From assembly GCA_035403965.1 (NCBI GenBank), contig DAONGE010000005.1, forward strand, positions 11,009-75,008: a DNA stretch of 64,000 nt. The letters are read 5' to 3'. The notes under the pieces are model-generated. The model made no database searches. It saw only the letters and a program-made list of their open reading frames with translations, and had not been told where the DNA came from. The position numbers were made by a program, and so were the translations under genes. Positions 1 through 64,000 of this stretch are shown here, piece after piece (position 1 is the first letter of the stretch; every line of letters starts with the position of its first letter). Source of the stretch: Candidatus Omnitrophota bacterium. GTDB taxonomy: Bacteria; Omnitrophota; Gorgyraeia; Tantalellales; Tantalellaceae.

Positions 1-487
1 AGTAGGTGAGGAATTTCTGGCATATTCTCGTTTGAATGGTTTCGTAACAAAAAACGGAGGAAGCTGTCTCTTCGATCCGGTGGATTTTATAAGAACGACT
101 TTAACGTCAAAAGGTCTTTTGCCGGACAATTTTTATGATGTAAACATATGTAGCAAGTGTGCGGTGCATAAGTTCCCGTCATATCGGCGTACCGGCGAAA
201 AGACAAGGACGCTTACTTTTATTGTTAAAAGGGCTGTTGGTTCGTTCCTGTCTCGTGGGGAATAAAAAACTAAAAATATCGGTTTTTATCGTTCTCTTAG
301 TGGTAAAATAAACAAGTTGCCAACTCAGCTTGTTTCTGAGCTCGATACATGATCCGCCGTATTATGCGTAAATATTTGACACTCAAAATTTGTTGTGATA
401 CACTTGGCGAGGTTTGGGAAAAAAGTGATATTGGGTGTATGTAAATTACGTTTAACACTGTGTTTTTTTTAAGAGGGGGGAGTGTTA

Positions 488-775
488 ATGGCGGCTAGTA
501 ACAAAAAAGGAAAATGTCCCGCATGTGGACAGAGTATCCCGGTTGAAGAAGATCTTAATATTGGCGATATGATGTATTGCCCCGAGTGTTATGCGGAACT
601 TGAGATCGTGAAAATGAAACCGGTAACGTTTAAAGAGACGGATAGCCTTAAAGAAGAAGAGGAAGACGCAGAAGATCTTGAATTCGAAGAAGATGATGAC
701 ATGATGGAAGAAGACGAGGATGACGACGGTGATGAGGGTGAGGAAGAAAGCGATGAAGACGAAGAGGATAGGTAG
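488..775 (+). CDS. LysW-like zinc-ribbon protein with long acidic C-terminal tail (amino-group carrier protein family candidate)
   Basis: N-terminal CPxCG...CPECxAELEIV zinc-ribbon pattern as in LysW/ArgW, followed by a roughly 45-aa Glu/Asp tail. RBS GAGGGGGG 7 nt upstream of ATG 488. TTGACA-N17-TACACT promoter at about 376-404. Confidence 0.5.
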   Translation: MAASNKKGKCPACGQSIPVEEDLNIGDMMYCPECYAELEIVKMKPVTFKETDSLKEEEEDAEDLEFEEDDDMMEEDEDDDGDEGEEESDEDEEDR

Positions 776-803
776 TCGCTGATTGAACCAGAGGAGGGGC
801 TTT

Positions 804-1268
804 ATGGTTAGGTCAAAGGTTATTATAAGCGGGATTGTTATGTCGGTTTTGCTTTGTTCCGGCGCGGTGATTTCGTATTCAGCGGAAGGTGTTAATACGC
901 CGCAATCTGCTCCGGCAGTTAAAGAAGCGCAAAGCGCTTCTACCGCTAAAGAAACACAGCCAGTGGTTCCTTCGGTTCCAGCCGTGGGAGATAAAACTGT
1001 TATAAAGGGTACCATAGGCGAGATAGCGGATGATAATACTTACATGGTCGTGAACGGAACTAAGATAAATACCCCTGAAGGTTTTATAGAGGATTATTTT
1101 CTTCTTAAAGGCGATGAAGTTGAAGTGACGGTTAAAAAGATTGACAAGGGGTATGAGGCGGTAGACAGTAATTTTACGTTTACTGATGAAGATATGGATA
1201 ATTCTTTTGATGAAACAGCTGATGAAAGTCCTGCGCCAAAAGGACAAAATCCCGGTGCGGAGAAATAA
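804..1268 (+). CDS. secreted hypothetical protein (signal peptide)
   Basis: ORF with RBS GAGGAGGGG before ATG 804. N-terminal hydrophobic signal sequence. No recognisable domain. Confidence 0.45.
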   Translation: MVRSKVIISGIVMSVLLCSGAVISYSAEGVNTPQSAPAVKEAQSASTAKETQPVVPSVPAVGDKTVIKGTIGEIADDNTYMVVNGTKINTPEGFIEDYFLLKGDEVEVTVKKIDKGYEAVDSNFTFTDEDMDNSFDETADESPAPKGQNPGAEK

Positions 1269-1300
1269 TATTTAAAAAGTTCTCCAGAGGTGTAAAATCG

Positions 1301-1678
1301 ATGGTGAGAAAAACCCTGTTGTTTTTAATGTGTGTTTTGGTTTTGTCGGGGTGTGGTCATCGGGAAATTGCTCTTACTGAAAAAGATGACGGTAGAAAAA
1401 TAAGAATATCCACCGGTGAAAGTATGTCCGTATCATTGGAATCGAATCCCACTACAGGGTATATTTGGGAACCTGCCGAGCTTGACGGAAAGATCTTAAA
1501 ATTCAAAAAGGGTGATTTTAAGCCTAGTTCGGATCTAGTAGGAGCTCCGGGGCGGCAGATATTTTGTTTTAAAGGAATGCTTAAAGGGAAGACAAGTCTT
1601 AAACTGATCTATCATCGCTCATGGGAAAAAAGTGTTCCTTCTGCCAAGACTTTTTCTATAACGGTGGAAGTCAGATAA
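1301..1678 (+). CDS. chagasin-family peptidase inhibitor I42 lipoprotein
   Basis: Lipoprotein signal (LVLSGCG) and the conserved NPTTGYxW motif of inhibitor I42, size about 125 aa. Confidence 0.7.
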   Translation: MVRKTLLFLMCVLVLSGCGHREIALTEKDDGRKIRISTGESMSVSLESNPTTGYIWEPAELDGKILKFKKGDFKPSSDLVGAPGRQIFCFKGMLKGKTSLKLIYHRSWEKSVPSAKTFSITVEVR

Positions 1679-1689
1679 CGTTTGTGTCC

Positions 1690-2802
1690 CTATTTAATCA
1701 GTCGCTCGATCTTTTTAGCGATCGCAAGGCTTGCCGTTAATCCTGGGGATTCTATGCCGATCAGATTTATCATATGAGGGAATCCTTTTTCACTTTCTTC
1801 GCTTATCACAAAGTCTCTGAAAGGTCCGGTTTCTGTCTGTAACTTAGGGCGGATGCCGCTTGATTCGGGTGTGATATCGGATATATCAAGAGACGGTAGA
1901 AAACGCCGGGCCGATGAAAAGAATGTTTCTGTTCGGTTTGGATCGACGGAATACTCGATGTTTCCCACATATTCTGAGTCCGGGCCAAGTCGCAGTCCTC
2001 CGGCAAGATCTGGTGTGAGATGAATGCCCAGATCGATGTCCGAAGGCGGGGGATAAACAAGTCTTGTTATGTTGAATTTCCCCGGTTTTTGTATGCGAAA
2101 ATATTGTCCTTTCGAAAAATGAAGTTTATAGCCGTATTCCTCGACATCGAGTCCCGGCATTTTGGCTATTGCGTCGGAGTAAAGGCCGGCCGCATTGATG
2201 ACCCATGTTGAGCAAAAAGAGAATGATTCGCCGTTCGGTTCTTTTACCGTTATTAAATATTCACCATCGGATCTTTTGATATCCGTAACATCGGTTCCGA
2301 AAACGAAATCTATATCTTTGGAACGGGCATAATCATGCAGAAATTTCATTAGCAAATGGGTATCTACGATGCCTGTATCCGGAATTAACAAAGTTCTTTC
2401 TGAGCGTATAGCCGGTTCCATGCTTTTCAGTTCGTTCTTTTCGATGTAGCGGACATTTTTTATGCCACAGGCAATAGCGTTTAAACGGATCTTTTCTAGT
2501 TTATCAAATTCTGAATTTTCCTGAGCTACGATAAGCTTGCCGGATTTTTTATGTGGGATTGAATGCTTTTTGCAGAGTTCATACAAAAGTTGCCTTCCTT
2601 GTATACAGGTTTCTATTTTTAGACTGCATGGAGGATAGTATATGCCGGCGTGAATGACTTCCGAATTGCGAGAGCTGGTTTCTTGTCCGAAAGACTGATG
2701 TTTTTCAATAACAAGTATGCTTTTGTCGGTTTTGCTGAGGTTGTGCGCAATGGAGAGTCCGACAACCCCGGCTCCAATTATCGTTATATCTATTTTCTCC
2801 AT
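1690..2802 (-). CDS. FAD-dependent oxidoreductase (DAO family, L-2-hydroxyglutarate oxidase-like)
   Basis: N-terminal GxGxxG FAD fold (IIGAGVVGLSIA). Overall DAO/LhgO-like sequence, 370 aa. Confidence 0.65.
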   Translation of the reverse strand: MEKIDITIIGAGVVGLSIAHNLSKTDKSILVIEKHQSFGQETSSRNSEVIHAGIYYPPCSLKIETCIQGRQLLYELCKKHSIPHKKSGKLIVAQENSEFDKLEKIRLNAIACGIKNVRYIEKNELKSMEPAIRSERTLLIPDTGIVDTHLLMKFLHDYARSKDIDFVFGTDVTDIKRSDGEYLITVKEPNGESFSFCSTWVINAAGLYSDAIAKMPGLDVEEYGYKLHFSKGQYFRIQKPGKFNITRLVYPPPSDIDLGIHLTPDLAGGLRLGPDSEYVGNIEYSVDPNRTETFFSSARRFLPSLDISDITPESSGIRPKLQTETGPFRDFVISEESEKGFPHMINLIGIESPGLTASLAIAKKIERLIK

Positions 2803-3031
2803 GGTTCATAACATATTACAGTATATTCGGTTAGAGTGCAATTTCTTTGTGATTTGATATTATTTTCGCCGTTAATGGCCTGGGATTAAACTCTGAAAGG
2901 TCTTGTCTTTTGTTGGAGATCAGAATATATTCATTGGAAATTTGCATTGTTAGGAATATTTAGATAAAATAAAGTTAGTATGTTGGTACAATTTCTTCCA
3001 ATGCAAAGGCGCACATGGGGGAGTGGTAGGA

Positions 3032-4447
3032 ATGGCTGGAAAACAGGTAAAAGAGACAATACGGGTGCTTATACTGGAAGACAATGACGTTGACAGTCGG
3101 TTGCTGAGCAATACCCTTCTCGAATCATCCCAGTATGAATATACGATCAAAGTAACAGAAACCCTCAAAGCGGCGTTGGAAGTCCTCGCTAGTGAAAGAT
3201 TTGATATAGTTTTGCTTGATCTCAACCTTTCTGACAGCAAAGGTACAGATACGGTCATGCGTATAAGCCAGGCCAAACCTGATCTACCGATCATAGTAAT
3301 AACAGGCGAATATGATGAAAGTAAGGGGATAGACGCTCTGAATAAGGGGGCGCAGGAATATCTCATTAAGGGTGGTTTTAGTGGAAAAATGCTCGATAAG
3401 GTGATACGGTATTCTGTTGAGAGAAAAAAAACCGAAAAAGTTCTTTTAGAAGAGCAACGTATCTTTTCGACTGTTGTAGGTAATCTACCCGGGATGGCAT
3501 ATCGTGCCTACAACGATACCCGTCGAACTATGGAATTTATCAGTGGTGGTAGTTTCGGTCTTACCGGATATGATCCGGAACATCTGATGAACAATACAAA
3601 GATGGCATACCGTGACATTATAAAAAAAGAGGACAGGGACCTTGTTTGGTATAGCATACAAAACGGTGTTTCCGAGCATAAAATATACAAAATGGGTTAT
3701 AGGATCAGTGCCGCGGATGGTAGAGAAAAATGGGTGTGGGAACAGGGGCAGGGAGTTTTTACGCCCGACGGAAAATTGCTTTTTCTAGAAGGTTTCATAA
3801 TGGATATCAGTGACCGGAAAAGGACCGAAAATGAGCTGGAACACACGATATCGGCTCTTGCAAAAACTTTCGAAGATATGGTGCATGCGCTGGCTTTAAC
3901 CGTAGAAATGAGGGATCCGTATACGGCAGGGCACCAAAAGAGAGTGGCGCAGTTATCGTACGCGCTCGCGAAGGAGCTGGATCTTGGAACGGAAACTGCA
4001 CAGGGGGTATATCTGGCGGGACTTGTGCATGACGTGGGAAAGATATATATCCCGGTCGAGATCCTGGGTAGTCCCCGTAAATTGAATGACGTGGAGTTTT
4101 CTATAATAAAAACTCATTCAAAGGTCGGATTTGATATTCTTAAAAACATTAAATCTCCGTGGCCGATAGCCGAGGTAGCTCTTCAGCATCATGAACGCAT
4201 AAACGGCAGTGGGTATCCGGAAGGTATATGCGGAGATACTATCTTGACCGAGTCAAAGATAGTATCGGTAGCCGATGTTGTTGAGGCGATGGCGTCTCAT
4301 AGACCATATCGTGCCGCTCTTGGAGTCGATATGGCGCTGGCGGAGATACGCCGTAACTCGGGAACATGTTTTGATCCGAAAATAGTCGATGCGTGTGAAG
4401 TGCTTTTTCGGAAAAAAAGTTTTGATTTCAGCGATCCGATCTCCTGA
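3032..4447 (+). CDS. response regulator with REC-PAS-HD-GYP domains (c-di-GMP phosphodiesterase)
   Basis: Receiver domain with phospho-acceptor Asp (ILLDLNLSD), a PAS-like middle region, and an HD-GYP domain (HxxRVA...HDVGK...HHERxNGSGYP). RBS GGGGGAG before ATG 3032. Confidence 0.8.
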   Translation: MAGKQVKETIRVLILEDNDVDSRLLSNTLLESSQYEYTIKVTETLKAALEVLASERFDIVLLDLNLSDSKGTDTVMRISQAKPDLPIIVITGEYDESKGIDALNKGAQEYLIKGGFSGKMLDKVIRYSVERKKTEKVLLEEQRIFSTVVGNLPGMAYRAYNDTRRTMEFISGGSFGLTGYDPEHLMNNTKMAYRDIIKKEDRDLVWYSIQNGVSEHKIYKMGYRISAADGREKWVWEQGQGVFTPDGKLLFLEGFIMDISDRKRTENELEHTISALAKTFEDMVHALALTVEMRDPYTAGHQKRVAQLSYALAKELDLGTETAQGVYLAGLVHDVGKIYIPVEILGSPRKLNDVEFSIIKTHSKVGFDILKNIKSPWPIAEVALQHHERINGSGYPEGICGDTILTESKIVSVADVVEAMASHRPYRAALGVDMALAEIRRNSGTCFDPKIVDACEVLFRKKSFDFSDPIS

Positions 4448-4614
4448 AGAATTTTTAAACCATATGTCCGGAGTTCCTGTCTTATCCCTGAATGATCGAT
4501 AGTAGTCCGTATGCCCTACAAATTTCGGGTTTAAAAAGACCGGGATTTGATATATAATAATGCCGTTTTTTATATGTAAGGATATTAGGACCTTTATTCT
4601 AAAAGGAGACAAAG

Positions 4615-5793
4615 ATGAGCAGGGTTTTGATAATCGGCGCAGGTGGAGTTGGCGGAGTCGTGACGCACAAATGTGCTCAGGTGCCTGAGGTGTTCAGCGA
4701 GATCATGCTTGCCAGCAGGACTCTTGAAAAATGTAAGAAAGTGGCGGCCGGAATAAAACGTCCGATAAAGACGGCTAAGGTCGATGCGGATAATCCAAAA
4801 GAAACTATAAAACTAATAAAGAGCTTTAAGCCGGACCTGGTTGTAAATGTAGCGCTTCCTTATCAGGATCTCGCGATAATGGACGCGTGTCTTGCAACAG
4901 GTGTCAATTATCTCGATACGGCTAATTATGAGCCGCGCGATGAGGCGAAATTTTGTTATAAATGGCAGTGGGCGTACAAGACTCGTTTTAAAAAAGCCGG
5001 ATTGATGGCCGTTCTGGGATGCGGGTTCGATCCGGGCGTGACGAATATTTTTTGTGCATATGCGCAAAAACATTATTTCGACGAAATCCATTCGGTGGAG
5101 ATAATGGATTGTAATGCCGGGTCGCATGGGCATCCGTTCGCTACAAATTTTAATCCGGAGATCAACATAAGGGAAATTACGCAGCGCGGTAAATACTGGG
5201 AGAACGGCAAATGGATAGAGACGGATCCTTTGTCGGTGCATGAAACATTCGATTTTCCCGAGGTTGGTCCGAAAGAAATGTATCTCATGTATCATGAGGA
5301 GCTTGAATCTCTGGTGAAAAATATAAAGGGGCTTAAAAGGATACGTTTTTGGATGACATTCGGTCAGGAATATCTGACGCATCTGAGAGTTCTCCAGAAC
5401 GTTGGTATGACACGTATCGATCCCGTTATTTATGAAGGGAAAGAAATAGTTCCTCTTCAGTTTCTTAAGGCCGTTCTGCCGGAACCCGCTTCTCTTGGCG
5501 TGAATTACAAAGGGAAAACTAACATCGGATGTATGATGGAAGGCATCAAGGACGGAAAACACCGCAAAATATATATCTACAACGTGTGTGATCACGCGGA
5601 ATGTTACAAAGAGGTTAAAGCCCAGGCGATCTCTTATACCACTGGAGTCCCCGCCATGATCGGCGCGATGATGGCCCTCAAAGGCGAGTGGAAAGGTAAA
5701 GGCGTGTATAACGTAGAAGAGTTTAACCCGGATCCTTTTATGGAAAAATTGAACAAACACGGTTTGCCGTGGGTGATTAAAGAGATAAAATGA
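4615..5793 (+). CDS. carboxynorspermidine/carboxyspermidine dehydrogenase (saccharopine dehydrogenase family)
   Basis: Rossmann N-terminus IIGAGGVGG. Saccharopine-dehydrogenase-like. Immediately upstream of nspC as in known norspermidine operons. Confidence 0.75.
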   Translation: MSRVLIIGAGGVGGVVTHKCAQVPEVFSEIMLASRTLEKCKKVAAGIKRPIKTAKVDADNPKETIKLIKSFKPDLVVNVALPYQDLAIMDACLATGVNYLDTANYEPRDEAKFCYKWQWAYKTRFKKAGLMAVLGCGFDPGVTNIFCAYAQKHYFDEIHSVEIMDCNAGSHGHPFATNFNPEINIREITQRGKYWENGKWIETDPLSVHETFDFPEVGPKEMYLMYHEELESLVKNIKGLKRIRFWMTFGQEYLTHLRVLQNVGMTRIDPVIYEGKEIVPLQFLKAVLPEPASLGVNYKGKTNIGCMMEGIKDGKHRKIYIYNVCDHAECYKEVKAQAISYTTGVPAMIGAMMALKGEWKGKGVYNVEEFNPDPFMEKLNKHGLPWVIKEIK

Positions 5794-5860
5794 TGGAATT
5801 AACGGGAAAATAGAATACGGGGAACGGATGTCCGTTCCCCGTATTTTTTAGAAAGAAAAC

Positions 5861-7015
5861 ATGAAAAATAACGTAAAAACATTCGTGAAGGATCTTGAAT
5901 ACACGCCCTGTTATGTGGTGGATGAAAGCCTTTTAAGGCGCAACCTGTCTGTGCTGAAGCATGTTCAGGAAGAAACGGGTTGCAAGATCATACTCGCACT
6001 TAAAGGGTTCGCGATGTTCAGTGTTTTTCCTGTTATCAGGGAATATTTAAAAGGCGTGACCGCAAGTTCTTTGGACGAGGCCCGCCTCGGTTTCGAGGAA
6101 TTTGGCGGGGAAGTTCACGCTTGCGCTCCCGCGTACAGAAAAGAAGAGATGAAAGAATTAATGAAGTACTGTTGTCATATTACTTTCAATTCTTTTTCGC
6201 AGTGGGAAAAATTTAAACCCGTTCTTATGTCATCGAAGAAAAAAGTGGAAGCGGGGCTAAGGATAAATCCCGAACATTCAGAAGTTAAGGTGAAAATATA
6301 TGACCCGTGCGCGTCTGGATCCCGCCTTGGTATAAAGCTAAGAGATTTTGAGAATAAAGATCTTTCCGGGATCACCGGGCTTCATTTCCATACGTTGTGT
6401 GAACTCAATTCGGATTCACTGGAGAGAACGCTGAGTGCCGTCGAAAAACGATTTGGTAGATATATAGAGTCCATGAAATGGATAAATTTTGGCGGAGGGC
6501 ATCATATAACGCGTAAAGATTACGATGTAAGGTTGCTGTGCCGGCTGATTAAAAATTTCAAGAAAAAATATAATACTGAAGTTTATCTCGAGCCCGGAGA
6601 AGCGATCGCGTTGAATACGGGTTTTCTTGTATCTGAGGTTATGGACATAGTTCATAACGAGATGGATATCGCCATACTCGATACGTCGGCCGCCGCTCAT
6701 ATGCCGGATGTCCTGGAAATGCCATATAGGCCAAAAATAATAGGAGCAGGTATTCCGGGTGAAAAAAAAATCACTTACAGGCTGGCCGGGATGACATGTC
6801 TTGCCGGTGACGTGATAGGCGATTATTCTTTTTCGCGTCGACTCAAACCCGGAGATAGACTCGTGTTCACGGATATGGCGCATTATACAATGGTCAAAAA
6901 TAATACGTTCAACGGGATACGGCTTCCGTCCATCGCCGTTTATGAGCCTGCCCCAAAACGTGTCCGCATCGTACGTAAATTTTCTTATCAGGACTACCGG
7001 AATAGATTGTCGTAA
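5861..7015 (+). CDS. nspC: carboxynorspermidine/carboxyspermidine decarboxylase
   Basis: PLP-dependent Orn/DAP decarboxylase fold with NspC-type N-terminus (YTPCYVVDE...LKHV). Paired with CANSDH. Confidence 0.8.
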   Translation: MKNNVKTFVKDLEYTPCYVVDESLLRRNLSVLKHVQEETGCKIILALKGFAMFSVFPVIREYLKGVTASSLDEARLGFEEFGGEVHACAPAYRKEEMKELMKYCCHITFNSFSQWEKFKPVLMSSKKKVEAGLRINPEHSEVKVKIYDPCASGSRLGIKLRDFENKDLSGITGLHFHTLCELNSDSLERTLSAVEKRFGRYIESMKWINFGGGHHITRKDYDVRLLCRLIKNFKKKYNTEVYLEPGEAIALNTGFLVSEVMDIVHNEMDIAILDTSAAAHMPDVLEMPYRPKIIGAGIPGEKKITYRLAGMTCLAGDVIGDYSFSRRLKPGDRLVFTDMAHYTMVKNNTFNGIRLPSIAVYEPAPKRVRIVRKFSYQDYRNRLS

Positions 7016-7452
7016 ACTAAACGCGGATCGATATCATATACTAAATCAAAAAACGTTTCATTTGCGGAGAAGTTTGTGTTCTTTCTACCGTGGATCCACC
7101 TTCGCCGAACTATTTCATGTTATTTGGCTACGGCGGACAGGCTGCTCGAAATCCATGTCATGCCCGAATGCATCTATCGGGCATCCATAACATTAAAGTC
7201 ATCTGATTTTCATATTATAGATTCCCGCTAAATGCGTGCGGAAATGACATCAATGCATCATCCCCGCAGGGGCTATCTGGGAATGATGTTTACTCTTTTT
7301 CCTGCGCACAACGGGTGCGCTCCGCTGTCAAATCCATGTACTTTGTGATAAACTTTATTAAATATTAAATACCGGATGGGATGCGGCCTTGGTGCGTTTT
7401 TGTTGCGATGTTTGTGGCTGGGGTCGATCTAAGGATCCGGAACGGAGGGATC

Positions 7453-8433
7453 ATGGAGCAAATGATAAAAAGAATGCTGAATATGTGCAGATCACGAATA
7501 ACACGTTCGGGTTTTCTTAAGGTATGCGGGGGTTTGCTGGTTTTTTCTTTTTTTCAGAATAAATTCGCTAAATACGCGCTTGCCGCGGCGCCTGAGTCTA
7601 CCGGAAGACAGAAAAAAGATATAAAGACCGAATATGATCTGGTGGTGGCCACTGGTAATGATCCCTACAATAATACCGTGAAAGCCGTGGAGGCTATGGG
7701 GGGTATGGGGCGTTTTGTGAAAAAAGGAGATGTTGTTGTAGTAAAACCTAATATTGGATGGGACAGAAGTCCTGCGCAGGGTGCGAATACCGAGCCGGCT
7801 GTTGTGGCAGCGCTTATAGACATGTGTTTTAAGGAGGGCGCGCGTAAAGTCAATGTGTTCGATGTGCCTTGCGATGACGAAAAGAAAACATATGAGAACA
7901 GCGGCATCGCGAAGATAGCGAAAGAGCACGGCGCCAACGTATATTTCGCGAATCATTGGAATATCGTAAGCGCTAAGTTCCCGTACAAGAGCCCGATGGA
8001 GAAATGGCCGATATTGCGCGACGCCGTGGATTGTGATGTGTTCATAAATGTGCCGGTTCTGAAGCATCACGCGCTTACTGGGCTTACTCTGTCCATAAAA
8101 AATCTTATGGGGGTATGCAGCGGTATGCGAGGGAAAATGCATGTCGATATAGGGAACAAGGTGTCGGATATGGCGGATTTTATAAAACCCGAACTTACGG
8201 TGATGGACGCCACAAGGGTGCTTCTCAGAAACGGTCCGACCGGAGGGAATCTTGCGGATGTGGCGGTATTTAATAAAGTAATAGTCGGCGTAGATCCTGT
8301 TTTGGTAGACGCTTATTCCGCGTCGCTTGTAAATAGAGAGCCCGCGAGTATCTCTTATATACGGTTGGCGGCCGAAAAAAAACTTGGTAGCATGGATATC
8401 GACAAAGCTAAAGTATTTAATTTGACCGTTTAA
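7453..8433 (+). CDS. DUF362 domain protein with possible Tat-type signal
   Basis: DUF362-like sequence (VVVKPNIGWDR...). N-terminal RSRITRSGFLKV followed by a hydrophobic stretch and AxA. RBS GGAGGG before ATG 7453. The longer ORF from 7381 is rejected. Confidence 0.6.
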   Translation: MEQMIKRMLNMCRSRITRSGFLKVCGGLLVFSFFQNKFAKYALAAAPESTGRQKKDIKTEYDLVVATGNDPYNNTVKAVEAMGGMGRFVKKGDVVVVKPNIGWDRSPAQGANTEPAVVAALIDMCFKEGARKVNVFDVPCDDEKKTYENSGIAKIAKEHGANVYFANHWNIVSAKFPYKSPMEKWPILRDAVDCDVFINVPVLKHHALTGLTLSIKNLMGVCSGMRGKMHVDIGNKVSDMADFIKPELTVMDATRVLLRNGPTGGNLADVAVFNKVIVGVDPVLVDAYSASLVNREPASISYIRLAAEKKLGSMDIDKAKVFNLTV

Positions 8434-8449
8434 CGGAGCGATTAACGAA

Positions 8450-9970
8450 ATGAAAAAATTGACGATGATCAGATCGGCCGCGCAAACAATATCGTTAATG
8501 GTATTTGTTTCTATCCTCTGGTACACCGCGTATCCGTTGAAGGGGCTATTGCCGTCCGGGTTGTTCTTTAAGCTGGATCCCTTGCTTATGACGATGGCCG
8601 CGATAAGCGAAAGAGCGATAATTCCCGGCATGATGTTTGCCGCGGCCATGCTTCTTGCCGCTTTGATCCTGGGAAGATTTTTTTGCGGGTGGATATGTCC
8701 GTTGGGGGCATGTGTGGACCTTGCGGGCGGTATAAGGAAAAAAACCTTGAAGAACAGCGATATGTTGAGGAAATCGCGTTTTATAAAATTTTTTATCCTG
8801 ACGGTAGTCGTATTTTTAGCTGTTCTCGGATATCAGGCGGCATGGATTATGGATCCGACGGTTATCGCGGGGCGCGCCGTTTCGATGAATGTCATCCCGG
8901 CCGTTATATTCGCGGTAGACAAAGTGTTCATAATTGCCGTGCAGTCCCTGGGAAGCCATGGAGGGGCTGTATATGATGTATACACTAATCTGCGTTCGTC
9001 TTTTCTCGCGGAAGGAGTTCGCTGTTATCAGGGCTCGTTCATGTTTTTTATATGTTTTTTATTTCCGTTGGTGACGGCCGTGTTTGTCGCGCGATTTTGG
9101 TGCCGCGCGTTGTGCCCGTTGGGGGCGTTGTACGGCGTTACCGCGAAATTATCTTTGCTGAGAAGGCATGCCGAAAAGTGCGGGCATTGCGGTTTATGCG
9201 CGGCGAAGTGCAGAATGGGGGCGATATTCGCCGACGGTCAAAAATATGATCCGGCCGAGTGCGTTCTTTGTATGGATTGTGTCTATGTGTGTAAAGTCAA
9301 CGCTGTGAAGTTTTCTTTTGACCGCGAAAAGCAATCTGAAGCCGGACAGCCCGGAGGGCGCTCCGGTATAACACGGCATGAATTTATCGCGTTCTTGGCG
9401 GCGGCTTTAATGTCGTTCGGGTTTGATATTAAAGGTAAACTGTTCGGGGGAACAAAAAAAACCGTTATTCGCCCGCCGGCCGCGCTGGAAGAGAGTGATT
9501 TTGTAAAACGTTGCGTGCGATGCGGTAATTGTATGAAAGTATGCGTTACGAACGGGTTGCAGCCGGTGTTTTTTGAGGCCGGGCCCGAGGCGGTGTGGAC
9601 CCCGAAGCTGGCGCCGGAGATAGGATATTGCCAATTCGACTGTAATATGTGCGGCAAAGTATGTCCAAGCGGGGCGATACCTCACTTAGATGTGCATAAA
9701 AAACAGGGAATTAAGCTCGGGACCGCGTGCGTCAATAAGGGTGTTTGTCTCGCGTGGCACGACAAAGTGGAATGTATTGTATGCGAAGAACATTGTCCGA
9801 TCCCGGAGAAGGCGATAAAACTCGAATCTGAGGTTGTCGATGGCGTTACGATCCATAAGCCGTATGTCGATAAAGATCTCTGTGTCGGATGCGGTATGTG
9901 CGAAAATAAATGCCCGGTAAGGCCGATACGGGCGATAACGGTCGATTCTTCGACCGCCGAAAGGTCATGA
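8450..9970 (+). CDS. NapH/MauN-like membrane-bound polyferredoxin (multiple 4Fe-4S clusters)
   Basis: Several transmembrane segments. Two CX3CP motifs (FCGWICPLG, WCRALCPLG) typical of the NapH/NosR/MauN family. At least four additional CxxCxxCxxxCP ferredoxin motifs at the C-terminus. Confidence 0.75.
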   Translation: MKKLTMIRSAAQTISLMVFVSILWYTAYPLKGLLPSGLFFKLDPLLMTMAAISERAIIPGMMFAAAMLLAALILGRFFCGWICPLGACVDLAGGIRKKTLKNSDMLRKSRFIKFFILTVVVFLAVLGYQAAWIMDPTVIAGRAVSMNVIPAVIFAVDKVFIIAVQSLGSHGGAVYDVYTNLRSSFLAEGVRCYQGSFMFFICFLFPLVTAVFVARFWCRALCPLGALYGVTAKLSLLRRHAEKCGHCGLCAAKCRMGAIFADGQKYDPAECVLCMDCVYVCKVNAVKFSFDREKQSEAGQPGGRSGITRHEFIAFLAAALMSFGFDIKGKLFGGTKKTVIRPPAALEESDFVKRCVRCGNCMKVCVTNGLQPVFFEAGPEAVWTPKLAPEIGYCQFDCNMCGKVCPSGAIPHLDVHKKQGIKLGTACVNKGVCLAWHDKVECIVCEEHCPIPEKAIKLESEVVDGVTIHKPYVDKDLCVGCGMCENKCPVRPIRAITVDSSTAERS

Positions 9971-10821
9971 TGTCTCAAAACAGCGAAAAATTATATTTAA
10001 GCCCGACCGCCGCTCTTGTGATGAAATGGGCGTCCGGGCTTTATTGTGACGGTATCGCCGCGGAGTTTTTGAAAACGCTGGATCTATCTTCGGCGGATAG
10101 CCTGATAAATATGTGCAATAAGATATGTCCGTGGTACGGCGAGGTTATAATGAATAGGAAGGTATTTATAAAAAAAATAGTAACCGAAAGAATAACCGCG
10201 TATCCGGATTCACAGATAGTGTATCTTGCGGCGGGGCTGTCTCCTTTGGTGATGGAAGTGCTTGCAGAGAATCCCACGGTTGTGAGCAGAGTGTTCGAGA
10301 TAGATATACACAGCATGGATAAGAAGAAAAATATCTACGAAAGATTGATCCCCGATCTTTCCAAAAAAATAAATTGCTATCATGCCGATATAGCGTCCGG
10401 AATATTTGTGAACCTTCTCGATAAGGATAGCGACTTTTCGAAAGACCAGCCGACGATCGTCATCATGGAAGGTATAAGTTATTATCTCTCCAGGCAGGAG
10501 ATGGAAAAGATCCTGTCCGATTTTGTGTCTACGGACCGGAAAAATTTCATAATAATAGAATATCTGCTTCCCGATGAAAGCGTTTCGCCGGAAAAAAGGT
10601 ACATAGCCCAGCAGGTATTTCGTTTGATAAAGGAATTCTCCGGGCTCAGGGATATCGTGAAATATACGGGGGGCGATCTTAAAAATTTATTCATCGCCAG
10701 GAACGGGGGACTGACCGGGCATTATTCCATGAAAGAGATGGAATACGCCAGGCGCGGGGAAAATAAGTTTTTTAATTCCGCGAACAGCTGGTGGATAGAG
10801 TGTGTTACGGGTATTTTATGA
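9967..10821 (+). CDS. class I SAM-dependent methyltransferase (leucine carboxyl methyltransferase/TcmP-like)
   Basis: Start overlaps the upstream stop (ATGA). An LAAGL SAM-binding-like motif. Size and pattern match the LCM/TcmP O-methyltransferase family. Confidence 0.5.
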   Translation: MMSQNSEKLYLSPTAALVMKWASGLYCDGIAAEFLKTLDLSSADSLINMCNKICPWYGEVIMNRKVFIKKIVTERITAYPDSQIVYLAAGLSPLVMEVLAENPTVVSRVFEIDIHSMDKKKNIYERLIPDLSKKINCYHADIASGIFVNLLDKDSDFSKDQPTIVIMEGISYYLSRQEMEKILSDFVSTDRKNFIIIEYLLPDESVSPEKRYIAQQVFRLIKEFSGLRDIVKYTGGDLKNLFIARNGGLTGHYSMKEMEYARRGENKFFNSANSWWIECVTGIL

Positions 10822-10928
10822 CCCTAACCATAATCATTGATTTTTAAAACCCCGTTTAATATAATAAACGCGTGCGTTATCCTGTTTTTAAAGATATGAG
10901 GAAAAATGCGTAAAAATAAGGAGTTACA

Positions 10929-12374
10929 ATGCCATATAGAAGCGATAAAGAGACGAGAGCGATAACCAAAATTATATTGGAAGCTGGAGCGAAAGCGCGT
11001 AAAGAGACCGAAACCACGCCGGAACCGGATCTTACAAAGCCGATGGATTGGCCGGTAACATGCACCGTAGGCCCGGGCCTCGAGGGAGCGATCGCGTGCG
11101 AAACCAAGGTCGGTTACGTGAACGGGGCCAAAGGATGGCTGATATATCGCGGTTATGATATTTTTGAACTGTGCGCCTATTCGACGTTCGAGGAAGTGTC
11201 ATATCTTCTTTTGAACGGGAATCTGCCGACGCATTCGCAGCTTGAGGATTATAAAAATCAGCTGTTGAAGTATAGAAATATGAACAAGATGATGAGTATC
11301 CTGATGGGTTACCCGATCGAAAACATGAATTCTATGGCGGCTATAAGGCTTGGATCAAACCTGATGAGGTATGAACTTCTCGGCGCTGATGCGGAACATA
11401 TCAGGGATATGGAAACTCTCGGAAAGGTTATATCCTCCGACGAGGATTCTATCGCCATGGAAACCGTACCGAAGGGGGAAAAGAACGCCATCTATCATTT
11501 TGATAAAAGAGAGATGGATAGGTCCGAAATAAAAAAGATGGACACAAAGCTTGAGTCCGTAATGGGGCGCGAAAGCTGTTATCATCTGATCTCCGGGGTA
11601 GCGACCATAGCCGCGGCGGTTGCGAGGTTAAAAAAGAGACGGCTACCGTTAGAACCCGATCCCACGCTCAGTCACGCCGGGAATTTTCTTTATATGATGA
11701 CCGGCGAAAAACCGACCCCGCTCGAGGAAAGAGTAATGGACATCGCGCTCATACTTCACGCGGATCACGGTATGAACGCCAGCACGTTCGCCGCGATGGT
11801 CGTGGCTTCGACGCTCGCGGACATATATTTTTCAGTAGGGTCGGGAATAGCGGCTTTGAGCGGTCCGCTTCATGGCGGAGCGAATGAGCATGTGCTGTAT
11901 ATGCTGCGAGATATAGGTGGGTCGAAGAACGTAAAGAAATGGGTCAATAAAGCTATCAAAGAGAAAAAAAGGGTTATGGGGTTTGGGCACCGTGTGTACA
12001 AGGCGTATGATCCCCGTGCTAGGGTGCTTGGGCCGATAGCCGAATATTTGGCGCAACGTACCAGACATGTCAATGATGAGAACTGGAAGATGTTCCAGAC
12101 GGCGCAATCTCTTGAAAAAGAGATACTTGACGCGTTTGGTCGTGACAAAAGGATATTTCCTAACGTAGACTTTTATTCCGGGATCGTGTACTCCTGTATG
12201 GGTATACCTGCCGATATGTTCACACCGATATTCGCGGTAAGCCGTGTGTCTGGATGGACAGCTCGTGTAATGGAGTATCTTGAAAATAACAGGATATTCA
12301 GGCCGCGGGCTATGTATGTAGGTGCGTTTGACCGGAAATATGTTCAGGAAGAGGACAGAGAAGAAGTTAAATAA
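10929..12374 (+). CDS. citrate synthase family protein with N-terminal extension and internal insertion
   Basis: Citrate synthase signature (GPLHGGANE...GFGHRVYKAYDPRA). About 60 extra N-terminal residues and a roughly 50-aa insertion compared with typical sequences. Confidence 0.8.
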   Translation: MPYRSDKETRAITKIILEAGAKARKETETTPEPDLTKPMDWPVTCTVGPGLEGAIACETKVGYVNGAKGWLIYRGYDIFELCAYSTFEEVSYLLLNGNLPTHSQLEDYKNQLLKYRNMNKMMSILMGYPIENMNSMAAIRLGSNLMRYELLGADAEHIRDMETLGKVISSDEDSIAMETVPKGEKNAIYHFDKREMDRSEIKKMDTKLESVMGRESCYHLISGVATIAAAVARLKKRRLPLEPDPTLSHAGNFLYMMTGEKPTPLEERVMDIALILHADHGMNASTFAAMVVASTLADIYFSVGSGIAALSGPLHGGANEHVLYMLRDIGGSKNVKKWVNKAIKEKKRVMGFGHRVYKAYDPRARVLGPIAEYLAQRTRHVNDENWKMFQTAQSLEKEILDAFGRDKRIFPNVDFYSGIVYSCMGIPADMFTPIFAVSRVSGWTARVMEYLENNRIFRPRAMYVGAFDRKYVQEEDREEVK

Positions 12375-14091
12375 ATTTCTCAAAGTATTTTTCGATGTCT
12401 TCCCGGGAAACCGAGCTGTAATAATCGTCCAACATTTTGTTGAAATTTTTTGTGTCGAGATGCAAAAGCTTGCATTTTATATCGTTGAATTTCGACGGCG
12501 TTACGCTGAAATATCTCAGCCCCAAAGTCAACAGTATCGGGTAGAATTCTTCGAAAGCTGCGATCTCTCCGCATAGGCATGCTTCTTTTCCCTGTTTCAG
12601 GGCGGCATCGGCCACGACTTTTATAAGTTTAATCAAAGCGGGATGACAGATGTGATAGCGTTTTTCCGAAGCTATGTTCCCGCGTGTGGAAGCAAGTGTG
12701 TATTGGAGGAGATCATTAGATCCAATATTCACGAAATCCACCTGTTTCAATATTTCCTGTATCATCATTACCGCGCCCGGCGTTTCGATCATAACGCCTT
12801 CCAGAACGCTGTTCACGTCGAATGTTTTTTTCTCTTTTGTAAGATCCCGTATAGAGCTTTGAAGTATCGAACGAAAGACTTTAAGGTCATTTAAATCCGA
12901 TACCATCGGATAAAGAATCCGCAGGTTTGAATTTTTATTTGCCCGTAAAAGGGCTTTGATCTGGGAAGTGTAAAGTTTTGGGAAGGTTTCTACGGCCAGA
13001 GCGCCGCGTAGTTCAGCCCCGGGTGCGATATCAGACGGTAAACTGAGATATGACGGCATTTTGTCGGGGCCGATATCCAGAAGCCGTACTGTTATGGTGT
13101 TTTTAGTTTCTTTCGAAAAGACCTTGCTGTACAGCTCGAATTGTTCGTCTTCAGACGGAGGTGTTTTTCGACCGGTGAAAAGGAATTCGGTTCTTAGAAG
13201 CCCGATGCCTTCGTGATTGAGTTCTTTCGCAAAACCAAATTCGTCCGGGGTGCTGATGTTGAGTTTAAGAAATATCCGAATGCCCGTTTTTGTCTGTGTC
13301 GCGAGTTCTTTATTGATCCCGCATATGTATTTTTGTTTCTGTATGGTCTCCATCTTTTTGTCGTAGTATGATTCGGTTTCGGTGTCAGGTGCTATGACCA
13401 CTTTTCCAAGCGAACCGTCTACGATAACCTTTGACCCGCAATTAAGTTCTTTTTCCACGTTTGTTATCCCGAAGATGATAGGTACGCCGTAAGATCTCGC
13501 TAATATCGTGGCGTGACTAGTGAATCCGCCCTTTTCAGTGATGAAAGCGAGTACGCGTTCACGCGGGATTTGTAATACCATCGACGGGGTAAGCCGTTTC
13601 GCGGCTATTATGACAGCAGTATCGCATCCGATAGAACATTTGAATTTACCGGTTCCGGTGCCCAGTGTTTCAAGCAGACGGTTGCGGGTGTCGATAAAGT
13701 CGTGTATCAGTTCGCCAAAGTGTCCGGTCTGCGAATGGTATTTTTCGATATATTCGTCAAAAACCGAACTGATCGCATGTTCCGTATTTATTAGTTTTGA
13801 TGAAATAAGTCCGGTTACTTTTGTGTACAGGTTGTCATCGCACAGCATCGCAAGATGCGCGGACAGGATATCAGCCGCATCGGGGCCGGATTTTGAACGG
13901 GCGTTATTTATCATTGTTCTCATTTTTTCGCGTGATGTTTCAAAGGCGAACTGGCACCGGTCAAGCTCGTTTTTTAAAGAGGTTTTTTTAATAAAATAGT
14001 AGGGGACAGGGGTATCCGTTTCGGTTGAATATACACAAACAAGGCCTTTTACTATGCCGGCCGCGGCCGAAACGCCTTTTAAGGTCTTCAT
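12367..14091 (-). CDS. ptsI: phosphoenolpyruvate-protein phosphotransferase (PTS enzyme I)
   Basis: Phosphohistidine domain (GGFTSHATILARSYGVPIIFG) and PEP-binding domain (GLLRTEFLF). The start is chosen at an internal Met (MKTLKGVSAAAG) matching EI N-termini. Converges on the citrate synthase stop. Confidence 0.8.
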   Translation of the reverse strand: MKTLKGVSAAAGIVKGLVCVYSTETDTPVPYYFIKKTSLKNELDRCQFAFETSREKMRTMINNARSKSGPDAADILSAHLAMLCDDNLYTKVTGLISSKLINTEHAISSVFDEYIEKYHSQTGHFGELIHDFIDTRNRLLETLGTGTGKFKCSIGCDTAVIIAAKRLTPSMVLQIPRERVLAFITEKGGFTSHATILARSYGVPIIFGITNVEKELNCGSKVIVDGSLGKVVIAPDTETESYYDKKMETIQKQKYICGINKELATQTKTGIRIFLKLNISTPDEFGFAKELNHEGIGLLRTEFLFTGRKTPPSEDEQFELYSKVFSKETKNTITVRLLDIGPDKMPSYLSLPSDIAPGAELRGALAVETFPKLYTSQIKALLRANKNSNLRILYPMVSDLNDLKVFRSILQSSIRDLTKEKKTFDVNSVLEGVMIETPGAVMMIQEILKQVDFVNIGSNDLLQYTLASTRGNIASEKRYHICHPALIKLIKVVADAALKQGKEACLCGEIAAFEEFYPILLTLGLRYFSVTPSKFNDIKCKLLHLDTKNFNKMLDDYYSSVSREDIEKYFEKFI

Positions 14092-14246
14092 TGCCTTCCT
14101 TTGTTCTGGAAAACGGACTGACAAACTGTATTCTATCAGGCGAGGTGAATTTTGACAATAATTATTAGTGCCGGCCGGAGAGAAAAAATTTAGCCAATAT
14201 GCAAAATGCCGGTATAATATATACGACGATATGCCGGGAGGAACAT

Positions 14247-14834
14247 ATGGCGCAAAATCTGGATCTTCAAGCGATAGCCACTACGCTTTTGGGGGCAGCA
14301 GAAAAAACTTTTACTACATTGTGCGGACGGAGTCTCAGCGGGAGTACAAATCTTAAAAAAACCGATATCATTACGTGGCGGCATAAAATGAAGGTTTTTG
14401 CCTGGGAGAAATTCCATGAGCCGACATATGTGTCCGTGATATATTTTTTCAAAGACGATGCTGCGGCACAGGCGCAAAAACCCATCGGGTCCATTATTCT
14501 TTATCTTGAACGGAAAGAAGCGTGTGCTCTCTTGAAATCTATGGGTCTTGAGGTGGCGGAATCAAATATAGATTACGATACCACTAAGGTGTCTAACGGA
14601 GAAAAGACCTTGCTTGATAGCTGCGGCGAACTATGCAATATAATCGCTGGGACTTTTAAAACCGAGCTTTGTTCATTGGGATACCCGGAGTTTATTATAT
14701 CCCCTCCGTCGAATTTTGTTAACGAAGTCGACGACCTGCCGTATAACGAAAGCGTGAGCGTGAAACACGAGATGTTTGTACCAATAGGGGAAAAAGAAGC
14801 GATATATATTGATGTTATTTTGCCGGTCTTTTAG
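14247..14834 (+). CDS. CheX/CheC-family chemotaxis phosphatase-like protein
   Basis: Conserved GELCNIIAGTFKT (ExxN) motif of the CheC/CheX/FliY phosphatase family. RBS before ATG 14247. Confidence 0.6.
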   Translation: MAQNLDLQAIATTLLGAAEKTFTTLCGRSLSGSTNLKKTDIITWRHKMKVFAWEKFHEPTYVSVIYFFKDDAAAQAQKPIGSIILYLERKEACALLKSMGLEVAESNIDYDTTKVSNGEKTLLDSCGELCNIIAGTFKTELCSLGYPEFIISPPSNFVNEVDDLPYNESVSVKHEMFVPIGEKEAIYIDVILPVF

Positions 14835-14955
14835 TTTTTATCGTGACTGGTTTGCAATATTTCTGGCAGCAGGGTATTATAGTTTAAGTGTATGTGGTCC
14901 CGCAGTTTTTTGGGTTTTACCATAGTATGATCGAAATAAATTTTCTGGAGGATAT

Positions 14956-15369
14956 ATGAAAATTCTTGTTGTCGATGACTCTGCGGTACAGCGCAAGATG
15001 ATAATAAATATTATAAGAAAAGCCGGGTTTGAACATGAAGCTCTTGAGGCCGAGAACGGAAAGGTCGCCATTGGCGTAGTTGGTCAGAATTATAAGGATA
15101 TATGTCTTATTCTATGTGATTGGAATATGCCGGTAATGACAGGTATTGATTTTATCCAGGGGATGTCGAAGGTCCCCGCGGTGGCCAGTATACCGATAAT
15201 CATGGTTACTACAGAAGGGACCGAAGACAAGATAGAACAGGCGTACAGTACGCATCCCAATTTGCAGGGGTATGTCGTAAAGCCGTTCACGCCTGAGCAG
15301 CTTAAATTGAAGATCGCGCCGTTCCTGGAGAAAAATCCGGTACAGGGACAGCCGGCTCCTCCGGCATAG
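14956..15369 (+). CDS. CheY-like single-domain response regulator
   Basis: Receiver domain (MKILVVDDS...ILCDWNMPVMTG...VVKPF). Confidence 0.85.
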   Translation: MKILVVDDSAVQRKMIINIIRKAGFEHEALEAENGKVAIGVVGQNYKDICLILCDWNMPVMTGIDFIQGMSKVPAVASIPIIMVTTEGTEDKIEQAYSTHPNLQGYVVKPFTPEQLKLKIAPFLEKNPVQGQPAPPA

Positions 15370-15423
15370 TGTTTGGGCCGTTTAAGTTTAAGGGAGTATT
15401 TACAATACTGACAGGGGGATATC

Positions 15424-16023
15424 GTGGAATTAAAAGATAAATTGTCACAATGTTTGATAAATTCGACATCCGAGGTTTTCAGTACGGCATTATCTATGAG
15501 CCCGATAATAATGGCCAGATCAGGCGATGTTAAAAGCGAGGATAAAAAAGAGATAATAGCTGCTATCGGTTTGGCCGGTTCTTTGGAAGGATCTCTTGTG
15601 GTATGCACTACGAACTCGTCTGCGGCGTCGGTTGTATCAAAAATGCTTGGTTGTGATGTTGCTGCCGGTAGTCAGGATTCCTTCGATGGTCTTGGCGAGG
15701 TGACAAATATGCTAGCAGGTGGATTTAAGACAAGGATATCGACGGAAGGACATTCTTTCGAGATAAGTATTCCAACGGTTATAAGTGGGGCCAGCCCGTT
15801 GCATGTGTGTAAACCGCATAAAGCGGAGATCATACAGTTGTTTGTGGATTGTTCCGAGGTGAATTTTGACTTGTATCTTTTTTATACTCTAAAAAGTTCA
15901 CCTTCTATTTCTGGAGCGGGTGCTTCGAAGATGTCGAATCCTGCCAGTAAGGTTGATCCGAAATCATCGGCTGTGCCAGCTAGTGATAATCCCGAAGATC
16001 TGCTCAAAGGGCTTATAGGTTAA
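15424..16023 (+). CDS. CheX-family chemotaxis phosphatase
   Basis: GEVTNMLAGGFKT ExxN motif. Size and context consistent with CheX. Confidence 0.65.
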   Translation: MELKDKLSQCLINSTSEVFSTALSMSPIIMARSGDVKSEDKKEIIAAIGLAGSLEGSLVVCTTNSSAASVVSKMLGCDVAAGSQDSFDGLGEVTNMLAGGFKTRISTEGHSFEISIPTVISGASPLHVCKPHKAEIIQLFVDCSEVNFDLYLFYTLKSSPSISGAGASKMSNPASKVDPKSSAVPASDNPEDLLKGLIG

Positions 16024-16218
16024 ACCTGCAGAACGATATGACACATCGATAGAACATTTCTAATCTGTCCGACTGTTTTTTTGTGTAAAAATTCAACGGT
16101 AAGTCGTGAAATAGCGGCCATTTAAAGTTAATTGACAATTAAAGGCTGTTATGATAGTTTACATCTTTACAAAACGGTGTTTTTTTGTGTTTTTAGTATT
16201 GTTTGGGTGAAGGTATCT

Positions 16219-16292
16219 GGTGCGGTGGCCGAGTAGTTAGGCAGCGGTCTGCAAAACCGCGTACATCGGTGCGATTCCGATCCGCACCTCCA
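16219..16292 (+). tRNA. tRNA-Cys (GCA)
   Basis: Cloverleaf read by eye. Acceptor stem GGTGCGG/CCGCACC. Anticodon stem GCGGT/ACCGC with loop CTGCAAA. T-arm ATCGG-TGCGATT-CCGAT. Encoded CCA. Confidence 0.85.
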
Positions 16293-16352
16293 TTTTCGTG
16301 AATAGCGAAAATGGCATATAAGTGAATGAGATTTGGAATTCGATTTCTGTGT

Positions 16353-16438
16353 GGGCGAGTGGCGAAATGGCAGACGCAAAGGACTTAAAATCCTTCGGCC
16401 TCACGGCCATGAGGGTTCGAGTCCCTCCTCGCCCACCA
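16353..16438 (+). tRNA. tRNA-Leu (TAA)
   Basis: Acceptor GGGCGAG/CTCGCCC, anticodon loop CTTAAAA, long variable arm, T-arm GAGGG-TTCGAGT-CCCTC, encoded CCA. Confidence 0.85.
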
Positions 16439-16508
16439 GTATCGAACTTTTGTGATAGAATTTTGTGTACGTTTGTAAAACTTTTAATTATAATATGATA
16501 GCTTTGGA

Positions 16509-16585
16509 GGGCGGTTAGCTCAGTTGGTTAGAGCGCCACGTTGACATCGTGGAGGTCACTGGTTCGAGCCCAGTATCGCCCACCA
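16509..16585 (+). tRNA. tRNA-Val (GAC)
   Basis: GGGCGGTTAGCTCAGTTGGTTAGAGC D-arm. Anticodon stem CCACG/CGTGG with loop TTGACAT. T-arm CTGGTTCGAGCCCAG. Encoded CCA. Confidence 0.85.
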
Positions 16586-16677
16586 TTTGATTTTGTCTTA
16601 GAGAAAACAGCTATTGAAAAAAGAAGACAGGCAATGTTTTTTGGAGTAGGGAAGAGAAAAAAAGGAAATGTATATAA

Positions 16678-18411
16678 ATGGCTAAAAAGGTTGATGAAAA
16701 TCTTGTGATATTGCGGCACAGCGCAGCGCATGTTATGGCGGATGCCGTTAAAAGGCTTTATCCTGGCGTGAAACTTGGAATAGGTCCGGCAATAGAGGAC
16801 GGTTTCTATTACGATTTTGACTGCAGCAAAGCGCTGACGGTCGATGATCTCGCGAATATCGAAAAGGAAATGGCTCGTATAGTCGGGCAGAATCTGAAGT
16901 TCGAACGTAAGGTTGTGTCTAAAAAAGACGCTGAGAAAATCTTTCGCGAACGCGGTGAAAGTTATAAAGTCGAGCTTCTCGCGGATCTGGGAGAGGATCA
17001 GGAAATTACGATATATTCTCACGGCGATTTCATGGATCTTTGCCGCGGACCACATATCGGCAGTACCGGCGAAATAAAGGCTTTTAAGCTTCTTGCCGTA
17101 GCTGGCGCGTATTGGAGAGGTTCCGAGGAGAACGCGATGCTTCAAAGAATATATGGGACCGCGTTCGCTTCTCAGGAAGAATTGGAAAACTATTTGAAAT
17201 TGCGTGAAGAAGCTCTTAAACGGGATCACCGTAAACTTGGCAAGGAGCTCGATCTTTTCAGTTTTAATGATATATCCGGTGCGGGGCTTGTTCTTTATCA
17301 TCCGAAAGGGGCCATGCTCCGTCAGTTGGTGGTCGATTATATAACCGAGAAACATCTTGAAAAAAACTATCAGCTTATATACAGCCCACATATAATGAAA
17401 CGTGATATATGGATACGTTCCGGGCATTACGATTATTACAAAGAGAATATGTATTTTTTTGAAAGCGATAAGCAGGAATATGCCGTAAAACCGATGAATT
17501 GTCCGGGACATATACTGGTCTATGCTTCGAGGACCAGAAGCTATAAAGAATTTCCGATCAGATATTTTGAATTGGGGAATGTGTATAGGCATGAAAAATC
17601 CGGCGTTCTCCACGGACTTCTGCGAGTAAGAGGTTTTACGCAGGATGATGCGCACATCTTCTGCCTTAGAGATCAGGTTGTGTCCGAGATAAATAATGTA
17701 ATAGATTTCGTAAAAGAGACTTTACATATTTTCGGTTTTGGGGAATTTGAGGTGGAGTTAAGTACGCGCCCGGAAAAATCCATCGGGACGGATGCGGATT
17801 GGGAGCAGGCGACGTTGGCGCTCAAAAACGCGCTGGATACGCGCGGGTTGAAGTATGATATCAACGAAGGTGACGGTGCTTTTTACGGGCCGAAAATAGA
17901 TATCAAGCTTAAGGACGCAATCGGGCGATCTTGGCAATGCGCTACGATACAATGTGATTTCAATCTTCCCGAGCGGTTCGATTTGAAGTATATTGATTCG
18001 GACGGAAAAGAAAAAAGGCCGATCATGCTTCACCGTGTTATATTGGGAAGCCTTGAGCGGTTCATAGGGGCGCTTATCGAGAATTATAGCGGGAACTTCC
18101 CACTATGGCTGGCTCCGGTGCAGGTCATGGTAATACCGATATCCGAGGCTCATGCCGAGTATGCGTTGAAATTACGGGATATGTTGCATAGAAATAGGAT
18201 AAGAGTGGAGATAGATCTGAGAGCCGAAAAAATGCAGAGAAAGATCAGGGATGCTGAGTTGGATAAGATCCCGTATATGGCGATAGTAGGAAAGAAAGAA
18301 ATGGAATCAGGAACGGTTTCGGTCAGGTCCAGAAAAGAAGGGGATCTAGGCGCTATCTCGTTGGACGCGTTTATGGGAAAATTGTCGAGCGATATAGAAA
18401 GTAAGAAGTAA
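16678..18411 (+). CDS. thrS: threonyl-tRNA synthetase (short form lacking the N-terminal TGS domain)
   Basis: Second-domain HSAAHVMA motif at the N-terminus. Class II catalytic core and C-terminal anticodon-binding domain. 577 aa versus about 640 typical. Confidence 0.9.
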   Translation: MAKKVDENLVILRHSAAHVMADAVKRLYPGVKLGIGPAIEDGFYYDFDCSKALTVDDLANIEKEMARIVGQNLKFERKVVSKKDAEKIFRERGESYKVELLADLGEDQEITIYSHGDFMDLCRGPHIGSTGEIKAFKLLAVAGAYWRGSEENAMLQRIYGTAFASQEELENYLKLREEALKRDHRKLGKELDLFSFNDISGAGLVLYHPKGAMLRQLVVDYITEKHLEKNYQLIYSPHIMKRDIWIRSGHYDYYKENMYFFESDKQEYAVKPMNCPGHILVYASRTRSYKEFPIRYFELGNVYRHEKSGVLHGLLRVRGFTQDDAHIFCLRDQVVSEINNVIDFVKETLHIFGFGEFEVELSTRPEKSIGTDADWEQATLALKNALDTRGLKYDINEGDGAFYGPKIDIKLKDAIGRSWQCATIQCDFNLPERFDLKYIDSDGKEKRPIMLHRVILGSLERFIGALIENYSGNFPLWLAPVQVMVIPISEAHAEYALKLRDMLHRNRIRVEIDLRAEKMQRKIRDAELDKIPYMAIVGKKEMESGTVSVRSRKEGDLGAISLDAFMGKLSSDIESKK

Positions 18412-18428
18412 TTAACAGGAGGTGTGTT

Positions 18429-18977
18429 ATCAATATAGCTAGGCCGGGATTTAGTAGGTACAGAAACAGAGATGACGGAGTAAGAATAAATTTTGAGATA
18501 AGGGTTCCAAAGATCAGATTGATAGATGACGAGGGGAACCAGATCGGAGTGGTCGATACTGGCGTAGGGCTGGAAAAAGCCAGAGAGCGTGGGTTGGATC
18601 TAGTTGAGGTCGCCTCGACGACGGATCCTCCTGTTTGCAGGATAATGGATTACGGTAAATATAAATATGAGCAGGAAAAGAAGAAAAAAGTAGCGAAAAA
18701 ACATCAGCATGCTATACAGGTTAAAGAAATAAGGTTCAAACCATCTATCGAAGAAAACGATTACATGGTAAAAATAAAACACATAAAAGAGTTTTTGGAG
18801 AACAAAGATAAAGTACAGGTCACTTTGCGGCTCAGGGGCAGAGAGCTGGCGCACAAAGAGCTGGGGATACAACTTCTGAACAAAGTGGCGAGCGATGTAG
18901 CGGCGTGGGGCGAAATAGATTCGGCCCCCAAGTCCATGGGTGGGACTGTAATAATGACGATCAACCCGAAGAAATAG
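18429..18977 (+). CDS. infC: translation initiation factor IF-3, non-AUG start
   Basis: The IF-3 sequence (…[24 protein letters not shown]…[15 protein letters not shown]…) extends upstream of the tracked TTG at 18519, in frame with no stop. SD AGGAGG at 18417-18422 is followed 6 nt later by ATC (18429); ATA follows at 18435. This is the classic autoregulatory AUU-type start. Confidence 0.75.
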
Positions 18978-18993
18978 CGAAAGGGGTATTAAT

Positions 18994-19191
18994 ATGCCGA
19001 AGATGAAAACGAATAAAGGTGTTGCGAAAAGGTTCAAAATGAATAAACGCGGTAAAGTCAAAAGGTCGCATGCGGGGAAGAGACACATATTGACGAAAAA
19101 GAACCGCAAAAGAAAGCGGAACCTCCGGCATGCCGGATTTGTCGACAAAACGATGCAGCCGGCTCTTAAGAAACTATTGCCGTATGGATAA
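18994..19191 (+). CDS. rpmI: 50S ribosomal protein L35
   Basis: [15 protein letters not shown]… 65 aa, basic. Confidence 0.9.
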
Positions 19192-19268
19192 GCATGATGT
19201 GCGGTGCATGATGCTTTTATCGTTGTTAGACCGAGAATGAGTGAGTAGATAAATCAAGGAGCAGTAAG

Positions 19269-19616
19269 ATGCCAAGAGTAAAACATGCAGTAAGTTCACG
19301 TAGACACAGAAAAAAAACGCTTAAGGCGGCGAAAGGCCATTATAGTGCCAGGCATAGACAGTACAGGATAGCCAAAGAGTCCGCTATTAAAGGCCTGATC
19401 CGGAACTATGTTCACAGAAAGCTTGAGAAGAGGGAATTCAGGCAGCTTTGGATAACCAGGATCAACGCGGCTTGTGAGGAAGTGGGTATATCCTACAGCA
19501 AATTTATGGCGGTTCTCAAGAAGGCCGGCATACTTTTGAACAGAAAAATGCTTGCTGATCTGGCAGTTGTTGATAGGTCAGGTTTCAATGCGCTTGCCGA
19601 TCTAGCTAAGAAATAA
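19269..19616 (+). CDS. rplT: 50S ribosomal protein L20
   Basis: MPRVKHAVSSRRHRKK…. Confidence 0.9.
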   Translation: MPRVKHAVSSRRHRKKTLKAAKGHYSARHRQYRIAKESAIKGLIRNYVHRKLEKREFRQLWITRINAACEEVGISYSKFMAVLKKAGILLNRKMLADLAVVDRSGFNALADLAKK

Positions 19617-19633
19617 CTGAGCCATGCTGAAAG

Positions 19634-19668
19634 GCCCGGCGAATGATCCGGGCCTTTTCCGTTATCTT
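19634..19668 (+). terminator. intrinsic terminator/attenuator between rplT and pheS
   Basis: GGCCCGG-CGAATGAT-CCGGGCC perfect 7-bp GC stem followed by TTTTCC, inside the 77-nt rplT-pheS spacer. Confidence 0.6.
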
Positions 19669-19692
19669 AAAATCAAAAAGGTTGTTAATTTT

Positions 19693-20715
19693 ATGGATCT
19701 GTCAGACAAGCTTGATGAGTTGAAAACAAAATTCGATGAAGCCGTATCGAAATGTTCTTCTCTGCGCGAGCTTGCGGATTTGCGCGTTATTTATCTTGGT
19801 CGGAAGGGTGAGTTGACGCAGATATTGAGAGGGCTTGCTGGTCTTTCTCCGGAGGAAAAAAGGAATGTAGGACAGAAAGCCAATACTATAAAGATAGATT
19901 TCGAACAAGGGCTTAATGCTCTTGCTGAAAAGATAGAGAACGCTGAGACTGTCGGGAAGGCCAAAAAATTCGATGTAACAGTTCCGGGAATAGAACCCCA
20001 TGCCGGTACTGTGCATCCGATCACAAAGACGATGAATCGTATGTCTGAGATATTTGTTTCACTCGGGTTCAGGATAGCCGATGGGCCGGAAATAGAAAAT
20101 GAATTTTATAATTTTGAGGCGCTTAATATCCCCCTTGAGCATCCTGCGCGAGACGGGTTCGATACATTTTACATAAAAGGAAAATATCTGTTACGCAGCC
20201 ATACGTCAAACGTCCAGATACATGTAATGCAGACACAGAAACCGCCGGTACAGGTGATTATGCCCGGCAGAGTATACAGGCCCGATGCCGTTGATGCGTC
20301 CCATTCGTTTATGTTTCATCAGGTGGAAGGATTGATGGTCGGGAAAAAGGTCTCGTTCGCCGATCTTAAAGGCGTGCTTTTGGCGTTTTGCCAAAGCATG
20401 TTCGGTCCGGATATAAAAATACGGTTACGTCCGAATTACTTTCCGTTTACTGAACCGAGCGCTGAAGTTGATATTTCCTGCATAATCTGTAAGGGTAAAG
20501 GGTGCAGACTTTGTTCGGGTAACGGGTGGCTTGAGATTCTTGGTGCGGGGATGGTGAATCCCAAAGTGTTTGAGGCCGTTGGTTATGATCCCGAAGAGTA
20601 TACGGGATTCGCGTTTGGGATGGGTGTGGAGAGAATAACTTTGTTGCTTTACGGCATAGACGATATCCGTCTTTTTTACGAGAACGATATTCGTTTTCTG
20701 AAACAATTTAGGTAA
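19693..20715 (+). CDS. pheS: phenylalanyl-tRNA synthetase alpha subunit
   Basis: Class II motifs (…FPFTEPSAEVD…GAGMVNP…). Start at ATG 19693, downstream of the terminator hairpin. The tracked start at 19624 overlaps the hairpin. Confidence 0.9.
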   Translation: MDLSDKLDELKTKFDEAVSKCSSLRELADLRVIYLGRKGELTQILRGLAGLSPEEKRNVGQKANTIKIDFEQGLNALAEKIENAETVGKAKKFDVTVPGIEPHAGTVHPITKTMNRMSEIFVSLGFRIADGPEIENEFYNFEALNIPLEHPARDGFDTFYIKGKYLLRSHTSNVQIHVMQTQKPPVQVIMPGRVYRPDAVDASHSFMFHQVEGLMVGKKVSFADLKGVLLAFCQSMFGPDIKIRLRPNYFPFTEPSAEVDISCIICKGKGCRLCSGNGWLEILGAGMVNPKVFEAVGYDPEEYTGFAFGMGVERITLLLYGIDDIRLFYENDIRFLKQFR

Positions 20716-20723
20716 GACCAATT

Positions 20724-22769
20724 ATGAAACTAAGTTACAACTGGCTTAAAGATTATGTGAACGTGAAGGCAAGTCCCGAAGAACTTGCCCGGATCCTTAC
20801 TATGTCAGGTTCGAAGGTTGAAGGCATAGCAAAAGTTGGGGATGATCACGTTCTTGAACTTGAGATCACGGCCAATAGACCAGATTGTCTTAATATCATC
20901 GGCCTGGCGCGTGAACTTTCGGCTGTTTTGGGAGAAGAGCTCAAACTTCCGGAACAGAATATCGGGAAGAGCATGCCGGATGATAAAAACAGCGTGAGAA
21001 TAGAATGTATTGTCGAAGCCCCGGAACTTTGTCCGCAGTATACTGCCCGCATTATTACGGGTGTTAAGGTCAAAAAGTCTTCCGCGAAAATAGCCGCCCG
21101 CATAATGGCCCTCGGGATGCGTGAAATTAATAACGTTGCTGATATTACGAATTATTGTCTGCATGAACTTGGACAGCCTATGCACGCTTTTGATCTGGAT
21201 AAGATAAAAGGCGGGAAAATAATCGTTCGTGAGGCCAGAGACGGTGAAAAGATCGTGACGATAGACGGTGTGGAGCGCGAACTGAAAAAAGGAATGCTCG
21301 TGATAGCCGACGTCGAAAGACCTGTGGCGATCGCCGGAATAATGGGCGGAATAGATACCGAGGTTTCAGAAAAAACGAAGAATGTGCTGCTGGAAAGCGC
21401 GTATTTCAATCTGCTTTCCATACGGCGCACAGGGCGAAAACTAGTGCTTTCCACGGACGCGAGCTATCGATATGAACGCGGAGTGGATAGAGGCATGATT
21501 ATCCCGGCATCGGAGAGAGCGGCCGCTATGATAATGGGAGAAGCCGGGGGGAATGTCGGCGGATTTTATAATGTGGGGGATTGCCGGTCGAAAAAGATGA
21601 GTATAGATTTCGATCCGAATAAAATAAATACCACCTTAGGGATAGATATCGATAAGAAGGAAGTGAAGGGGATACTTGTTCGTTTAGGTATGGAAGTATC
21701 GGATAAAACTGACGGAAGATTCACCGTTGGAGTTCCGTCCTTCAGAGAAGATATCAAGCTTCGCGTGGATCTTATGGAAGAGATCGCTAGGATATACGGG
21801 TATGAGAATATTCCGGCCAGGATCCCTGAAATATCGCCAGCCGTTATCAGAAAAGAAAAACCGAGGCAGGTAAAAGAAAAAATAACTGAGGTTCTTGTCT
21901 CTTTGGGGATGAACGAGATCATGACATATAGTCTCGTGAATGAATCTGTCGTGAAAAGATTCGCTGCGATATCGGTTTCGCCGGTCACTTTGATGAACCC
22001 GCTTTCCGAGGATCAGCGCGTGATGACCCCTCATTTGCTGGATGGGATGTTGAAGTCGATCTCTTGGAACATTAACCGTGGGACTTGTGATCTGAGGTTT
22101 TTTGAAATAGGGAAAAAATATTCAGTTATAGAGGATGCGCGTCAGTATAGAGAAATACCGGCGTTGTGTGTGGGGTTCACGGGGTTTATCCGTAACAACT
22201 GGGCGGAGGGTAAGAGGGCCGTGACATTTTTTGATGTTAAAGGCGTGATAGAAGCGTTGTTCGCCAGCCTCAGGCTCGTCCCGAAGTTCAAGCAGTCCTT
22301 AGTGGAAGGTATTTTGGCTCCGTCGGCTGTTATAAGCGTTGACGGTGAAGATGTGGGTTTTATAGGAGAGGTTACAGGTAAGGTGCTTAAAGACTATGGG
22401 GTCGAGCAGCCGGTTTTCGTGTCTGAGATAAAGCTGGACCGGCTCTACGAAAAAGCCTCGCTTATGGATATGTATAAGGCGCTTTCAAAATTTCCTTTTT
22501 CGTCGCGCGATATGTCTATTTTATGCGATAAAACTGTTACGGCCGCAGATATGTATGATGTTATTTTGGTCGCCGGGACAGAGCTTGTGAAAGATATTCG
22601 GCTTGTTGATGTCTATGAAGGGGATAAAATCCCTTCCGGCAAAAAAAGTCTTACGTACAGTGTGACATATGGACTCGATAACCGTACTTTAAACGATGCG
22701 GAAGTTGAGAGCATGCATGCCAGAATTAAATCTGCGTTATCCGAAAAGCTCGGCGTAACGTTCCGATGA
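20724..22769 (+). CDS. pheT: phenylalanyl-tRNA synthetase beta subunit (short form, 681 aa)
   Basis: MKLSYNWLKDYV N-terminus, B3/4 and B5 domains, C-terminal FDX-ACB-like domain. Lacks the roughly 100-aa N-terminal tRNA-binding domain of the 795-aa forms. Confidence 0.9.
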   Translation: MKLSYNWLKDYVNVKASPEELARILTMSGSKVEGIAKVGDDHVLELEITANRPDCLNIIGLARELSAVLGEELKLPEQNIGKSMPDDKNSVRIECIVEAPELCPQYTARIITGVKVKKSSAKIAARIMALGMREINNVADITNYCLHELGQPMHAFDLDKIKGGKIIVREARDGEKIVTIDGVERELKKGMLVIADVERPVAIAGIMGGIDTEVSEKTKNVLLESAYFNLLSIRRTGRKLVLSTDASYRYERGVDRGMIIPASERAAAMIMGEAGGNVGGFYNVGDCRSKKMSIDFDPNKINTTLGIDIDKKEVKGILVRLGMEVSDKTDGRFTVGVPSFREDIKLRVDLMEEIARIYGYENIPARIPEISPAVIRKEKPRQVKEKITEVLVSLGMNEIMTYSLVNESVVKRFAAISVSPVTLMNPLSEDQRVMTPHLLDGMLKSISWNINRGTCDLRFFEIGKKYSVIEDARQYREIPALCVGFTGFIRNNWAEGKRAVTFFDVKGVIEALFASLRLVPKFKQSLVEGILAPSAVISVDGEDVGFIGEVTGKVLKDYGVEQPVFVSEIKLDRLYEKASLMDMYKALSKFPFSSRDMSILCDKTVTAADMYDVILVAGTELVKDIRLVDVYEGDKIPSGKKSLTYSVTYGLDNRTLNDAEVESMHARIKSALSEKLGVTFR

Positions 22770-22791
22770 GCTTTTCCGTATCCCCTTAATC

Positions 22792-22820
22792 TTGCGATAT
22801 ATTGTCCGTGATGTTATAAT
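22792..22820 (+). promoter_or_regulatory. sigma70-type promoter TTGCGA-N17-TATAAT
   Basis: TTGCGA at 22792-22797, 17-nt spacer, TATAAT at 22815-22820, located 23 nt after the pheT stop. Confidence 0.55.
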
Positions 22821-22826
22821 TAAGTT

Positions 22827-23024
22827 AGTTGTTCTTTTCCTGTCTGGTTCGTGCTGATGGTGCGAGATTTTGGCCAACACTATAAAGATGGGAGCCTAAC
22901 TTTGGCCTTCCTTAGGGATCGTCAAGAGGGCACCCACATGGTCTTTCGGGACCAAAAATCTTACACCGCCGCGGCCAGATGGGTCTTTTTAGGGGCCGGC
23001 CGAATGTCCGGCCCCTTATTGTCT
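22827..23024 (+). ncRNA. candidate roughly 200-nt non-coding RNA (identity unresolved, 6S-like or SRP-like long hairpin)
   Basis: ORF-free unit bracketed by the promoter above and a strong intrinsic terminator (GGGGCCGG-CCGAATGT-CCGGCCCC + TTATTGTC, 22993-23032). Interior folds into one long imperfect hairpin (22846-22984), including GGTGCGAGATTTTGGCC paired with GGACCAAAAATCTTACACC. Confidence 0.45.
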
Positions 23025-23047
23025 TAAAATGATTTTGAGGGATAAAT

Positions 23048-24358
23048 ATGGATCTGTTTGAAAAAGAAAAAAATAAAGCGATCGCCGAACCGTTGTCGAT
23101 GCGGATGCGGCCGTCAGTTCTTGAGGAGTTCGAGGGACAAGGACATATTCTCGGTGAAGGAAAACTCTTACGGCGTGCGATAGAGGCCGATCGCATAAGT
23201 TCGCTTATTTTTTACGGCCCACCGGGTACGGGAAAAACCGCTCTCGCGGAGATAATTTCTAAAAAGACAGGTTCCCGTTTTTTTAAAACCAACGCCGTTT
23301 ACAGTAATGTGAAAGAGATCCGTGAGATCATAGATCTGGCCAAAAGAAACAGCGATATGAAAGGCCAAAAGTCTATACTTCTTCTTGATGAAATACATCG
23401 TTTTAATAAAGCCCAGCAGGATGTCCTTATGCCGTCGGTTGAACAGGGGTTTATTATTTTGATCGGGACTACGACCGAAAACCCTTTCTTTTCCGTGAAC
23501 GCGGCGTTGATATCCAGAAGCCAGATATTCGAATTTAAATCTTTAGATGAAAAGAATATTCAGAACATACTTTATCGTGCGATCATGGATAAAGATCGTG
23601 GATATGGCAGTCTTAGGCTTAAAGTTGATGCCGAGGCCGTACAGCATCTTGCGAGAATTTCCGGCGGGGACGCGCGAAAGTCTCTGAATGCTCTGGAATT
23701 GGCCGTTCTTACGACGAAACCTGGCAACGATGGATTTGTATGTGTTGGACTTACGGAAGCGGAAGAATCCATTCAGCGTAAGGCCGTAATCTACGATAAA
23801 AAAGGCGACGGGCATTATGACACGATCAGCGCTTATATAAAAAGTATGCGTGGATCCGATCCGGACGCCGCGCTTTATTGGCTGGCTAAAATGATAGTGG
23901 CGGGAGAGGATCCCAGGTTCATAGCGAGAAGGCTTGTTATCTGCGCTTCAGAGGATGTGGGTAATGCCGATCCCTGGGCGCTTGTTATCGCCAACGCCGC
24001 GATGCAGACCGCTGATTTCGTAGGATTCCCGGAAGCAAGGATACCTTTAGCGCAGGCGACTATTTATGTCGCGTGTGCCCCTAAAAGTAACGCGGCATAT
24101 ATGGCTATAGATAGCGCGATACAGGACGTGAACAACGAAGCGACACGCGAAGTTCCGGATGACCTTAAAGGAACCGGCTATTCCGGCGCGGAAAAACTCG
24201 GGCATGGGAAAGGTTATAAATACGCCCATGATTACGAGGATCATTATGTCGAACAGGAGTATATGCCGAACAAAAAGAAATACTATGTTCCGACGAATAT
24301 GGGATATGAGAAGAAAATTAAAGAGTGGTTAAGCCAGCTGAACAAAGAGGGTATGTGA
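23048..24358 (+). CDS. rarA: replication-associated recombination protein A (AAA+ ATPase)
   Basis: Walker A GPPGTGKT. MgsA/RarA-specific C-terminal region (…[34 protein letters not shown]…). Confidence 0.9.
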
Positions 24359-25365
24359 GAAAATATAAAGCCGTAGCCCTTATCTCCGGAGGGCTTGATA
24401 GTCTTCTTGCCGCGAGGGTTGTTCAAGACGAAGGGATAGAGATCCTGTCGGTATGTTTTTTAATGTCGTTCGCGTCCAAGGACATACGGACGTTTTGTGG
24501 GAATGTCCTTGAAAGCGCCGTGGCGGCGTCTCTCCCGGAAGTGCGTATGGTGGATATCGGTGAGGATTTTCTTAAAGTCCTCAGCTCCCCGAAACACGGG
24601 TACGGTTCTCAGATAAATCCATGTATCGATTGTAAGATCCTTATGCTGAAAAAAGCACGTGAGATAATGCTTGCCGAAAAAGCTGATTTTATAGTAACGG
24701 GCGAAGTTCTTGAGGAAAGGCCTATGTCGCAGAGACGTGACGCGCTTTTGATGATACAGAAAGAATCTGGTGTTGGGGACAGACTTCTTCGTCCGCTTTC
24801 CGCGCAGCTTTTGGATGAGACTTTAGCGGAGAAAGAAGGAATGATAAGTCGGAGCCGGCTTTTGAGTATTCACGGACGTTCACGGAATGCTCAATTCGCC
24901 TTGGCGGATAAATTGGGGATAACTAGATATTTTAAGCCGGCCGGGGGATGTCTTCTGACCGATCCGTGTTTTTCCATGCGTATACGTGATCTTCTGAAAA
25001 ATGAAAAACTTTTAATGGAGGATGTTGAGCTGTTAAGATACGGTCGTCATTTCAGACTGGACGAAAAAACGAAAGCCGTGGTGGGAAGGGATGACGGCGA
25101 GAATACGGCGCTATGTTCCATTCAGTCTAAAGATGACGTAATGTTAAGGTTGGCCAATGATGTGCCCGGACCGTATGTTCTTTTAAGAGGGGACATAAAA
25201 GATAATAATATTATAAAAGCCGCGCAATTATGCGTATTACACTCAAAAAGAAGAAAATCAGTTTCCGCGGATGTGGAATGGTGGGTAGGTGCCGGCGGGG
25301 AAAAAGAAGATGTGACTATTTCAATGGAAAATGTTAAACTGGACATCGAAAAGATGAGGATATAG
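24355..25365 (+). CDS. PP-loop family ATP pyrophosphatase (tRNA thiolation/ThiI-like)
   Basis: SGGLDS PP-loop, NPCIDCK motif and GEVLEERPMSQ motif. Probable GTG start at 24355 overlapping the rarA stop. Followed by an Nfu-like gene. Confidence 0.55.
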   Translation: MRKYKAVALISGGLDSLLAARVVQDEGIEILSVCFLMSFASKDIRTFCGNVLESAVAASLPEVRMVDIGEDFLKVLSSPKHGYGSQINPCIDCKILMLKKAREIMLAEKADFIVTGEVLEERPMSQRRDALLMIQKESGVGDRLLRPLSAQLLDETLAEKEGMISRSRLLSIHGRSRNAQFALADKLGITRYFKPAGGCLLTDPCFSMRIRDLLKNEKLLMEDVELLRYGRHFRLDEKTKAVVGRDDGENTALCSIQSKDDVMLRLANDVPGPYVLLRGDIKDNNIIKAAQLCVLHSKRRKSVSADVEWWVGAGGEKEDVTISMENVKLDIEKMRI

Positions 25366-25407
25366 GCTGGTTTTTAGTAAACAACGATCAAATTTTAAGG
25401 AGGAGCA

Positions 25408-25632
25408 ATGGAAGAGAAAGTCAAAACCGTGATAAGGGAAAAGATCCGTCCTATCTTACAGAGAGACGGCGGGGATATAGAGTTTTTAGGCGTTAAAGAT
25501 GGGATGGCGCAGGTCAGACTTCGTGGGGCCTGTGGGTGCTGTCCTATGAGCCAAATGACGCTTAAGGCCGTAGTTGAGCGTATAGTCAAAGAAGACGTTC
25601 CCGGGATCAAGGGTGTGGAAACCGTAAGTTAA
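25408..25632 (+). CDS. NifU-like Fe-S cluster carrier domain protein (Nfu)
   Basis: CGCCPMSQMTL motif of the NifU C-terminal domain, 74 aa. RBS AGGAGG. Confidence 0.8.
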   Translation: MEEKVKTVIREKIRPILQRDGGDIEFLGVKDGMAQVRLRGACGCCPMSQMTLKAVVERIVKEDVPGIKGVETVS

Positions 25633-25727
25633 TGTCTTTGGGCTGTGGATAAGTATTTAAAAAAGAGTATATAAAGTAGGGTAAGCCAAATTATATTTGT
25701 TAAGGATATACAATTCGGGTATAATAT

Positions 25728-26300
25728 ATGCGGTTCGAAAACATCAGGGTTTTGAAAGATGCAGTTAGAAAGGAGATACTGAAGAGGTTACGGGAGCAGG
25801 ACCTTTCGTCAAGGAATGAGAGGAGCCGTATTATTCAGGAAAAACTGCTTTCCAGCCCGGTGTTTGTATCTAGCAATACGATAATGACTTACGTGTCGTT
25901 GCCGCAAGAGGTTGACACATGTGGGATAAATAGAGCGGCGTTGGAAGCGGGTAAGCGGGTAGTAGTTCCATACATCGATGAGAAGAACGAAGTGATCATA
26001 GCGTCAGAGATAAAGTCGATGGATGAGCTGGTTAAAGGTCCTTATGGGATATATGTGCCTAAGGACGGGTTGAAAAAGAAGATACCATTGAAGGAGATAG
26101 ATTTGATAGTTGTTCCCGGTATAGCGTATGACAGATCGAATGGGCGTCTGGGACGCGGTAAGGGGTATTACGACAAATTCCTTTCAAACATGGAGTTGTC
26201 TTCTGCCAGGACAATAGGCCTGGCGTTCAGCTTTCAGCTTGTGGATAACCTGCCTGTAGATCAGAATGATCGTCCCGTTTCTCTTGTAATCACAGATTAG
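25728..26300 (+). CDS. 5-formyltetrahydrofolate cyclo-ligase
   Basis: …VVPGIAYDRSNGRLGRGKGYYDKFL… MTHFS signature, 190 aa. Confidence 0.85.
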   Translation: MRFENIRVLKDAVRKEILKRLREQDLSSRNERSRIIQEKLLSSPVFVSSNTIMTYVSLPQEVDTCGINRAALEAGKRVVVPYIDEKNEVIIASEIKSMDELVKGPYGIYVPKDGLKKKIPLKEIDLIVVPGIAYDRSNGRLGRGKGYYDKFLSNMELSSARTIGLAFSFQLVDNLPVDQNDRPVSLVITD

Positions 26301-26426
26301 TATTTTAATGCCGGATGGTTTGAACCAGCGGATATTTTGTCCGTGGGTTAAGTGGTTTTGATCGGGTTCGGCAAACGTTCAGGACATTCAATGTAGAATG
26401 CCCTGTTGAAAATAAAGGAGGTAAAA

Positions 26427-27995
26427 ATGGGAAATATAAGTATCGCTCACATTGGTCTGGCTTTTATCGGCGGATTATTTCTTTTTGTGCTTGGCTATGT
26501 ACTTCGTAAATACACTGCCAAGATGAAAATAAAGAAAGCTGAGGACAAGGCTAAGACCATCATTACGCAGTCTAAGATCGAAGCCGAAAAAAGGAAAAGG
26601 GAAGCGGCTCTGGAAGCTAAGGATCTGCTTCTTAAAATGAGGACGGAGTTTGAAGATGAATCCAAGGAAAGACGTAAAGAGCTTCTTGGCATGGAAAAAC
26701 GTCTTATGCAGAAAGAAGAGAACCTGGATAAAAAAGTGGAGTTGATCGAACAGAAAGAGAAGGATCTTAGAAGGGAAGAAGGGAACATCGTAAGAAAGAA
26801 AGAAGATGTGGACAGGCAGAAGACGGATCTTGACCGTCTGGTGCAAGAAGAAAAGGTCAAGCTTGAGCAGATCTCGGGCATAAGCAGGGATCAGGCGAAA
26901 GGCATGCTTGTAAAAAGTATGGAGGAAGAGGCCCGAACCGAAGCCGCGCTTACGATCAAGCGTATTCAAGAAGAAACGAAAGAGAAAGCCGACAAAGAAG
27001 CTCGTAAGATAGTGGGACTTGCGATACAAAAATGTGCTGTGGATCATACGGTAGATACAACGGTCAGTGTTGTGAATCTTCCCTCGGAAGAGATGAAAGG
27101 GAGAATTATAGGTCGTGAAGGACGTAATATTCGCGCTCTTGAAATGGCCACGGGGGTAGATATCATTATCGATGATACGCCGGAGGCTGTTATCATATCC
27201 GGGTTCGATAAATATCGCCGTGAAATAGCCAAACAGGCACTTGAAAGTTTGATAGAGGATGGAAGGATACATCCGGGGCGTATCGAGGAAGTTGTGGCGA
27301 AAGTGAAAAAAGAGATCGAGGCGTCGATCAAGGAAGAAGGGGAAAACACTCTTCTTGATCTTGGGATACACGGTGTTCATGCCGAGATAGTTAAACTTCT
27401 CGGGAAACTGAGATACCGTACAAGTTACGGGCAGAACGTTCTTCAGCATTCTAAGGAAGCGGCTATTTTAATGGGAGCCATGGCAGGAGAGCTCAGGCTT
27501 GATATAAAGATGGCGAAACGTATCGGGCTGCTGCACGATATCGGTAAAGCCGTTTCACATGAGATGGAAGGTACTCACGCGAAACTCGGCGCGGAACTGG
27601 CTAAAAAGTTCGGAGAACCGGAGATAGTGGTGCACGCGATAGAAGCCCATCACGGTGATGTTGAACCGAAGACACTTTTGGCCGTTCTTGTTCAGGCGGC
27701 AGACGCGATAAGTGCTAGCCGTCCGGGCGCGAGGAAAGAGACGATCGAGGCCTATATCCAGAGGCTTGAGAATCTCGAGAAGATCGCCAATTCATTCGAA
27801 GGGATCGAAAAGACTTACGCTATACAGGCCGGCCGTGAAATAAGAATAATGGTCAAGCCCGAGAAGATAGACGACGCAAGGGCTGCTGTTATGGCGCTTG
27901 AGATAAGAAAAAAGATAGAATCCGAATTGCAGTATCCCGGACAGATCAAGGTCATGGTTGTGCGGGAAACGCGTATTATAGAATATGCCAAATAG
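26427..27995 (+). CDS. rny: ribonuclease Y
   Basis: N-terminal TM helix, coiled-coil region, KH domain ([15 protein letters not shown]), HD domain (LLHDIGKA). RBS AAGGAGG before ATG 26427. Confidence 0.9.
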
Positions 27996-28050
27996 CATGT
28001 GTGTGCCGGCGGAGTGCTCTTAACGGCACTTCGCCCCGCATGCCGGAGGT

Positions 28051-28848
28051 ATGACGGAATTTTTCATGAAGATATTATTTCTTGGTGACATAGTCGGAAG
28101 TCCCGGCCGGGACGTGATACATAATAAACTCGCCGCGTACAAAAAAGAGGAATCGATCGATTTTGTTATCGCCAATGGCGAGAACTCCGCCGGTGGAAGC
28201 GGGATTACGCCCGTTATAACCGAAGAACTTTTGTCATACGGGGTGGACGTTATAACATCGGGCGATCATATCTGGAAAAAGAAAGAGATATACGATGTTT
28301 TGAAAGTATCCAGACGCATCGTGCGGCCGCTTAATTATCCGAAGGGTGTTATAGGGAACGGTTATACGATAGTTGAATCCGCTAATGGAAAAAAAGTCGG
28401 TGTTATTAATCTCCTCGGCAGGGTATTCCTCGAGCCGATGGATTGTCCGTTCACCCGTGTAAAAGAAATCATTGAAGACGTAAAAAAAGAGACGCGCATA
28501 ATAATCGTGGATTTCCACGCTGAGGCGACCAGCGAAAAAGTAGCTATGGGATGGTTTCTTGACGGCCATGTCAGTGGGGTTTTTGGGACACATACGCATA
28601 TCCAGACCGCAGATGAGAAGATCTTGCCTAACGGTACGGCTTATCTCACGGATGCAGGAATGACCGGGCCGTATGATTCTGTGATAGGGCGACAGAAAGA
28701 ACAGATCATAGAAATGTTCCTTACGCAACTTCCTGTTCGTTTTGAAATGGCGTCGAGAGAAGTCGAGATGCACGGTGTGCTTGTGGAAGTGAATAATGAC
28801 ACCGGCCGTGCGAAGAATATAAAACGTGTTCAGATAAAAAATGACTGA
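28051..28848 (+). CDS. ymdB: YmdB-like 2',3'-cyclic-nucleotide 2'-phosphodiesterase (TIGR00282 metallophosphoesterase)
   Basis: KILFLGDIVGSPGR…ANGENSAGGSGIT… Adjacent to rny as in Bacillus. Confidence 0.8.
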   Translation: MTEFFMKILFLGDIVGSPGRDVIHNKLAAYKKEESIDFVIANGENSAGGSGITPVITEELLSYGVDVITSGDHIWKKKEIYDVLKVSRRIVRPLNYPKGVIGNGYTIVESANGKKVGVINLLGRVFLEPMDCPFTRVKEIIEDVKKETRIIIVDFHAEATSEKVAMGWFLDGHVSGVFGTHTHIQTADEKILPNGTAYLTDAGMTGPYDSVIGRQKEQIIEMFLTQLPVRFEMASREVEMHGVLVEVNNDTGRAKNIKRVQIKND

Positions 28849-30112
28849 CACTCTTTTTGATGAAAAGAAAAAAATATATACCGTGACGGAATTGACACGG
28901 GATATAAAATCTGTCTTTGAAAGTGCGTTCCCGGCGGTATGGTTGGAAGGAGAGGTTTCTAATCTTCATTTGCAGCATTCGTCGGGGCACCAGTATTTTT
29001 CCCTTAAAGATGAGAATAGCATAATTAAATGTGTTTTTTTCAGGAATTCCAACGCGAAAGTGAAATTTCAGCTGGAAGACGGTATGCACATACTGTGTTT
29101 CGGCCGGATAAGTGTTTATGAGAAGCAGGGCCAGTACCAGTTGTATGTTGAGACCGCGGAGGTGCAGGGAAAAGGGGCGTTGCAGGTAGCGTTCGAACAG
29201 CTTAAATTAAAGCTTTACAAAGAAGGGTTGTTCGATGAAAGGCATAAAAGGCCTATCCCTCTTTTACCGGTTCGTATCGGGGTGGTAACATCTCCAACCG
29301 GAGCCGCTGTCAGGGATATCATAAAAGTCGCGTGTAAACGATTCTCGAACGTTGAGATAACGATATGTCCGGTCAAGGTCCAGGGGCCTGGCGCAAAAGA
29401 GGATATCGCGATGGCGATATTGGCGCTTAATGAGTACAACGAGTATCTTGAAGAGAACGGTTCTTTGGAACATAAAATAGATGTGATGATAGTTGGGCGC
29501 GGCGGAGGGAGTGTCGAGGACCTATGGGCTTTTAACGAGGAGGTCGTGGCTAGAGCTATATTCGATTCCACGATACCTGTTATAAGCGCGGTCGGGCATG
29601 AGATAGATTTTACGATATCTGATTTCGTGGCGGATGTGCGCGCGGCGACTCCGTCGGCGGCCGCGGAACTTGTTATTCCGGAAAAAGAAGTGCTTTTGGA
29701 TAGGATAGACGTTTCGCGTGAACGGCTTAACGTGGCGTTGCGCACTATGTTGGAAAATCTGAAAGAAAAGGTGGAGTCTCTCGCGGATAGTTATGTCCTC
29801 CGAGAACCGATTAATGTTATCACGCAGTTCTCTCAGGAGATAGACGATCTTGAAAAAAGACTTAACGTTTTTGCCGGGCATTCTCTTGATATGGCCGGTA
29901 GTCGCTTTATGAGGTCGGCGGAAAAGCTTGAGATGCTGAACCCTTTGGCCGTACTAAGACGGGGATACAGTATAACTTTTAAAGACGGTTGTCCCGTTAG
30001 AGACACCGGTATGTTGCGCGTGGGCGACAGTATTTTAACTAGATTCGGCGGCGGCGAAGCGGAAAGCCGTATAGAAAAAATTTCCGCTACGGGTACGGAC
30101 AAAAAGGAATAA
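28841..30112 (+). CDS. xseA: exodeoxyribonuclease VII large subunit
   Basis: OB-fold N-terminus and the XseA catalytic region. Start overlaps the ymdB stop. Confidence 0.9.
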   Translation: MTDTLFDEKKKIYTVTELTRDIKSVFESAFPAVWLEGEVSNLHLQHSSGHQYFSLKDENSIIKCVFFRNSNAKVKFQLEDGMHILCFGRISVYEKQGQYQLYVETAEVQGKGALQVAFEQLKLKLYKEGLFDERHKRPIPLLPVRIGVVTSPTGAAVRDIIKVACKRFSNVEITICPVKVQGPGAKEDIAMAILALNEYNEYLEENGSLEHKIDVMIVGRGGGSVEDLWAFNEEVVARAIFDSTIPVISAVGHEIDFTISDFVADVRAATPSAAAELVIPEKEVLLDRIDVSRERLNVALRTMLENLKEKVESLADSYVLREPINVITQFSQEIDDLEKRLNVFAGHSLDMAGSRFMRSAEKLEMLNPLAVLRRGYSITFKDGCPVRDTGMLRVGDSILTRFGGGEAESRIEKISATGTDKKE

Positions 30113-30126
30113 AGCCGGGGTGATAT

Positions 30127-30357
30127 ATGAAAGATATGGATTTTGAGAAGGCGCTTGAGAAACTTGAAAAGACAGTGGAAGAACTTGAGAGCGGAGAAGT
30201 ATCTCTCGATATGTCGCTTAAAAAATATGAAGAGGGAATAAAACTTGTCAGGCTTTGCCAGAAAAAGCTCAATGAGGCTAAACAGCGTGTCGAGCTTTTA
30301 ATGAAGGACGAAAAAGGACGTTTTTCCAAGATGGATTTTGAAGACGAGGAAAAATAA
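30127..30357 (+). CDS. xseB: exodeoxyribonuclease VII small subunit
   Basis: 76-aa coiled-coil, FEKALEKLEKTVEELESGEVSLD. Confidence 0.9.
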   Translation: MKDMDFEKALEKLEKTVEELESGEVSLDMSLKKYEEGIKLVRLCQKKLNEAKQRVELLMKDEKGRFSKMDFEDEEK

Positions 30358-30366
30358 CATAAGCGT

Positions 30367-32238
30367 ATGGATAAATTGTTAGATAATATAACATCTCCCG
30401 GAGATCTGAAGAAGTTAAGTCCGGAACAGCTTAGCCAGCTGGCTATGGAAGTGCGCGAACGAATAATTTACACTACCGCGCAAAAAGGCGGCCATTTGGC
30501 GGCGAGTCTTGGTGTGGTAGAGCTCGCGATAGCTTTGCATTACTGCCTGGACAGCCCGAAGGACAAAATAATATGGGATGTGGGACATCAGGCGTATGCG
30601 CATAAGATACTTACGGGCAGGAATAAAAATTTTGATACGTTGCGTGAAATGGGCGGTTTGAGCGGTTTTCCCAATAAGAACGAAAGTGAACACGATCCTT
30701 TTACTTCCGGGCATAGCGCTACTTCAATATCAAGCGCGCTGGGCATGGCCAAAGCCCGTGATCTTAAAGGGGAAACATATCGCGTTGTCGCCGTTATCGG
30801 TGACGCGTCGCTTTCTACGGGTCTTGCCTTCGAAGGGCTTAATCATGCGGGACATATGCGGACAAACCTGACTGTAGTGCTTAACGATAATACCCACGCT
30901 ATATCCAGGCCGGTCGGCGCGATGAGCAAATATCTTACAAAAGTTCTGACGAATCCGTTGTATAACAAAGTGAGGGACGAAGCCGAGAAAGTCGTAAAAA
31001 ATATCCCAAGGATCGGTCAAACTACGTTCGATGCGATAAAAAAATTCCAGGAGGGATTAAAGAACCTTCTTGTGCCGGGTATTCTTTTTGAGGAACTGGG
31101 TTTCAGATACATCGGTCCTATAGACGGACATGATTTTGACCAGCTCTTAAAGATCTTTAAGAATACTGCCGCGTTCAAGGAGCCGGTCATTATTCATGTT
31201 ATAACGAAAAAAGGAAAAGGATATAAATATGCCGAGGATGACCCCACGTCATATCACGGGGTTTTTCCGTTTGACGTTGAAACCGGTGCCGAGGTTCCGC
31301 GCGGTACAAGTAAACCTTTTACGTGGCATTTTGGTAAAAAAATGTTGAGTTTGGCGGAAAAAGATAAAAAAATACTGGCGATAACGGCTGCAATGAAAGA
31401 TGGTGTCGGGCTTGCCGAATTCGCGGAAAAGTTACCGAATCAGTTTTTCGACGTTGGGATAAACGAACCGCATGCCGTTACTTTTGCCGCGGGGCTCGCG
31501 AGAGGCGGATTCAAACCGGTCATTGCGGTATATTCAACGTTTCTTCAGAGATCGTACGATCAGATAATACACGACGTGTCTTTGCAGGATCTGCCTGTGA
31601 TATTTTGTGTTGATAGAGCCGGACTTGTCGGGAAGGACGGTCCAACGCATCATGGGATGTTCGATATTGCGTACTTCCGGCATGTGCCGCATTTTGTTAT
31701 AATGGCACCTAAGGATGGAGTTGAACTTGAGATGATGCTTGAAAAGGCTGTTCAGCTCGGGAAACCTGTGGCAATAAGGTATCCGCGTGATTACGCGAAA
31801 CAGAGAGTCGGTTTAACGGCCGCTTCATCTATAGAGTTGGGAAAGAGCGAGATTCTGCGCGACGGGAATGCGGTCACGATGGTCGCCGTCGGCAGTATGG
31901 TGAATACGGCACTTGATACCGCTGAGGTACTTTATCGTCAGGGAATACATGCCGCGGTTATAAACGCAAGGTTTATAAAACCGCTTGATTCTGATATGAT
32001 AATAAAAGCGGCGCAGCGTTCGGGAAAGATAGTTACGATGGAAGAAGGCGTGGTGAACGGCGGGTTTGGCGGCGCGGTGTTGGAAGCGCTTTCACGCGAA
32101 AATATCAAGAATGTCAGGGTTAGATGTCTGGGGCTTCCGGACGAGTTTATTGAACACGGCGCTAGGGAAGAACTGTTCAGAAAATATCACCTTACGCCGG
32201 ATGAGATAGCTATGACGATAAAGGCGGAGTTGTTTTAA
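30367..32238 (+). CDS. dxs: 1-deoxy-D-xylulose-5-phosphate synthase
   Basis: TPP-binding GDG…N motifs. Transketolase-like pyrimidine and C-terminal domains. 623 aa. Confidence 0.95.
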   Translation: MDKLLDNITSPGDLKKLSPEQLSQLAMEVRERIIYTTAQKGGHLAASLGVVELAIALHYCLDSPKDKIIWDVGHQAYAHKILTGRNKNFDTLREMGGLSGFPNKNESEHDPFTSGHSATSISSALGMAKARDLKGETYRVVAVIGDASLSTGLAFEGLNHAGHMRTNLTVVLNDNTHAISRPVGAMSKYLTKVLTNPLYNKVRDEAEKVVKNIPRIGQTTFDAIKKFQEGLKNLLVPGILFEELGFRYIGPIDGHDFDQLLKIFKNTAAFKEPVIIHVITKKGKGYKYAEDDPTSYHGVFPFDVETGAEVPRGTSKPFTWHFGKKMLSLAEKDKKILAITAAMKDGVGLAEFAEKLPNQFFDVGINEPHAVTFAAGLARGGFKPVIAVYSTFLQRSYDQIIHDVSLQDLPVIFCVDRAGLVGKDGPTHHGMFDIAYFRHVPHFVIMAPKDGVELEMMLEKAVQLGKPVAIRYPRDYAKQRVGLTAASSIELGKSEILRDGNAVTMVAVGSMVNTALDTAEVLYRQGIHAAVINARFIKPLDSDMIIKAAQRSGKIVTMEEGVVNGGFGGAVLEALSRENIKNVRVRCLGLPDEFIEHGAREELFRKYHLTPDEIAMTIKAELF

Positions 32239-32454
32239 ATGACAAAAAAAACAGTCAGGATCATAAGTGATAAATGTAAGGGATGTATGCTCTGTGCGGA
32301 GTTCTGCCCTAATAAAGCCATAGTGTTATCGCAGGCGATCAATCCAAAGGGCAACCGGTATGTGATACTGGAATTCCCCGATAAATGCACCGGCTGTGGG
32401 ATGTGTGCCGTTATGTGCCCCGATTGCGCGATAGAGATAGTATCCGGGAACTAG
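32239..32454 (+). CDS. 2-oxoacid:ferredoxin oxidoreductase delta subunit (2x[4Fe-4S] ferredoxin)
   Basis: Two CxxCxxCxxxCP motifs in 71 aa. First gene of a D-A-B-G set. Confidence 0.8.
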   Translation: MTKKTVRIISDKCKGCMLCAEFCPNKAIVLSQAINPKGNRYVILEFPDKCTGCGMCAVMCPDCAIEIVSGN

Positions 32455-32474
32455 TTGATTCGAGAGTGAAACAT

Positions 32475-33542
32475 ATGAAAAAGAAATATTTATGTACAGG
32501 GAATGAGGCATGTGGCGAAGGAGCTATGCGTGCCGGGTGCAGATTTTATGCCGGGTATCCGATCACGCCGCAGAACGAGCTTACTGCGTATATGTCGGTT
32601 CGCATGGATGAGGTAGGAGGAACATTTATTCAAGCGGAAAGCGAAGTCTCAGCAATAAACATGGTTTTTGGAGCGTCAGTGGCCGGGGCAAGAGCGATGA
32701 CAAGTTCGTCAAGCCCGGGAATAAGCTTAAAACAGGAAGGGATATCGTATATCGCGGCATGTGAATTGCCGGTGGTCATCGTAAACGTGATGCGTGGCGG
32801 TCCGGGACTCGGGAACATAATGGCGAGCCAGGCGGATTATTTCCAGGCCACAAAAGGTGGAGGTCACGGTGATTATCATTTGATAGTTCTCGCGCCGGCG
32901 AGTGTTCAGGAAATGTTCGATTTTACGTACGAAGCGTTCGCTTTAGCCGATAAGTACCGAAATCCTGTAATGATATTGGCTGACGGGACTTTGGGCCAGA
33001 TGATGGAGCCGCTTGAATTTGAAGAGAATATCCCGTTTTCTAAAGGTGTTTCGAAACCATGGGCTTTGACCGGGGCGAAAGGGCGGTCCGCGCAGCATGT
33101 GAAGAGCCTTATACTTGGTGGGAAAGATGAAACTTTGGAAGAACATAATCTGCATTTGCAGGAGAAGTATAGAAAGATCATTGAGAACGAAGTAAGAATA
33201 GAGACGGAAAATGTCGGCGGCGCTGAAATAATTTTGGTAGCTTATGGAGCGATGAGTCGTATCGGGTATTCGTGTGTCGAAGCCATGCGGGAGAAGGGGA
33301 AAAAAGTCGGGATGATGATCCCGAAAACATTGTGGCCATTCCCGTATGATGAGATCAGGGGGATAGCCGAAAAAAACAAGCATGTTAAGTTTCTTGTTGT
33401 AGAAATGAGCTCGGGGCAGATGGTTGAGGACGTGCGGTTAGCGGTACAAGATGATAAACGGGTGTTTTTTTATGGCAGGATGGGCGGCGGGATACCGACC
33501 GAGGACGCGATAGCTCGAGAGATCTTAAAGATCGCTAAGTAG
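32475..33542 (+). CDS. 2-oxoacid:ferredoxin oxidoreductase alpha subunit
   Basis: KorA/PorA-like (…GYPITPQNE…). Start taken at ATG 32475 after the delta-subunit stop. Confidence 0.8.
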   Translation: MKKKYLCTGNEACGEGAMRAGCRFYAGYPITPQNELTAYMSVRMDEVGGTFIQAESEVSAINMVFGASVAGARAMTSSSSPGISLKQEGISYIAACELPVVIVNVMRGGPGLGNIMASQADYFQATKGGGHGDYHLIVLAPASVQEMFDFTYEAFALADKYRNPVMILADGTLGQMMEPLEFEENIPFSKGVSKPWALTGAKGRSAQHVKSLILGGKDETLEEHNLHLQEKYRKIIENEVRIETENVGGAEIILVAYGAMSRIGYSCVEAMREKGKKVGMMIPKTLWPFPYDEIRGIAEKNKHVKFLVVEMSSGQMVEDVRLAVQDDKRVFFYGRMGGGIPTEDAIAREILKIAK

Positions 33543-33559
33543 CGAACAGTGGGAAATAT

Positions 33560-34303
33560 ATGAAAAAGATAGTGACAAGACCAGATTCTATGAAAGACGC
33601 CGATATGCATTATTGTGCCGGGTGCGGGCACGGGATAATTCACAGATTGGTGTGTGAGGTCATAGACGAACTGAAGATAAAAGAGACGACGGTCGCTGTC
33701 GCGCCGGTAGGTTGTGCGGTGCTTGCGTATGATTATTGGGGGTTTGACACCACTGAGGCGGCGCATGGCAGAACTCCGTCCGTGGCTACAGGTATAAAAA
33801 GAGTTCTTCCTGACAGACTGGTGTTTACTTATCAGGGGGACGGGGATCTGGCTGCGATAGGGACGGCCGAGATAATACACGCCGGGAACCGTGGAGAGAA
33901 TATTTCGGTTATATTCGTCAATAACGGGGTTTACGGTATGACCGGCGGGCAGATGGCCCCGACCACGCTTTTAGGCCAATCGACGATGACCACGCCGGGG
34001 CATAGAAAGGCCTCCCGCGACGGTTTCCCTATAAAAATAACCGAGATGATGGCGGTTCTGCCGGGTGTGGTCTATCTTGAAAGAACGACGGTGACGTCTC
34101 CTAAGGAAGTAATGAAAACAAAAAAAGCCATAAGAAAAATTTTTGATATACAGTTGGCTAAAAAAGGTTTTTCGATGGTCGAGGTCCTTTCCCCGTGCCC
34201 TACGTACTGGGGAATGTCTCCGATAGAGTCTATGAAAAGGATAGAGAACGAAGTTATAAAAGAATATCCGCTGGGGATAATAAAAGATACTGCCGCGATG
34301 TAG
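33560..34303 (+). CDS. 2-oxoacid:ferredoxin oxidoreductase beta subunit (TPP-binding)
   Basis: CAGCGHG…GDGD TPP-binding motifs. Confidence 0.85.
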   Translation: MKKIVTRPDSMKDADMHYCAGCGHGIIHRLVCEVIDELKIKETTVAVAPVGCAVLAYDYWGFDTTEAAHGRTPSVATGIKRVLPDRLVFTYQGDGDLAAIGTAEIIHAGNRGENISVIFVNNGVYGMTGGQMAPTTLLGQSTMTTPGHRKASRDGFPIKITEMMAVLPGVVYLERTTVTSPKEVMKTKKAIRKIFDIQLAKKGFSMVEVLSPCPTYWGMSPIESMKRIENEVIKEYPLGIIKDTAAM

Positions 34304-34310
34304 AACGCGG

Positions 34311-34875
34311 GATGAAAGATGATATGAAAAAGATAGATGAATCGGTTATATGCGCGGGTTTTGGCGGACAGGGCGTTATGGTGCTCGGTAAATATATCGC
34401 CAACGTTGGAATGGAACGCGGGCTTAACGTCACGTGGCTACCGGCCTATGGCATAGAAGTAAGGGGAGGTACGGCGCATTCCATGGTGCGTATCAGCTCC
34501 TCTAAAATTGGAAGCCCGATCCCTGAAAAGCCCACGGTTGCGATCATAATGAATACCCAGTCTTTGCAGAAGTTTGAGGGAGTGGTAAAGGAAGACGGTC
34601 TTATAATATTGAATTCATCAATGTGCGATAAGAGTTCAGATCGGAAAGATATCGACATCGTTTCAGCGCCTCTTACGGAGGATGCGATAAAACTCGGTAA
34701 CGTCAGAGTGGCAAATATGATCGCCGCCGGTATATTCGCCGCGCGTAGAGGTGTTTTCAGCAGGGAAGATATGATAAAGGTTATTGAACAGATGGCGGGG
34801 TATAAGAAAGAGATAGTTCAGATAAATATTAAAGCCGTTGAGATCGGTATGATGATCGGCGCTAAATGTAAGTAG
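34311..34875 (+). CDS. 2-oxoacid:ferredoxin oxidoreductase gamma subunit
   Basis: …ICAGFGGQGVMVLGK… gamma-subunit N-terminus. Start ambiguous (34311 or 34323). Confidence 0.75.
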
Positions 34876-34886
34876 AAAGGTGATAT

Positions 34887-36170
34887 ATGACTACAGTCCG
34901 TTTTGCTCCCAGTCCCACGGGATTTCTGCATTTGGGAAGCGCGCGTACGGCGCTTTTTAACTGGCTTTATGCCAGACATACGGGAGGGAAATTCATACTT
35001 CGTATAGAGGATACTGATCTTGTGAGATCGGACGCTAAGTTTTTAGCCGAGATCCTTGCCGATCTTAAGTGGATGGGGCTAGAATGGGACGCCGAACCGA
35101 TATTCCAGACGCATCGTTTTGAAGTATATCGCAAAGAGGCCGAAAAGTTGCTGAACGAAGGGAAGGCTTATCGCGAAGGGGAAGCTATCATATTTAGGGT
35201 CGAAAAAGGTAAAACCATCGAGCTTGACGATCTTATTCACGGGAAGATAATATTTAATACCGACGAGATAAAAGATCAGGTGATGATCAAATCCGATGGT
35301 TCTCCGGCGTACAATTTTTCATGCGTTGTGGATGATATGTTTCAGGGGATAACGCATATAATAAGGGGTGACGATCATGTCTCGAACACCCCGAAACAGG
35401 TGCTTTTTTATCATGCGTTCGGAAAAACTCTTCCGAGTTTTTGTCATATACCGCTTGTTATGGGTGCGGACGGGGCAAAGTTGTCAAAACGCCACGGCGC
35501 CGTGGCGGTAGAGGAATATAAAAAAGAGGGGATACTTCCGGAAGCCCTCGCGAACTATCTGATACTTTTGGGATGGTCACCTGGAGGGGATCGGGAGATC
35601 ATATCGCTTGAAGAGGCGGCTAAAATTTTTGATTTAAAAGATATGAACGGTGTTCAGGTAAGATTCGATACCGAAAAGCTGAAATGGATGAACAGCGAAT
35701 ATATAAAAACATATGATATAAATAAATTACTTCCTTTAATAAAGGAACATTTGATCTTTGCAGGGCTTGATCCGGAAAAACTTACGGAAGACAGGTTAAA
35801 AATGCTTATCGATATATATCGTGTCAGGATACGGACCTTGAATGAGTTTCCTAAACTTACAGAGTGTTTTTTTACTGACAGTTATTCTATTGAAGAAGAC
35901 GGCATGAAAAAATACCTTTCATCGGCAGATAACAAGGCGAATATAAAAGAGTTCGCTGAAAAGCTCGCCGGCGAATCAGATTTTTCTAAAGAGAATATCG
36001 AAAAAATATGCAGGGAAATATCGGCGGCGAGGAATCTTAAGGCCGCCCAGATAATACACCCGACAAGGATGGCTATAAGCGGCAAGACAAAAGGCGCTGG
36101 CTTGTTCGAGATGATGGAGCTTTTAGGTAAGGATCTGGTCATAAAACGTTTATTAAAATCAGCGGAATAG
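34887..36170 (+). CDS. gltX: glutamyl-tRNA synthetase (short, 427 aa)
   Basis: HIGH (PTGFLHLGSAR) and KLSKR (KMSKS-type) motifs. Confidence 0.9.
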   Translation: MTTVRFAPSPTGFLHLGSARTALFNWLYARHTGGKFILRIEDTDLVRSDAKFLAEILADLKWMGLEWDAEPIFQTHRFEVYRKEAEKLLNEGKAYREGEAIIFRVEKGKTIELDDLIHGKIIFNTDEIKDQVMIKSDGSPAYNFSCVVDDMFQGITHIIRGDDHVSNTPKQVLFYHAFGKTLPSFCHIPLVMGADGAKLSKRHGAVAVEEYKKEGILPEALANYLILLGWSPGGDREIISLEEAAKIFDLKDMNGVQVRFDTEKLKWMNSEYIKTYDINKLLPLIKEHLIFAGLDPEKLTEDRLKMLIDIYRVRIRTLNEFPKLTECFFTDSYSIEEDGMKKYLSSADNKANIKEFAEKLAGESDFSKENIEKICREISAARNLKAAQIIHPTRMAISGKTKGAGLFEMMELLGKDLVIKRLLKSAE

Positions 36171-36194
36171 TAATAGGGGTATTAAAAGAATTTT

Positions 36195-37886
36195 ATGGAA
36201 AAAGAAAAATTAAAAGCAATAACGAACTTTGTTCGTGAAATTATTGACAGTGATCTAAAAACCAATAAATATGACGGCCGCATAAATACGCGGTTCCCGC
36301 CCGAACCTAACGGATATTTGCATATCGGCCACGCGAAATCCATCTGTCTTAATTTTGGGATAGCGCGCGATTACAAAGGGTTGTGCAATCTGCGTATGGA
36401 CGATACGAATCCCGCTAAGGAAGAGGACGAATATGTCCAGTCAATAAAAGAGGACGTTAAATGGCTTGGTTTTACATGGGATGACCGATTGTATTATGCC
36501 TCCGATTATTTTGAGAAACTTTATGAATATGCCGTAGCGCTTGTTAAAAAAGGGAAGGCATATGTTTGCGATCTTACGGCTGACGAGATACGTGAATATA
36601 GAGGGACGCTTAAAGACCCAGGTAAAGAAAGTCCCAACAGGAACAGGCAGGTAGAGGAAAATTTGGATCTTTTTAGTCGTATGCGTGCCGGGGAATTCCC
36701 AGACGGATCAAAGGTTCTTAGGGCCAAAATTGACATGAACCATCCGAATGTAGTCATGCGGGATCCTGTTATGTACAGGATAAAAAGGGCCACACATCAT
36801 CGTACCGGTGACAAATGGTGTATATATCCGATGTATGATTTTGCCCACTGTTGTTCTGATTCGATCGAAAGGATAACACATTCGATATGTACGCTTGAAT
36901 TTGAAAATAACCGGCCTTTGTATGATTGGTTTTTGAACGAACTTGGGGTATATCATCCGCAGCAGATAGAATTCGCGCGTTTGAATCTCGGTCATACTAT
37001 TTTAAGTAAAAGAAAACTGCTTCAGCTTGTTGAAGAAAAACATGTTACGGGATGGGATGATCCCAGGATGCCTACCATATCCGGTTTTAGGCGCCGAGGG
37101 TATACGCCCGAGTCTATCCGTTCTTTCTGCGATGTTATAGGTGTTGCTAAGATGAACAGTACGGTAGAAATTAATGTCCTTGAGAATTCGATACGTGAAG
37201 AACTGAATAAGACCGCACCGCGAATAATGGCAGTTCTGAGGCCGCTGAAAGTCGTTATAACGAATTATCCCGAAGATAAAGTTGAAGAGCTTGACGCCGT
37301 TAATAACCCAGAAGACCCGGCTATGGGGACTAGGAAAGTAACATTTTCACGGGAGCTTTACATCGAAAAGGATGATTTTAGGCTAGATCCTCCGAAGGGA
37401 TTTTTTAGATTATTTCCAGGGAACGAAGTTCGTCTCAGGTACGGTTATTTTGTTAAATGCGTGGATGCAATTAAAGATCCGAAAACCGGAGAGGTTATAG
37501 AGGTGCATTGCACCTATGATCCGGCGACACGCGGAGGGGATTCCCCGGATGGACGAAAAGTGAAAGGTACCATACACTGGGTTTCTTTGAAGGGGGCTAC
37601 GGAGGTGCAGGTCAATCTGTATGATCACCTTTTTACTAAGCGTGATCCTGAAGATGTTGACGAGGGAAAAGATTACAGGTCTAATCTTAATCCTGCCTCG
37701 CTTGAAGTTCTGGCGACAGTGTATGCAGAAAGGGAGATAAAGAAAGCGATATACGGAGCACGGTACCAGTTCGAACGACTAGGATATTTTTTTATTGATC
37801 CTAAATCGCAGAAGCATGATAAACTGGTCATAAATCGCATTGTGTCGTTGCGTGATACCTGGGCAAAGATCGAGAAAAAACGGTAA
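36195..37886 (+). CDS. glnS: glutaminyl-tRNA synthetase
   Basis: HIGH ([10 protein letters not shown]), GlnRS-type catalytic core and C-terminal beta-barrel anticodon-binding domains. 563 aa. Confidence 0.9.
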
Positions 37887-38051
37887 TTCGTCCATCTTTC
37901 CAAATCTGAATAGATTTTCTTCTAAATTCCCAAGTTAGTATTTTAAAAAGTTGACTGCTCGCTTTTTATTGGGCATACTCAATACTGACGGGCAAGATAC
38001 CTCGCCAATTAATCTGATTGAAGTTAAGTGATCATAAAAAAGGGGAGTGTT

Positions 38052-41000
38052 ATGAAAAACTTATTAAAAAAATTTAGAGCCAGCAAAGTAACAAAAACAC
38101 TTGTTCTGATGTTGAGCTTTAACGTTGCAGTTTTTGGCATTCCTTTTGATTCTGCGCATGCCATTGATCCGGCGAACCAGTCGGATTACAAAACTATCCC
38201 CCAAAGTATGTCTGGCGGGACTTCACAATTGGAAGTCGTCCGGCAAAACTCGATAAGTGAAATACAAGGCAAAGTTAACACGACTACAACCCACGATACG
38301 ACATGGAAGAAAGAAACAATAAATGCCTCGACTGGAGTTAAAACAGTTTATATATACGCATCTGAGACTGACAAATCTAAAGGACGTTATTCTACGGTTA
38401 TGACATATCGTGCCGATGGTACGTTAAGCGCGGAGACGGGATATGTATATAACACCTATAATGGGACTCTGACCAGAAAAACAGATTATGGATTGACATA
38501 TGGTACGGACGGGAAAACGTTAACTGCTGCGTCAAAATATCAATACGATGAAAATGGGAAAACAAGTGTGTACGCAAAGATCACTTACAGCGCTACTAGC
38601 GGATACTCTAATATAAAGGTAACGGAATACAAATCTGGAACTTCTCTTGCAGAAAATTATTATGAATATAAACTCGACGGAACATTTGTGAAAAGGGATT
38701 ATTATGTCTACGATGCAAACAATAAAGTGAATTGGAAAATGACAGATGCGGCGTCATCTGCTGCGTATTCGCTCTATGAATATGATGTAACGACTGGAAA
38801 AAATATAAGGGTGTATACCTTTAATAAATCAGATGGGGTGCGTACAAAAGAAACAGGATATCTCTGGTATACAAATACAACGACGGCAAAAACCTCCCAA
38901 CTTACAGCGTACAGCATAACCTATAACACGGATGGTAGTACTATAAAAACGGCGGAGTATAGAACATACAGTGAAGGCGTGCTTGTTACAAAGATTGTGG
39001 ATACTGCATCTACGAATCTAAGACAGGAATATCAATATACAGGTGGCGTACGTTTAACGCTTTACCGTACCTATACCTCGGGTGTACTTACGGCAGAAGC
39101 GGCATATACTTACGTGGCGTCGGTGAATAAGGATTTACAGACAAGGGTTTCATCATACAATAGTAGTGGGTGCATTTATAAAGAAACGTGCTATGAGTAT
39201 TATGATACCGGTAAGACGAAAACGGTTATTAAAGATACGCGATCCAATGACGGGAAAATATTGTTGTCTCGATCGATCAGTAATTATAATACTGCCGGGA
39301 CTATAGTTCTTAGCATTGAGGCATATGCATATACATCGGCAGGAGTTTTAAGCACTTATGCGTTCACACAAAATGATGAAGCCGGGAAGAAGATAACCAC
39401 CACAAAATCATATTATTCAAACGGGAAATATGTTTATAAAGAGTATACTTACGTATATTGCAGCGGGACAAACATATTAAGTACGTTGACCACGGATTCA
39501 AAAAATTCCTCCGGAGTGATTTTATCAAGATCCATAGCTACATACGACAGCACCGGGAAGATAGTTCTTACTTCTGAGGTGTTTACGTATTCTTCTGGAG
39601 TATTAACTTCTCACGTTTTGACGAATTATGATACAACAGGGAAGACGGTGGTTTTTAGCCAAACAGAGGTATACAGTAATGGAATTATACAAAGCTCCGT
39701 TATCACTCGATTAGAATCAGCAGTAAAAGAGATTTATACCTATACAGCGGGAGTCCTGACAAGTATGACGCAGTATAACTTAGCCGGTACCGTTCTGCAA
39801 CAAATGACTGTGTACTTACGAATAAACGGTTTAGATAAGGTTACAGATATAACATGTTATGATACAAATGGGAACGTTGTGGGAAAGACGGATTATGATT
39901 ATTATGATTCGGCTGTAGCAAAAACACAAGCGACGTATGATTTTACCAATTTAACATATAGCTATGTATCGTATGCTGAAGATGGGACTATTCTCAAAAA
40001 TGTTTCTAATGCCATAGCGCTTTCGGAATGGAACGCTACTAAGTCTGATATAAGCACATTGGGTTTTAACGGGTATTTGAAGAACGGTGAAGTCGGCTGG
40101 TATACAAATCAGTCTGGATATGTGAAACAATATATAAAAGTTTTAGCCGATGGTGTTTATCAGGTTAGTTTTCGCGCCGAAGGTGTGGCTTTGGATGGAG
40201 TATATCCTCTTATTTCGGTGAGTGTTGATGGGCTTGGGGTGGAGATAGCAAATGTTAATAGTTCAGAACCAGGGCTGTATACGGTAACATTAAATCTTGC
40301 AGAAGGAATACATTCTGTTGGGCTTGATTTTGTGAATGCCACTGCAAAACAGACAGATCCGTCAGGCGCGTCCGAATATTTATGGCGGAGTGTTACGATA
40401 GGAGACATTTCCATAGACAATACGGTGGCGGGGGCGATGCCTGTGATCCTATGCGAAGATTCGGAGTGGGAAGAATATGAGTCTGCTAAGGAGGAAGAAG
40501 TACTTGCAGAGGCAGAAGAGAATATCGTCGCTTCGAAAACGGACGCTACCGTGACTATAGTTGACGAGTCGGGAAATGTCATAGAGGGGGCTCAGGTGAC
40601 GATTGAAGAAACAGAGTCGGATTTCGTATTTGGGACAAACTATATGTGGATAGAAAAATTTGATACTTTTGAGGAAAATTTAGAATACAACCTGGCCTTG
40701 ATCGATGAAATAGCGGCTATATCCAATCAGGCTACGGTTCCGTTATTTTGGAGCTTTCTGGCGCCGCAAGCTGTTTTGGATGGAGATGGCAATGTACAAG
40801 ATATCAGTTTATCCACGGATGCTATTGCTTCTTTAGATCTTCAGCTTGGATTATTAGCACAAAAGGGAATAACAGATATTAATGGTGCGACTCTGGTCTG
40901 GGAGAACAGTGATTTTATGCCGCAGACTTGGTTGGCTGGACTTTCTAATGAGCAGAAAAAAATGGCATTAAAATTATATATACAGAAAATTATAAAGATG

Positions 41001-43622
41001 TATTCAAATAAAACGGTAAGTACGATTAATATTGTAACTGGAGAATGGACAACATGTGATGTTTCCATCAATACGTGGGAAGTTGTGGGCGAACCATACT
41101 ATTTAGATTGTTTTAGCGAATTATGGCCAGATGCAACAAAAGAAACGGTGATAAAGGAAATGTATGATTGGGCGGATGAGGCACGAGCCCAAACAGGGAA
41201 CCCAAACATAAAACTTATGCTTAATGATTATATTTTTCTGGTGGATGGAAATTTACCCTGTTACGACTCATTGAAGAAGTTGGTTGATGCTGGTGTTAAA
41301 TTTGATATTCTCGGGATACAGGCTCACCATTTGATTGATGGGATGGCCGGGTACGATGTCCCATATAATTTAAGTGAACTTAGTTCAATCTTGGATAGAT
41401 ATGCATCGCTGGGGAAAACTATGTATATAACAGAATTTGAGATGCCGAGTAATAATAATGAAATCGTAGGTTCTGTATGGAGAGGGACCAATTGGGATGA
41501 AACGACACGGTCCCAGTATGTTAAGGATTTTTATACTTTGCTGTTTTCTCATCCTGCAATTGCGGGTATTTCATATTGGGACATGGTAGATGTGGCGGGA
41601 CAAGTGCAATATATCCCTTATTCTGGGCTGATCAACGCGGATCTGACTGTTAAAAAAACATACATGGATCTTAAAGATCTGATTAACAATCAATGGAAAA
41701 CAAAAATCGAACAAGCTATTACTGATGAGAACGGACAATATTCGTTTAGAGGTTTTGGTGGTACCTATAAAATATCTGTGGAGGTTGGCAGTGGAAAGAT
41801 GGTTTTTTACAAAGATTTGACTAGAGATCAGTTGAATGATTTGACACTTGTTGTATCAACCGTGCCGGCAGAGACACTATCTTGGATACCATCGAGCCCA
41901 AGTGTATATACTGAAGGTCAAGGTTTTTGGGTATCCGCGGCATATCAATTGGGTTTTGAAGGATATGCTTTGACTGGCCCCGGAGAGGTTGGTGACTATT
42001 TTGCGGTATCAGCAGGGAATTATTGTATTACGGTCACTGCAAGTGGTAGCCCGGCATATGGTGAATACCCCGAGGTTTTGGTTAAAGTGGACGGTATCTA
42101 TGTGAAATCGGCAGTAGTTCAAACAGTGTCTTTGGCCTCATTTACTAATATATCTGTTAATGTGGAATTGACGGAGGGTGTGCATGAAATTGCAGTTGAA
42201 TTTATTAATGATGGCTATGATGCGTCGACAGGGAACGATAGAAATCTTTTAGTTAACAGCATAAAAATAGATCCTACTTCTACTATTGGACAGACAACTC
42301 CAGTTTTAAGTAATAAAGCGGCGTGGATTGCGGCAGAAGCGGCGCGAGAGACCGAAATAATCGAAGAAGCGGAAGCGACTATCGAGGCTACAAGGAAATC
42401 AGATGCGGTTATTACGGTCGTGGATGAATCGGGTAATGTGATTGAAGGAGCGACGGTTACGATCAATCAGACCAGCAGTGATTTTCTCTTTGGTGCGAAT
42501 TTTGCGCTGGATGGGAGTAAAGACCTACAATATAACATTAACCTGCTGTTAACATATGAAGGTTTGTTCAACTATGTGACTATCGGCTGCTTTTGGGAAG
42601 AATTGGAGCCGACAGCGGATGTGCCTAATTGTGATTCTGCGAATTATAAATATTTCGAAATGCTTTTAGGCCTTGCTACGCAGATGGGAATGAAAATTAA
42701 AGCGTCGACTATTTTATGGGGCCAGGATGATCCAGGATTGCCGTCATGGGTATCGGCGCTTTCCGAGGCTGGTCAAATCGCGGCGATAGAAGAACATGTC
42801 CGTAAATTGGTTTCAACGTACAAAGAAAAGACTGTAACAACTTATGATCTGGAAGAGCTTAAGAAGGGTAATTGGGTCGAAAAATCCGTGACAGTGGAAA
42901 TTGATGATTGGGAGGTTGTAAATGAACCTTTTCACTATACGGGTGAATATGATCTCCAGGATGTCTATGCGATAGCTAAAGAGGCAAATCCGGACGCCAA
43001 CTTGATTATCAATGATTATAGCTGTTTTGAGGATGGAGCCGAAGAAGTATATGAAGGATATGAAGATGCGATAAATGATGGCGTCAGTTTTGACTCAATA
43101 GGATTACAGGCGCATCATTTGACCAATACTGCATTCCGGCTTTCTCAGCTTGAAACAGTCCTTGAAAAATATGCCGCACTAGGGAAGTCGTTGTATTTAA
43201 CAGAGTTTGAAGCGGAAACTACGGGAGAGGCGGTTCAAGGTGCGACATGGCGCGGTACCTGGACAAACGAAATGCAGGCAAAATATATAGCGGATTTTTA
43301 TAAGGTTATGTTCGCGAGCTCGGCGATCGCCGGTATAACTTATTGGGATATCATTGACAACGCGAGTTCAACATGGTGTCCGTACGGAGGGTTGCTTAAT
43401 GAGGATCTCACTGCGAAAGCATCTTATACCGTGCTTAAGGATCTGATATTGAATCAATGGCGGACTAATATTGATAACGCAGTGACAAATTCGGCCGGGC
43501 AGTATGCATTCAGGGGCTTTACTGGGACATATGAAGTGACCGTTACGGTTAACGGAGTTTCTAAGACATATGCCTGTAATGTCGCTGACGGGGATGCAAA
43601 TAATATGAAGTTGGTATTTTAA
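38052..43622 (+). CDS. giant secreted multidomain glycoside hydrolase-like protein (Thr/Tyr-rich repeat region plus two CBM-like/GH-A (GH10-like) modules)
   Basis: Signal peptide. About 600 aa of Tyr/Thr-rich degenerate repeats (…TYxYDxxGK…, YD-like). Then two paralogous modules, each a beta-sandwich CBM-like segment, an acidic linker (EEAEENIVASKTDATVTIVDESGNVIEGAQVTI / EEAEATIEATRKSDAVITVVDESGNVIEGATVTI) and a TIM-barrel glycosidase-like domain with WEVV(G/N)EP acid/base-type and (I/L)TEFE nucleophile-type motifs. Confidence 0.65.
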   Translation: MKNLLKKFRASKVTKTLVLMLSFNVAVFGIPFDSAHAIDPANQSDYKTIPQSMSGGTSQLEVVRQNSISEIQGKVNTTTTHDTTWKKETINASTGVKTVYIYASETDKSKGRYSTVMTYRADGTLSAETGYVYNTYNGTLTRKTDYGLTYGTDGKTLTAASKYQYDENGKTSVYAKITYSATSGYSNIKVTEYKSGTSLAENYYEYKLDGTFVKRDYYVYDANNKVNWKMTDAASSAAYSLYEYDVTTGKNIRVYTFNKSDGVRTKETGYLWYTNTTTAKTSQLTAYSITYNTDGSTIKTAEYRTYSEGVLVTKIVDTASTNLRQEYQYTGGVRLTLYRTYTSGVLTAEAAYTYVASVNKDLQTRVSSYNSSGCIYKETCYEYYDTGKTKTVIKDTRSNDGKILLSRSISNYNTAGTIVLSIEAYAYTSAGVLSTYAFTQNDEAGKKITTTKSYYSNGKYVYKEYTYVYCSGTNILSTLTTDSKNSSGVILSRSIATYDSTGKIVLTSEVFTYSSGVLTSHVLTNYDTTGKTVVFSQTEVYSNGIIQSSVITRLESAVKEIYTYTAGVLTSMTQYNLAGTVLQQMTVYLRINGLDKVTDITCYDTNGNVVGKTDYDYYDSAVAKTQATYDFTNLTYSYVSYAEDGTILKNVSNAIALSEWNATKSDISTLGFNGYLKNGEVGWYTNQSGYVKQYIKVLADGVYQVSFRAEGVALDGVYPLISVSVDGLGVEIANVNSSEPGLYTVTLNLAEGIHSVGLDFVNATAKQTDPSGASEYLWRSVTIGDISIDNTVAGAMPVILCEDSEWEEYESAKEEEVLAEAEENIVASKTDATVTIVDESGNVIEGAQVTIEETESDFVFGTNYMWIEKFDTFEENLEYNLALIDEIAAISNQATVPLFWSFLAPQAVLDGDGNVQDISLSTDAIASLDLQLGLLAQKGITDINGATLVWENSDFMPQTWLAGLSNEQKKMALKLYIQKIIKMYSNKTVSTINIVTGEWTTCDVSINTWEVVGEPYYLDCFSELWPDATKETVIKEMYDWADEARAQTGNPNIKLMLNDYIFLVDGNLPCYDSLKKLVDAGVKFDILGIQAHHLIDGMAGYDVPYNLSELSSILDRYASLGKTMYITEFEMPSNNNEIVGSVWRGTNWDETTRSQYVKDFYTLLFSHPAIAGISYWDMVDVAGQVQYIPYSGLINADLTVKKTYMDLKDLINNQWKTKIEQAITDENGQYSFRGFGGTYKISVEVGSGKMVFYKDLTRDQLNDLTLVVSTVPAETLSWIPSSPSVYTEGQGFWVSAAYQLGFEGYALTGPGEVGDYFAVSAGNYCITVTASGSPAYGEYPEVLVKVDGIYVKSAVVQTVSLASFTNISVNVELTEGVHEIAVEFINDGYDASTGNDRNLLVNSIKIDPTSTIGQTTPVLSNKAAWIAAEAARETEIIEEAEATIEATRKSDAVITVVDESGNVIEGATVTINQTSSDFLFGANFALDGSKDLQYNINLLLTYEGLFNYVTIGCFWEELEPTADVPNCDSANYKYFEMLLGLATQMGMKIKASTILWGQDDPGLPSWVSALSEAGQIAAIEEHVRKLVSTYKEKTVTTYDLEELKKGNWVEKSVTVEIDDWEVVNEPFHYTGEYDLQDVYAIAKEANPDANLIINDYSCFEDGAEEVYEGYEDAINDGVSFDSIGLQAHHLTNTAFRLSQLETVLEKYAALGKSLYLTEFEAETTGEAVQGATWRGTWTNEMQAKYIADFYKVMFASSAIAGITYWDIIDNASSTWCPYGGLLNEDLTAKASYTVLKDLILNQWRTNIDNAVTNSAGQYAFRGFTGTYEVTVTVNGVSKTYACNVADGDANNMKLVF

Positions 43623-43668
43623 CTGATATCGGAGCCGGATGGTGCGTTGCCTTCTGGTCTAGTTCAAG

Positions 43669-43702
43669 TCGTGGGGCGTGTAGGGGCGCCCCACGTTTTT
43701 TT
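43669..43702 (+). terminator. intrinsic terminator after the giant gene
   Basis: CGTGGGGCG-TGTAGGG-GCGCCCCACG 9-bp GC stem followed by TTTTTTT. Confidence 0.8.
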
Positions 43703-43795
43703 AGTAATATGTAATATAACGAAAAAATACTTTTCAAAATGGGACCTTGTAGTATAATAAAAACGCTCGATTTTTGATAATCAGGTATATTTCGC

Positions 43796-43869
43796 TGGGA
43801 GATGGTGTAACGGTAACACTGATGACTCTGGATCATCCGTTCTTGGTTCGAATCCAAGTCTCCCAGCCA
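43796..43869 (+). tRNA. tRNA-Gln (CTG)
   Basis: U1-A72 acceptor (TGGGAGA/TCTCCCA). Anticodon stem GATGA/TCATC with loop CTCTGGA. T-arm CTTGG-TTCGAAT-CCAAG. Discriminator G and encoded CCA, as in E. coli tRNA-Gln. Confidence 0.85.
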
Positions 43870-44410
43870 TAAAAATCTTTGACAGAAATGTGACGTGGGA
43901 TTTTTATGGGTTCGAAGGCGATGCCTTCGAACCTGAAACTTCCTCGGTTTTTCGTGAAAATGAATTTTCCCGAAAAACCTCGTCAGTTTCAGCTGGGAGT
44001 CTTGGGCTTCTCGCGCGCGTGGCGCGCTCGTCGTCCAAGTTTTCCAGCCAAAATATTTGACAGAGATCAAAATGGTATTTTGGTGAAAAGGGCTTCGCCC
44101 TTTTCTGTGCAAACTCGTCGATTTTTTGAAAGAATGAATTCTTTAAAAAGATCTCCTCGTTTGCACCTGGGAGCCTTGGGCTCCTCGCGCGCGTGGCGCG
44201 CTCGGTGTCCAAGTTTTTCAGCCAAAAAATCTTTGACAGAAATGTGACGTGGGATTTTTATGGGTTCGAAGGCGATGCCTTCGAACCTGAAACTTCCTCG
44301 GTTTTTCGTGAAAATGAATTTTCCCGAAAAACCTCGTCAGTTTCAGCTGTGAGCCTTGGGCAGCTCGCCTTCGGCTCGCTGTCCAAGTTTTTCAGCATAA
44401 TATTTGGAAG
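43870..44410 (+). repeat. tandem array of three roughly 176-bp units (A, B, A') immediately 3' of tRNA-Gln. Each has a TTGACA -35 element, conserved hairpins and a 3' end mimicking the tRNA-Gln acceptor/T-arm (…CCAAGTTTTCCAGCCA)
   Basis: Unit starts (TTGACA) at 43879, 44057 and 44233. Units A and A' are nearly identical for about 150 nt. Unit B has a different middle but the same architecture. Each has a perfect 11-bp hairpin (GGTTCGAAGGC-GAT-GCCTTCGAACC, or GAAAAGGGC-TTC-GCCCTTTTC in B), a long AT-rich hairpin, and a GC hairpin flanked by CTTGG/CCAAG and a T-run. Confidence 0.8.
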
Positions 44411-44439
44411 AGATACAATATTATATTTTGATGTTTGTA

Positions 44440-44533
44440 GGCGTAACGGAGATGAAGTCCTCCGGCTTGTTGTAAGCGAACTGCCCTAAAGGGCTGATGA
44501 CCTCTACCAATTGGGTAGAGGTTTTTTTATTTT
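44440..44533 (+). ncRNA. fluoride riboswitch (crcB motif) with terminator expression platform
   Basis: GGAGAUGAAGUCCUCC…CUGCCCUAAAGGGCUGAUGACCUCUAC closely matches the crcB-motif core (compare GGCGAUGAGGCCCGCC…CUGCCCUGAAAAGGGCUGAUGGCCUCUAC). The 3' CCTCTACC is shared with the terminator stem CCTCTACC-AATT-GGGTAGAGG + T7. crcB lies immediately downstream. The inter-helix linker is atypically long (17 nt). Confidence 0.75.
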
Positions 44534-44543
44534 AGGAGGTAAA

Positions 44544-44918
44544 ATGGGAAAAATAATGAGTCTTTTTATCGGAGGAACTATTGGCACGTTTGCCAGATAC
44601 TTTCTTTCCACATATATCCACTCTGTTGTAGGGGTTGGATTTCCGTACGGCACGTTTGTGGTTAATATTATAGGGTGTTTTATTATTGGGTTTATTGCCG
44701 CGTTTGCCGACAATAAAATCTTGTTTGATAGTAACCTTAGACTTCTTTTGATGGTGGGTTTCTGCGGGGCATTTACCACATTTTCAAGTTTTATTTTTGA
44801 GACTTCAGGACTTTTGCGGGAGGGAGAATCAGTAAAGGCCTTTTTGAACATAATAAGCAGTGTGACTGTCGGTTTTATTGTTTTCAGAATAGGTGCTGTC
44901 TTAGGTAAACTTATATAA
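44544..44918 (+). CDS. crcB: fluoride ion channel CrcB/Fluc
   Basis: 125-aa four-TM protein with CrcB-like motifs (…GTFxxN…GxxTFSSF…). Preceded by the fluoride riboswitch. RBS AGGAGG. Confidence 0.85.
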   Translation: MGKIMSLFIGGTIGTFARYFLSTYIHSVVGVGFPYGTFVVNIIGCFIIGFIAAFADNKILFDSNLRLLLMVGFCGAFTTFSSFIFETSGLLREGESVKAFLNIISSVTVGFIVFRIGAVLGKLI

Positions 44919-44930
44919 AAAGGAGGCAAT

Positions 44931-45263
44931 ATGCAGATACCGTCGGAAGGGAAGCTATTACGAATATTTGTTGGTGAAGCGGATAAATATAAAGGACAGC
45001 CATTGTATCAGGCTATTGTGCGTCTTGCCAAAGAAAAAGGTATGGCAGGAGCGACAGTAATAAGGGGGATAATGGGTTTTGGGTGTAAAAGCCATATGCA
45101 TATGGCCAAGTTGTTGGACATATCGACGGATCTACCGATGATTGTGGAAATAGTTGATGGGGAACAAAAAATCAATGATTTTATTCCATATGTTAATGAA
45201 ATGGTGAAAGAAGGTTTAGTTACACTTGAAAAAGCCAACGTTATTATGTATCGGGCAGGATAG
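44931..45263 (+). CDS. DUF190 (PII-like) protein commonly linked to crcB
   Basis: 110 aa, …LLRIFVGE.DKY.G.PLY… pattern of DUF190/COG1993. Immediately downstream of crcB. Confidence 0.65.
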   Translation: MQIPSEGKLLRIFVGEADKYKGQPLYQAIVRLAKEKGMAGATVIRGIMGFGCKSHMHMAKLLDISTDLPMIVEIVDGEQKINDFIPYVNEMVKEGLVTLEKANVIMYRAG

Positions 45264-45311
45264 AGTGAGCTTGTTGTAATATAGTTTTTTAATGGTAAAC
45301 TTCTATTTGAT

Positions 45312-45992
45312 ATGTTCCCTAAAAATACGGTTAAGGTCTTAATTATTTTTTTGTCGGTTATTGCCGCGGTGTTCTTCGCCCGGGTGATGGCTCAGCGTTT
45401 CTATGAAAACGGGATACTTAAAAAAATAATAACCCGCCTTGAGGCTGACTCACGCATCGCTGAAGTGCTTGTCACTGCGGCCAAATACGATCCGGCGATA
45501 AAAAAGACAACAACCACTATAAAATTCCTCGAATATGACGTCAATGGTAAGCCCATCGCCCCCAAGTATTTTACTTTTTCCGGTAATGTCATACAATTCC
45601 AGTCGCTGGTTATTCGTTTTAAGGATATACACGTCGAGTCCGGAGATAGCATGAAAGGGAAGAGCGCTTATTTATTCTGGAAAGCGTTCGTTCTTGATGG
45701 CAGGAACACACAGGAATACGAGATAACGAAATTATACGAAGTGCCGGACGGTTACCGCACGGATAAGATCATCAGTCCATTTGAGGAGGATCTCTGGAAA
45801 AAATTATGGGTTTACGCACTTGATCAAAAAGAATCCGACGCGATGGGAATAAAGAACGCGCAGATAGAGGCGCCAGGTACAAAATTTATTCCAGGTACGC
45901 TATATACGATAAGGATAGAGCATGACGGCGGGATAAGAATAGATACTCAGATCTTGCCGTTTATTTTGCGTGGCGAGAAAATACTCGAATAA
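45312..45992 (+). CDS. hypothetical membrane-anchored protein
   Basis: ORF with an N-terminal TM/signal anchor. No recognisable domain. Confidence 0.4.
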   Translation: MFPKNTVKVLIIFLSVIAAVFFARVMAQRFYENGILKKIITRLEADSRIAEVLVTAAKYDPAIKKTTTTIKFLEYDVNGKPIAPKYFTFSGNVIQFQSLVIRFKDIHVESGDSMKGKSAYLFWKAFVLDGRNTQEYEITKLYEVPDGYRTDKIISPFEEDLWKKLWVYALDQKESDAMGIKNAQIEAPGTKFIPGTLYTIRIEHDGGIRIDTQILPFILRGEKILE

Positions 45993-46207
45993 CCGGCGGT
46001 TTTTTACGCCATGAACTAAAGCCCCCAGTGTCCTTTTATTAGGATAGAACCTATAAAATCTCTTGCTATCCGGCTCTGAGGTATGTATAATTATTTGCAC
46101 GTTATGTTAGGAATAACATGAAGTTGGATTTAAAAATATAATATTCAGGGTGTGCTAAGTTGGCGGCTCTGAAATTATGTATCCTAATAGAAAAGAAGGA
46201 AAAAAAT

Positions 46208-46651
46208 ATGTGGTACAGACTGATTATTATCGCGGTACTGGCTGTAGGGCTTGTGGGTTGTGCGACTACTTCCACCAGAAAGGGTAACGTGACGCTTCAG
46301 CAACTGGATGGTCGCGTGACCGAACTTGAGAAAAAGATTGACCAGAAAGATCAGCAGATACGCGAGGTCAAGGGAAATGAGGATATCTCCAGCGAAGAAA
46401 TGAGCAGGGTCAAGGATGTTAATGTTTCGTCGGATAGCTATGACGAAGCTTCCTCTGGATCGGCTAAAATATCACCGAAAAATATCCAGAAGGCTCTTAA
46501 GAAGGCCGGGTACTATTCTGGTTCGGTTGATGGAAAGATCGGTCGGATGACCAAAAAAGCCGTAAAGGATTTTCAGGAAGCCAACGGGCTTACGGCTGAC
46601 GGTGTTGTCGGGAAGAAAACTTGGTCGAAACTGAAAAGATATCTGGATTAA
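46208..46651 (+). CDS. lipoprotein with C-terminal peptidoglycan-binding (PG_binding_1) domain
   Basis: Lipobox LVGC. C-terminal …KALKKAGYYSGSVDGKIGRMTKKAVKDFQEANGLTADGVVGKKTW… motif. Confidence 0.65.
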   Translation: MWYRLIIIAVLAVGLVGCATTSTRKGNVTLQQLDGRVTELEKKIDQKDQQIREVKGNEDISSEEMSRVKDVNVSSDSYDEASSGSAKISPKNIQKALKKAGYYSGSVDGKIGRMTKKAVKDFQEANGLTADGVVGKKTWSKLKRYLD

Positions 46652-46674
46652 TAGTTGTAAGGAAGTTTAAATAT

Positions 46675-46724
46675 AATGCGGCATTGTTTGACGAAGATCG
46701 TCTGATAATGCCGCATGTTTTTTG
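46675..46724 (+). terminator. intrinsic terminator
   Basis: ATGCGGCATT…AATGCCGCAT 10-bp stem (containing an inner GACGAAGATCGTC hairpin) followed by GTTTTTTG. Confidence 0.7.
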
Positions 46725-46753
46725 AGTGACGTTTTTGTCGAGCGGACGATAAT

Positions 46754-47524
46754 ATGGGATCGCAGAAAAAAACTCCTACATTCACGATCAACAATATGCT
46801 GTTCCCAATACTTGTGATCGCGGCAAATATATTCGTGTTTTTTTATTTCAAGAACCATGTGGCTGATCCGAAACTTATTCAGCAATTCATACTTACCCCG
46901 GAAAATGTTTTCGCCAAAGGGCGGTGGTATTGTGTTATAACTTCCGGTTTTATACATAAGGATATGAGCCATCTTTTATTTAACGCGGTCGGGATCTTGA
47001 TCTTCGGCAGTGTTGCGGAAAAACGGTTCGGTTTTTTTAAAACCCTATTTATCTATATAGGGGCGTTGGCCCTGTCGATGTTTTTCTCGACGTTCGTATA
47101 TACGTTTATTATGCATAAAAATGTGGGGATAATCGGTGCGTCGGGGGCAGTCATGGGGCTTATGTCGTGTGCTATCCTGACGGACCCTTTTCTGATAACC
47201 TTTGAGACAATAATACCGCTTCCGCTTATGCTTAAAGGCTGGATGTTTTTTTATGCCGATATTCATGGTTTTCTGGGCGGTGAGACCGACAGGGTTAGCC
47301 ATTTGGCTCATTTATTCGGTTTTTTGTCGATCGCCGTTATAATTTATTTTCTAAGTAAAAATGACAGGAAAATTCTGCTTACGGGGCTCATTGTAAATAT
47401 ACTGTCATTTTCCGCTTTTCTGGCGTTCAGCGAATATGTGGCGAAAAATGGGAATACCCCTGTTTTACAGGATATAAATATCCTTTTGAATCATATTAAG
47501 GCCAGATTGTCCAAAGGGGCGTAA
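46754..47524 (+). CDS. rhomboid family intramembrane serine protease
   Basis: Multi-TM protein. GASGAVMGLM (GxSG) serine motif and a downstream catalytic His in a TM segment (AHLFGF). Confidence 0.75.
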   Translation: MGSQKKTPTFTINNMLFPILVIAANIFVFFYFKNHVADPKLIQQFILTPENVFAKGRWYCVITSGFIHKDMSHLLFNAVGILIFGSVAEKRFGFFKTLFIYIGALALSMFFSTFVYTFIMHKNVGIIGASGAVMGLMSCAILTDPFLITFETIIPLPLMLKGWMFFYADIHGFLGGETDRVSHLAHLFGFLSIAVIIYFLSKNDRKILLTGLIVNILSFSAFLAFSEYVAKNGNTPVLQDINILLNHIKARLSKGA

Positions 47525-47545
47525 TGTCAGATAAAAGGAGGAGAT

Positions 47546-47968
47546 ATGAAAGCCGTTATTGTCATGTTGTTCAGTATTTTTTTTGCGGTAAATGTTTTTG
47601 GAGGAGATCTTGTAAAGCTTGACGAGTCTAATGTTAAAAAGTTTATAGAGGTATATCCGGAATATAAGGCACTTATGCTTAAGTATGGGGAGAACGCAAA
47701 TCCTGCTAATGGTGCGGCCGTAGCTTTAAAATATAAGGCGGAAGTTGACGCTCTTTTACAGACTCACGGCTTGACGTTTGAGGAATTTCCGATAATAGCC
47801 AGTAAAATAGGATACGGACTTTCGGCGGCGGCTATTAAAGAGCAGGGTATGTCCCCCGAGGCTTTTGGGTTTAAAAATTATGTTACGGAAGATGAGATAA
47901 ATGTTGTTCTTCAAAATAAAGATAAATTACAGGAGATTCTTGCCGAAGATGCGCCGGGAGAAGAATAA
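47546..47968 (+). CDS. hypothetical secreted protein
   Basis: Signal peptide. No recognisable domain. Confidence 0.4.
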   Translation: MKAVIVMLFSIFFAVNVFGGDLVKLDESNVKKFIEVYPEYKALMLKYGENANPANGAAVALKYKAEVDALLQTHGLTFEEFPIIASKIGYGLSAAAIKEQGMSPEAFGFKNYVTEDEINVVLQNKDKLQEILAEDAPGEE

Positions 47969-47997
47969 GATAAAATCATATAATATAAAACCGGGAC

Positions 47998-48891
47998 CTA
48001 TTGTAAATATTGCCCGGATCCGATGATATAGGGAATATTGTCTATATTGATCTTTTTCACACAGGATCTTTTCCTGGTCGGGACACGGGTGTCGGGATAC
48101 GGGTAAATATGTTCGATCCACGTGTACTTATCGTAAAGTGCTTCTTTAATGAATTTTTGAACGAAAAAATCACCCTTGATATCTTTCAGATTGATCGTGT
48201 TTTGGCCTTCCATATTCGTGAATATCGGATCCGCGAGGTGTACGCCGTCTTCCGACATGACGAAGATATATACATCCCGGAAGTAAAATCGGCTTTGTTT
48301 GTTCCTAAAATCATTGAAACATTGTGTGCCTTTTGTTTTTGAATCCGCTATAGCCAAGTCTAGTGTATCAAGGATAAAGGCTTTTTCGGTGCGTATGTCA
48401 TAAAGCCCCGTTCCGACAATATAGATTCGTCCAGAATGCGTATATGCTTTTTTAAAATATGAACTTTTCCATGAAGGGGTGGTTGCCCCGGGCTTTGTCC
48501 ACATATAATGTGCCCAGGTGTGATCTCTGCCCGGGGATTGAAGATCTGCTATTATCCATTGCACGAATTTTTTACCGATCGCGTCAGTCAGACTTTTTTC
48601 ATCGCGTCCCATCCGTGAGAGGTCTGAAGGGTCGACGTATCTTATTCCGTTTATGTCGAATACTTCAATATAAACGTCGCCGGAGAACCATTTGGAGTCT
48701 TTTTTATTGAATTCAAAAAAGGCCAGTTCGCCGTTTGCTTCTAGGAACTTTACAGCGTCGTTTACGAGCGATACGATCCTGACAGTTTCGGGATATTCGT
48801 ATTCACGTTCGGGCTTTTCGTCGGCGAAAGACCCGAATGACACGCATGATAAAAATGGAAGTATAAAAAATAATATTTTAAATTTGGCCAT
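47998..48891 (-). CDS. secreted protein with two tandem Cache/PDC-like repeats (hypothetical)
   Basis: Signal peptide MAKFKILFFILPFLSCVSFG at the chosen start (ATG 48891). Two internally similar segments (…FFEFNKKDSKWFSGDVYIEVFDINGIRYVDP… / …FNDFRNKQSRFYFRDVYIFVMSEDGVHLADP…). The longer tracked N-terminus runs into the repeat region and is rejected. Confidence 0.45.
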   Translation of the reverse strand: MAKFKILFFILPFLSCVSFGSFADEKPEREYEYPETVRIVSLVNDAVKFLEANGELAFFEFNKKDSKWFSGDVYIEVFDINGIRYVDPSDLSRMGRDEKSLTDAIGKKFVQWIIADLQSPGRDHTWAHYMWTKPGATTPSWKSSYFKKAYTHSGRIYIVGTGLYDIRTEKAFILDTLDLAIADSKTKGTQCFNDFRNKQSRFYFRDVYIFVMSEDGVHLADPIFTNMEGQNTINLKDIKGDFFVQKFIKEALYDKYTWIEHIYPYPDTRVPTRKRSCVKKINIDNIPYIIGSGQYLQ

Positions 48892-49019
48892 AAAATCCCG
48901 CATTGATTTTAAACACGATAAGTATACAGCAAAATAGTGAAATTTTACAGGGGCTAAATTTAGAAGGATCATAAAGGTGTGAAATAAGTTGAAATGATGC
49001 CTAAAGACAAAAGCAACCC

Positions 49020-49378
49020 AAGAATAGTAGGAAAAGATTAAATGGTGCGCGGAGAAGCCGAAGGCTCCTCGCCTCGCGCGTGCAAGAGAGAAGGACTTTG
49101 GATAGGAAAAACTCGGGTAAAAAGAGAGTAGGTTTTTACTAGACAAAGGACTTCGAGCTTGCGGTTAGGCCGAAGGCCAAACAAAGCAAAGAGAGTAGGA
49201 AAAGATTAAATGGTGCGCGGAGAAGCCGAAGGCTCCTCGCCTCGCGCGTGCAAGAGAGAAGGACTTTGGATAGGAAAAACTCGGGTAAAAAGAGAGTAGG
49301 TTTTTACTAGACAAAGGACTTCGAGCTTGCGGTTAGGCCGAAGGCCAAACAAAGCAAAGAGAGTAGGAAAAGATTAAA
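49020..49378 (-). repeat. tandem roughly 168-bp repeats (about 2.2 copies) 3' of tRNA-Leu(GAG), each regenerating the tRNA 3' acceptor end (…CTCCGCGCACCA)
   Basis: Unit boundaries at 49028, 49194 and 49363 (plus strand GTAGGAAAAGATTAAATGGTGCGCG). Each unit contains GCGCGAG (tRNA 5' acceptor sequence), an 8-bp hairpin (GAGGAGCC-TTC-GGCTTCTC), a GGCCGAAGGCC hairpin and a terminal GCGCACCA. Confidence 0.8.
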
Positions 49379-49465
49379 TGGTGCGCGAGGCGAGACTTGA
49401 ACTCGCACAGGATTGCTCCCCCCAGCCCCTCAAACTGGTGCGTCTGCCGTTCCGCCACTCGCGCA
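49379..49465 (-). tRNA. tRNA-Leu (GAG)
   Basis: Reverse complement GCGCGAGTGGCGGAACGGCAGACGCACCAGTTTGAGGGGCTGG…GCGAGTTCAAGTCTCGCCTCGCGCACCA. Anticodon stem CCAGT/GCTGG with loop TTGAGGG. Long variable arm. Encoded CCA. Confidence 0.8.
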
Positions 49466-49704
49466 CTGTAATAGGCCCGAAATATCCGGGTCGAGGTTCA
49501 TTTATTCTATTGCAGGAGAGCTTTTTCGTCAAGATATGATTACAAGAGAATTTATTGTAAAAGGTCCAAAGTGGAAAACAAATAAAATCTAGTTTACAAC
49601 AAAATTATAGTATGCTATAATTTTGTTGTAAACTAGATTTATGTCGATTTGCGGGCTTATAGAGATAAAAGCTAGTATTTTAGGTGAATAAGGAGTTTGC
49701 TTCT

Positions 49705-50922
49705 GTGCGGATGAGAAGATCTATAAAATTAATTGGTGTTACATTGATCGCTGTATCACTTTTCGGATGCGCGACCGTGAGTCGTCGTGCCGTTCCTCTG
49801 GAGATGATGAGTAAGGCAAATGTTGAGGGGATGTGTGATATCAGGGCATTCAGTGGTAGTCCCAGCGAAGTCTTTAAGAATGATTATTTGGATTTATTAG
49901 AACAGACTGAAAAAAAATCCGGGTTCGCGTTTCTCTCGAAGCTTTTGTCCGAGACAAAGTTCGATGTTCTTGCTATTTCGGGAGGTGCGGCGAATGGCGC
50001 GTATGGGGCAGGGCTTCTTAACGGATGGACAAAACAGGGGACACGGCCAGAATTTAAGATAGTGACCGGTATAAGCACAGGGGCGATTATCGCCCCATTC
50101 GCTTTTCTTGGCAGTAAATATGACGGGAAACTCGAAGAGTTTTATACACGGTATTCAACGAAAGACGTGATCAGCCCTAAATTATCTAAGAACTCTTTGG
50201 CGAGTACGCGTCCGCTCCAACGTATTATCGCGAAGTATATCGATAAAGAAGTGTTATCTGAAATAGCCAATGAGTATCGAAAAGGTCGTCGGCTTTATAT
50301 AGGTACGACCAATCTGGACGCGCAGCAGCTTGTGATATGGGATATGGGTAAGATAGCGGTAAAGGGGAACGACGAGGCATTAGATCTTTTTAGACGCGTT
50401 ATTTTAGCGTCGGCATCTATCCCAATAGCTTTTCCTCCGGTCTATTTCAAGGTTGAGGTTGGCGGGGAAGAGTATGATGAAATGCATGTAGATGGGGGCG
50501 TGACAAAACAGGTGTTTTTTCTTTATGATGTTCTTATCGGGATGGACAAGGCGCTAAAAGCGAAACGGATCGATATGTCGAAAGTTAAATATAGCATTTA
50601 TGTGATACGGAATGGTTACTCGGATCCGGTGTGGCAGGAAATCCGGGATGAGATATCGTCAATCGCGGAGCGTACTTTGGATACAATGACGAACGCGCAA
50701 AGCACGGGGGATCTGTATCAGCTGTATCTTTTTACAAGCGTCAGTAACGGGGATTTTAATCTGGCTTATATTCCTTCGACCAGTAAATGGCATTCTAAAG
50801 AATTGTTTGATAAAGAAGTGATGAAGAAACTTTTCGATCTCGGTTTCGCTCAGGCGGAAAAAGGGTATGCATGGCAAAAAGTCCCGCCGGGGTTTGATCC
50901 GGAGATAGCGAAAAAACAATGA
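49705..50922 (+). CDS. patatin-like phospholipase lipoprotein
   Basis: Lipobox LFGC. Oxyanion ISGGAANGAYGAG. GISTG nucleophile elbow. DGG catalytic Asp. The 49705 GTG start is 9 nt downstream of an AAGGAG RBS. Confidence 0.75.
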   Translation: MRMRRSIKLIGVTLIAVSLFGCATVSRRAVPLEMMSKANVEGMCDIRAFSGSPSEVFKNDYLDLLEQTEKKSGFAFLSKLLSETKFDVLAISGGAANGAYGAGLLNGWTKQGTRPEFKIVTGISTGAIIAPFAFLGSKYDGKLEEFYTRYSTKDVISPKLSKNSLASTRPLQRIIAKYIDKEVLSEIANEYRKGRRLYIGTTNLDAQQLVIWDMGKIAVKGNDEALDLFRRVILASASIPIAFPPVYFKVEVGGEEYDEMHVDGGVTKQVFFLYDVLIGMDKALKAKRIDMSKVKYSIYVIRNGYSDPVWQEIRDEISSIAERTLDTMTNAQSTGDLYQLYLFTSVSNGDFNLAYIPSTSKWHSKELFDKEVMKKLFDLGFAQAEKGYAWQKVPPGFDPEIAKKQ

Positions 50923-51063
50923 AAAATTTGAAAATGGATAATTTTGTAAAAAAACATAAAATGTTGTTTATATGGATAGCGATAATTTTGTTTTATGCAG
51001 TTTCAACTGTGATAGCGTTCCGTGCTGTCGAATAGAAGTAAAAAGGGCATCCCGGGAGGGTAA

Positions 51064-52071
51064 ATGAATATTACAGATGTTGCTCTGATGATAAAAGGGA
51101 TCATAGAAGGGAATAATAGAGTGGAGATTTGTGGATTTAATGGAATCGATACTGTTCATTTGAATGAACTTACCTTTGCGGTGGATGATGAACATTTGGG
51201 AATGGCCGAAAAAAGTATGGCTGCGTGTGTTCTTACGAATAAGATCGTTAGAAAATCCACTAAACCCTTAATAAGGGTAGAAAATCCTAAGCTCGCATTT
51301 GTGATGTTGTACAACAAATTCAATCTACGAGAAGTTAAACCGGAATTTATACACCCAAAAGCCGTCGTTTCTTCTTCTGCCAGATTAGGAAAAAATGTTT
51401 GGATCGGGTCCGGAGCAGTAATTGAAGACGACGTGATAATAGGAGACAATACGGTCATTGAGAGTAATTCAGTCGTTAAATGCAAGGTTCAAATAGGTTT
51501 GAATTGTCATTTATATCCGAATGTGACTATTTATGAAAATGTTAAATTAGGTAAAAATGTGATACTTCATGCTGGAGCTGTAGTGGGGTCAGATGGATTT
51601 GGCTACGTTAAAGATGGAGGGGAAGTCTATAAATTCCCGCAGCAGGGGTCAGTTATTGTTGAAAATGATGTCGAAATAGGGGCGAACACAACGGTTGATA
51701 GAGGGGCTTTAAGCGATACGATAATTGGTGCAAAGACAAAAATAGACAATCTTTGTCAGATTGCACATAACGTTAAGATTGGGCGGAATGGTTTTATTGC
51801 CGCGCAGTGTGGTATATCCGGAAGCACTATTGTCGGGGACAATGTTATGATGGGGGGACAGTCGGGTATCGTTGACAACATCGTAGTGGGAGATAATGTT
51901 ACGATAGCAGCTAAAAGCGCTGTTATCGGAGATATAAAAAGCAATAGCGTGGTTTGGGGAACGCCAGCCAGGCAGATAGCGCAAACAAAAAAACAGATGG
52001 CGGTTCTCTCGTGGGTTACAAAAAATTTTAAATCGCTTTCATATATTATGGGGAAGAAGACAGATCAATAA
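51064..52071 (+). CDS. lpxD: UDP-3-O-(3-hydroxyacyl)glucosamine N-acyltransferase
   Basis: LpxD-type N-terminal domain and hexapeptide left-handed beta-helix repeats. 335 aa. Confidence 0.85.
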
Positions 52072-52085
52072 AGACGGCGGTTGAT

Positions 52086-52766
52086 ATGAAAGAAAAAATG
52101 ACAGAGTCGAATAAAAACGGATCATTACGAGCGATGAAATATGCCCGTACGAAGATAGCCGTGATGAACGCTTTTATAGCACGTCTCAGGGAAAAAAGTT
52201 TTGACGATATCTCTATACAGGAGATATGCAGGGAGGCAGAGATATCCGAGGGGACTTTCTTTAACTATTTTCCCGCTAAGATCGACATAATATACTATTA
52301 TTCCTTTATGATGTTTCTGAAGATCGAATGGTGCGCGTGTCAGGAGATCCCGGAAGGGAAATACCTCTCGCGTATAAATACGGCTTTTGAGAAATTGGCC
52401 GAGGAGATGAATAGCCCGAATATGTTGTATCAGCTGGTGGCGTTGATGATAACCCAGAAAAACCGTCCTTCTAAAATATCCATATCTTCTATAGAACGGG
52501 AGCTTGTTTTCCCGAATTGTAACGGTATAAACGATATGCCGCTTTTATTTATTGATGAGTTTCTTAATGAGCAATTAAACGAAGCGCTAGCCAATAAAGA
52601 ACTTCCGAAGAATATTGAGATAGAGGATATGCAGATATCGTTGATATCGATATTAGGTGGTACATTGCTGGCCACGAAGTTCGGGAATATTATTAACATC
52701 AAATATCACTATATGCGCCAGCTTCATCTTTTTTGGAAGTCGCTGGGCATTACGGTAAAAAAGTAG
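52086..52766 (+). CDS. TetR/AcrR family transcriptional regulator
   Basis: N-terminal HTH (…FDDISIQEICREAEISEGTFFNYF…). Confidence 0.8.
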   Translation: MKEKMTESNKNGSLRAMKYARTKIAVMNAFIARLREKSFDDISIQEICREAEISEGTFFNYFPAKIDIIYYYSFMMFLKIEWCACQEIPEGKYLSRINTAFEKLAEEMNSPNMLYQLVALMITQKNRPSKISISSIERELVFPNCNGINDMPLLFIDEFLNEQLNEALANKELPKNIEIEDMQISLISILGGTLLATKFGNIINIKYHYMRQLHLFWKSLGITVKK

Positions 52767-52780
52767 AGGATGATGAAAGG

Positions 52781-54157
52781 ATGAGAATAGTGCCGGATAA
52801 AAATATTAGCAGATCGTTGATAACGATAGTTTTGAGCGTGGTTTGTGTATTTACGGGAAATGTGCCTAACGCGATAAGCGCGGAAAATCCCGGCAAAATA
52901 TCATGCGGAGAGAATCGGCTTATAACCATGTCGGATGGTATTAATCGTGTGCTGAAAGACGGCCGATTGATAAAGATAGAGATGTCGGATGAGGATATGT
53001 CGTTCGCGGATACGATCGTGGCTCTTTCTCCTCTTTTGCCGCATGTAAGAGCGAATATGTCACAGACATATAATAGATACGTGCCGGAAATGTTATTTGG
53101 TAGTCAAGCTGTCGCGATGGGTGAAAAAGAGCCGTTCGCCGGAGGGGTGTCTATATATCAGACGCTGTTTGATTTTGGGAAAAGCATATCGAATTACCGC
53201 GCCGCTACTGAAATATTGCATGCCAAAAAAGCGACTGTCGAAAGCGTTAAAAGGGCTGTGACGCTGGAATTTATCATGGCTTATCTGGATGTCCTTGAAA
53301 GCGAGAAGATGATAACGGTTGCCGAGAAAGAGACGGAAAGCATTACCGCGTATCTTAAAGATATGACAAGCATGTACGAACAGGGAGTGATAGTGGAGAA
53401 CGATCTTTTGGCCGCAAAGGTGAAATTATCCGACGCGGAACAGAGGCTGATAGCGGTGCGCAATCACAGGGCTGTCGCGGCGGCAAAAATAAACACTTTA
53501 CTCACATTGTCTCTTGTTGATGAAATAGCGGTCAGGGACATTAAGTCCGAGATCCCGGCTATTTCCGATATTAAAGATGCATGGCAAAACGCCGAGAAAC
53601 TTCGTCCTGAGATAAAGTTCTATAACAGTCAGATAAAATCCTCAAACTTAAGGGAAAACGCCAAAGCTGTGCAGAATTTGCCGACGATCTTTACCGAGGG
53701 AGGATATTCATATGGGGAGAACAGATATATGGTTCATCAGCATACGACGTATTGGATGTTCGGGGCGAAGATGGACCTTTATGACGGAGGCTTATCGGTG
53801 GGCGATGTGTCTAAGGAGAGAGCGTTCCAAAGGCAGTTGTGTGAACAAAAGAACAAGTTGATAGACGATATGCGCTTCGAGATAAAGGCGAGTTATGTGG
53901 GATTGCAGGACGCTATTAAAAAAGTAGCCGTGACAAAGGACGCATTAGCGCAGTCCGAAGAGAATGTCCGCTTTTACCGGGTTAAATACAATAACGGCGC
54001 TGCCACTTCGACCGATGTTCTTGAAGCTATAGCGTTGCAAACTAAGGCGCAGGCGAATTATTATACCGCTGATTATGAAGCCAAACGTTATTATGCGAAA
54101 CTAATGTACTCAACCGGGGCCGATATGGTCTCCTTTTACAATGAAACGGAGAAATGA
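52781..54157 (+). CDS. TolC-family outer membrane efflux protein
   Basis: Signal peptide. Two-repeat alpha-helical/beta-barrel OEP pattern. Upstream of a membrane fusion protein gene. Confidence 0.75.
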   Translation: MRIVPDKNISRSLITIVLSVVCVFTGNVPNAISAENPGKISCGENRLITMSDGINRVLKDGRLIKIEMSDEDMSFADTIVALSPLLPHVRANMSQTYNRYVPEMLFGSQAVAMGEKEPFAGGVSIYQTLFDFGKSISNYRAATEILHAKKATVESVKRAVTLEFIMAYLDVLESEKMITVAEKETESITAYLKDMTSMYEQGVIVENDLLAAKVKLSDAEQRLIAVRNHRAVAAAKINTLLTLSLVDEIAVRDIKSEIPAISDIKDAWQNAEKLRPEIKFYNSQIKSSNLRENAKAVQNLPTIFTEGGYSYGENRYMVHQHTTYWMFGAKMDLYDGGLSVGDVSKERAFQRQLCEQKNKLIDDMRFEIKASYVGLQDAIKKVAVTKDALAQSEENVRFYRVKYNNGAATSTDVLEAIALQTKAQANYYTADYEAKRYYAKLMYSTGADMVSFYNETEK

Positions 54158-55011
54158 AAATGGGTATAAAAAATAAAAAAATGTTCTATTCAATAGCTGG
54201 AAGTATTGTTGTTTTAGGCTTTATTGTTGTTATGCGCATTATCGGCGGAGGATGGGTTGAGACGGACGATGCCTTTGTGGAAGGAAGGATACATAGCATA
54301 GCGGCAAAGATCCCGGGAACGGTCAGATCCGTGAACGTGGAAGATAATCAGACGGTTAAAGCGGGGGACATACTGGTTGAGATAGATCCTGTGGATTTCG
54401 AATTGAGGGTCAAAGAGGCTAAAGCGAATTTGGATATACGGAAAACGGCGTTTGATCAGTCGGAGCGTGACAGGAATAGGGCAGACGCGCTGTTTAAAGA
54501 CAATGTTTTGCCAAAAGAAAAGCATGAAAATATCCTTACGGCCTTTAATCTGGCGAAAGCGCAACTCGATGCTGCTGAGGCACAGCTTAAAATAGCCGAA
54601 CGGAATCTGGAATATACAAAGATATGCGCGCCTGTCGACGGTCATGTGACAAAAAAATCCGTAGAGAAAGGTAATCAAATACAGCCGATGCAGCCTCTTA
54701 TGGCGGTGGTGTCTAATGAGATGTGGGTTGTCGCGAATTTTAAGGAAACACAGTTAGCGAGAATGCGCCCCGGGCAAAAGGTGGAGATAGAAGTAGATGC
54801 GTATCCCGGGAAAGTTTTTAAAGGACATGTGGATAGCGTTCAGCGCGGGACCGGTTCTAAGTTCAGCATGTTCCCTCCGGAGAACGCCGCAGGCAATTTC
54901 GTTAAAGTGGTTCAGCGCATACCGGTGAAAATAGTTTTCGACGGACCAGTGGATGAAAAATGTCCGTTAAGTATCGGGATGTCGGTTATTCCAAAAGTAA
55001 AGGTACGTTAA
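54154..55011 (+). CDS. HlyD/EmrA-family membrane fusion protein
   Basis: N-terminal TM, biotinyl-lipoyl-like and coiled-coil segments. Start overlaps the TolC stop. Confidence 0.8.
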   Translation: MKMGIKNKKMFYSIAGSIVVLGFIVVMRIIGGGWVETDDAFVEGRIHSIAAKIPGTVRSVNVEDNQTVKAGDILVEIDPVDFELRVKEAKANLDIRKTAFDQSERDRNRADALFKDNVLPKEKHENILTAFNLAKAQLDAAEAQLKIAERNLEYTKICAPVDGHVTKKSVEKGNQIQPMQPLMAVVSNEMWVVANFKETQLARMRPGQKVEIEVDAYPGKVFKGHVDSVQRGTGSKFSMFPPENAAGNFVKVVQRIPVKIVFDGPVDEKCPLSIGMSVIPKVKVR

Positions 55012-56555
55012 TGCAGGGACAAGAAGACGAAGATTCCCTCCATGCCGATTGGAAGCCCAGGCACAATCCATGGCTGGTATGTATGTCGGTTATGCTGCCG
55101 ACTATCATGGAGGTTCTTGATACAACGATAACAAATGTGGCCTTGCCGCACATAGCGGGAAATATGGCCGTCAGTACACATGAGGCGACATGGGTGTTGA
55201 CAAGTTATCTTGTGGCGAACGCTATTATTTTGCCCGCCGCGGCGTGGTTCAGCGGTTTTTTTGGCAGGAAGAATTTTTTGAATATATGTATCATTCTATT
55301 CACTATAGCTTCGTTGATGTGCGGAATAGCTAAAAGTCTTGGTTTCCTGCTTTTTGCCAGAGCCTGCCAGGGGTTCGGCGGAGGAGCTTTGATGCCTATA
55401 TCCCAATCGGTCCTTCTGGAAAGTTTCCCTAAAGAAAAAAGAGGCATGGCTATGGCGGTTTTCGCTATAGGTGTCATTGTGGCGCCCATTGTGGGGCCTG
55501 TTGTAGGCGGATGGCTTACCGATAATTTTTCATGGCGGTGGGTGTTTTTTATAAATCTTCCCGTGGGGATAGCGGCTATTTTCTTTACCGGTCTATTTGT
55601 GGAGGATCCGCCGTATATAAAAAGAAAAAGCGCTATGATAGATTATGTCGGTTTCGCTCTGATGGCCATAGGGCTGGGGCTCCTTCAGGTGGTTCTGGAC
55701 AAGGGGCAGGAAGTTGATTGGTTCGCCACGGCGTGGCTTGTTCGGGCTTCCATAATAGTAGTCGTTTCGCTGATAGCCTTTGTTCTATGGGAATTAAGGG
55801 TTGAACATCCGATAGTGAATTTCAGGATACTTAAAGACAGCAATTTTTCCGCGGGGCTTGTCGCCGCGATGATGATAGGTGTGACGATGTACGGTATAGC
55901 CACCATTCTACCGCTGTTTTATCAGACCCTTATGGGGTATCCGGCGTATTTAAGCGGGTTGACCTCGGCGCCTCTTGGGATAGGCGCGTTTGTCGCTTCT
56001 ATTGTTGTCGGGGTTTTAAGTGCCCGTTTTGACGGAAGAATATTTTTTTGTGCCGGGCTAGCTACTTTGGCAATAGGCGCTTTTTGGCTGTCTGACCTGA
56101 ATATGCAAATAGCTATGCAAACTAAGATACTGCCGATAATTGTGATCGGGGCCGGGTTAAGCATGTCTTTTGTACCGCTCGCGACGCTGACAGTAGGGCA
56201 TCTTGAAAACAAGGACATGGGGAACGCTTCCGGCCTTTTTAATCTGATGCGTAATATCGGGGGAAGTATAGGGATAGCGATGACAACGACGATGTTGGCC
56301 CGTATGTCGCAGGTCCATCAGAATTTTATGGTCGGTCACGTGACCCCGTATGATCCGATGTATCAGCAAGCGGTTCAAGCTGTGGGGCAGACTACCGCAA
56401 ATGGTCTTATTTATCAAACTTTAATGCAACAGTCTACACTTTTAGCATATATCTATACGTTAAGATGGTTTGGTGCGTTGGGTGTGATCTGTATTTTGCT
56501 AGCCATATTTTTCAAAAGGATTGAGCATAAATCCGGCGAAGTTATGATGCACTAA
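55011..56555 (+). CDS. MFS transporter, DHA2 (EmrB/QacA) family
   Basis: 14-TM MFS with the DHA2 motif (…LDTTITNVALPHIAG…). Start at ATG 55011 overlapping the upstream stop. Confidence 0.85.
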   Translation: MQGQEDEDSLHADWKPRHNPWLVCMSVMLPTIMEVLDTTITNVALPHIAGNMAVSTHEATWVLTSYLVANAIILPAAAWFSGFFGRKNFLNICIILFTIASLMCGIAKSLGFLLFARACQGFGGGALMPISQSVLLESFPKEKRGMAMAVFAIGVIVAPIVGPVVGGWLTDNFSWRWVFFINLPVGIAAIFFTGLFVEDPPYIKRKSAMIDYVGFALMAIGLGLLQVVLDKGQEVDWFATAWLVRASIIVVVSLIAFVLWELRVEHPIVNFRILKDSNFSAGLVAAMMIGVTMYGIATILPLFYQTLMGYPAYLSGLTSAPLGIGAFVASIVVGVLSARFDGRIFFCAGLATLAIGAFWLSDLNMQIAMQTKILPIIVIGAGLSMSFVPLATLTVGHLENKDMGNASGLFNLMRNIGGSIGIAMTTTMLARMSQVHQNFMVGHVTPYDPMYQQAVQAVGQTTANGLIYQTLMQQSTLLAYIYTLRWFGALGVICILLAIFFKRIEHKSGEVMMH

Positions 56556-56602
56556 CTTTATCATTGCTTTACTATATATCCATTTTATGCTAAAATAACA
56601 CC

Positions 56603-57010
56603 ATGGAAGAAGACAGGCGCAAGACAAAAAGGTATGCGATTGCGTATCCGATTGAAAATAGCCGGGAATCTTCGCTAAACCTGGTGGATGTTAGTCCTTT
56701 CGGCGTGGGGTTCAAATATCCCGGATTTATTGAAAAAGACCAAAACTTTAATCTGAAAATATTCCTGAAAAAGAAGATGTTTATAGTAAATGCCGTTGTA
56801 GTATATTCGAATCCTATTAGTGCCGGAGAATTCAGTATCGGTGCGAAATTTGAGAATACGCCGGAGGGTTTTATAGAAAATCTGGAGAGGGAAATAGAAG
56901 ACATCGAACATTATCGCCGGGAATGCAGCCGTTATTACAATAAAAATTTCACATTCAAAGAGGCCTCGTTCGCTTATCTGAGAAATAAACTTCCGTCTGA
57001 AATAATCTGA
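56603..57010 (+). CDS. PilZ domain protein (c-di-GMP binding)
   Basis: RRKTKR (RxxxR) and DVSPFGVGF (DxSxxG) PilZ motifs. Confidence 0.7.
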   Translation: MEEDRRKTKRYAIAYPIENSRESSLNLVDVSPFGVGFKYPGFIEKDQNFNLKIFLKKKMFIVNAVVVYSNPISAGEFSIGAKFENTPEGFIENLEREIEDIEHYRRECSRYYNKNFTFKEASFAYLRNKLPSEII

Positions 57011-57023
57011 GATATTCTGGTAG

Positions 57024-57569
57024 TTAACCGCGTAAAATCTTAAGAAGTTCTTCTTTTTTGTCGATCTTGTTTAAGCGCAATTCCTTTGGAATGATATTCT
57101 TAATTGTTTCCGTTTTGCGTTGGGAGGCGTTTGATTGAGTGTTTTCTTTAGCCGTGTTTTTTCTGCTGGATACTGTCATAACGGCCAAGTCGAACAGCCA
57201 AATGAGGAGCCCGGTCAATATAACTCCGCACACAGATACGATAAGTGTCATTCTCTGGGTGGATTCGACCTTATTGTAGAAATAGCGTTTTGTTTCGGTC
57301 AGTTCGTTCTCAAGAGCGACAACACGTTCTCCTGCGGACATTTCGGCGGTCTGGACAGGTGCAATGTGGTTGTTAGCTAGCCGGTAGTTTTCAACACGTG
57401 TTACAGGGCGTGCCGTTCTTTCGGAAGCGGGCACCTTGCTTTTAGGATCTCTCGGAGAAATAAGAGTGCCACGCTGCTTTTCAACCTTTGAATGTGTAGC
57501 CGCGAACACCTCGCCAGCCGATAATAAAAAAAAAGCCATCAGTATATATACAATAAATCTGTTTTTCAT
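57024..57569 (-). CDS. hypothetical membrane protein (signal peptide plus C-terminal TM)
   Basis: Start at MKNRFIVYILMAFFLLSAGEVFA. No known domain. Confidence 0.4.
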   Translation of the reverse strand: MKNRFIVYILMAFFLLSAGEVFAATHSKVEKQRGTLISPRDPKSKVPASERTARPVTRVENYRLANNHIAPVQTAEMSAGERVVALENELTETKRYFYNKVESTQRMTLIVSVCGVILTGLLIWLFDLAVMTVSSRKNTAKENTQSNASQRKTETIKNIIPKELRLNKIDKKEELLKILRG

Positions 57570-57732
57570 AGAAGCTTCCTTAAATTTTTTCAGTAATATT
57601 TTGATCGTGATAAGCAAATAAATAAACTGCTTCATTATACCACATAGACCGAACGATATGAATCGAATTTTAGAGGTTAGTGAGGCTTTTTATTTTATAA
57701 AATGCGTGTATACTGTTTAAGAGGTGATGACG

Positions 57733-58584
57733 ATGTGCAATGCGATTTTGCTATTATCGTGTCCGGATAAGCGTGGGATAACCGCCACAGTTACGAATTT
57801 TGTTTACACGAATAACGGGAATATACTGCACGCTGAACAGCATAAAGACGAGGAAGTAAATATTTTTTTTATGCGTATCGAATGGTCGATGGACGGATTT
57901 GCCATACCCCGTGATAAATTAACCGAAAAGTTCCAGCCAATAGCGGATATGTTTGAGATGAAATGGAGCTTATATTTCACCGATTATATCCCGCGTATGG
58001 CGATATTTGTTTCAAAAAGACTGCATTGTCTGTATGATCTTTTGTTAAGGAACCGTGGAGGGCAGTTCAACTGTGATATCGCACTTATTATCAGCAACCA
58101 CAGGGATGCGAAAAAAGTCGCGGATGAGTTCGGGGTCAGATTCCAGGAATTTATAGTGACAGCAGAGAATAAGATGGCCCAGGAAAAGAAGCAGATAGAA
58201 CTTTTGATGCAGGAACATATAGACGTTGTAGTGTTGGCACGGTATCATCAGATATTTACAGAGCAGTTCGTTCGGGCTTTCGATAACAAGATTATAAACA
58301 TTCACCATTCGTTTCTGCCCGCGTTTATCGGAAAGAATCCATACCATCAGGCCTATCAGAAAGGGGTAAAGCTTATAGGGGCTACAAGCCATTATGTTAC
58401 CGAAAAACTGGATGAGGGGCCGATAATTGAACAGGATACTGCACGAATAAGTCACCGCGACGCTATAGAGGATCTCGTCCGCATGGGAGAGGATCTTGAA
58501 AAGGTAGTATTGGGCAGGGCGGTGGTGTGGCATTTGCAGCGCAAGGTATTGTCCTTCAACAATAAGACCGTAGTATTCGAATAA
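57733..58584 (+). CDS. purU: formyltetrahydrofolate deformylase
   Basis: N-terminal ACT domain and formyltransferase core (…NIHHSFLPAF…GATSHYVTEKLDEGPII…). The ATG at 57733 has the best RBS spacing (AGAGGTGA). Confidence 0.85.
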   Translation: MCNAILLLSCPDKRGITATVTNFVYTNNGNILHAEQHKDEEVNIFFMRIEWSMDGFAIPRDKLTEKFQPIADMFEMKWSLYFTDYIPRMAIFVSKRLHCLYDLLLRNRGGQFNCDIALIISNHRDAKKVADEFGVRFQEFIVTAENKMAQEKKQIELLMQEHIDVVVLARYHQIFTEQFVRAFDNKIINIHHSFLPAFIGKNPYHQAYQKGVKLIGATSHYVTEKLDEGPIIEQDTARISHRDAIEDLVRMGEDLEKVVLGRAVVWHLQRKVLSFNNKTVVFE

Positions 58585-58989
58585 ATTTTAAAAGTGTTAA
58601 TTATCCTGTCTTCTGTGAATCCGAATATTATCTGTGGATAACTAATGTGACTGTTGCATAAGGTACTATAAAATAACATGTTATGCGATAACTGCGGTGT
58701 GTTATGTTTGGGGATAACCATTTGACAGAATAGGGATAATGGGTAGCAATAAAATCGTATATATTTTTGTACAAACTGACTTTCACAAAAAATAGGTTGA
58801 CTAACATTGGGTATTTGTTTAAAATAATGTTGTTTTTCGCTCCAGTTAGGATATGCATACATCGCTTGTAACCATTTATATTTTTTGCGGTTCAGAAAAA
58901 CAGTCAGGATCCAAGAGTTCGGCATAAAGTATGCTGAGTTTTTTTTGAATAAGTTAACAAACGAAAATACCTAACAAGGAGGGTATATC

Positions 58990-59337
58990 ATGGAAAGTAA
59001 GAACTTCGGAAAAGCGAAAAAAACGACTGTGGCTCCCAAAGCTGTTGATAGCTGCTGCAGTAGCAGCAAATCCTCAAAGAAAAAGGTCGATTTTGAGCTT
59101 TTCGCTCCGGAAGCAAAGACAGTTGTTGTGACCGGTAGTTTCAGTTCATGGGATACAAAGGGTGTTGCCATGGCGAAGAATAAAAGCGGACTTTGGAAGA
59201 CCAGCGTTGATCTTTGCGCCGGCAAACATGAATATAAGTTCGTCGTCGACGGCCAGTGGAGAATAGATCCGGCAAATAATAAGACCATAAACAACGGTTA
59301 CGGTTCTGTAAATTCTCTTCTGGAAGTGATCGGTTAA
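58990..59337 (+). CDS. CBM48/AMPK-beta-type glycogen-binding domain protein
   Basis: …FELFAPEAKTVVVTGSFSSWD…KHEYKFVVDGQWRIDP… glycogen-binding module. RBS AAGGAGGG. Confidence 0.7.
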   Translation: MESKNFGKAKKTTVAPKAVDSCCSSSKSSKKKVDFELFAPEAKTVVVTGSFSSWDTKGVAMAKNKSGLWKTSVDLCAGKHEYKFVVDGQWRIDPANNKTINNGYGSVNSLLEVIG

Positions 59338-60497
59338 TGAGGATTGCCATATTTTCGTGGGAATCCGTGCACTCCGTGCATGTAGGGGGTATAGCGTTCC
59401 ATGTGTCGGAACTGGCATGTGCTTTAGAACGGAAAGGACATGAGGTCCATCTGTTTACGCGCATGGGCAAGACCGATCAGGCTATGTACGAGCGCATACA
59501 CGGGGTGCATTATCATCGTATACCTTATCCCTCAAATCCAGATTTTGTCGAAGAAGTGAATAATATGTGCCGGGCCTTTGTTGACGCTTTTTTTCAGACA
59601 GAGGATTATGTAGGGCAGTTCGACATTGTTCACGCCCATGACTGGCTTACCGCGAACGCGATGTCATGGATAAAAGAGGGGCGTGGCAGGAAATCGGTAC
59701 TTACTATACATTCCACGGAATATGGAAGATGCGGGAATAATTTTTTTGACGGTCATTCCGAGAAAGTGAGCGGCATAGAGTGGCATGGAACTTACACGGC
59801 GGACAACGTAATAGCGGTTTCAAAACATCTTAAGAACGAGATAATGTGGATATATAACCTTCCTGATTGGAAGGTTAACGTGGTCTATAACGGGGTAAGT
59901 TATTGGAATTATGACGGATGGATAGACCCGGGAGCGGTGCGTAGGATGTATGACGTAGGGCCTTTGGACCCTATGATTCTTTTTGTGGGCAGGATGGTGT
60001 ACCAGAAAGGGCCTGACCTTTTGGTCGAGGCTATACCGCATATTTTGAAATATTATGGTAACGCTAAATTTGTTTTTTGCGGTGACGGCGAAATGCGGTG
60101 GGATGTGGAGAATGCGGCGAAGCGTATCGGTGTCAGCCACGCCACCAGATTTCTGGGGCATCAAAGCGGTTGGAGATTGAAGGATCTTTTTAAATCATGC
60201 GATTGTGTTTGTGTCCCGAGCAGGAACGAACCTTTCGGTATTGTTATACTTGAAGCATGGAGTGCCGGTAAACCTGTAGTGGCAACGTCGATTGGTGGTC
60301 CATCGGAAATAATTTGGCACGAAGTGAACGGTTATCAGATAAACCCTGATCCGAATTCCTTGGCTTGGGGTATTGGAACATTGTTCACGGATTTCGATGA
60401 CGCTAGACAAATGGGGCGGAACGGCAGAGTCGCCGTGGAAGCGGTATTTTCATGGGATGTTATCGCTGATGAGGTTTTGACTGTATATAACAGCTAA
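59337..60497 (+). CDS. GT4-family glycosyltransferase (alpha-glucan/glycogen synthase-like)
   Basis: GT-B fold with the C-terminal EPFGIVILEA motif. Start overlaps the upstream stop. Confidence 0.75.
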   Translation: MRIAIFSWESVHSVHVGGIAFHVSELACALERKGHEVHLFTRMGKTDQAMYERIHGVHYHRIPYPSNPDFVEEVNNMCRAFVDAFFQTEDYVGQFDIVHAHDWLTANAMSWIKEGRGRKSVLTIHSTEYGRCGNNFFDGHSEKVSGIEWHGTYTADNVIAVSKHLKNEIMWIYNLPDWKVNVVYNGVSYWNYDGWIDPGAVRRMYDVGPLDPMILFVGRMVYQKGPDLLVEAIPHILKYYGNAKFVFCGDGEMRWDVENAAKRIGVSHATRFLGHQSGWRLKDLFKSCDCVCVPSRNEPFGIVILEAWSAGKPVVATSIGGPSEIIWHEVNGYQINPDPNSLAWGIGTLFTDFDDARQMGRNGRVAVEAVFSWDVIADEVLTVYNS

Positions 60498-60553
60498 TAA
60501 AAGGCGGGGTATAGTGGTTCGCAGATATCTTAAACGGGAAGGGAAGATGAGAT

Positions 60554-61651
60554 ATGGGTTCTGATCCCAGACCGTTCGTCGATAATTATGATCTGCCTTC
60601 GGGGCATGGACATACATATGTTACGCTTGTTGCTCGCGATCCACATTTCATGTATGCGTATTGGGAGATATCGTCGGGTTCTATATGTGACGTGAAAAGG
60701 AACATAGGAGAGGATGAGTTCAATCGGTCGACTTATGTCCTTAGAATGTATGACATAACCTTGGTGGATTTCAATGGCGGTAACGCGAATAATACTTTTG
60801 ATATAGAAGTTGGCACCAGTGTGAATAACTGGTATATAAACCTTTGGTCCGATAATGCCACATATTGCGCTGAAATAGGTATCCGGACGTCTGACGGCCG
60901 GTTTTTCAGTATGGCAAGATCGAACGCAATGTCCACGCCGAGACTGCATTCGTCTAATCGCAATGAAGTTATGTGGATGGAGGTCGGCGGTGACGGCAAA
61001 ACCGCTGTTGTACCCGATGGTCTCGGAGTATTATCAGATCAGCAGAAAAAGAAAAAGTTCGAAGAAGATATCAAACAAAGAAAGCTCACAGGTAAAAAAT
61101 CCGTCAAGGTCAACGGAAGAAAACTTTTGGCGTCCGTGACGGAAGAAGACATAAAGGCTTATTACGCTAAGATATTCCCTGTATTGAAAAATGTTATATC
61201 GGCGAGAAGGAAAGGAAAGGTTCCTCGGTTAAAAAAGAAACATACCGCTGTAACCGGTCGCAGGTTGACGCTGGACGAATTGTTATTCAAAGGGATGACA
61301 AAAGATCAGTTTGTAAGGAGAGTCCTCCTTGGCGCGTCAGAAGAAACCGCTATGCCGGCCGGTGGAGCAAGTGAGTCGTTCGGCGGGGCCAGTGAACGGA
61401 CTGAAAAACAGAGAAAGTTTTTCTTCATGCTCAATACGGAACTTATAGTTTACGGCCGGACTGAACCTGACGCTACAGTGCATTGGGGGGACAAGCCGGT
61501 GAAACTTAATCCGGACGGTACTTTTAGCATGAGGATGTCTCTGCCTGACGGGGAAATACCGCTCGATTTTGTGGCGGAATCTAACGATAAAGTGGAAAAA
61601 AGACGCATAGCGACAAAGGTCGAACGGTTCAAAACAAAATACGAGCCGTGA
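60554..61651 (+). CDS. DUF4912 domain protein (GH57-associated)
   Basis: N-terminal …LVARDPHFMYAYWEI… pattern. Position between GT4 and the GH57 branching enzyme. Confidence 0.55.
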   Translation: MGSDPRPFVDNYDLPSGHGHTYVTLVARDPHFMYAYWEISSGSICDVKRNIGEDEFNRSTYVLRMYDITLVDFNGGNANNTFDIEVGTSVNNWYINLWSDNATYCAEIGIRTSDGRFFSMARSNAMSTPRLHSSNRNEVMWMEVGGDGKTAVVPDGLGVLSDQQKKKKFEEDIKQRKLTGKKSVKVNGRKLLASVTEEDIKAYYAKIFPVLKNVISARRKGKVPRLKKKHTAVTGRRLTLDELLFKGMTKDQFVRRVLLGASEETAMPAGGASESFGGASERTEKQRKFFFMLNTELIVYGRTEPDATVHWGDKPVKLNPDGTFSMRMSLPDGEIPLDFVAESNDKVEKRRIATKVERFKTKYEP

Positions 61652-61684
61652 GACCGATGTGCCTAGATTAAGGTGAATACACCC

Positions 61685-63349
61685 ATGGAAAAAGGTTATG
61701 TATGTCTGGTCTTGCATGCCCATCTGCCTTTTGTAAGGCATCCCGAAGAAGAATATTTTCTTGAAGAGAACTGGTTGTATGAAGCGATCACCGAAACATA
61801 TATCCCTCTCCTTCGTATGATGGAACGGCTTACAGCCGATAACGTGCCTTTCAGACTCACGATGTCAATGACCCCTCCGCTTGTCAACATGCTCAGGGAT
61901 GAGCTTCTGGTCAATAGGTACATCAGGCATATCAACAAACTTATAGTCCTCGCTGAAAAAGAGGTTGAGCGAACCGGATACGAGCCACATTATCACGGGT
62001 TGGCTCTTATGTATTATCGGCAGCTCAACGAGGTTAAAGAGATCTTTATCGCGAAATATAAAAAAGATATCGTTGCGGCGTTCAAACATTTTCAGGATAA
62101 GGGTTCACTCGAAATAATCGGTTCATGTGCGACTCACGGATTTTTACCGATACTTGGAGTGAATCCGAAAGTCGCCCGGGCGCAGATCATGGTGGGAGTT
62201 GAGAATTACACCAAAACATTCGGACGCGGACCGCGCGGTTTTTGGCTGCCGGAATGCGGATATTATCCCGGAGTTGACGAATTTCTCAAAGAGGCCGGTG
62301 TGAGGTATTTTTTTGTGGATTCACATGGTTTGCTTAATTCCGATCCGGCCCCGAGATACAGCGTATACGCGCCTTTATATTGTCCTTCCGGTGTTGCGGC
62401 TTTCGCTCGTGATTGGGAGTCGTCGAAGCAGGTGTGGAGCTCTAAAGAGGGATATCCCGGAGATCCGGACTACAGGGAGTATTACAGGGACATCGGTCAT
62501 GAACTGGAATATGAATATATAAAACCATATATTCATCCTTCGGGGATAAGGGTTAATACAGGCCTTAAATACTGGCGAATAACAGGTAACACGGAATACA
62601 AAGAGGCGTATAATCCGGAATGGGCGCGCGAAAAAGCCGCTATACACGCCGGCAATTTTATGTTCTACAGGGAAAAACAGATCGAGCACCTTTCGGCGCA
62701 CATGGACAGGAAGCCTGTGATCGTTGCGCCGTATGACGCGGAGTTATTCGGCCACTGGTGGTACGAAGGGCCGTTATGGATTGAGTATCTTATGCGGAAG
62801 GTCGCATATGACCAGAAGACATTTAAAATGTTCACGCCTTCCGAATATCTTGATGAGTACAAAGTTAACCAGATGGCCGTGCCTTCGACGTCAAGCTGGG
62901 GCTATAAGGGTTACGGAGAATTTTGGCTTGAGGGCTGTAACGATTGGATCTATCGTTATCTGCACAAAGCCGGCGAGAGAATGTGTGAACTTGCCGAGGA
63001 ATATTCTAAAGATATAAAAGGAACAAAACAAACGATACGGAAAAGGGCGCTCAATCAGGCAGCGAGGGAACTTTTGCTCGCCGAAGCCAGTGATTGGCCT
63101 TTTATAATGAAGACCGGGACAATGGTCCCGTACGCGCACCGTCGTGTCAAATTGCATATAAATCGTTTCACGCGGTTGTATGAGGATATAATGACGGATT
63201 CGGTGGATGTGGATTGGCTTAAAGAAGTCGAATGGCGAGATAATATTTTTCAAGATATGAATTGTGCTAAGCATTATCTGCAAAGCGCGGTAAAAATGAA
63301 AAAGAGCAAGCCTGGGAAAACGGGTAAATCCGGTAAGACAGGAAAATAA
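61685..63349 (+). CDS. GH57-family 1,4-alpha-glucan branching enzyme (with DUF1957-type C-terminus)
   Basis: …CLVLHAHLPFVRHPE… GH57 motif 1. Size about 555 aa. ATG 61685 is 8 nt after AAGGTGA. Confidence 0.75.
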   Translation: MEKGYVCLVLHAHLPFVRHPEEEYFLEENWLYEAITETYIPLLRMMERLTADNVPFRLTMSMTPPLVNMLRDELLVNRYIRHINKLIVLAEKEVERTGYEPHYHGLALMYYRQLNEVKEIFIAKYKKDIVAAFKHFQDKGSLEIIGSCATHGFLPILGVNPKVARAQIMVGVENYTKTFGRGPRGFWLPECGYYPGVDEFLKEAGVRYFFVDSHGLLNSDPAPRYSVYAPLYCPSGVAAFARDWESSKQVWSSKEGYPGDPDYREYYRDIGHELEYEYIKPYIHPSGIRVNTGLKYWRITGNTEYKEAYNPEWAREKAAIHAGNFMFYREKQIEHLSAHMDRKPVIVAPYDAELFGHWWYEGPLWIEYLMRKVAYDQKTFKMFTPSEYLDEYKVNQMAVPSTSSWGYKGYGEFWLEGCNDWIYRYLHKAGERMCELAEEYSKDIKGTKQTIRKRALNQAARELLLAEASDWPFIMKTGTMVPYAHRRVKLHINRFTRLYEDIMTDSVDVDWLKEVEWRDNIFQDMNCAKHYLQSAVKMKKSKPGKTGKSGKTGK

Positions 63350-63367
63350 ACTTTCGGGGGTGGATCT

Positions 63368-64000
63368 ATGGGCTCAAGGAATGATATGCCAGAAATTTGC
63401 GGTATGGAAGAAGAGATCGAAGCGTTGAATAAGAAAAAGAAAAAACCTTATCCGACGAATCTCGATTTCAAAAAAGTTAAATCGGCCTTCGGCATAGCGC
63501 TTCATATGCATCAGCCGTCTATTCCGGCAGATACAGATGATATCGGAACAGCGGGGCTTATTTCCAATCTTGAACATATGATGCGTAATCAAGGGATAGG
63601 AGACAATCATAATGCCTCGGTTTTTCTGTGGTGTTACGGCCGTATGTCGGATATCACGAGAGAACTTGTGGCGTATGGGAAAAATCCGCGAGTCATGCTG
63701 GATTATTCGGGAAACCTTTTGTGGGGGCTTAAGCAGATGGGGCACCAGGATGTTCTTGATAATCTCGCGCTTGTGACGAACAATAAAGAATATGCGCCGT
63801 ACGTTGAATGGGTGGGTACGATGTGGTCTCACGCCGTCGCCACTTCCACGCCGATACCGGATATGAAACTGCAGATGATGGCGTGGCGGAATCATTTCGC
63901 ATCGATCTTCGGGATGAAGGCGCTTGAAAAAGTAAGAGGCTTTTCTCCCCCGGAGATGCATCTTCCGATACATCCGGACGTTTGTTATGAATATGTGAAG
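63368..64000 (+). CDS. GH57-family glycoside hydrolase (alpha-amylase/4-alpha-glucanotransferase-like), 5' partial, runs off the window
   Basis: RBS GGGGGTG. …GIALHMHQPSIP… GH57 HQP motif. No stop before position 64000 (not in the ORF track for that reason). Confidence 0.65.
   Translation, partial: MGSRNDMPEICGMEEEIEALNKKKKKPYPTNLDFKKVKSAFGIALHMHQPSIPADTDDIGTAGLISNLEHMMRNQGIGDNHNASVFLWCYGRMSDITRELVAYGKNPRVMLDYSGNLLWGLKQMGHQDVLDNLALVTNNKEYAPYVEWVGTMWSHAVATSTPIPDMKLQMMAWRNHFASIFGMKALEKVRGFSPPEMHLPIHPDVCYEYVK

Follow-up and report, generated by a model that had tools for sequence, protein, structure and literature searches.

A probable Sec-exported GH10 beta-glycanase of Omnitrophota with two barrels and a Tyr/Thr-rich repeat region

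In this study, we concluded that a 1,856-residue protein of Omnitrophota is probably a Sec-exported, multimodular, retaining GH10 beta-glycanase, most likely an endo-beta-1,4-xylanase, and xylan is its likely substrate as judged from sequence. Its monocistronic gene (38052..43622, 1,856 codons plus stop) lies on the + strand, as do all features described below, of the 64-kb window, by which we mean the whole stretch of DNA that was analysed. We propose a plausible model for the secreted product. After removal of the signal peptide, the mature protein would consist of a repeat sheet of ~565 residues followed by two cassettes, and it may be exported beyond the periplasm. The CBM60-type module of each cassette would hold the polysaccharide, and a (beta/alpha)8 barrel of the AcXyn10A type would cleave it by a double-displacement mechanism, with E1014/E1128 in barrel 1 and E1625/E1718 in barrel 2 as the predicted catalytic pairs. 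The N-terminal sheet may resemble YD/Rhs or single-layer sheets and serve as an extended stalk or an adhesive surface that would space or tether the enzymes.

A single open reading frame spans GTG 38028 or ATG 38052 to the stop codon ending at 43622. ATG 38052 is the likely start, because the Shine-Dalgarno sequence AAGGGGAG (38040..38047) ends 4 nt upstream of it and both JGI and NCBI call the protein of 1,856 aa from this codon; GTG 38028 was dropped as a start, since the position of the Shine-Dalgarno sequence favors the ATG. The long single frame recorded in the first-pass annotation is real, with the stop codon included in its length of 1,857. That such a frame is unusual can be disputed, as comparable lengths occur among multimodular carbohydrate-active enzymes, for which 1,856 aa is unremarkable. 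The identical NCBI protein, HPS19792.1, is annotated "endo-1,4-beta-xylanase [Candidatus Omnitrophota bacterium]", a name that bears out the earlier hint at a lineage known for giant proteins. An NCBIfam search of the whole protein gave nothing over its cut-offs. Upstream, a promoter-like site, TTGACT-17-CATACT (37951..37979), matches the consensus weakly at 9 of 12 positions; the frequency of such matches here did not exceed that in shuffled sequence, and the site is not evidence of function. Downstream, an intrinsic terminator (43670..43705) consists of a 10-bp stem, 8 of whose pairs are G-C, and then a T-run. Residues 1-37 (38052..38162), read by eye from the sequence, form a predicted Sec signal peptide of SPI type, as had been claimed before, with a Lys-rich n-region, a hydrophobic core and predicted cleavage after AHA, before ID; inspection of the signal peptide found no lipobox Cys. 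The neighboring genes in the window are housekeeping genes, encoding aminoacyl-tRNA synthetases, PFOR, DXS, crcB and lpxD.

Both TIM barrels, which had been called GH10-like from the letters of the sequence, were assigned to GH10 by Pfam. Against the PF00331 cut-off of 22.1, copy 1 (residues 829-1268, 40536..41855) scored 70.1 bits and copy 2 (residues 1448-1856, 42393..43619) scored 106.2 bits, and no other glycoside hydrolase family in Pfam was matched by either barrel even at E <= 5. A PDB search returned 86 matches at E <= 1, and the 60 listed were almost all GH10 xylanases; the best among those listed was 8b73 (AcXyn10A, E 1e-27), with aligned residues 1034-1245 in copy 1 and 1451-1718 in copy 2. 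The 'VTIVDESG...' strand segment and the 'QWKTKIE...' domain, previously described as separate, are instead the two halves of one CarboxypepD_reg-like beta-sandwich. The corresponding profile (PF13620; whole-protein score 38.6 bits vs a cut-off of 32.3) matched with positions 4-32 before each barrel and with positions 29-77 after it. In copy 1, the barrel (~859-1214) lies between the N-part (829-858) and the C-part (1215-1268) of the sandwich; copy 2, with 36 bits for PF13620, is split in the same way, and 8b73 has the same barrel-in-sandwich arrangement.

The barrels belong to two cassettes located after the repeats, each in the order CBM60-like module, conserved helix-like segment and GH10 barrel within the split sandwich. 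The cassettes share 35% identity over 587 aa (E 7e-104), rising to 41% in the catalytic part; the duplication had at first been put at roughly 40% identity. The CBM-like module of that description corresponds to Pfam CBM60 (PF16841, cut-off 28.2): copy 2 (residues ~1290-1412, 41919..42287) reached 58.6 bits, and copy 1 (residues ~670-792, 40059..40427) stayed below the cut-off at 19.3 bits but aligned to copy 2 and to the equivalent module of relatives. Solved CBM60 and CBM36 structures were not matched by phmmer with copy 2 or with a five-module profile, and the best solved match of the modules was 3pe9, an Fn3-like module (E 0.003); the modules are putative CBM60 members by Pfam. The stretch between module and barrel, first described as an acidic, Glu-rich linker, is a conserved helix-like segment of ~27 aa, located at residues 803-828 in copy 1 (40458..40535) and, by sequence comparison, at residues 1421-1447 in copy 2 (42312..42392). 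The Glu-rich segment precedes an R/K-x-D-A strand not only in copy 1 but also in copy 2, in the relatives P0007 and P0008, in the environmental contig L052 and in the upstream gene of the L002 locus. Its occurrence in relatives shows that it is no mere low-complexity spacer, and it is probably an amphipathic helix.

The catalytic motifs were found as first quoted, namely WEVVGEP (G1013, E1014) and ITEFE (E1128) in barrel 1, and WEVVNEP (N1624, E1625) and LTEFE (E1718) in barrel 2. From the subfamily alignment, codons 41088..41093 encode G1013-E1014, in which the acid/base Glu is preceded by Gly where clan GH-A has Asn, and codon 41433..41435 encodes the predicted nucleophile E1128; in copy 2, N1624-E1625 form the canonical acid/base pair and E1718 is the predicted nucleophile. 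The nucleophile column holds Glu in 47 of 48 aligned sequences. The column before the acid/base holds Asn in 44 of the 48 and Gly in one, which is copy 1, and Asn was also present in all 11 environmental relatives checked and in the upstream gene of L002. The His column of the G-H-x-L-x-W motif, occupied by His in 39 of 47 sequences, has Ala946 in copy 1 and Ser1552 in copy 2; among the closest relatives it has Lys in P0007 and Ala in P0009. The clan GH-A Asn is highly conserved and is regarded as stabilizing the transition state through a hydrogen bond with the C2-OH at subsite -1 (PMC8056907). Having Gly-Glu at this place, barrel 1 therefore lacks the Asn hydrogen bond to the sugar 2-OH at subsite -1, and it is predicted to be slower or altered in specificity owing to Gly1013.

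A stronger reading, which we regard as unlikely though credible, is that barrel 1 is a catalytically crippled paralogue acting mainly as an additional lectin-like carbohydrate-binding module, with the cutting left to barrel 2. The replacement of the transition-state-stabilizing Asn by a Gly found nowhere else in the alignment speaks for this, and the relatives P0008 (QQ) and P0018 (EQ), which have lost the acid/base Glu, indicate that the subfamily does generate non-catalytic forms. However, both barrels have both catalytic Glu residues and the Q-x-H motif, barrel 1 also retains the Trp residues, and the departures from the subfamily consensus at conserved columns are similar in number in the two copies. 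P0007, the closest non-Asn relative, has Ser at the Asn position and likewise keeps both Glu residues, and in GH10 enzymes engineered on an E128H background, replacing this residue by Ser, Cys or Thr leaves some activity on an activated substrate (PMC8056907).

It is quite unlikely, but should be weighed against the xylanase reading, that the GH10 fold here serves another substrate, the protein being a secreted or surface-displayed glycanase of an epibiotic or predatory Omnitrophota cell that acts on the envelope or exopolysaccharide of host or prey, with the repeats as an adhesion filament. The literature presents Omnitrophota as host-dependent nanobacteria and proposes that their large extracellular proteins degrade the surface polysaccharides of target cells (PMC10066038; bioRxiv 10.1101/2023.11.21.568195; bioRxiv 10.64898/2026.06.07.730766), and Rhs-like antiparallel beta-helix regions have been reported in Omnitrophota giant proteins (bioRxiv 10.1101/2023.11.21.568195). 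The divergence of subsite -1, with His lost in both barrels and Asn in barrel 1, would fit such a role, as would the genomic context, since no xylose-utilization or oligosaccharide-import genes occur within the 64-kb window. In contrast, the GH10 and CBM60 families are both overwhelmingly xylan-associated, the characterized members of the subfamily are xylanases (PMC12485897), and the nearest relatives of the cassette bear dockerins, suggesting a plant-cell-wall setting. In addition, Pfam found no adhesin or cell-anchor domain in the protein. A more specific version, which we hold to be highly doubtful, combines an Omnitrophota GH10 clade of remodeled subsite -1, whose substrate would be something other than plain beta-1,4-xylan, with an orphan YD-like sheet of 14-residue period, which would be a new kind of adhesion filament through which a nanobacterial cell displays the enzymes to its host. 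The clade in question comprises both barrels, P0007, P0009 and the upstream gene of L002; His is lost throughout it, and Asn is replaced by Gly in barrel 1 and by Ser in P0007. A C2-substituted or non-xylose glycan on the surface of another cell can be given as an example of such a substrate.

Composition, periodicity and an AlphaFold2 (AF2) fragment define a Tyr/Thr-rich beta-hairpin repeat region at residues ~81-645 (38292..39986), ~565 residues in some 38 units of a strand plus a turn, which repeat every 14 residues and follow the motif Y-[DNST]-x-x-G-[KTV]. Residues 40-640 contain 16.6% Thr, 11.5% Tyr and 10.5% Ser. The repeats were demonstrated through segment-pair scores and autocorrelation, as BLASTP of the region against itself returned the identity match alone and a 14-aa HMM found just 16 units with weak scores. 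Of 231 pairs of 50-aa segments, 34 exceeded the 99th percentile of composition-matched shuffles, where ~2 would be expected; Gly autocorrelation peaked at lag 14 (z 6.2) and lag 28 (z 3.1), and the Tyr-to-Gly spacing peaked at lag 4 (z 5.7). All 10 matches of the Y[DNSTG]xxG[KTV..] motif in the protein fell within its first 645 residues. Composition, segment-pair scores and the 14-residue period thus agree with the degenerate Y/T-rich repeats described at the outset.

Relatives of this region were almost absent from the databases. A word-indexed search of 5.8 billion proteins found no homologue, and an exhaustive search of 1.84 billion representative proteins gave no significant one, only the protein itself and one weak match, P0002 (E 7.9e-4). 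In the PDB, phmmer with the repeat region returned chance MHC matches alone (E >= 0.2). Pfam assigned no family to residues 40-640 even at E <= 5, RHS_repeat (PF05593) included, and no match to a known adhesin family came up that would account for the architecture. By sequence, the repeat region is an orphan and a candidate new repeat family. As for structure, AF2 gave a mean pLDDT of 43 over the whole N-terminal region, and for residues 80-300 a beta-meander of 16 consecutive strands with pLDDT 81.9, confident in one of five models. Foldseek with both repeat-region models found Rhs effectors, teneurin, Tc toxins and OspA as the best matches, with porin-like proteins and LptD ranked lower. The matches to Rhs, teneurin and Tc proteins had E values from 1.8e-5 to 1e-3, with TM-scores < 0.25 and rmsd > 16 Å (from the one confident model of five), and TM-scores of the repeat-region model to every structural match were < 0.4; the resemblance is local. 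The likeness to YD/RHS repeats suggested in the first-pass annotation was therefore upheld in part: the Y-x-x-x-G motif and the Foldseek matches favor it, but Pfam RHS_repeat was not matched, and a motif search of the protein found no occurrence of the full Y-x-Y-D-x-x-G-[RK]-[LIV] motif.

Two further readings of the N-terminal region, as an encapsulation shell of genuine Rhs type or as a beta-barrel anchor in the outer membrane resembling those of inverse autotransporters, are extremely improbable and were dropped: the Foldseek matches and the passing of Pfam RHS_repeat by P0002 (27.4 bits), the sole sequence match, point that way, but the whole protein lacks the Rhs-core autoproteolysis motif DPxG[LWIV] and any toxin domain downstream, the repeats recur every 14 residues, not every ~20, Pfam inverse-autotransporter barrels were not matched, and the strand faces are polar and unfit for a lipid-facing barrel, neither being lipid-like (mean Kyte-Doolittle of the more hydrophobic face 0.22; GRAVY -0.50).

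The GH10/CBM60 enzyme units are unremarkable and carry a xylanase annotation already, while the repeat region has almost no database relatives. The finding is of modest importance in that it adds to the Omnitrophota a secreted GH10/CBM60 enzyme carrying two catalytic barrels. The reports consulted discuss extracellular glycoside hydrolases of this phylum only for attack on other cells, and a search for xylan in them gave no match (PMC10066038; bioRxiv 10.1101/2023.11.21.568195; bioRxiv 10.64898/2026.06.07.730766). If the protein is a true xylanase, some Omnitrophota would be directly involved in the breakdown of plant polymers. If it is not, the natural Asn-to-Gly replacement and the missing His would point to a GH10 clade whose active site has changed. 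Any role for the sheet with its 14-residue period is guesswork, and its interest is that of a candidate new repeat family.

Among known systems, the enzyme units are closest in arrangement to AcXyn10A from Acetivibrio clariflavus (8B73) and Fsa02490Xyn from Fervidibacter sacchari, in which the sandwich is formed by N-terminal strands and the C-terminal ~58 residues. The order of N-terminal strand segment, barrel and C-terminal beta domain (~55 aa here) is common to this subfamily, as are the catalytic Glu pair, the Q-x-H motif and F-N-x-x-T...F/Y-W in place of E-N-x-x-K-W, the canonical GH10 motif. Unlike the AcXyn10A subfamily, the present protein has lost the G-H-x-L-x-W His from each barrel and, in barrel 1, the Asn as well, and its identity to characterized GH10 enzymes is ~25-30%. 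The two reference enzymes are single-module proteins of ~400-430 aa, whereas here two barrels each follow a CBM60-like module and a helix-like segment. AcXyn10A is referred to as an endo-beta-1,4-xylanase, and experiments established that the related Fsa02490Xyn is an endoxylanase (PMC12485897). Close relatives were absent from the genome scan, in which a Victivallales MAG came nearest at 29%. Two metagenomic proteins that bear dockerins, P0010 and P0011, have the same order of CBM60, split sandwich and GH10, with GH10 identity of 33-35%, but in them a single cassette leads into Ig-like domains and a dockerin, in contrast to the two cassettes, ~565-residue repeats and missing dockerin of the present protein. 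CBM60 followed by GH10 also occurs in contig L052, and L002 has two adjacent genes, each with Y/T repeats, CBM, helix segment and GH10.

A turn akin to Y-D-x-x-G and extended tracts of Tyr/Thr-rich antiparallel beta-hairpins give the repeat region a partial likeness to the YD/Rhs sheets of T6SS RhsA (7Q97), Tse5, Tse15, teneurin and TcB-TcC. It differs from them in a period of 14 residues per strand instead of ~20 per hairpin, in having neither Rhs core with DPxGL nor enclosed toxin, in its global shape (TM < 0.25) and in being fused to glycoside hydrolases, where the YD/Rhs sheets are fused to a toxin. The single-layer beta-sheet of OspA, which gave the highest TM-scores (0.3-0.39), is likewise a polar, solvent-exposed beta-meander, but it has few hairpins, set between two globular domains, and no sequence similarity to the repeat region. 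The beta-helices of Omnitrophota giant proteins, compared here by description, have regularly spaced exterior alpha-helices and belong to proteins of > 30,000 aa (bioRxiv 10.1101/2023.11.21.568195); as in the present protein, they are extracellular, unannotated antiparallel beta-repeats of the same phylum that have been likened to Rhs.

The protein encoded at 38052-43622 is most likely a secreted multimodular GH10 enzyme, predicted to act as an endo-beta-1,4-xylanase, and in the best-supported reading two CBM60-GH10 cassettes would be joined to an N-terminal stalk or adhesive sheet. The long open reading frame runs on the + strand from a GTG at 38028 to 43622, and ATG 38052 is almost certainly the functional start, because AAGGGGAG lies 4 nt upstream of it and the JGI and NCBI gene calls both begin there, giving 1,856 aa. 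A strong intrinsic terminator follows at 43670-43695, with a T-run behind it, which suggests a monocistronic gene. Residues 1-37, with a Lys-rich n-region, a hydrophobic core, AHA ahead of the predicted cleavage site and no Cys, are on direct reading a predicted classical Sec/SPI signal peptide. An identical protein is deposited in GenBank (HPS19792.1, "endo-1,4-beta-xylanase [Candidatus Omnitrophota bacterium]"); the enzyme part belongs to a known family and is already so annotated in public databases. The only non-routine features are the orphan repeat region and the active-site substitutions, Gly in copy 1 and Ala/Ser in the two copies.

The first-pass annotation had described a long reading frame with repeats and two diverged modules, which was borne out by the frame itself, by the repetition statistics and by the alignment of residues 641-1253 with 1254-1856 (35% identity over 587 positions, E 7e-104; 41% between the catalytic parts). 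Its GH10-like reading of both modules also held, with Pfam Glyco_hydro_10 scoring 70.1 bits in copy 1 and 106.2 bits in copy 2 (cut-off 22.1). For CBM60, copy 2 exceeded the cut-off of 28.2 (58.6 bits) and copy 1 fell below it (19.3 bits). The CarboxypepD_reg profile was split, positions 4-32 matching the 'VTIVDESGNVIEG' strands ahead of each barrel and positions 29-77 the 'QWKT...GTYKISVEV' segment C-terminal to it. Therefore, the "beta-strand segment" and "C-terminal domain" noted earlier do exist, not as separate domains but as halves of one small beta-sandwich, and the profile matches place each barrel as an insertion in this CarboxypepD_reg-like fold. The acidic "linker" is indeed Glu-rich in both copies; it proved to be a conserved segment of ~27 residues with hydrophobic spacing, N-terminal to an R/K-x-D-A strand in copies 1 and 2, both genes of Logan contig L002 (the downstream one encoding P0007), environmental contig L052 and relative P0008. 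We infer that it forms an amphipathic helix belonging to the cassette.

The two window barrels were aligned with 46 subfamily relatives (n=48). The nucleophile Glu was present in 47/48 sequences and the acid/base Glu in 46/48, both window copies being included in each count (E1128 and E1718; E1014 and E1625). The Asn preceding the acid/base Glu was found in 44 of the 48; copy 1 alone carries Gly there, and P0007 has Ser. The same Asn occurred in 11/11 further environmental relatives and in the upstream gene of L002. In GH10 this residue makes a hydrogen bond with the subsite -1 sugar at its C2-OH, an interaction regarded as stabilising the transition state; clan GH-A as a whole shows high conservation of the Asn-Glu pair (PMC8056907). 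The acid/base pair was wholly lost in P0008 (QQ, WDALQQP) and P0018 (EQ, WEITEQN), which keep the nucleophile Glu and are possibly non-catalytic or mechanistically altered GH10-like proteins. The His of the subfamily motif G-H-x-L-x-W, present in 39/47 sequences, is lost from both window copies, which have Ala946 (copy 1) and Ser1552 (copy 2), and from their closest relatives, P0007 having Lys and P0009 Ala. Except for the lost His, barrel 2 appears competent; barrel 1 has its two Glu but not the Asn, and we would therefore expect its activity to be reduced or altered. His aside, the two copies depart from consensus at conserved columns in similar numbers, so copy 1 does not have the look of a pseudo-enzyme in decay. 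That barrel 1, with Gly at the Asn position and both Glu in place, is instead a binding module is less likely.

Residues about 81-645 gave no Pfam match even at E <= 5 and no homologue in a 5.8-billion-protein search. In an exhaustive search of 1.84 billion representatives they matched only themselves and, weakly, P0002 (E 7.9e-4), a protein that passes Pfam RHS_repeat. The repetition is real: 34/231 segment pairs exceeded the 99th percentile of composition-matched shuffles, Gly was autocorrelated at lags of 14 and 28 residues (z 6.2 and z 3.1, respectively), Tyr preceded Gly at lag 4 (z 5.7), and cutting at turns gave about 30 units of x8-Y-[DNST]-x-x-G-[KTV], mostly 12-16 residues apart. When the whole N-terminal region was given to AF2 without an alignment, pLDDT averaged 43; for residues 80-300, one confident model of five (pLDDT 81.9, pTM 0.64) had 16 consecutive strands of 7-12 residues. 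Foldseek against PDB ranked Rhs effectors first (7q97, 8qjc, Tse5, Tse15), followed by teneurin-2, Tc toxins, SGS1 and the single-layer sheet of OspA, at TM-scores below 0.4, so the similarity is only local. The DPxGL Rhs-core motif was not found anywhere in the protein. A membrane barrel is argued against by strands that are polar on both faces. We conclude that the region is a putative sheet of YD-like beta-hairpin repeats exposed to solvent; its sequence is new, its structural class already known. The lowest G+C of the window (0.387 at 38001-40000, against 0.41-0.49 elsewhere) coincides with this Thr/Tyr/Lys/Asn-rich region and probably reflects amino-acid composition, foreign origin not being needed.

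The neighbours are housekeeping genes (gltX, glnS, PFOR subunits, dxs, xseAB, tRNA-Gln, crcB, lpxD), with glycogen genes farther off; genes for using xylose or oligosaccharides were not found in the neighbourhood within the 64-kb window. A non-xylan substrate, tied to the host association that has been proposed for Omnitrophota, is less likely than the predicted xylanase activity. Other elements are a 6S RNA (22834-22989, 60.4 bits), tRNA-Gln(CTG) (43796-43869) and a fluoride riboswitch (44439-44513, 48.6 bits) directly upstream of crcB (44511-44918) and a DUF190 gene. Between the tRNA and the riboswitch, three tandem units of about 175-180 nt occupy 43871-44400 on the + strand (units 1 and 3 97% identical over 144 nt, units 2 and 1 about 78%), each opening with a TTGACA-N17-TTTTAT-like box. 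A single unit folds into a row of three hairpins (MFE -74 kcal/mol, z -7.97), 14/68 predicted pairs still pair across the units despite changes on both sides, and G-U pairs favour the + strand. Rfam held no family for these units, and no further copies were present in the window. The units may represent tandem small RNAs with defined structure or else a structured repeat element, and the two Pfam-less ORFs called over them (15855-16439 of JGI contig L001) are probably spurious.

The 239-kb contig L001 carries a gene copy whose only difference is a compensated local frameshift (window 42290-42304), which turns residues 1414-1418 from QTTPV into TDNSS; these residues lie in the spacer that links CBM copy 2 to the helix segment. 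P0004, P0005 and P0006, one 90% cluster, represent the same gene on an 11.9-kb contig of another assembly, where gene calling split it into products of 927 aa and 948/957 aa; the frameshift between them, inside barrel 1 just past 'FWSFL' (near residue 904, about window 40760), may stem from an indel introduced in sequencing or assembly, or may mark a genuinely disrupted allele. The nearest relatives are two adjacent genes on L002 (SRR30949874, 2-6739), each with Y/T-rich repeats, a CBM-like module, the helix segment and GH10; identity to barrel 1 is 52% for the upstream product and 43% for P0007. The upstream N-terminal region shows the same Y-x-x-x-G signal (z 5.6) and aligns weakly with the window repeats (26% identity over 404 positions, pairwise E 7e-8). 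L002 has two separate one-cassette genes, whereas the window has a single fused two-cassette gene, which suggests that the family expanded in this lineage. The CBM60-GH10 cassette by itself recurs in dockerin-bearing proteins and other metagenomic contigs; among species-representative genomes the nearest match, a Victivallales MAG, was only 29% identical. The best solved relative is the GH10 endo-xylanase AcXyn10A from Acetivibrio clariflavus (8b73, E 1e-27), whose barrel is inserted in the same beta-sandwich arrangement as the window cassettes, and the related, experimentally characterised endoxylanase Fsa02490Xyn has a separate 58-residue C-terminal beta structure (PMC12485897).

Follow-up and report, generated by a model that had tools for sequence, protein, structure and literature searches.

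Two tRNA genes of an Omnitrophota genome, lying within a single 64-kb stretch of DNA (the window), are each followed directly and on the same strand by tandem units of about 170 to 180 bp that end in a likeness of the tRNA's own acceptor end. The explanation that we favor, and rate at about even, is that these arrays consist of tRNA-trailer modules, co-transcribed with their tRNA and each closed off by a mimic of its top half, amplified by unequal recombination and probably processed like tRNAs, with an origin and a function that we infer. Going by predicted folds, the mimic would be an acceptor/T-stem-like helix closed by a small GC hairpin and ending in the discriminator base of the tRNA plus CCA.

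The tRNA-Leu(GAG) gene occupies 49379..49464 on the minus strand, starting at 49464 and ending at 49379 (ARAGORN; Rfam tRNA score 48.6 bits), and encodes its CCA. Abutting it on the same strand are 168-nt units that Tandem Repeats Finder (TRF) reports as an array at 49026-49387 with a period of 168, 2.2 copies, 100% matches and a score of 724, far above chance expectation, as a sequence-only reading had described it. Unit 1 (168 nt, 49211..49378, minus strand) has a fold z of −4.05, with 0 of 200 shuffles as stable, and unit 2 (49043..49210, minus strand) is 100% identical to it. A partial, diverged third unit (48996..49042, minus strand) starts with 17 nt that match the unit start exactly, after which the likeness fades over about 45 nt. 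Each unit runs from a CU-rich 5′ stretch through a small GGCC-TTC-GGCC hairpin (49336-49346 in unit 1, 49168-49178 in unit 2, minus strand; seen in sequence and fold) and a long imperfect hairpin to a minihelix plus ACCA; the small hairpin had been recorded earlier as GGCC-GAA-GGCC, which is its form on the plus strand. Since the Leu units are mutually identical, they offer no covariation of their own, and the sense strand contains no ATG. A CRISPR array was considered and rejected, as whole 168-nt units are identical head-to-tail, without unique spacers.

Read in tRNA orientation, the Leu unit ends in GCGCGAGGCGAGGAGCCTTCGGCTTCTCCGCGCACCA, and TTTAATCTTTTCCTACT comes after it. The minihelix (49211..49247 in unit 1 and, identically, 49043..49079 in unit 2, both on the minus strand) is made up of GCGCGAG plus GCGAG, a GC hairpin that replaces the T-loop, a degenerate 3′ strand and ACCA. 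Because the acceptor heptamer is followed by GCGAG, the five bases that form the T-stem 5′ strand of tRNA-Leu, the 12-mer GCGCGAGGCGAG equals tRNA-Leu positions 1-7 plus 49-53 exactly; it occurs once in each Leu unit and in 0 of 500 shuffles. At the 3′ end GCGCACCA is exact, the best match to the last 16 nt of the tRNA requires 4 edits, and the exact repeat shared with the tRNA 3′ end is only 8 nt long, with the T-loop absent. The 37-mer is predicted to fold into 5 bp, a 4-nt bulge and an 8-bp hairpin with a triloop, leaving ACCA free, at −20.4 kcal/mol (4 of 200 shuffles fold as well). The layout proposed from the letters, an acceptor heptamer, an 8-bp hairpin and the 3′ strand with ACCA, thus stands as a fold, except that, with 4 nt of the tRNA missing from the 3′ strand, the heptamer pairs only as GCGCG/CGCGC. 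Neither ARAGORN nor the Rfam tRNA model (E ≤ 10) calls the minihelices as tRNA, and they contain no recognisable cloverleaf. Fold and exact 12-mer together uphold the proposal that every unit rebuilds an acceptor/T-type minihelix of the tRNA beside it.

A separate array built to this plan, also pointed out beforehand, lies 5.5 kb away behind tRNA-Gln(CTG) (43796..43869, plus strand; ARAGORN, Rfam tRNA), where TRF reports 43853-44396 with a period of 174 and 3.1 copies, and where three units of 174-181 nt can be delimited. Unit A (43870..44050, plus strand; fold z = −7.3) forms four hairpins, the last of which is a minihelix at 43993-44050 ending in GCCA. Unit B (44051..44224, plus strand; fold z = −6.6; minihelix 44167-44224) is about 78% identical to A in ungapped register and retains the four-hairpin fold through compensatory changes. 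Unit C (44225..44399, plus strand) is about 97% identical to A, its minihelix at 44347-44399 has decayed, with CCA turned into CATA, and a partial unit of about 40 nt after it extends up to a fluoride riboswitch. The Gln minihelix matches 11 of the 12 positions of the corresponding tRNA-derived 12-mer (P about 0.002), and its 3′ end matches 14 of the last 16 nt of the tRNA, the T-loop being replaced here too. Its predicted fold has 7+7 bp plus an extension and a free CCA, and the discriminator G pairs with the C preceding the helix, a pairing also possible in the tRNA precursor. Each kind of unit therefore represents both ends of its parent tRNA, through the 12-mer (exact in Leu, 11/12 in Gln) and through the 3′ strand and NCCA. 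No other matches, the Leu units included, were obtained with a covariance model of the Gln units, so that no shared family emerges. No acceptable −10 hexamer comes after the conserved TTGACAGA(A/G)AT that recurs at each Gln junction, which leaves a reading as an internal promoter unsupported.

The divergence among the Gln units allows their structure to be examined for constraint. Across the units 96.8% of cells are paired, and compensatory double changes affect 13 of the 66 pairs, compared with 4.6 ± 1.7 in shuffles (0 of 500 reach 13) and 0-1 in slid controls. Every difference between the 3′ strand of the minihelix and the tRNA is C→T, making a G-C pair into G.U. In the G-rich 5′ strand, 10 of 12 positions are invariant, the exceptions being position 7, which sits in an unpaired 1x1 loop and differs in all units, and a G→T change in the decayed third unit. 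The Gln sense strand also folds 3.6-5.6 kcal/mol better than the antisense strand. The compensatory pairs, the C→U-only drift and this sense-strand advantage together indicate constraint at the RNA level on the tRNA strand of the Gln array. Strand asymmetry as such carries no inference across the systems compared, because the antisense strand folds better than the sense strand for the Leu unit and for the E. coli tyrT/tyrV repeats, the sense strand being favored for Gln only. Compensatory changes in perfect hairpins can also come from DNA-level quasi-palindrome correction without selection.

The Leu array is present in three other metagenome contigs of the same species. There are two full Leu units in the window and in contigs L001 and L003, and one in L002, which lacks the second unit; L002 is a "k141" contig, implying a k-mer shorter than the 168-nt unit, so that identical units may have collapsed and the copy number is the less certain for it. 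The four assemblies differ in sample and pipeline, and each has one or more full Leu units plus a partial unit; the diverged Gln array is the same in all of them apart from a 1-nt indel in the window. The locus comes from samples JGI 3300010352, JGI 3300025858, ENA ERZ27257423 and SRR5007244. The Leu array is thus not an assembly artefact in kind, and what stays less certain is whether it has one or two full units.

Several features of the layout bear on expression. A promoter-like site, TTGACG-17-TAGAAT, lies upstream of tRNA-Leu (49504..49532, minus strand; consensus scan), and the same kind of scan places one upstream of tRNA-Gln (43731-43758, plus strand). There is no intrinsic terminator between tRNA-Leu and its array, no terminator was found within either array, and the minihelices have no U-tract. 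The gene downstream of the Leu array is co-oriented with the tRNA, and RNase Y is encoded in the window. Open reading frames over the Gln array, and a 382-aa TTG extension of a Cache gene, were judged spurious, a caution for annotation since gene callers had placed such frames across these arrays.

From this layout a route to stable RNAs can be proposed. The units lie directly 3′ of the tRNA, and the tRNA promoter would transcribe through the array. Bacterial RNase P cleaves model substrates that consist of an acceptor-stem/T-stem hairpin (PMC11143913), and the minimal-substrate geometry, a coaxial helix of about 12 bp with a 3′ RCCA, is found in the predicted folds, the Leu version having 5+8 bp with ACCA. 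Given these substrate rules, the encoded CCA and RNase Y, the minihelix and the AU-rich stretch that follows NCCA would be handled like tRNA 5′ and 3′ ends. The products would be the tRNA plus unit-length, exonuclease-resistant RNAs with tRNA-like ends, comparable to the release of rtT RNA from the E. coli tyrT transcript. The likeness to the RNase P model hairpins with 3′ RCCA lies in the predicted 13-14-bp helix and its single-stranded NCCA tail, whereas the T-loop is replaced here, the Leu version has a 4-nt bulge and the window helices are predictions; a minihelix built in this way could be a poor RNase P substrate. In our scheme, read-through into the array, processing by RNase P or RNase Y and the stability of the RNAs are accordingly presumed steps. 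As to what the released RNAs would do, our best guess is that they serve as a stable trailer sRNA, or else as a processing and insulation module that separates the tRNA from the co-oriented gene further downstream.

Copy number would shift by unequal homologous recombination or slippage, as the one versus two full units across assemblies suggest. Slippage had been considered the less likely cause of the arrays, and it does fail to explain their design; it may nonetheless account for amplification, because slippage or unequal homologous recombination among identical units is all that a change in copy number requires. The first unit would have arisen from a duplication or insertion at the tRNA 3′ end, of which relatives appear to have simpler and younger versions, and the tRNA-derived 3′ segment would later have been locked in a local helix by a complementary 5′ arm.

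Relatives within the phylum show that the pattern recurs. A copy of the tRNA's own 3′ end was found within 1 kb downstream of 7 of 20 tRNAs in Omnitrophota loci, among them, in some species, the orthologues of the Gln and Leu(GAG) genes; the frequency control from other phyla comprises only 4 tRNAs, and a metagenome scan by LpxD alignment, which returned mostly other phyla and few tRNAs among the matches listed, is a poor control. Together with E. coli tyrT/tyrV, this count bears out the view that the two arrays are not two accidents. The nearest relatives in the LpxD-based search are only 68% identical, with synteny lost, and a rhomboid-gene search of genome contigs for orthologous loci returned only distant Bacteroidota homologues. 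Units stand at the orthologous tRNA-Gln in L093 (180 nt, repeat of 16 nt) and at the orthologous tRNA-Leu(GAG) in L094 (137 nt, repeat of 21 nt), as well as behind tRNA-Arg in L008 and tRNA-Lys in L009 (repeat of 20 nt in both). In these four loci the unit ends in an exact 16-21-nt copy of the T-loop-to-CCA segment of its own tRNA, and folds of the full units place this segment in a closing helix of 12-16 bp that leaves NCCA as a free tail. Homology links the L008 and L094 units (nhmmer E = 2e-5, 61% identity), and yet they sit behind different tRNAs, their arms re-matched to each own tRNA via two compensatory changes. Homologous modules behind different tRNAs, with both arms re-matched, would imply either a small element that captures or duplicates the T-loop-to-CCA segment of its target tRNA gene without a nearby integrase or selection for a tRNA-specific mimic of the acceptor end.

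The window units themselves have no significant sequence (nhmmer) or covariance-model similarity to those of relatives; two short local alignments of the L094 unit with the Gln hairpins, at z about 4-5.6, are no more than suggestive. Units exist at the orthologous tRNA-Gln of L093 and tRNA-Leu(GAG) of L094, but they are missing from one or both orthologous tRNAs in L092, L095 and L099. Because this distribution is patchy, recurrent gain and loss fits better than conserved function. At E ≤ 10, Rfam gave no match on the units or on the trailers of relatives, and nhmmer finds copies of each unit only in its own array across the 64-kb window and all fetched loci, which is not the pattern of dispersed repeats such as REP/BIME or MITE.

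The closest known parallel in layout is found in E. coli, where 178-bp repeats at tyrT/tyrV have been known since the 1970s as the source of rtT RNA, whose mode of action is still called unknown. TRF reports these repeats, annotated rttR, as 178 bp in 3.1 copies, and each unit closes with the 3′ end of tRNA-Tyr, which pairs with an arm further upstream (P = 0.02). These distal repeats ("178 bp repeated 3.14 times"; rtT/rttR, RF00391, with the tpr ORF) resemble the window arrays in being tandem units of similar size directly behind a co-oriented tRNA (178 x 3.1, against 168 x 2.2 and 174 x 3.1), in ending with their own tRNA's 3′ end and CCA in a segment that pairs with an upstream arm, and in having a partial last copy. 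They differ in belonging to another phylum and other tRNAs, without sequence or covariance-model similarity: the Rfam rtT model gave no match on the window units at the gathering threshold or at E ≤ 10, and nhmmer found none to the E. coli unit. In E. coli the copy is an exact T-loop-to-CCA segment of 19-22 nt with about 100 nt inserted at the position of the T-loop, whereas the window units keep the full 5′ acceptor and T-stem strand, a small GC hairpin for the T-loop and a drifted 3′ strand, and have no tpr-like ORF. The arrays are thus an independent, non-homologous counterpart of the tyrT/tyrV repeats in a distant, uncultured phylum, and in the literature we found no paper that describes such arrays outside enterobacteria. 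The 3′ external transcribed spacer of E. coli glyW-cysT-leuZ acts as an sRNA sponge. The trailer modules would share with that spacer the origin of a stable RNA from the trailer of a tRNA transcript via the tRNA-processing machinery, but the spacer is single-copy, with no mimic of a tRNA end and no repeat.

A different origin, to which we assign a low though appreciable probability, is that site-specific integration at the 3′ end of the tRNA left the units as scars, through small integrase-dependent elements or CIME-like remnants that duplicated the attB core, with the structures incidental and the RNA without a role. The relevant comparison is with the tRNA-gene att sites of tyrosine integrases (T-loop sublocation) and with tandem accretions of integrase-less remnants or of cis-mobilizable elements. 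As in those systems, an intact tRNA is followed by a copy of its 3′ portion, serially at one tRNA, and an att-type direct repeat that starts in or near the T-loop and runs to CCA or just beyond is seen in L008, L009, L093, L094 and L095. In L095 a 926-nt cassette with a DUF1016 nuclease gene lies between 30-nt repeats, with a third partial copy; L009 has three unlike units in series, as accretion would produce; the terminators after the tRNA and after the copy differ in L093, as insertion would give; and homologous units occur behind different tRNAs. The window units, however, are without the exact direct repeat from T-loop to CCA expected of an att site, the Leu repeat being so short, and they contain the 5′ acceptor strand, for which an att site has no need. 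They are tandem duplicates, identical (Leu) or homologous (Gln) rather than unlike insertions, and their RNA-type covariation and C→U-only changes point to constraint on the RNA. Independent remnants would also not be expected to be so similarly small (126-260 nt). Pfam annotation of the window (genes at about 36.7-57.5 kb plus 30 further ORFs) revealed no integrase, recombinase or transposase, none was found near any relative's unit, and three exact-pattern scans of viral contigs for attP gave 0, 0 and 1 match, the single one being an unrelated phage tRNA-Asn. Small GIY-YIG genes were noticed beside tRNAs. The generators suggested in the sequence-only reading, a recombinase that duplicates attB cores or a templated process, are therefore not established, although the recombinase idea stays alive for the origin of the first unit because the repeats of relatives look like insertion or att-type duplications (L095, L009).

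Alternatively, the units might be decaying tandem duplicates of the whole tRNA gene, drifting pseudogenes that lost positions 8-48 and the T-loop, in an array whose size varies by unequal crossing-over, which we think rather unlikely. The junction of positions 1-7 and 49-53, exact in Leu and near-exact in Gln, would follow from such a history, as would the likeness between the TTTCAGC just upstream of the Gln minihelices and the tRNA leader TTTCGC; the distal flanks are diverged partial units, and E. coli has intact tyrT and tyrV with one such unit between them. Comparison of the tRNA 5′ flank with the unit spacers, however, yields no significant homology (P = 0.07, 0.07 and 0.6), and no full second tRNA copy was found as an intermediate among the relatives examined. 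The same "clean" deletion at two tRNAs, the G.U-only drift and the 13 compensatory spacer pairs are not neutral decay. Moreover, a 5′ arm can arise without a deletion inside the gene, because that of L094 is the reverse complement of the 3′ copy (GGACTTG/CAAGTCC) and not a copy of the 5′ half of the tRNA T-arm.

A reverse transcriptase copies a 3′ segment of this sort from a tRNA primer, and the units might have come from a reverse-transcription or template-switch product, either primed on the tRNA 3′ end or copied from it, that stopped near T-loop position 57-58 and was inserted beside the gene. The segment copied in relatives and in E. coli starts at T-loop positions 56-61 and ends in CCA; the CCA is not diagnostic, because the tRNA genes themselves encode it. 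Neither the Pfam-annotated genes of the window nor the loci of relatives yielded a reverse transcriptase, and the copies always adjoin and co-orient with the cognate gene and are never dispersed, so we regard this origin as highly improbable. That an assembly artefact produced the array deserves practically no credence, for although identical 168-nt units exceed the k-mer of at least one assembler (k141_...) and one versus two may be a miscount, four assemblies of differing samples and pipelines agree on a full unit plus a partial one and, but for that 1-nt indel, on the Gln array, and comparable units are present in other species.

Because the design recurs at several tRNAs, with covariation and with each copy re-matched, what might have been an oddity of a single organism becomes a comparative problem. 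It raises the questions of where the T-loop-to-CCA copies beside tRNA genes come from, why this segment is always locked in a helix with a free CCA tail, and whether cells use mimics of a tRNA top half, be it as RNA end modules, processing signals or decoys. It is conceivable, though we would not expect it, that Omnitrophota and, by the tyrT precedent, enterobacteria too contain a recurrent and undescribed class of structured tRNA-trailer RNAs of 130-260 nt whose closing helix and NCCA mimic the top half of their own tRNA. If so, the mimic could act as a decoy or compete with that tRNA for enzymes or toxins that target the acceptor end, or it could be a natural RNase P substrate or guide.

Of the five tRNA genes that ARAGORN identifies in the window, all with an encoded CCA, two are followed by tandem repeats that end in an imitation of their own tRNA. 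Behind tRNA-Leu(GAG) (49379-49464, minus strand), Tandem Repeats Finder reports a 168-nt unit repeated 2.2 times with 100% matches (49026-49387, score 724), in agreement with the sequence-only reading. In tRNA orientation, with units counted from just past one ACCA through the next, each terminates in the 37-mer GCGCGAGGCGAGGAGCCTTCGGCTTCTCCGCGCACCA, which folds as that reading had claimed into a minihelix of the neighboring tRNA's end: 5 bp, a 4-nt bulge that arises because the 3' strand is short of 4 nt, an 8-bp hairpin, and ACCA left unpaired (−20.4 kcal/mol, equalled by 4 of 200 shuffles). The composite GCGCGAG+GCGAG, which joins tRNA positions 1-7 to the 5' strand of the T-stem, occurs as one exact copy per unit (0 of 500 shuffles). 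A GC-rich hairpin replaces the T-loop, and the unit closes with CCA preceded by the discriminator base of its tRNA. The whole unit is more stable than all 200 of its shuffles (z = −4.05).

The claim that tRNA-Gln(CTG) (43796-43869, plus strand) follows the same logic also stood. Its array (43853-44396) consists of a 174-nt unit repeated 3.1 times with 70% matches, and the units carry TGGGAG(T/C)CTTGG where the tRNA-derived composite is TGGGAGA+CTTGG (P about 0.002). Here too a GC-rich hairpin occupies the T-loop position of the top-half mimic, and the unit ends in the tRNA's own discriminator and CCA. JGI called a 113-amino acid "gene" within this array (43906-44247, plus strand), which is almost certainly spurious.

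Because the Leu units are identical to each other, they are uninformative on RNA constraint, and the evidence comes from the Gln array, whose units are constrained, structured RNAs. Its units A and B share only ~78% identity in ungapped register, yet adopt a common four-hairpin fold (z = −7.3 and −6.6, respectively), and 96.8% of cells pair in the alignment of all three units. Changes on both sides affect 13 of 66 pairs, compared with 4.6 ± 1.7 in shuffles (0 of 500 as high) and 0-1 with slid partners, a covariation signal drawn from only two independent sequence versions. Quasi-palindrome correction at the DNA level could also have kept the hairpins intact. The sense strand is more stable than the antisense by 3.6-5.6 kcal/mol, and the minihelix strands differ in how they vary. 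Differences from the tRNA in the 3' strand are exclusively C to T, each turning a G-C pair into G.U, and the G-rich 5' strand is invariant at 10 of 12 positions, the exceptions being position 7, an unpaired 1x1 loop that differs in every unit, and one G to T change in the decayed third unit. Such an asymmetry is expected if selection acts on an RNA helix copied from the strand that encodes the tRNA.

The possibility that the arrays are assembly artefacts is dismissed by their recurrence on independent contigs, which leaves no doubt that the tRNA-tail module exists. Four metagenome contigs that differ in sample and pipeline contain the rhomboid gene located between the arrays, and all four carry the Gln array with a 1-nt indel as the sole difference from the window. 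The Leu array is present on every contig that reaches its locus, with two full units in two conspecific contigs (L001 and L003) and one in a third (L002). Given a unit of 168 nt in identical copies and the "k141" label of contig L002, this difference may be a true polymorphism or an assembly collapse.

Promoter-like sites lie upstream of both tRNAs (43731-43758 for Gln; 49532-49504, minus strand, for Leu), and neither the arrays themselves nor the junctions that join them to their tRNAs contain an intrinsic terminator. At its far end, each array trails off into a diverged, incomplete unit (about 40-50 nt). The co-oriented gene that follows the Leu array encodes a Cache-domain protein, while the last partial Gln unit directly precedes a co-oriented fluoride riboswitch (44439-44513, 48.6 bits) and then crcB. 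No promoter of their own was detected for the riboswitch and crcB, and crcB may therefore rely on read-through from the tRNA-Gln promoter across the array. A TTG-extended, 382-amino acid version of the Cache gene that covers the Leu array (47998-49146, minus strand) is almost certainly spurious. The interval that separates the patatin gene from the tRNA-Leu promoter holds a perfect 26-nt inverted repeat with a 4-nt center (49585-49640) that has symmetric promoter-like hexamers (TTTACA-17-TATAAT) on both strands, and looks like an operator, a bidirectional promoter or a long AT-rich hairpin. The window also contains a 6S RNA gene (22834-22989, Rfam 60.4 bits). There are no further copies of either unit in the 64 kb, and no Rfam family matches the units even at E ≤ 10.

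Comparison with relatives shows that the module recurs in the phylum. Proteins encoded in the flanks carry the name Candidatus Omnitrophota. The nearest LpxD is 68% identical, and in LpxD-anchored loci synteny is gone, but the first hints of 3'-end copies are present: the last 20 nt of tRNA-Arg(ACG) are repeated 160 nt downstream in L008, and those of tRNA-Lys 257 nt downstream in L009, with two more degenerate copies behind unlike spacers. In L008, tRNA-Arg(ACG) also has its initial 23 nt (acceptor 5' strand and D-arm) duplicated 88 nt upstream (5484-5600, minus strand), next to their own reverse complement, and tadA, whose tRNA-specific deaminase has this tRNA as its substrate, lies just downstream.

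Loci anchored on GlnRS show gltX-glnS-tRNA-Gln(CTG)...tRNA-Leu(GAG)-tRNA-Glu(CTC) to be the ancestral order. Among four relatives, tRNA-Gln lies 50-75 nt downstream of glnS in three and about 860 nt in L099, and tRNA-Leu(GAG) follows 0.8-2.4 kb beyond on the same strand in three. The window departs from this order by a 5.6-kb GH10/CBM60 gene (1864 amino acids, 38028-43622) between glnS and tRNA-Gln and by the inversion of tRNA-Leu, so that the arrays of the tRNA-Gln to tRNA-Leu interval (43796-49464) both point into a segment of 4.6 kb from crcB to the Cache gene. In L100, the closest GlnRS relative, a near-perfect ~280-nt palindrome that may be an assembly fold-back (2950-3235) directly follows glnS, where other relatives have tRNA-Gln.

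In these loci, the unit behind tRNA-Gln of L093 is 180 nt long and that behind tRNA-Leu(GAG) of L094 is 137 nt long; they close with exact copies of 16 and 21 nt, respectively. Behind tRNA-Gln of L095 (7776-8880) sits a cassette of 926 nt whose opposite strand encodes a DUF1016 (PD-(D/E)XK-type) protein. It is flanked by 30-nt repeats that extend from the T-arm to 5 nt beyond CCA, with a third partial copy about 95 nt further and no integrase nearby. L092, L099 and L095 tRNA-Leu are without any such copy. Overall, 7 of 20 tRNAs in Omnitrophota-type loci have a copy of their own 3' end within 1 kb downstream (chance expectation for a 12-mer, < 1e-4 per tRNA), compared with 0 of 4 in a control from outside the phylum (n = 4 only).

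Full-length homology links the L094 unit (Leu) to that of L008 (Arg) (nhmmer E = 2e-5, 61% identity, 137 columns), yet each unit terminates in an exact copy of the 3' segment of the tRNA it follows. Their 5' arms are the reverse complement of that segment (GGACTTG/CAAGTCC versus CAGGATTCG/CGAATCCTG), with two compensatory double changes. The L094 arm fits the complement of the 3' copy, not the 5' half of the tRNA's own T-arm; internal deletion of a second gene is therefore not required to explain the window's "1-7 + 49-53" strand, which can equally be read as a complement of the copied 3' segment, two origins that look alike because the stems are fully Watson-Crick.

Other elements occupy tRNA trailers in relatives. 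An 11-nt hairpin loop, GACGAAYAGGA, with a variable closing stem occurs five times, always on the plus strand (L092 4744-4754, 5645-5655 and 8153-8163; L093 11972-11982; L094 12761-12771; about 0.05 hits expected by chance), in tRNA trailers and once after mgtE, followed by a terminator. It was found neither in the window nor in Rfam and may be an undescribed small RNA motif. L094 also carries a homologous ~95-125-nt element (AAATTTGG...GGGCTTCGGGC...CCAAAT) behind tRNAs Gln, Leu and Glu (11811-11939, 12864-12987, 13134-13231), then a terminator; these copies form a second tRNA-trailer family, without a tRNA 3' copy.

The window arrays have a parallel in the tyrT-tyrV region of E. coli K-12, where a 178-bp unit is repeated 3.1 times at 95% identity, every copy terminates in AATCCTTCCCCCACCACCA, the tRNA-Tyr 3' end, and an extra unit separates tyrT from tyrV. 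The annotation of this region lists rttR and tpr. Close to the unit start, GGGGAAGGAT pairs with ATCCTTCCCC (P = 0.02). When the entire units of L094, L008 and E. coli are folded, the tRNA-derived segment falls inside a 12-16-bp closing helix, with one or two hairpin domains at the T-loop position and a free NCCA tail, a plan of which the window minihelices are the compact version.

We infer that each array is a co-transcribed tRNA trailer from which the tRNA-processing machinery would excise modules. Bacterial RNase P cuts hairpins that combine acceptor stem and T-stem with a 3' RCCA (PMC11143913). An AU-rich single-stranded stretch follows each NCCA, as it does the true tRNA, and RNase Y is encoded in the window. 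Processing would yield structured RNAs of unit length whose ends resemble those of a tRNA and could be repaired by CCA addition.

Gain and loss of copies would require only unequal recombination between identical units. The recombinase or templated process proposed earlier is thus unnecessary for changes in copy number, and for the origin both are candidates only. No gene for an integrase, recombinase, transposase or reverse transcriptase was found among those annotated in the 20 kb around the arrays or, in Pfam scans, among 30 further ORFs of the window. The first unit probably came from a 3'-end duplication or insertion, simpler forms of which occur in relatives, with a recombinase acting in trans, nuclease-induced repair or replication slippage at the T-arm as candidate steps. 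In three Omnitrophota contigs, a tRNA is followed after 90-110 nt by a small gene (~87 amino acids) for a GIY-YIG nuclease (L092 5704-5967, Leu; L010 7739-8002, Val, adjoining a LAGLIDADG gene; L099 ~10730-10990, Gln).

The tyrT repeats were reportedly studied between 1978 and 1991 by Egan and Landy, Rossi et al., and Bosl and Kersten. The window arrays share their layout without sequence homology and are a new, non-homologous form of the tyrT/rtT-type tRNA-operon repeat, which turns an old unexplained feature of tyrT into a comparative problem.
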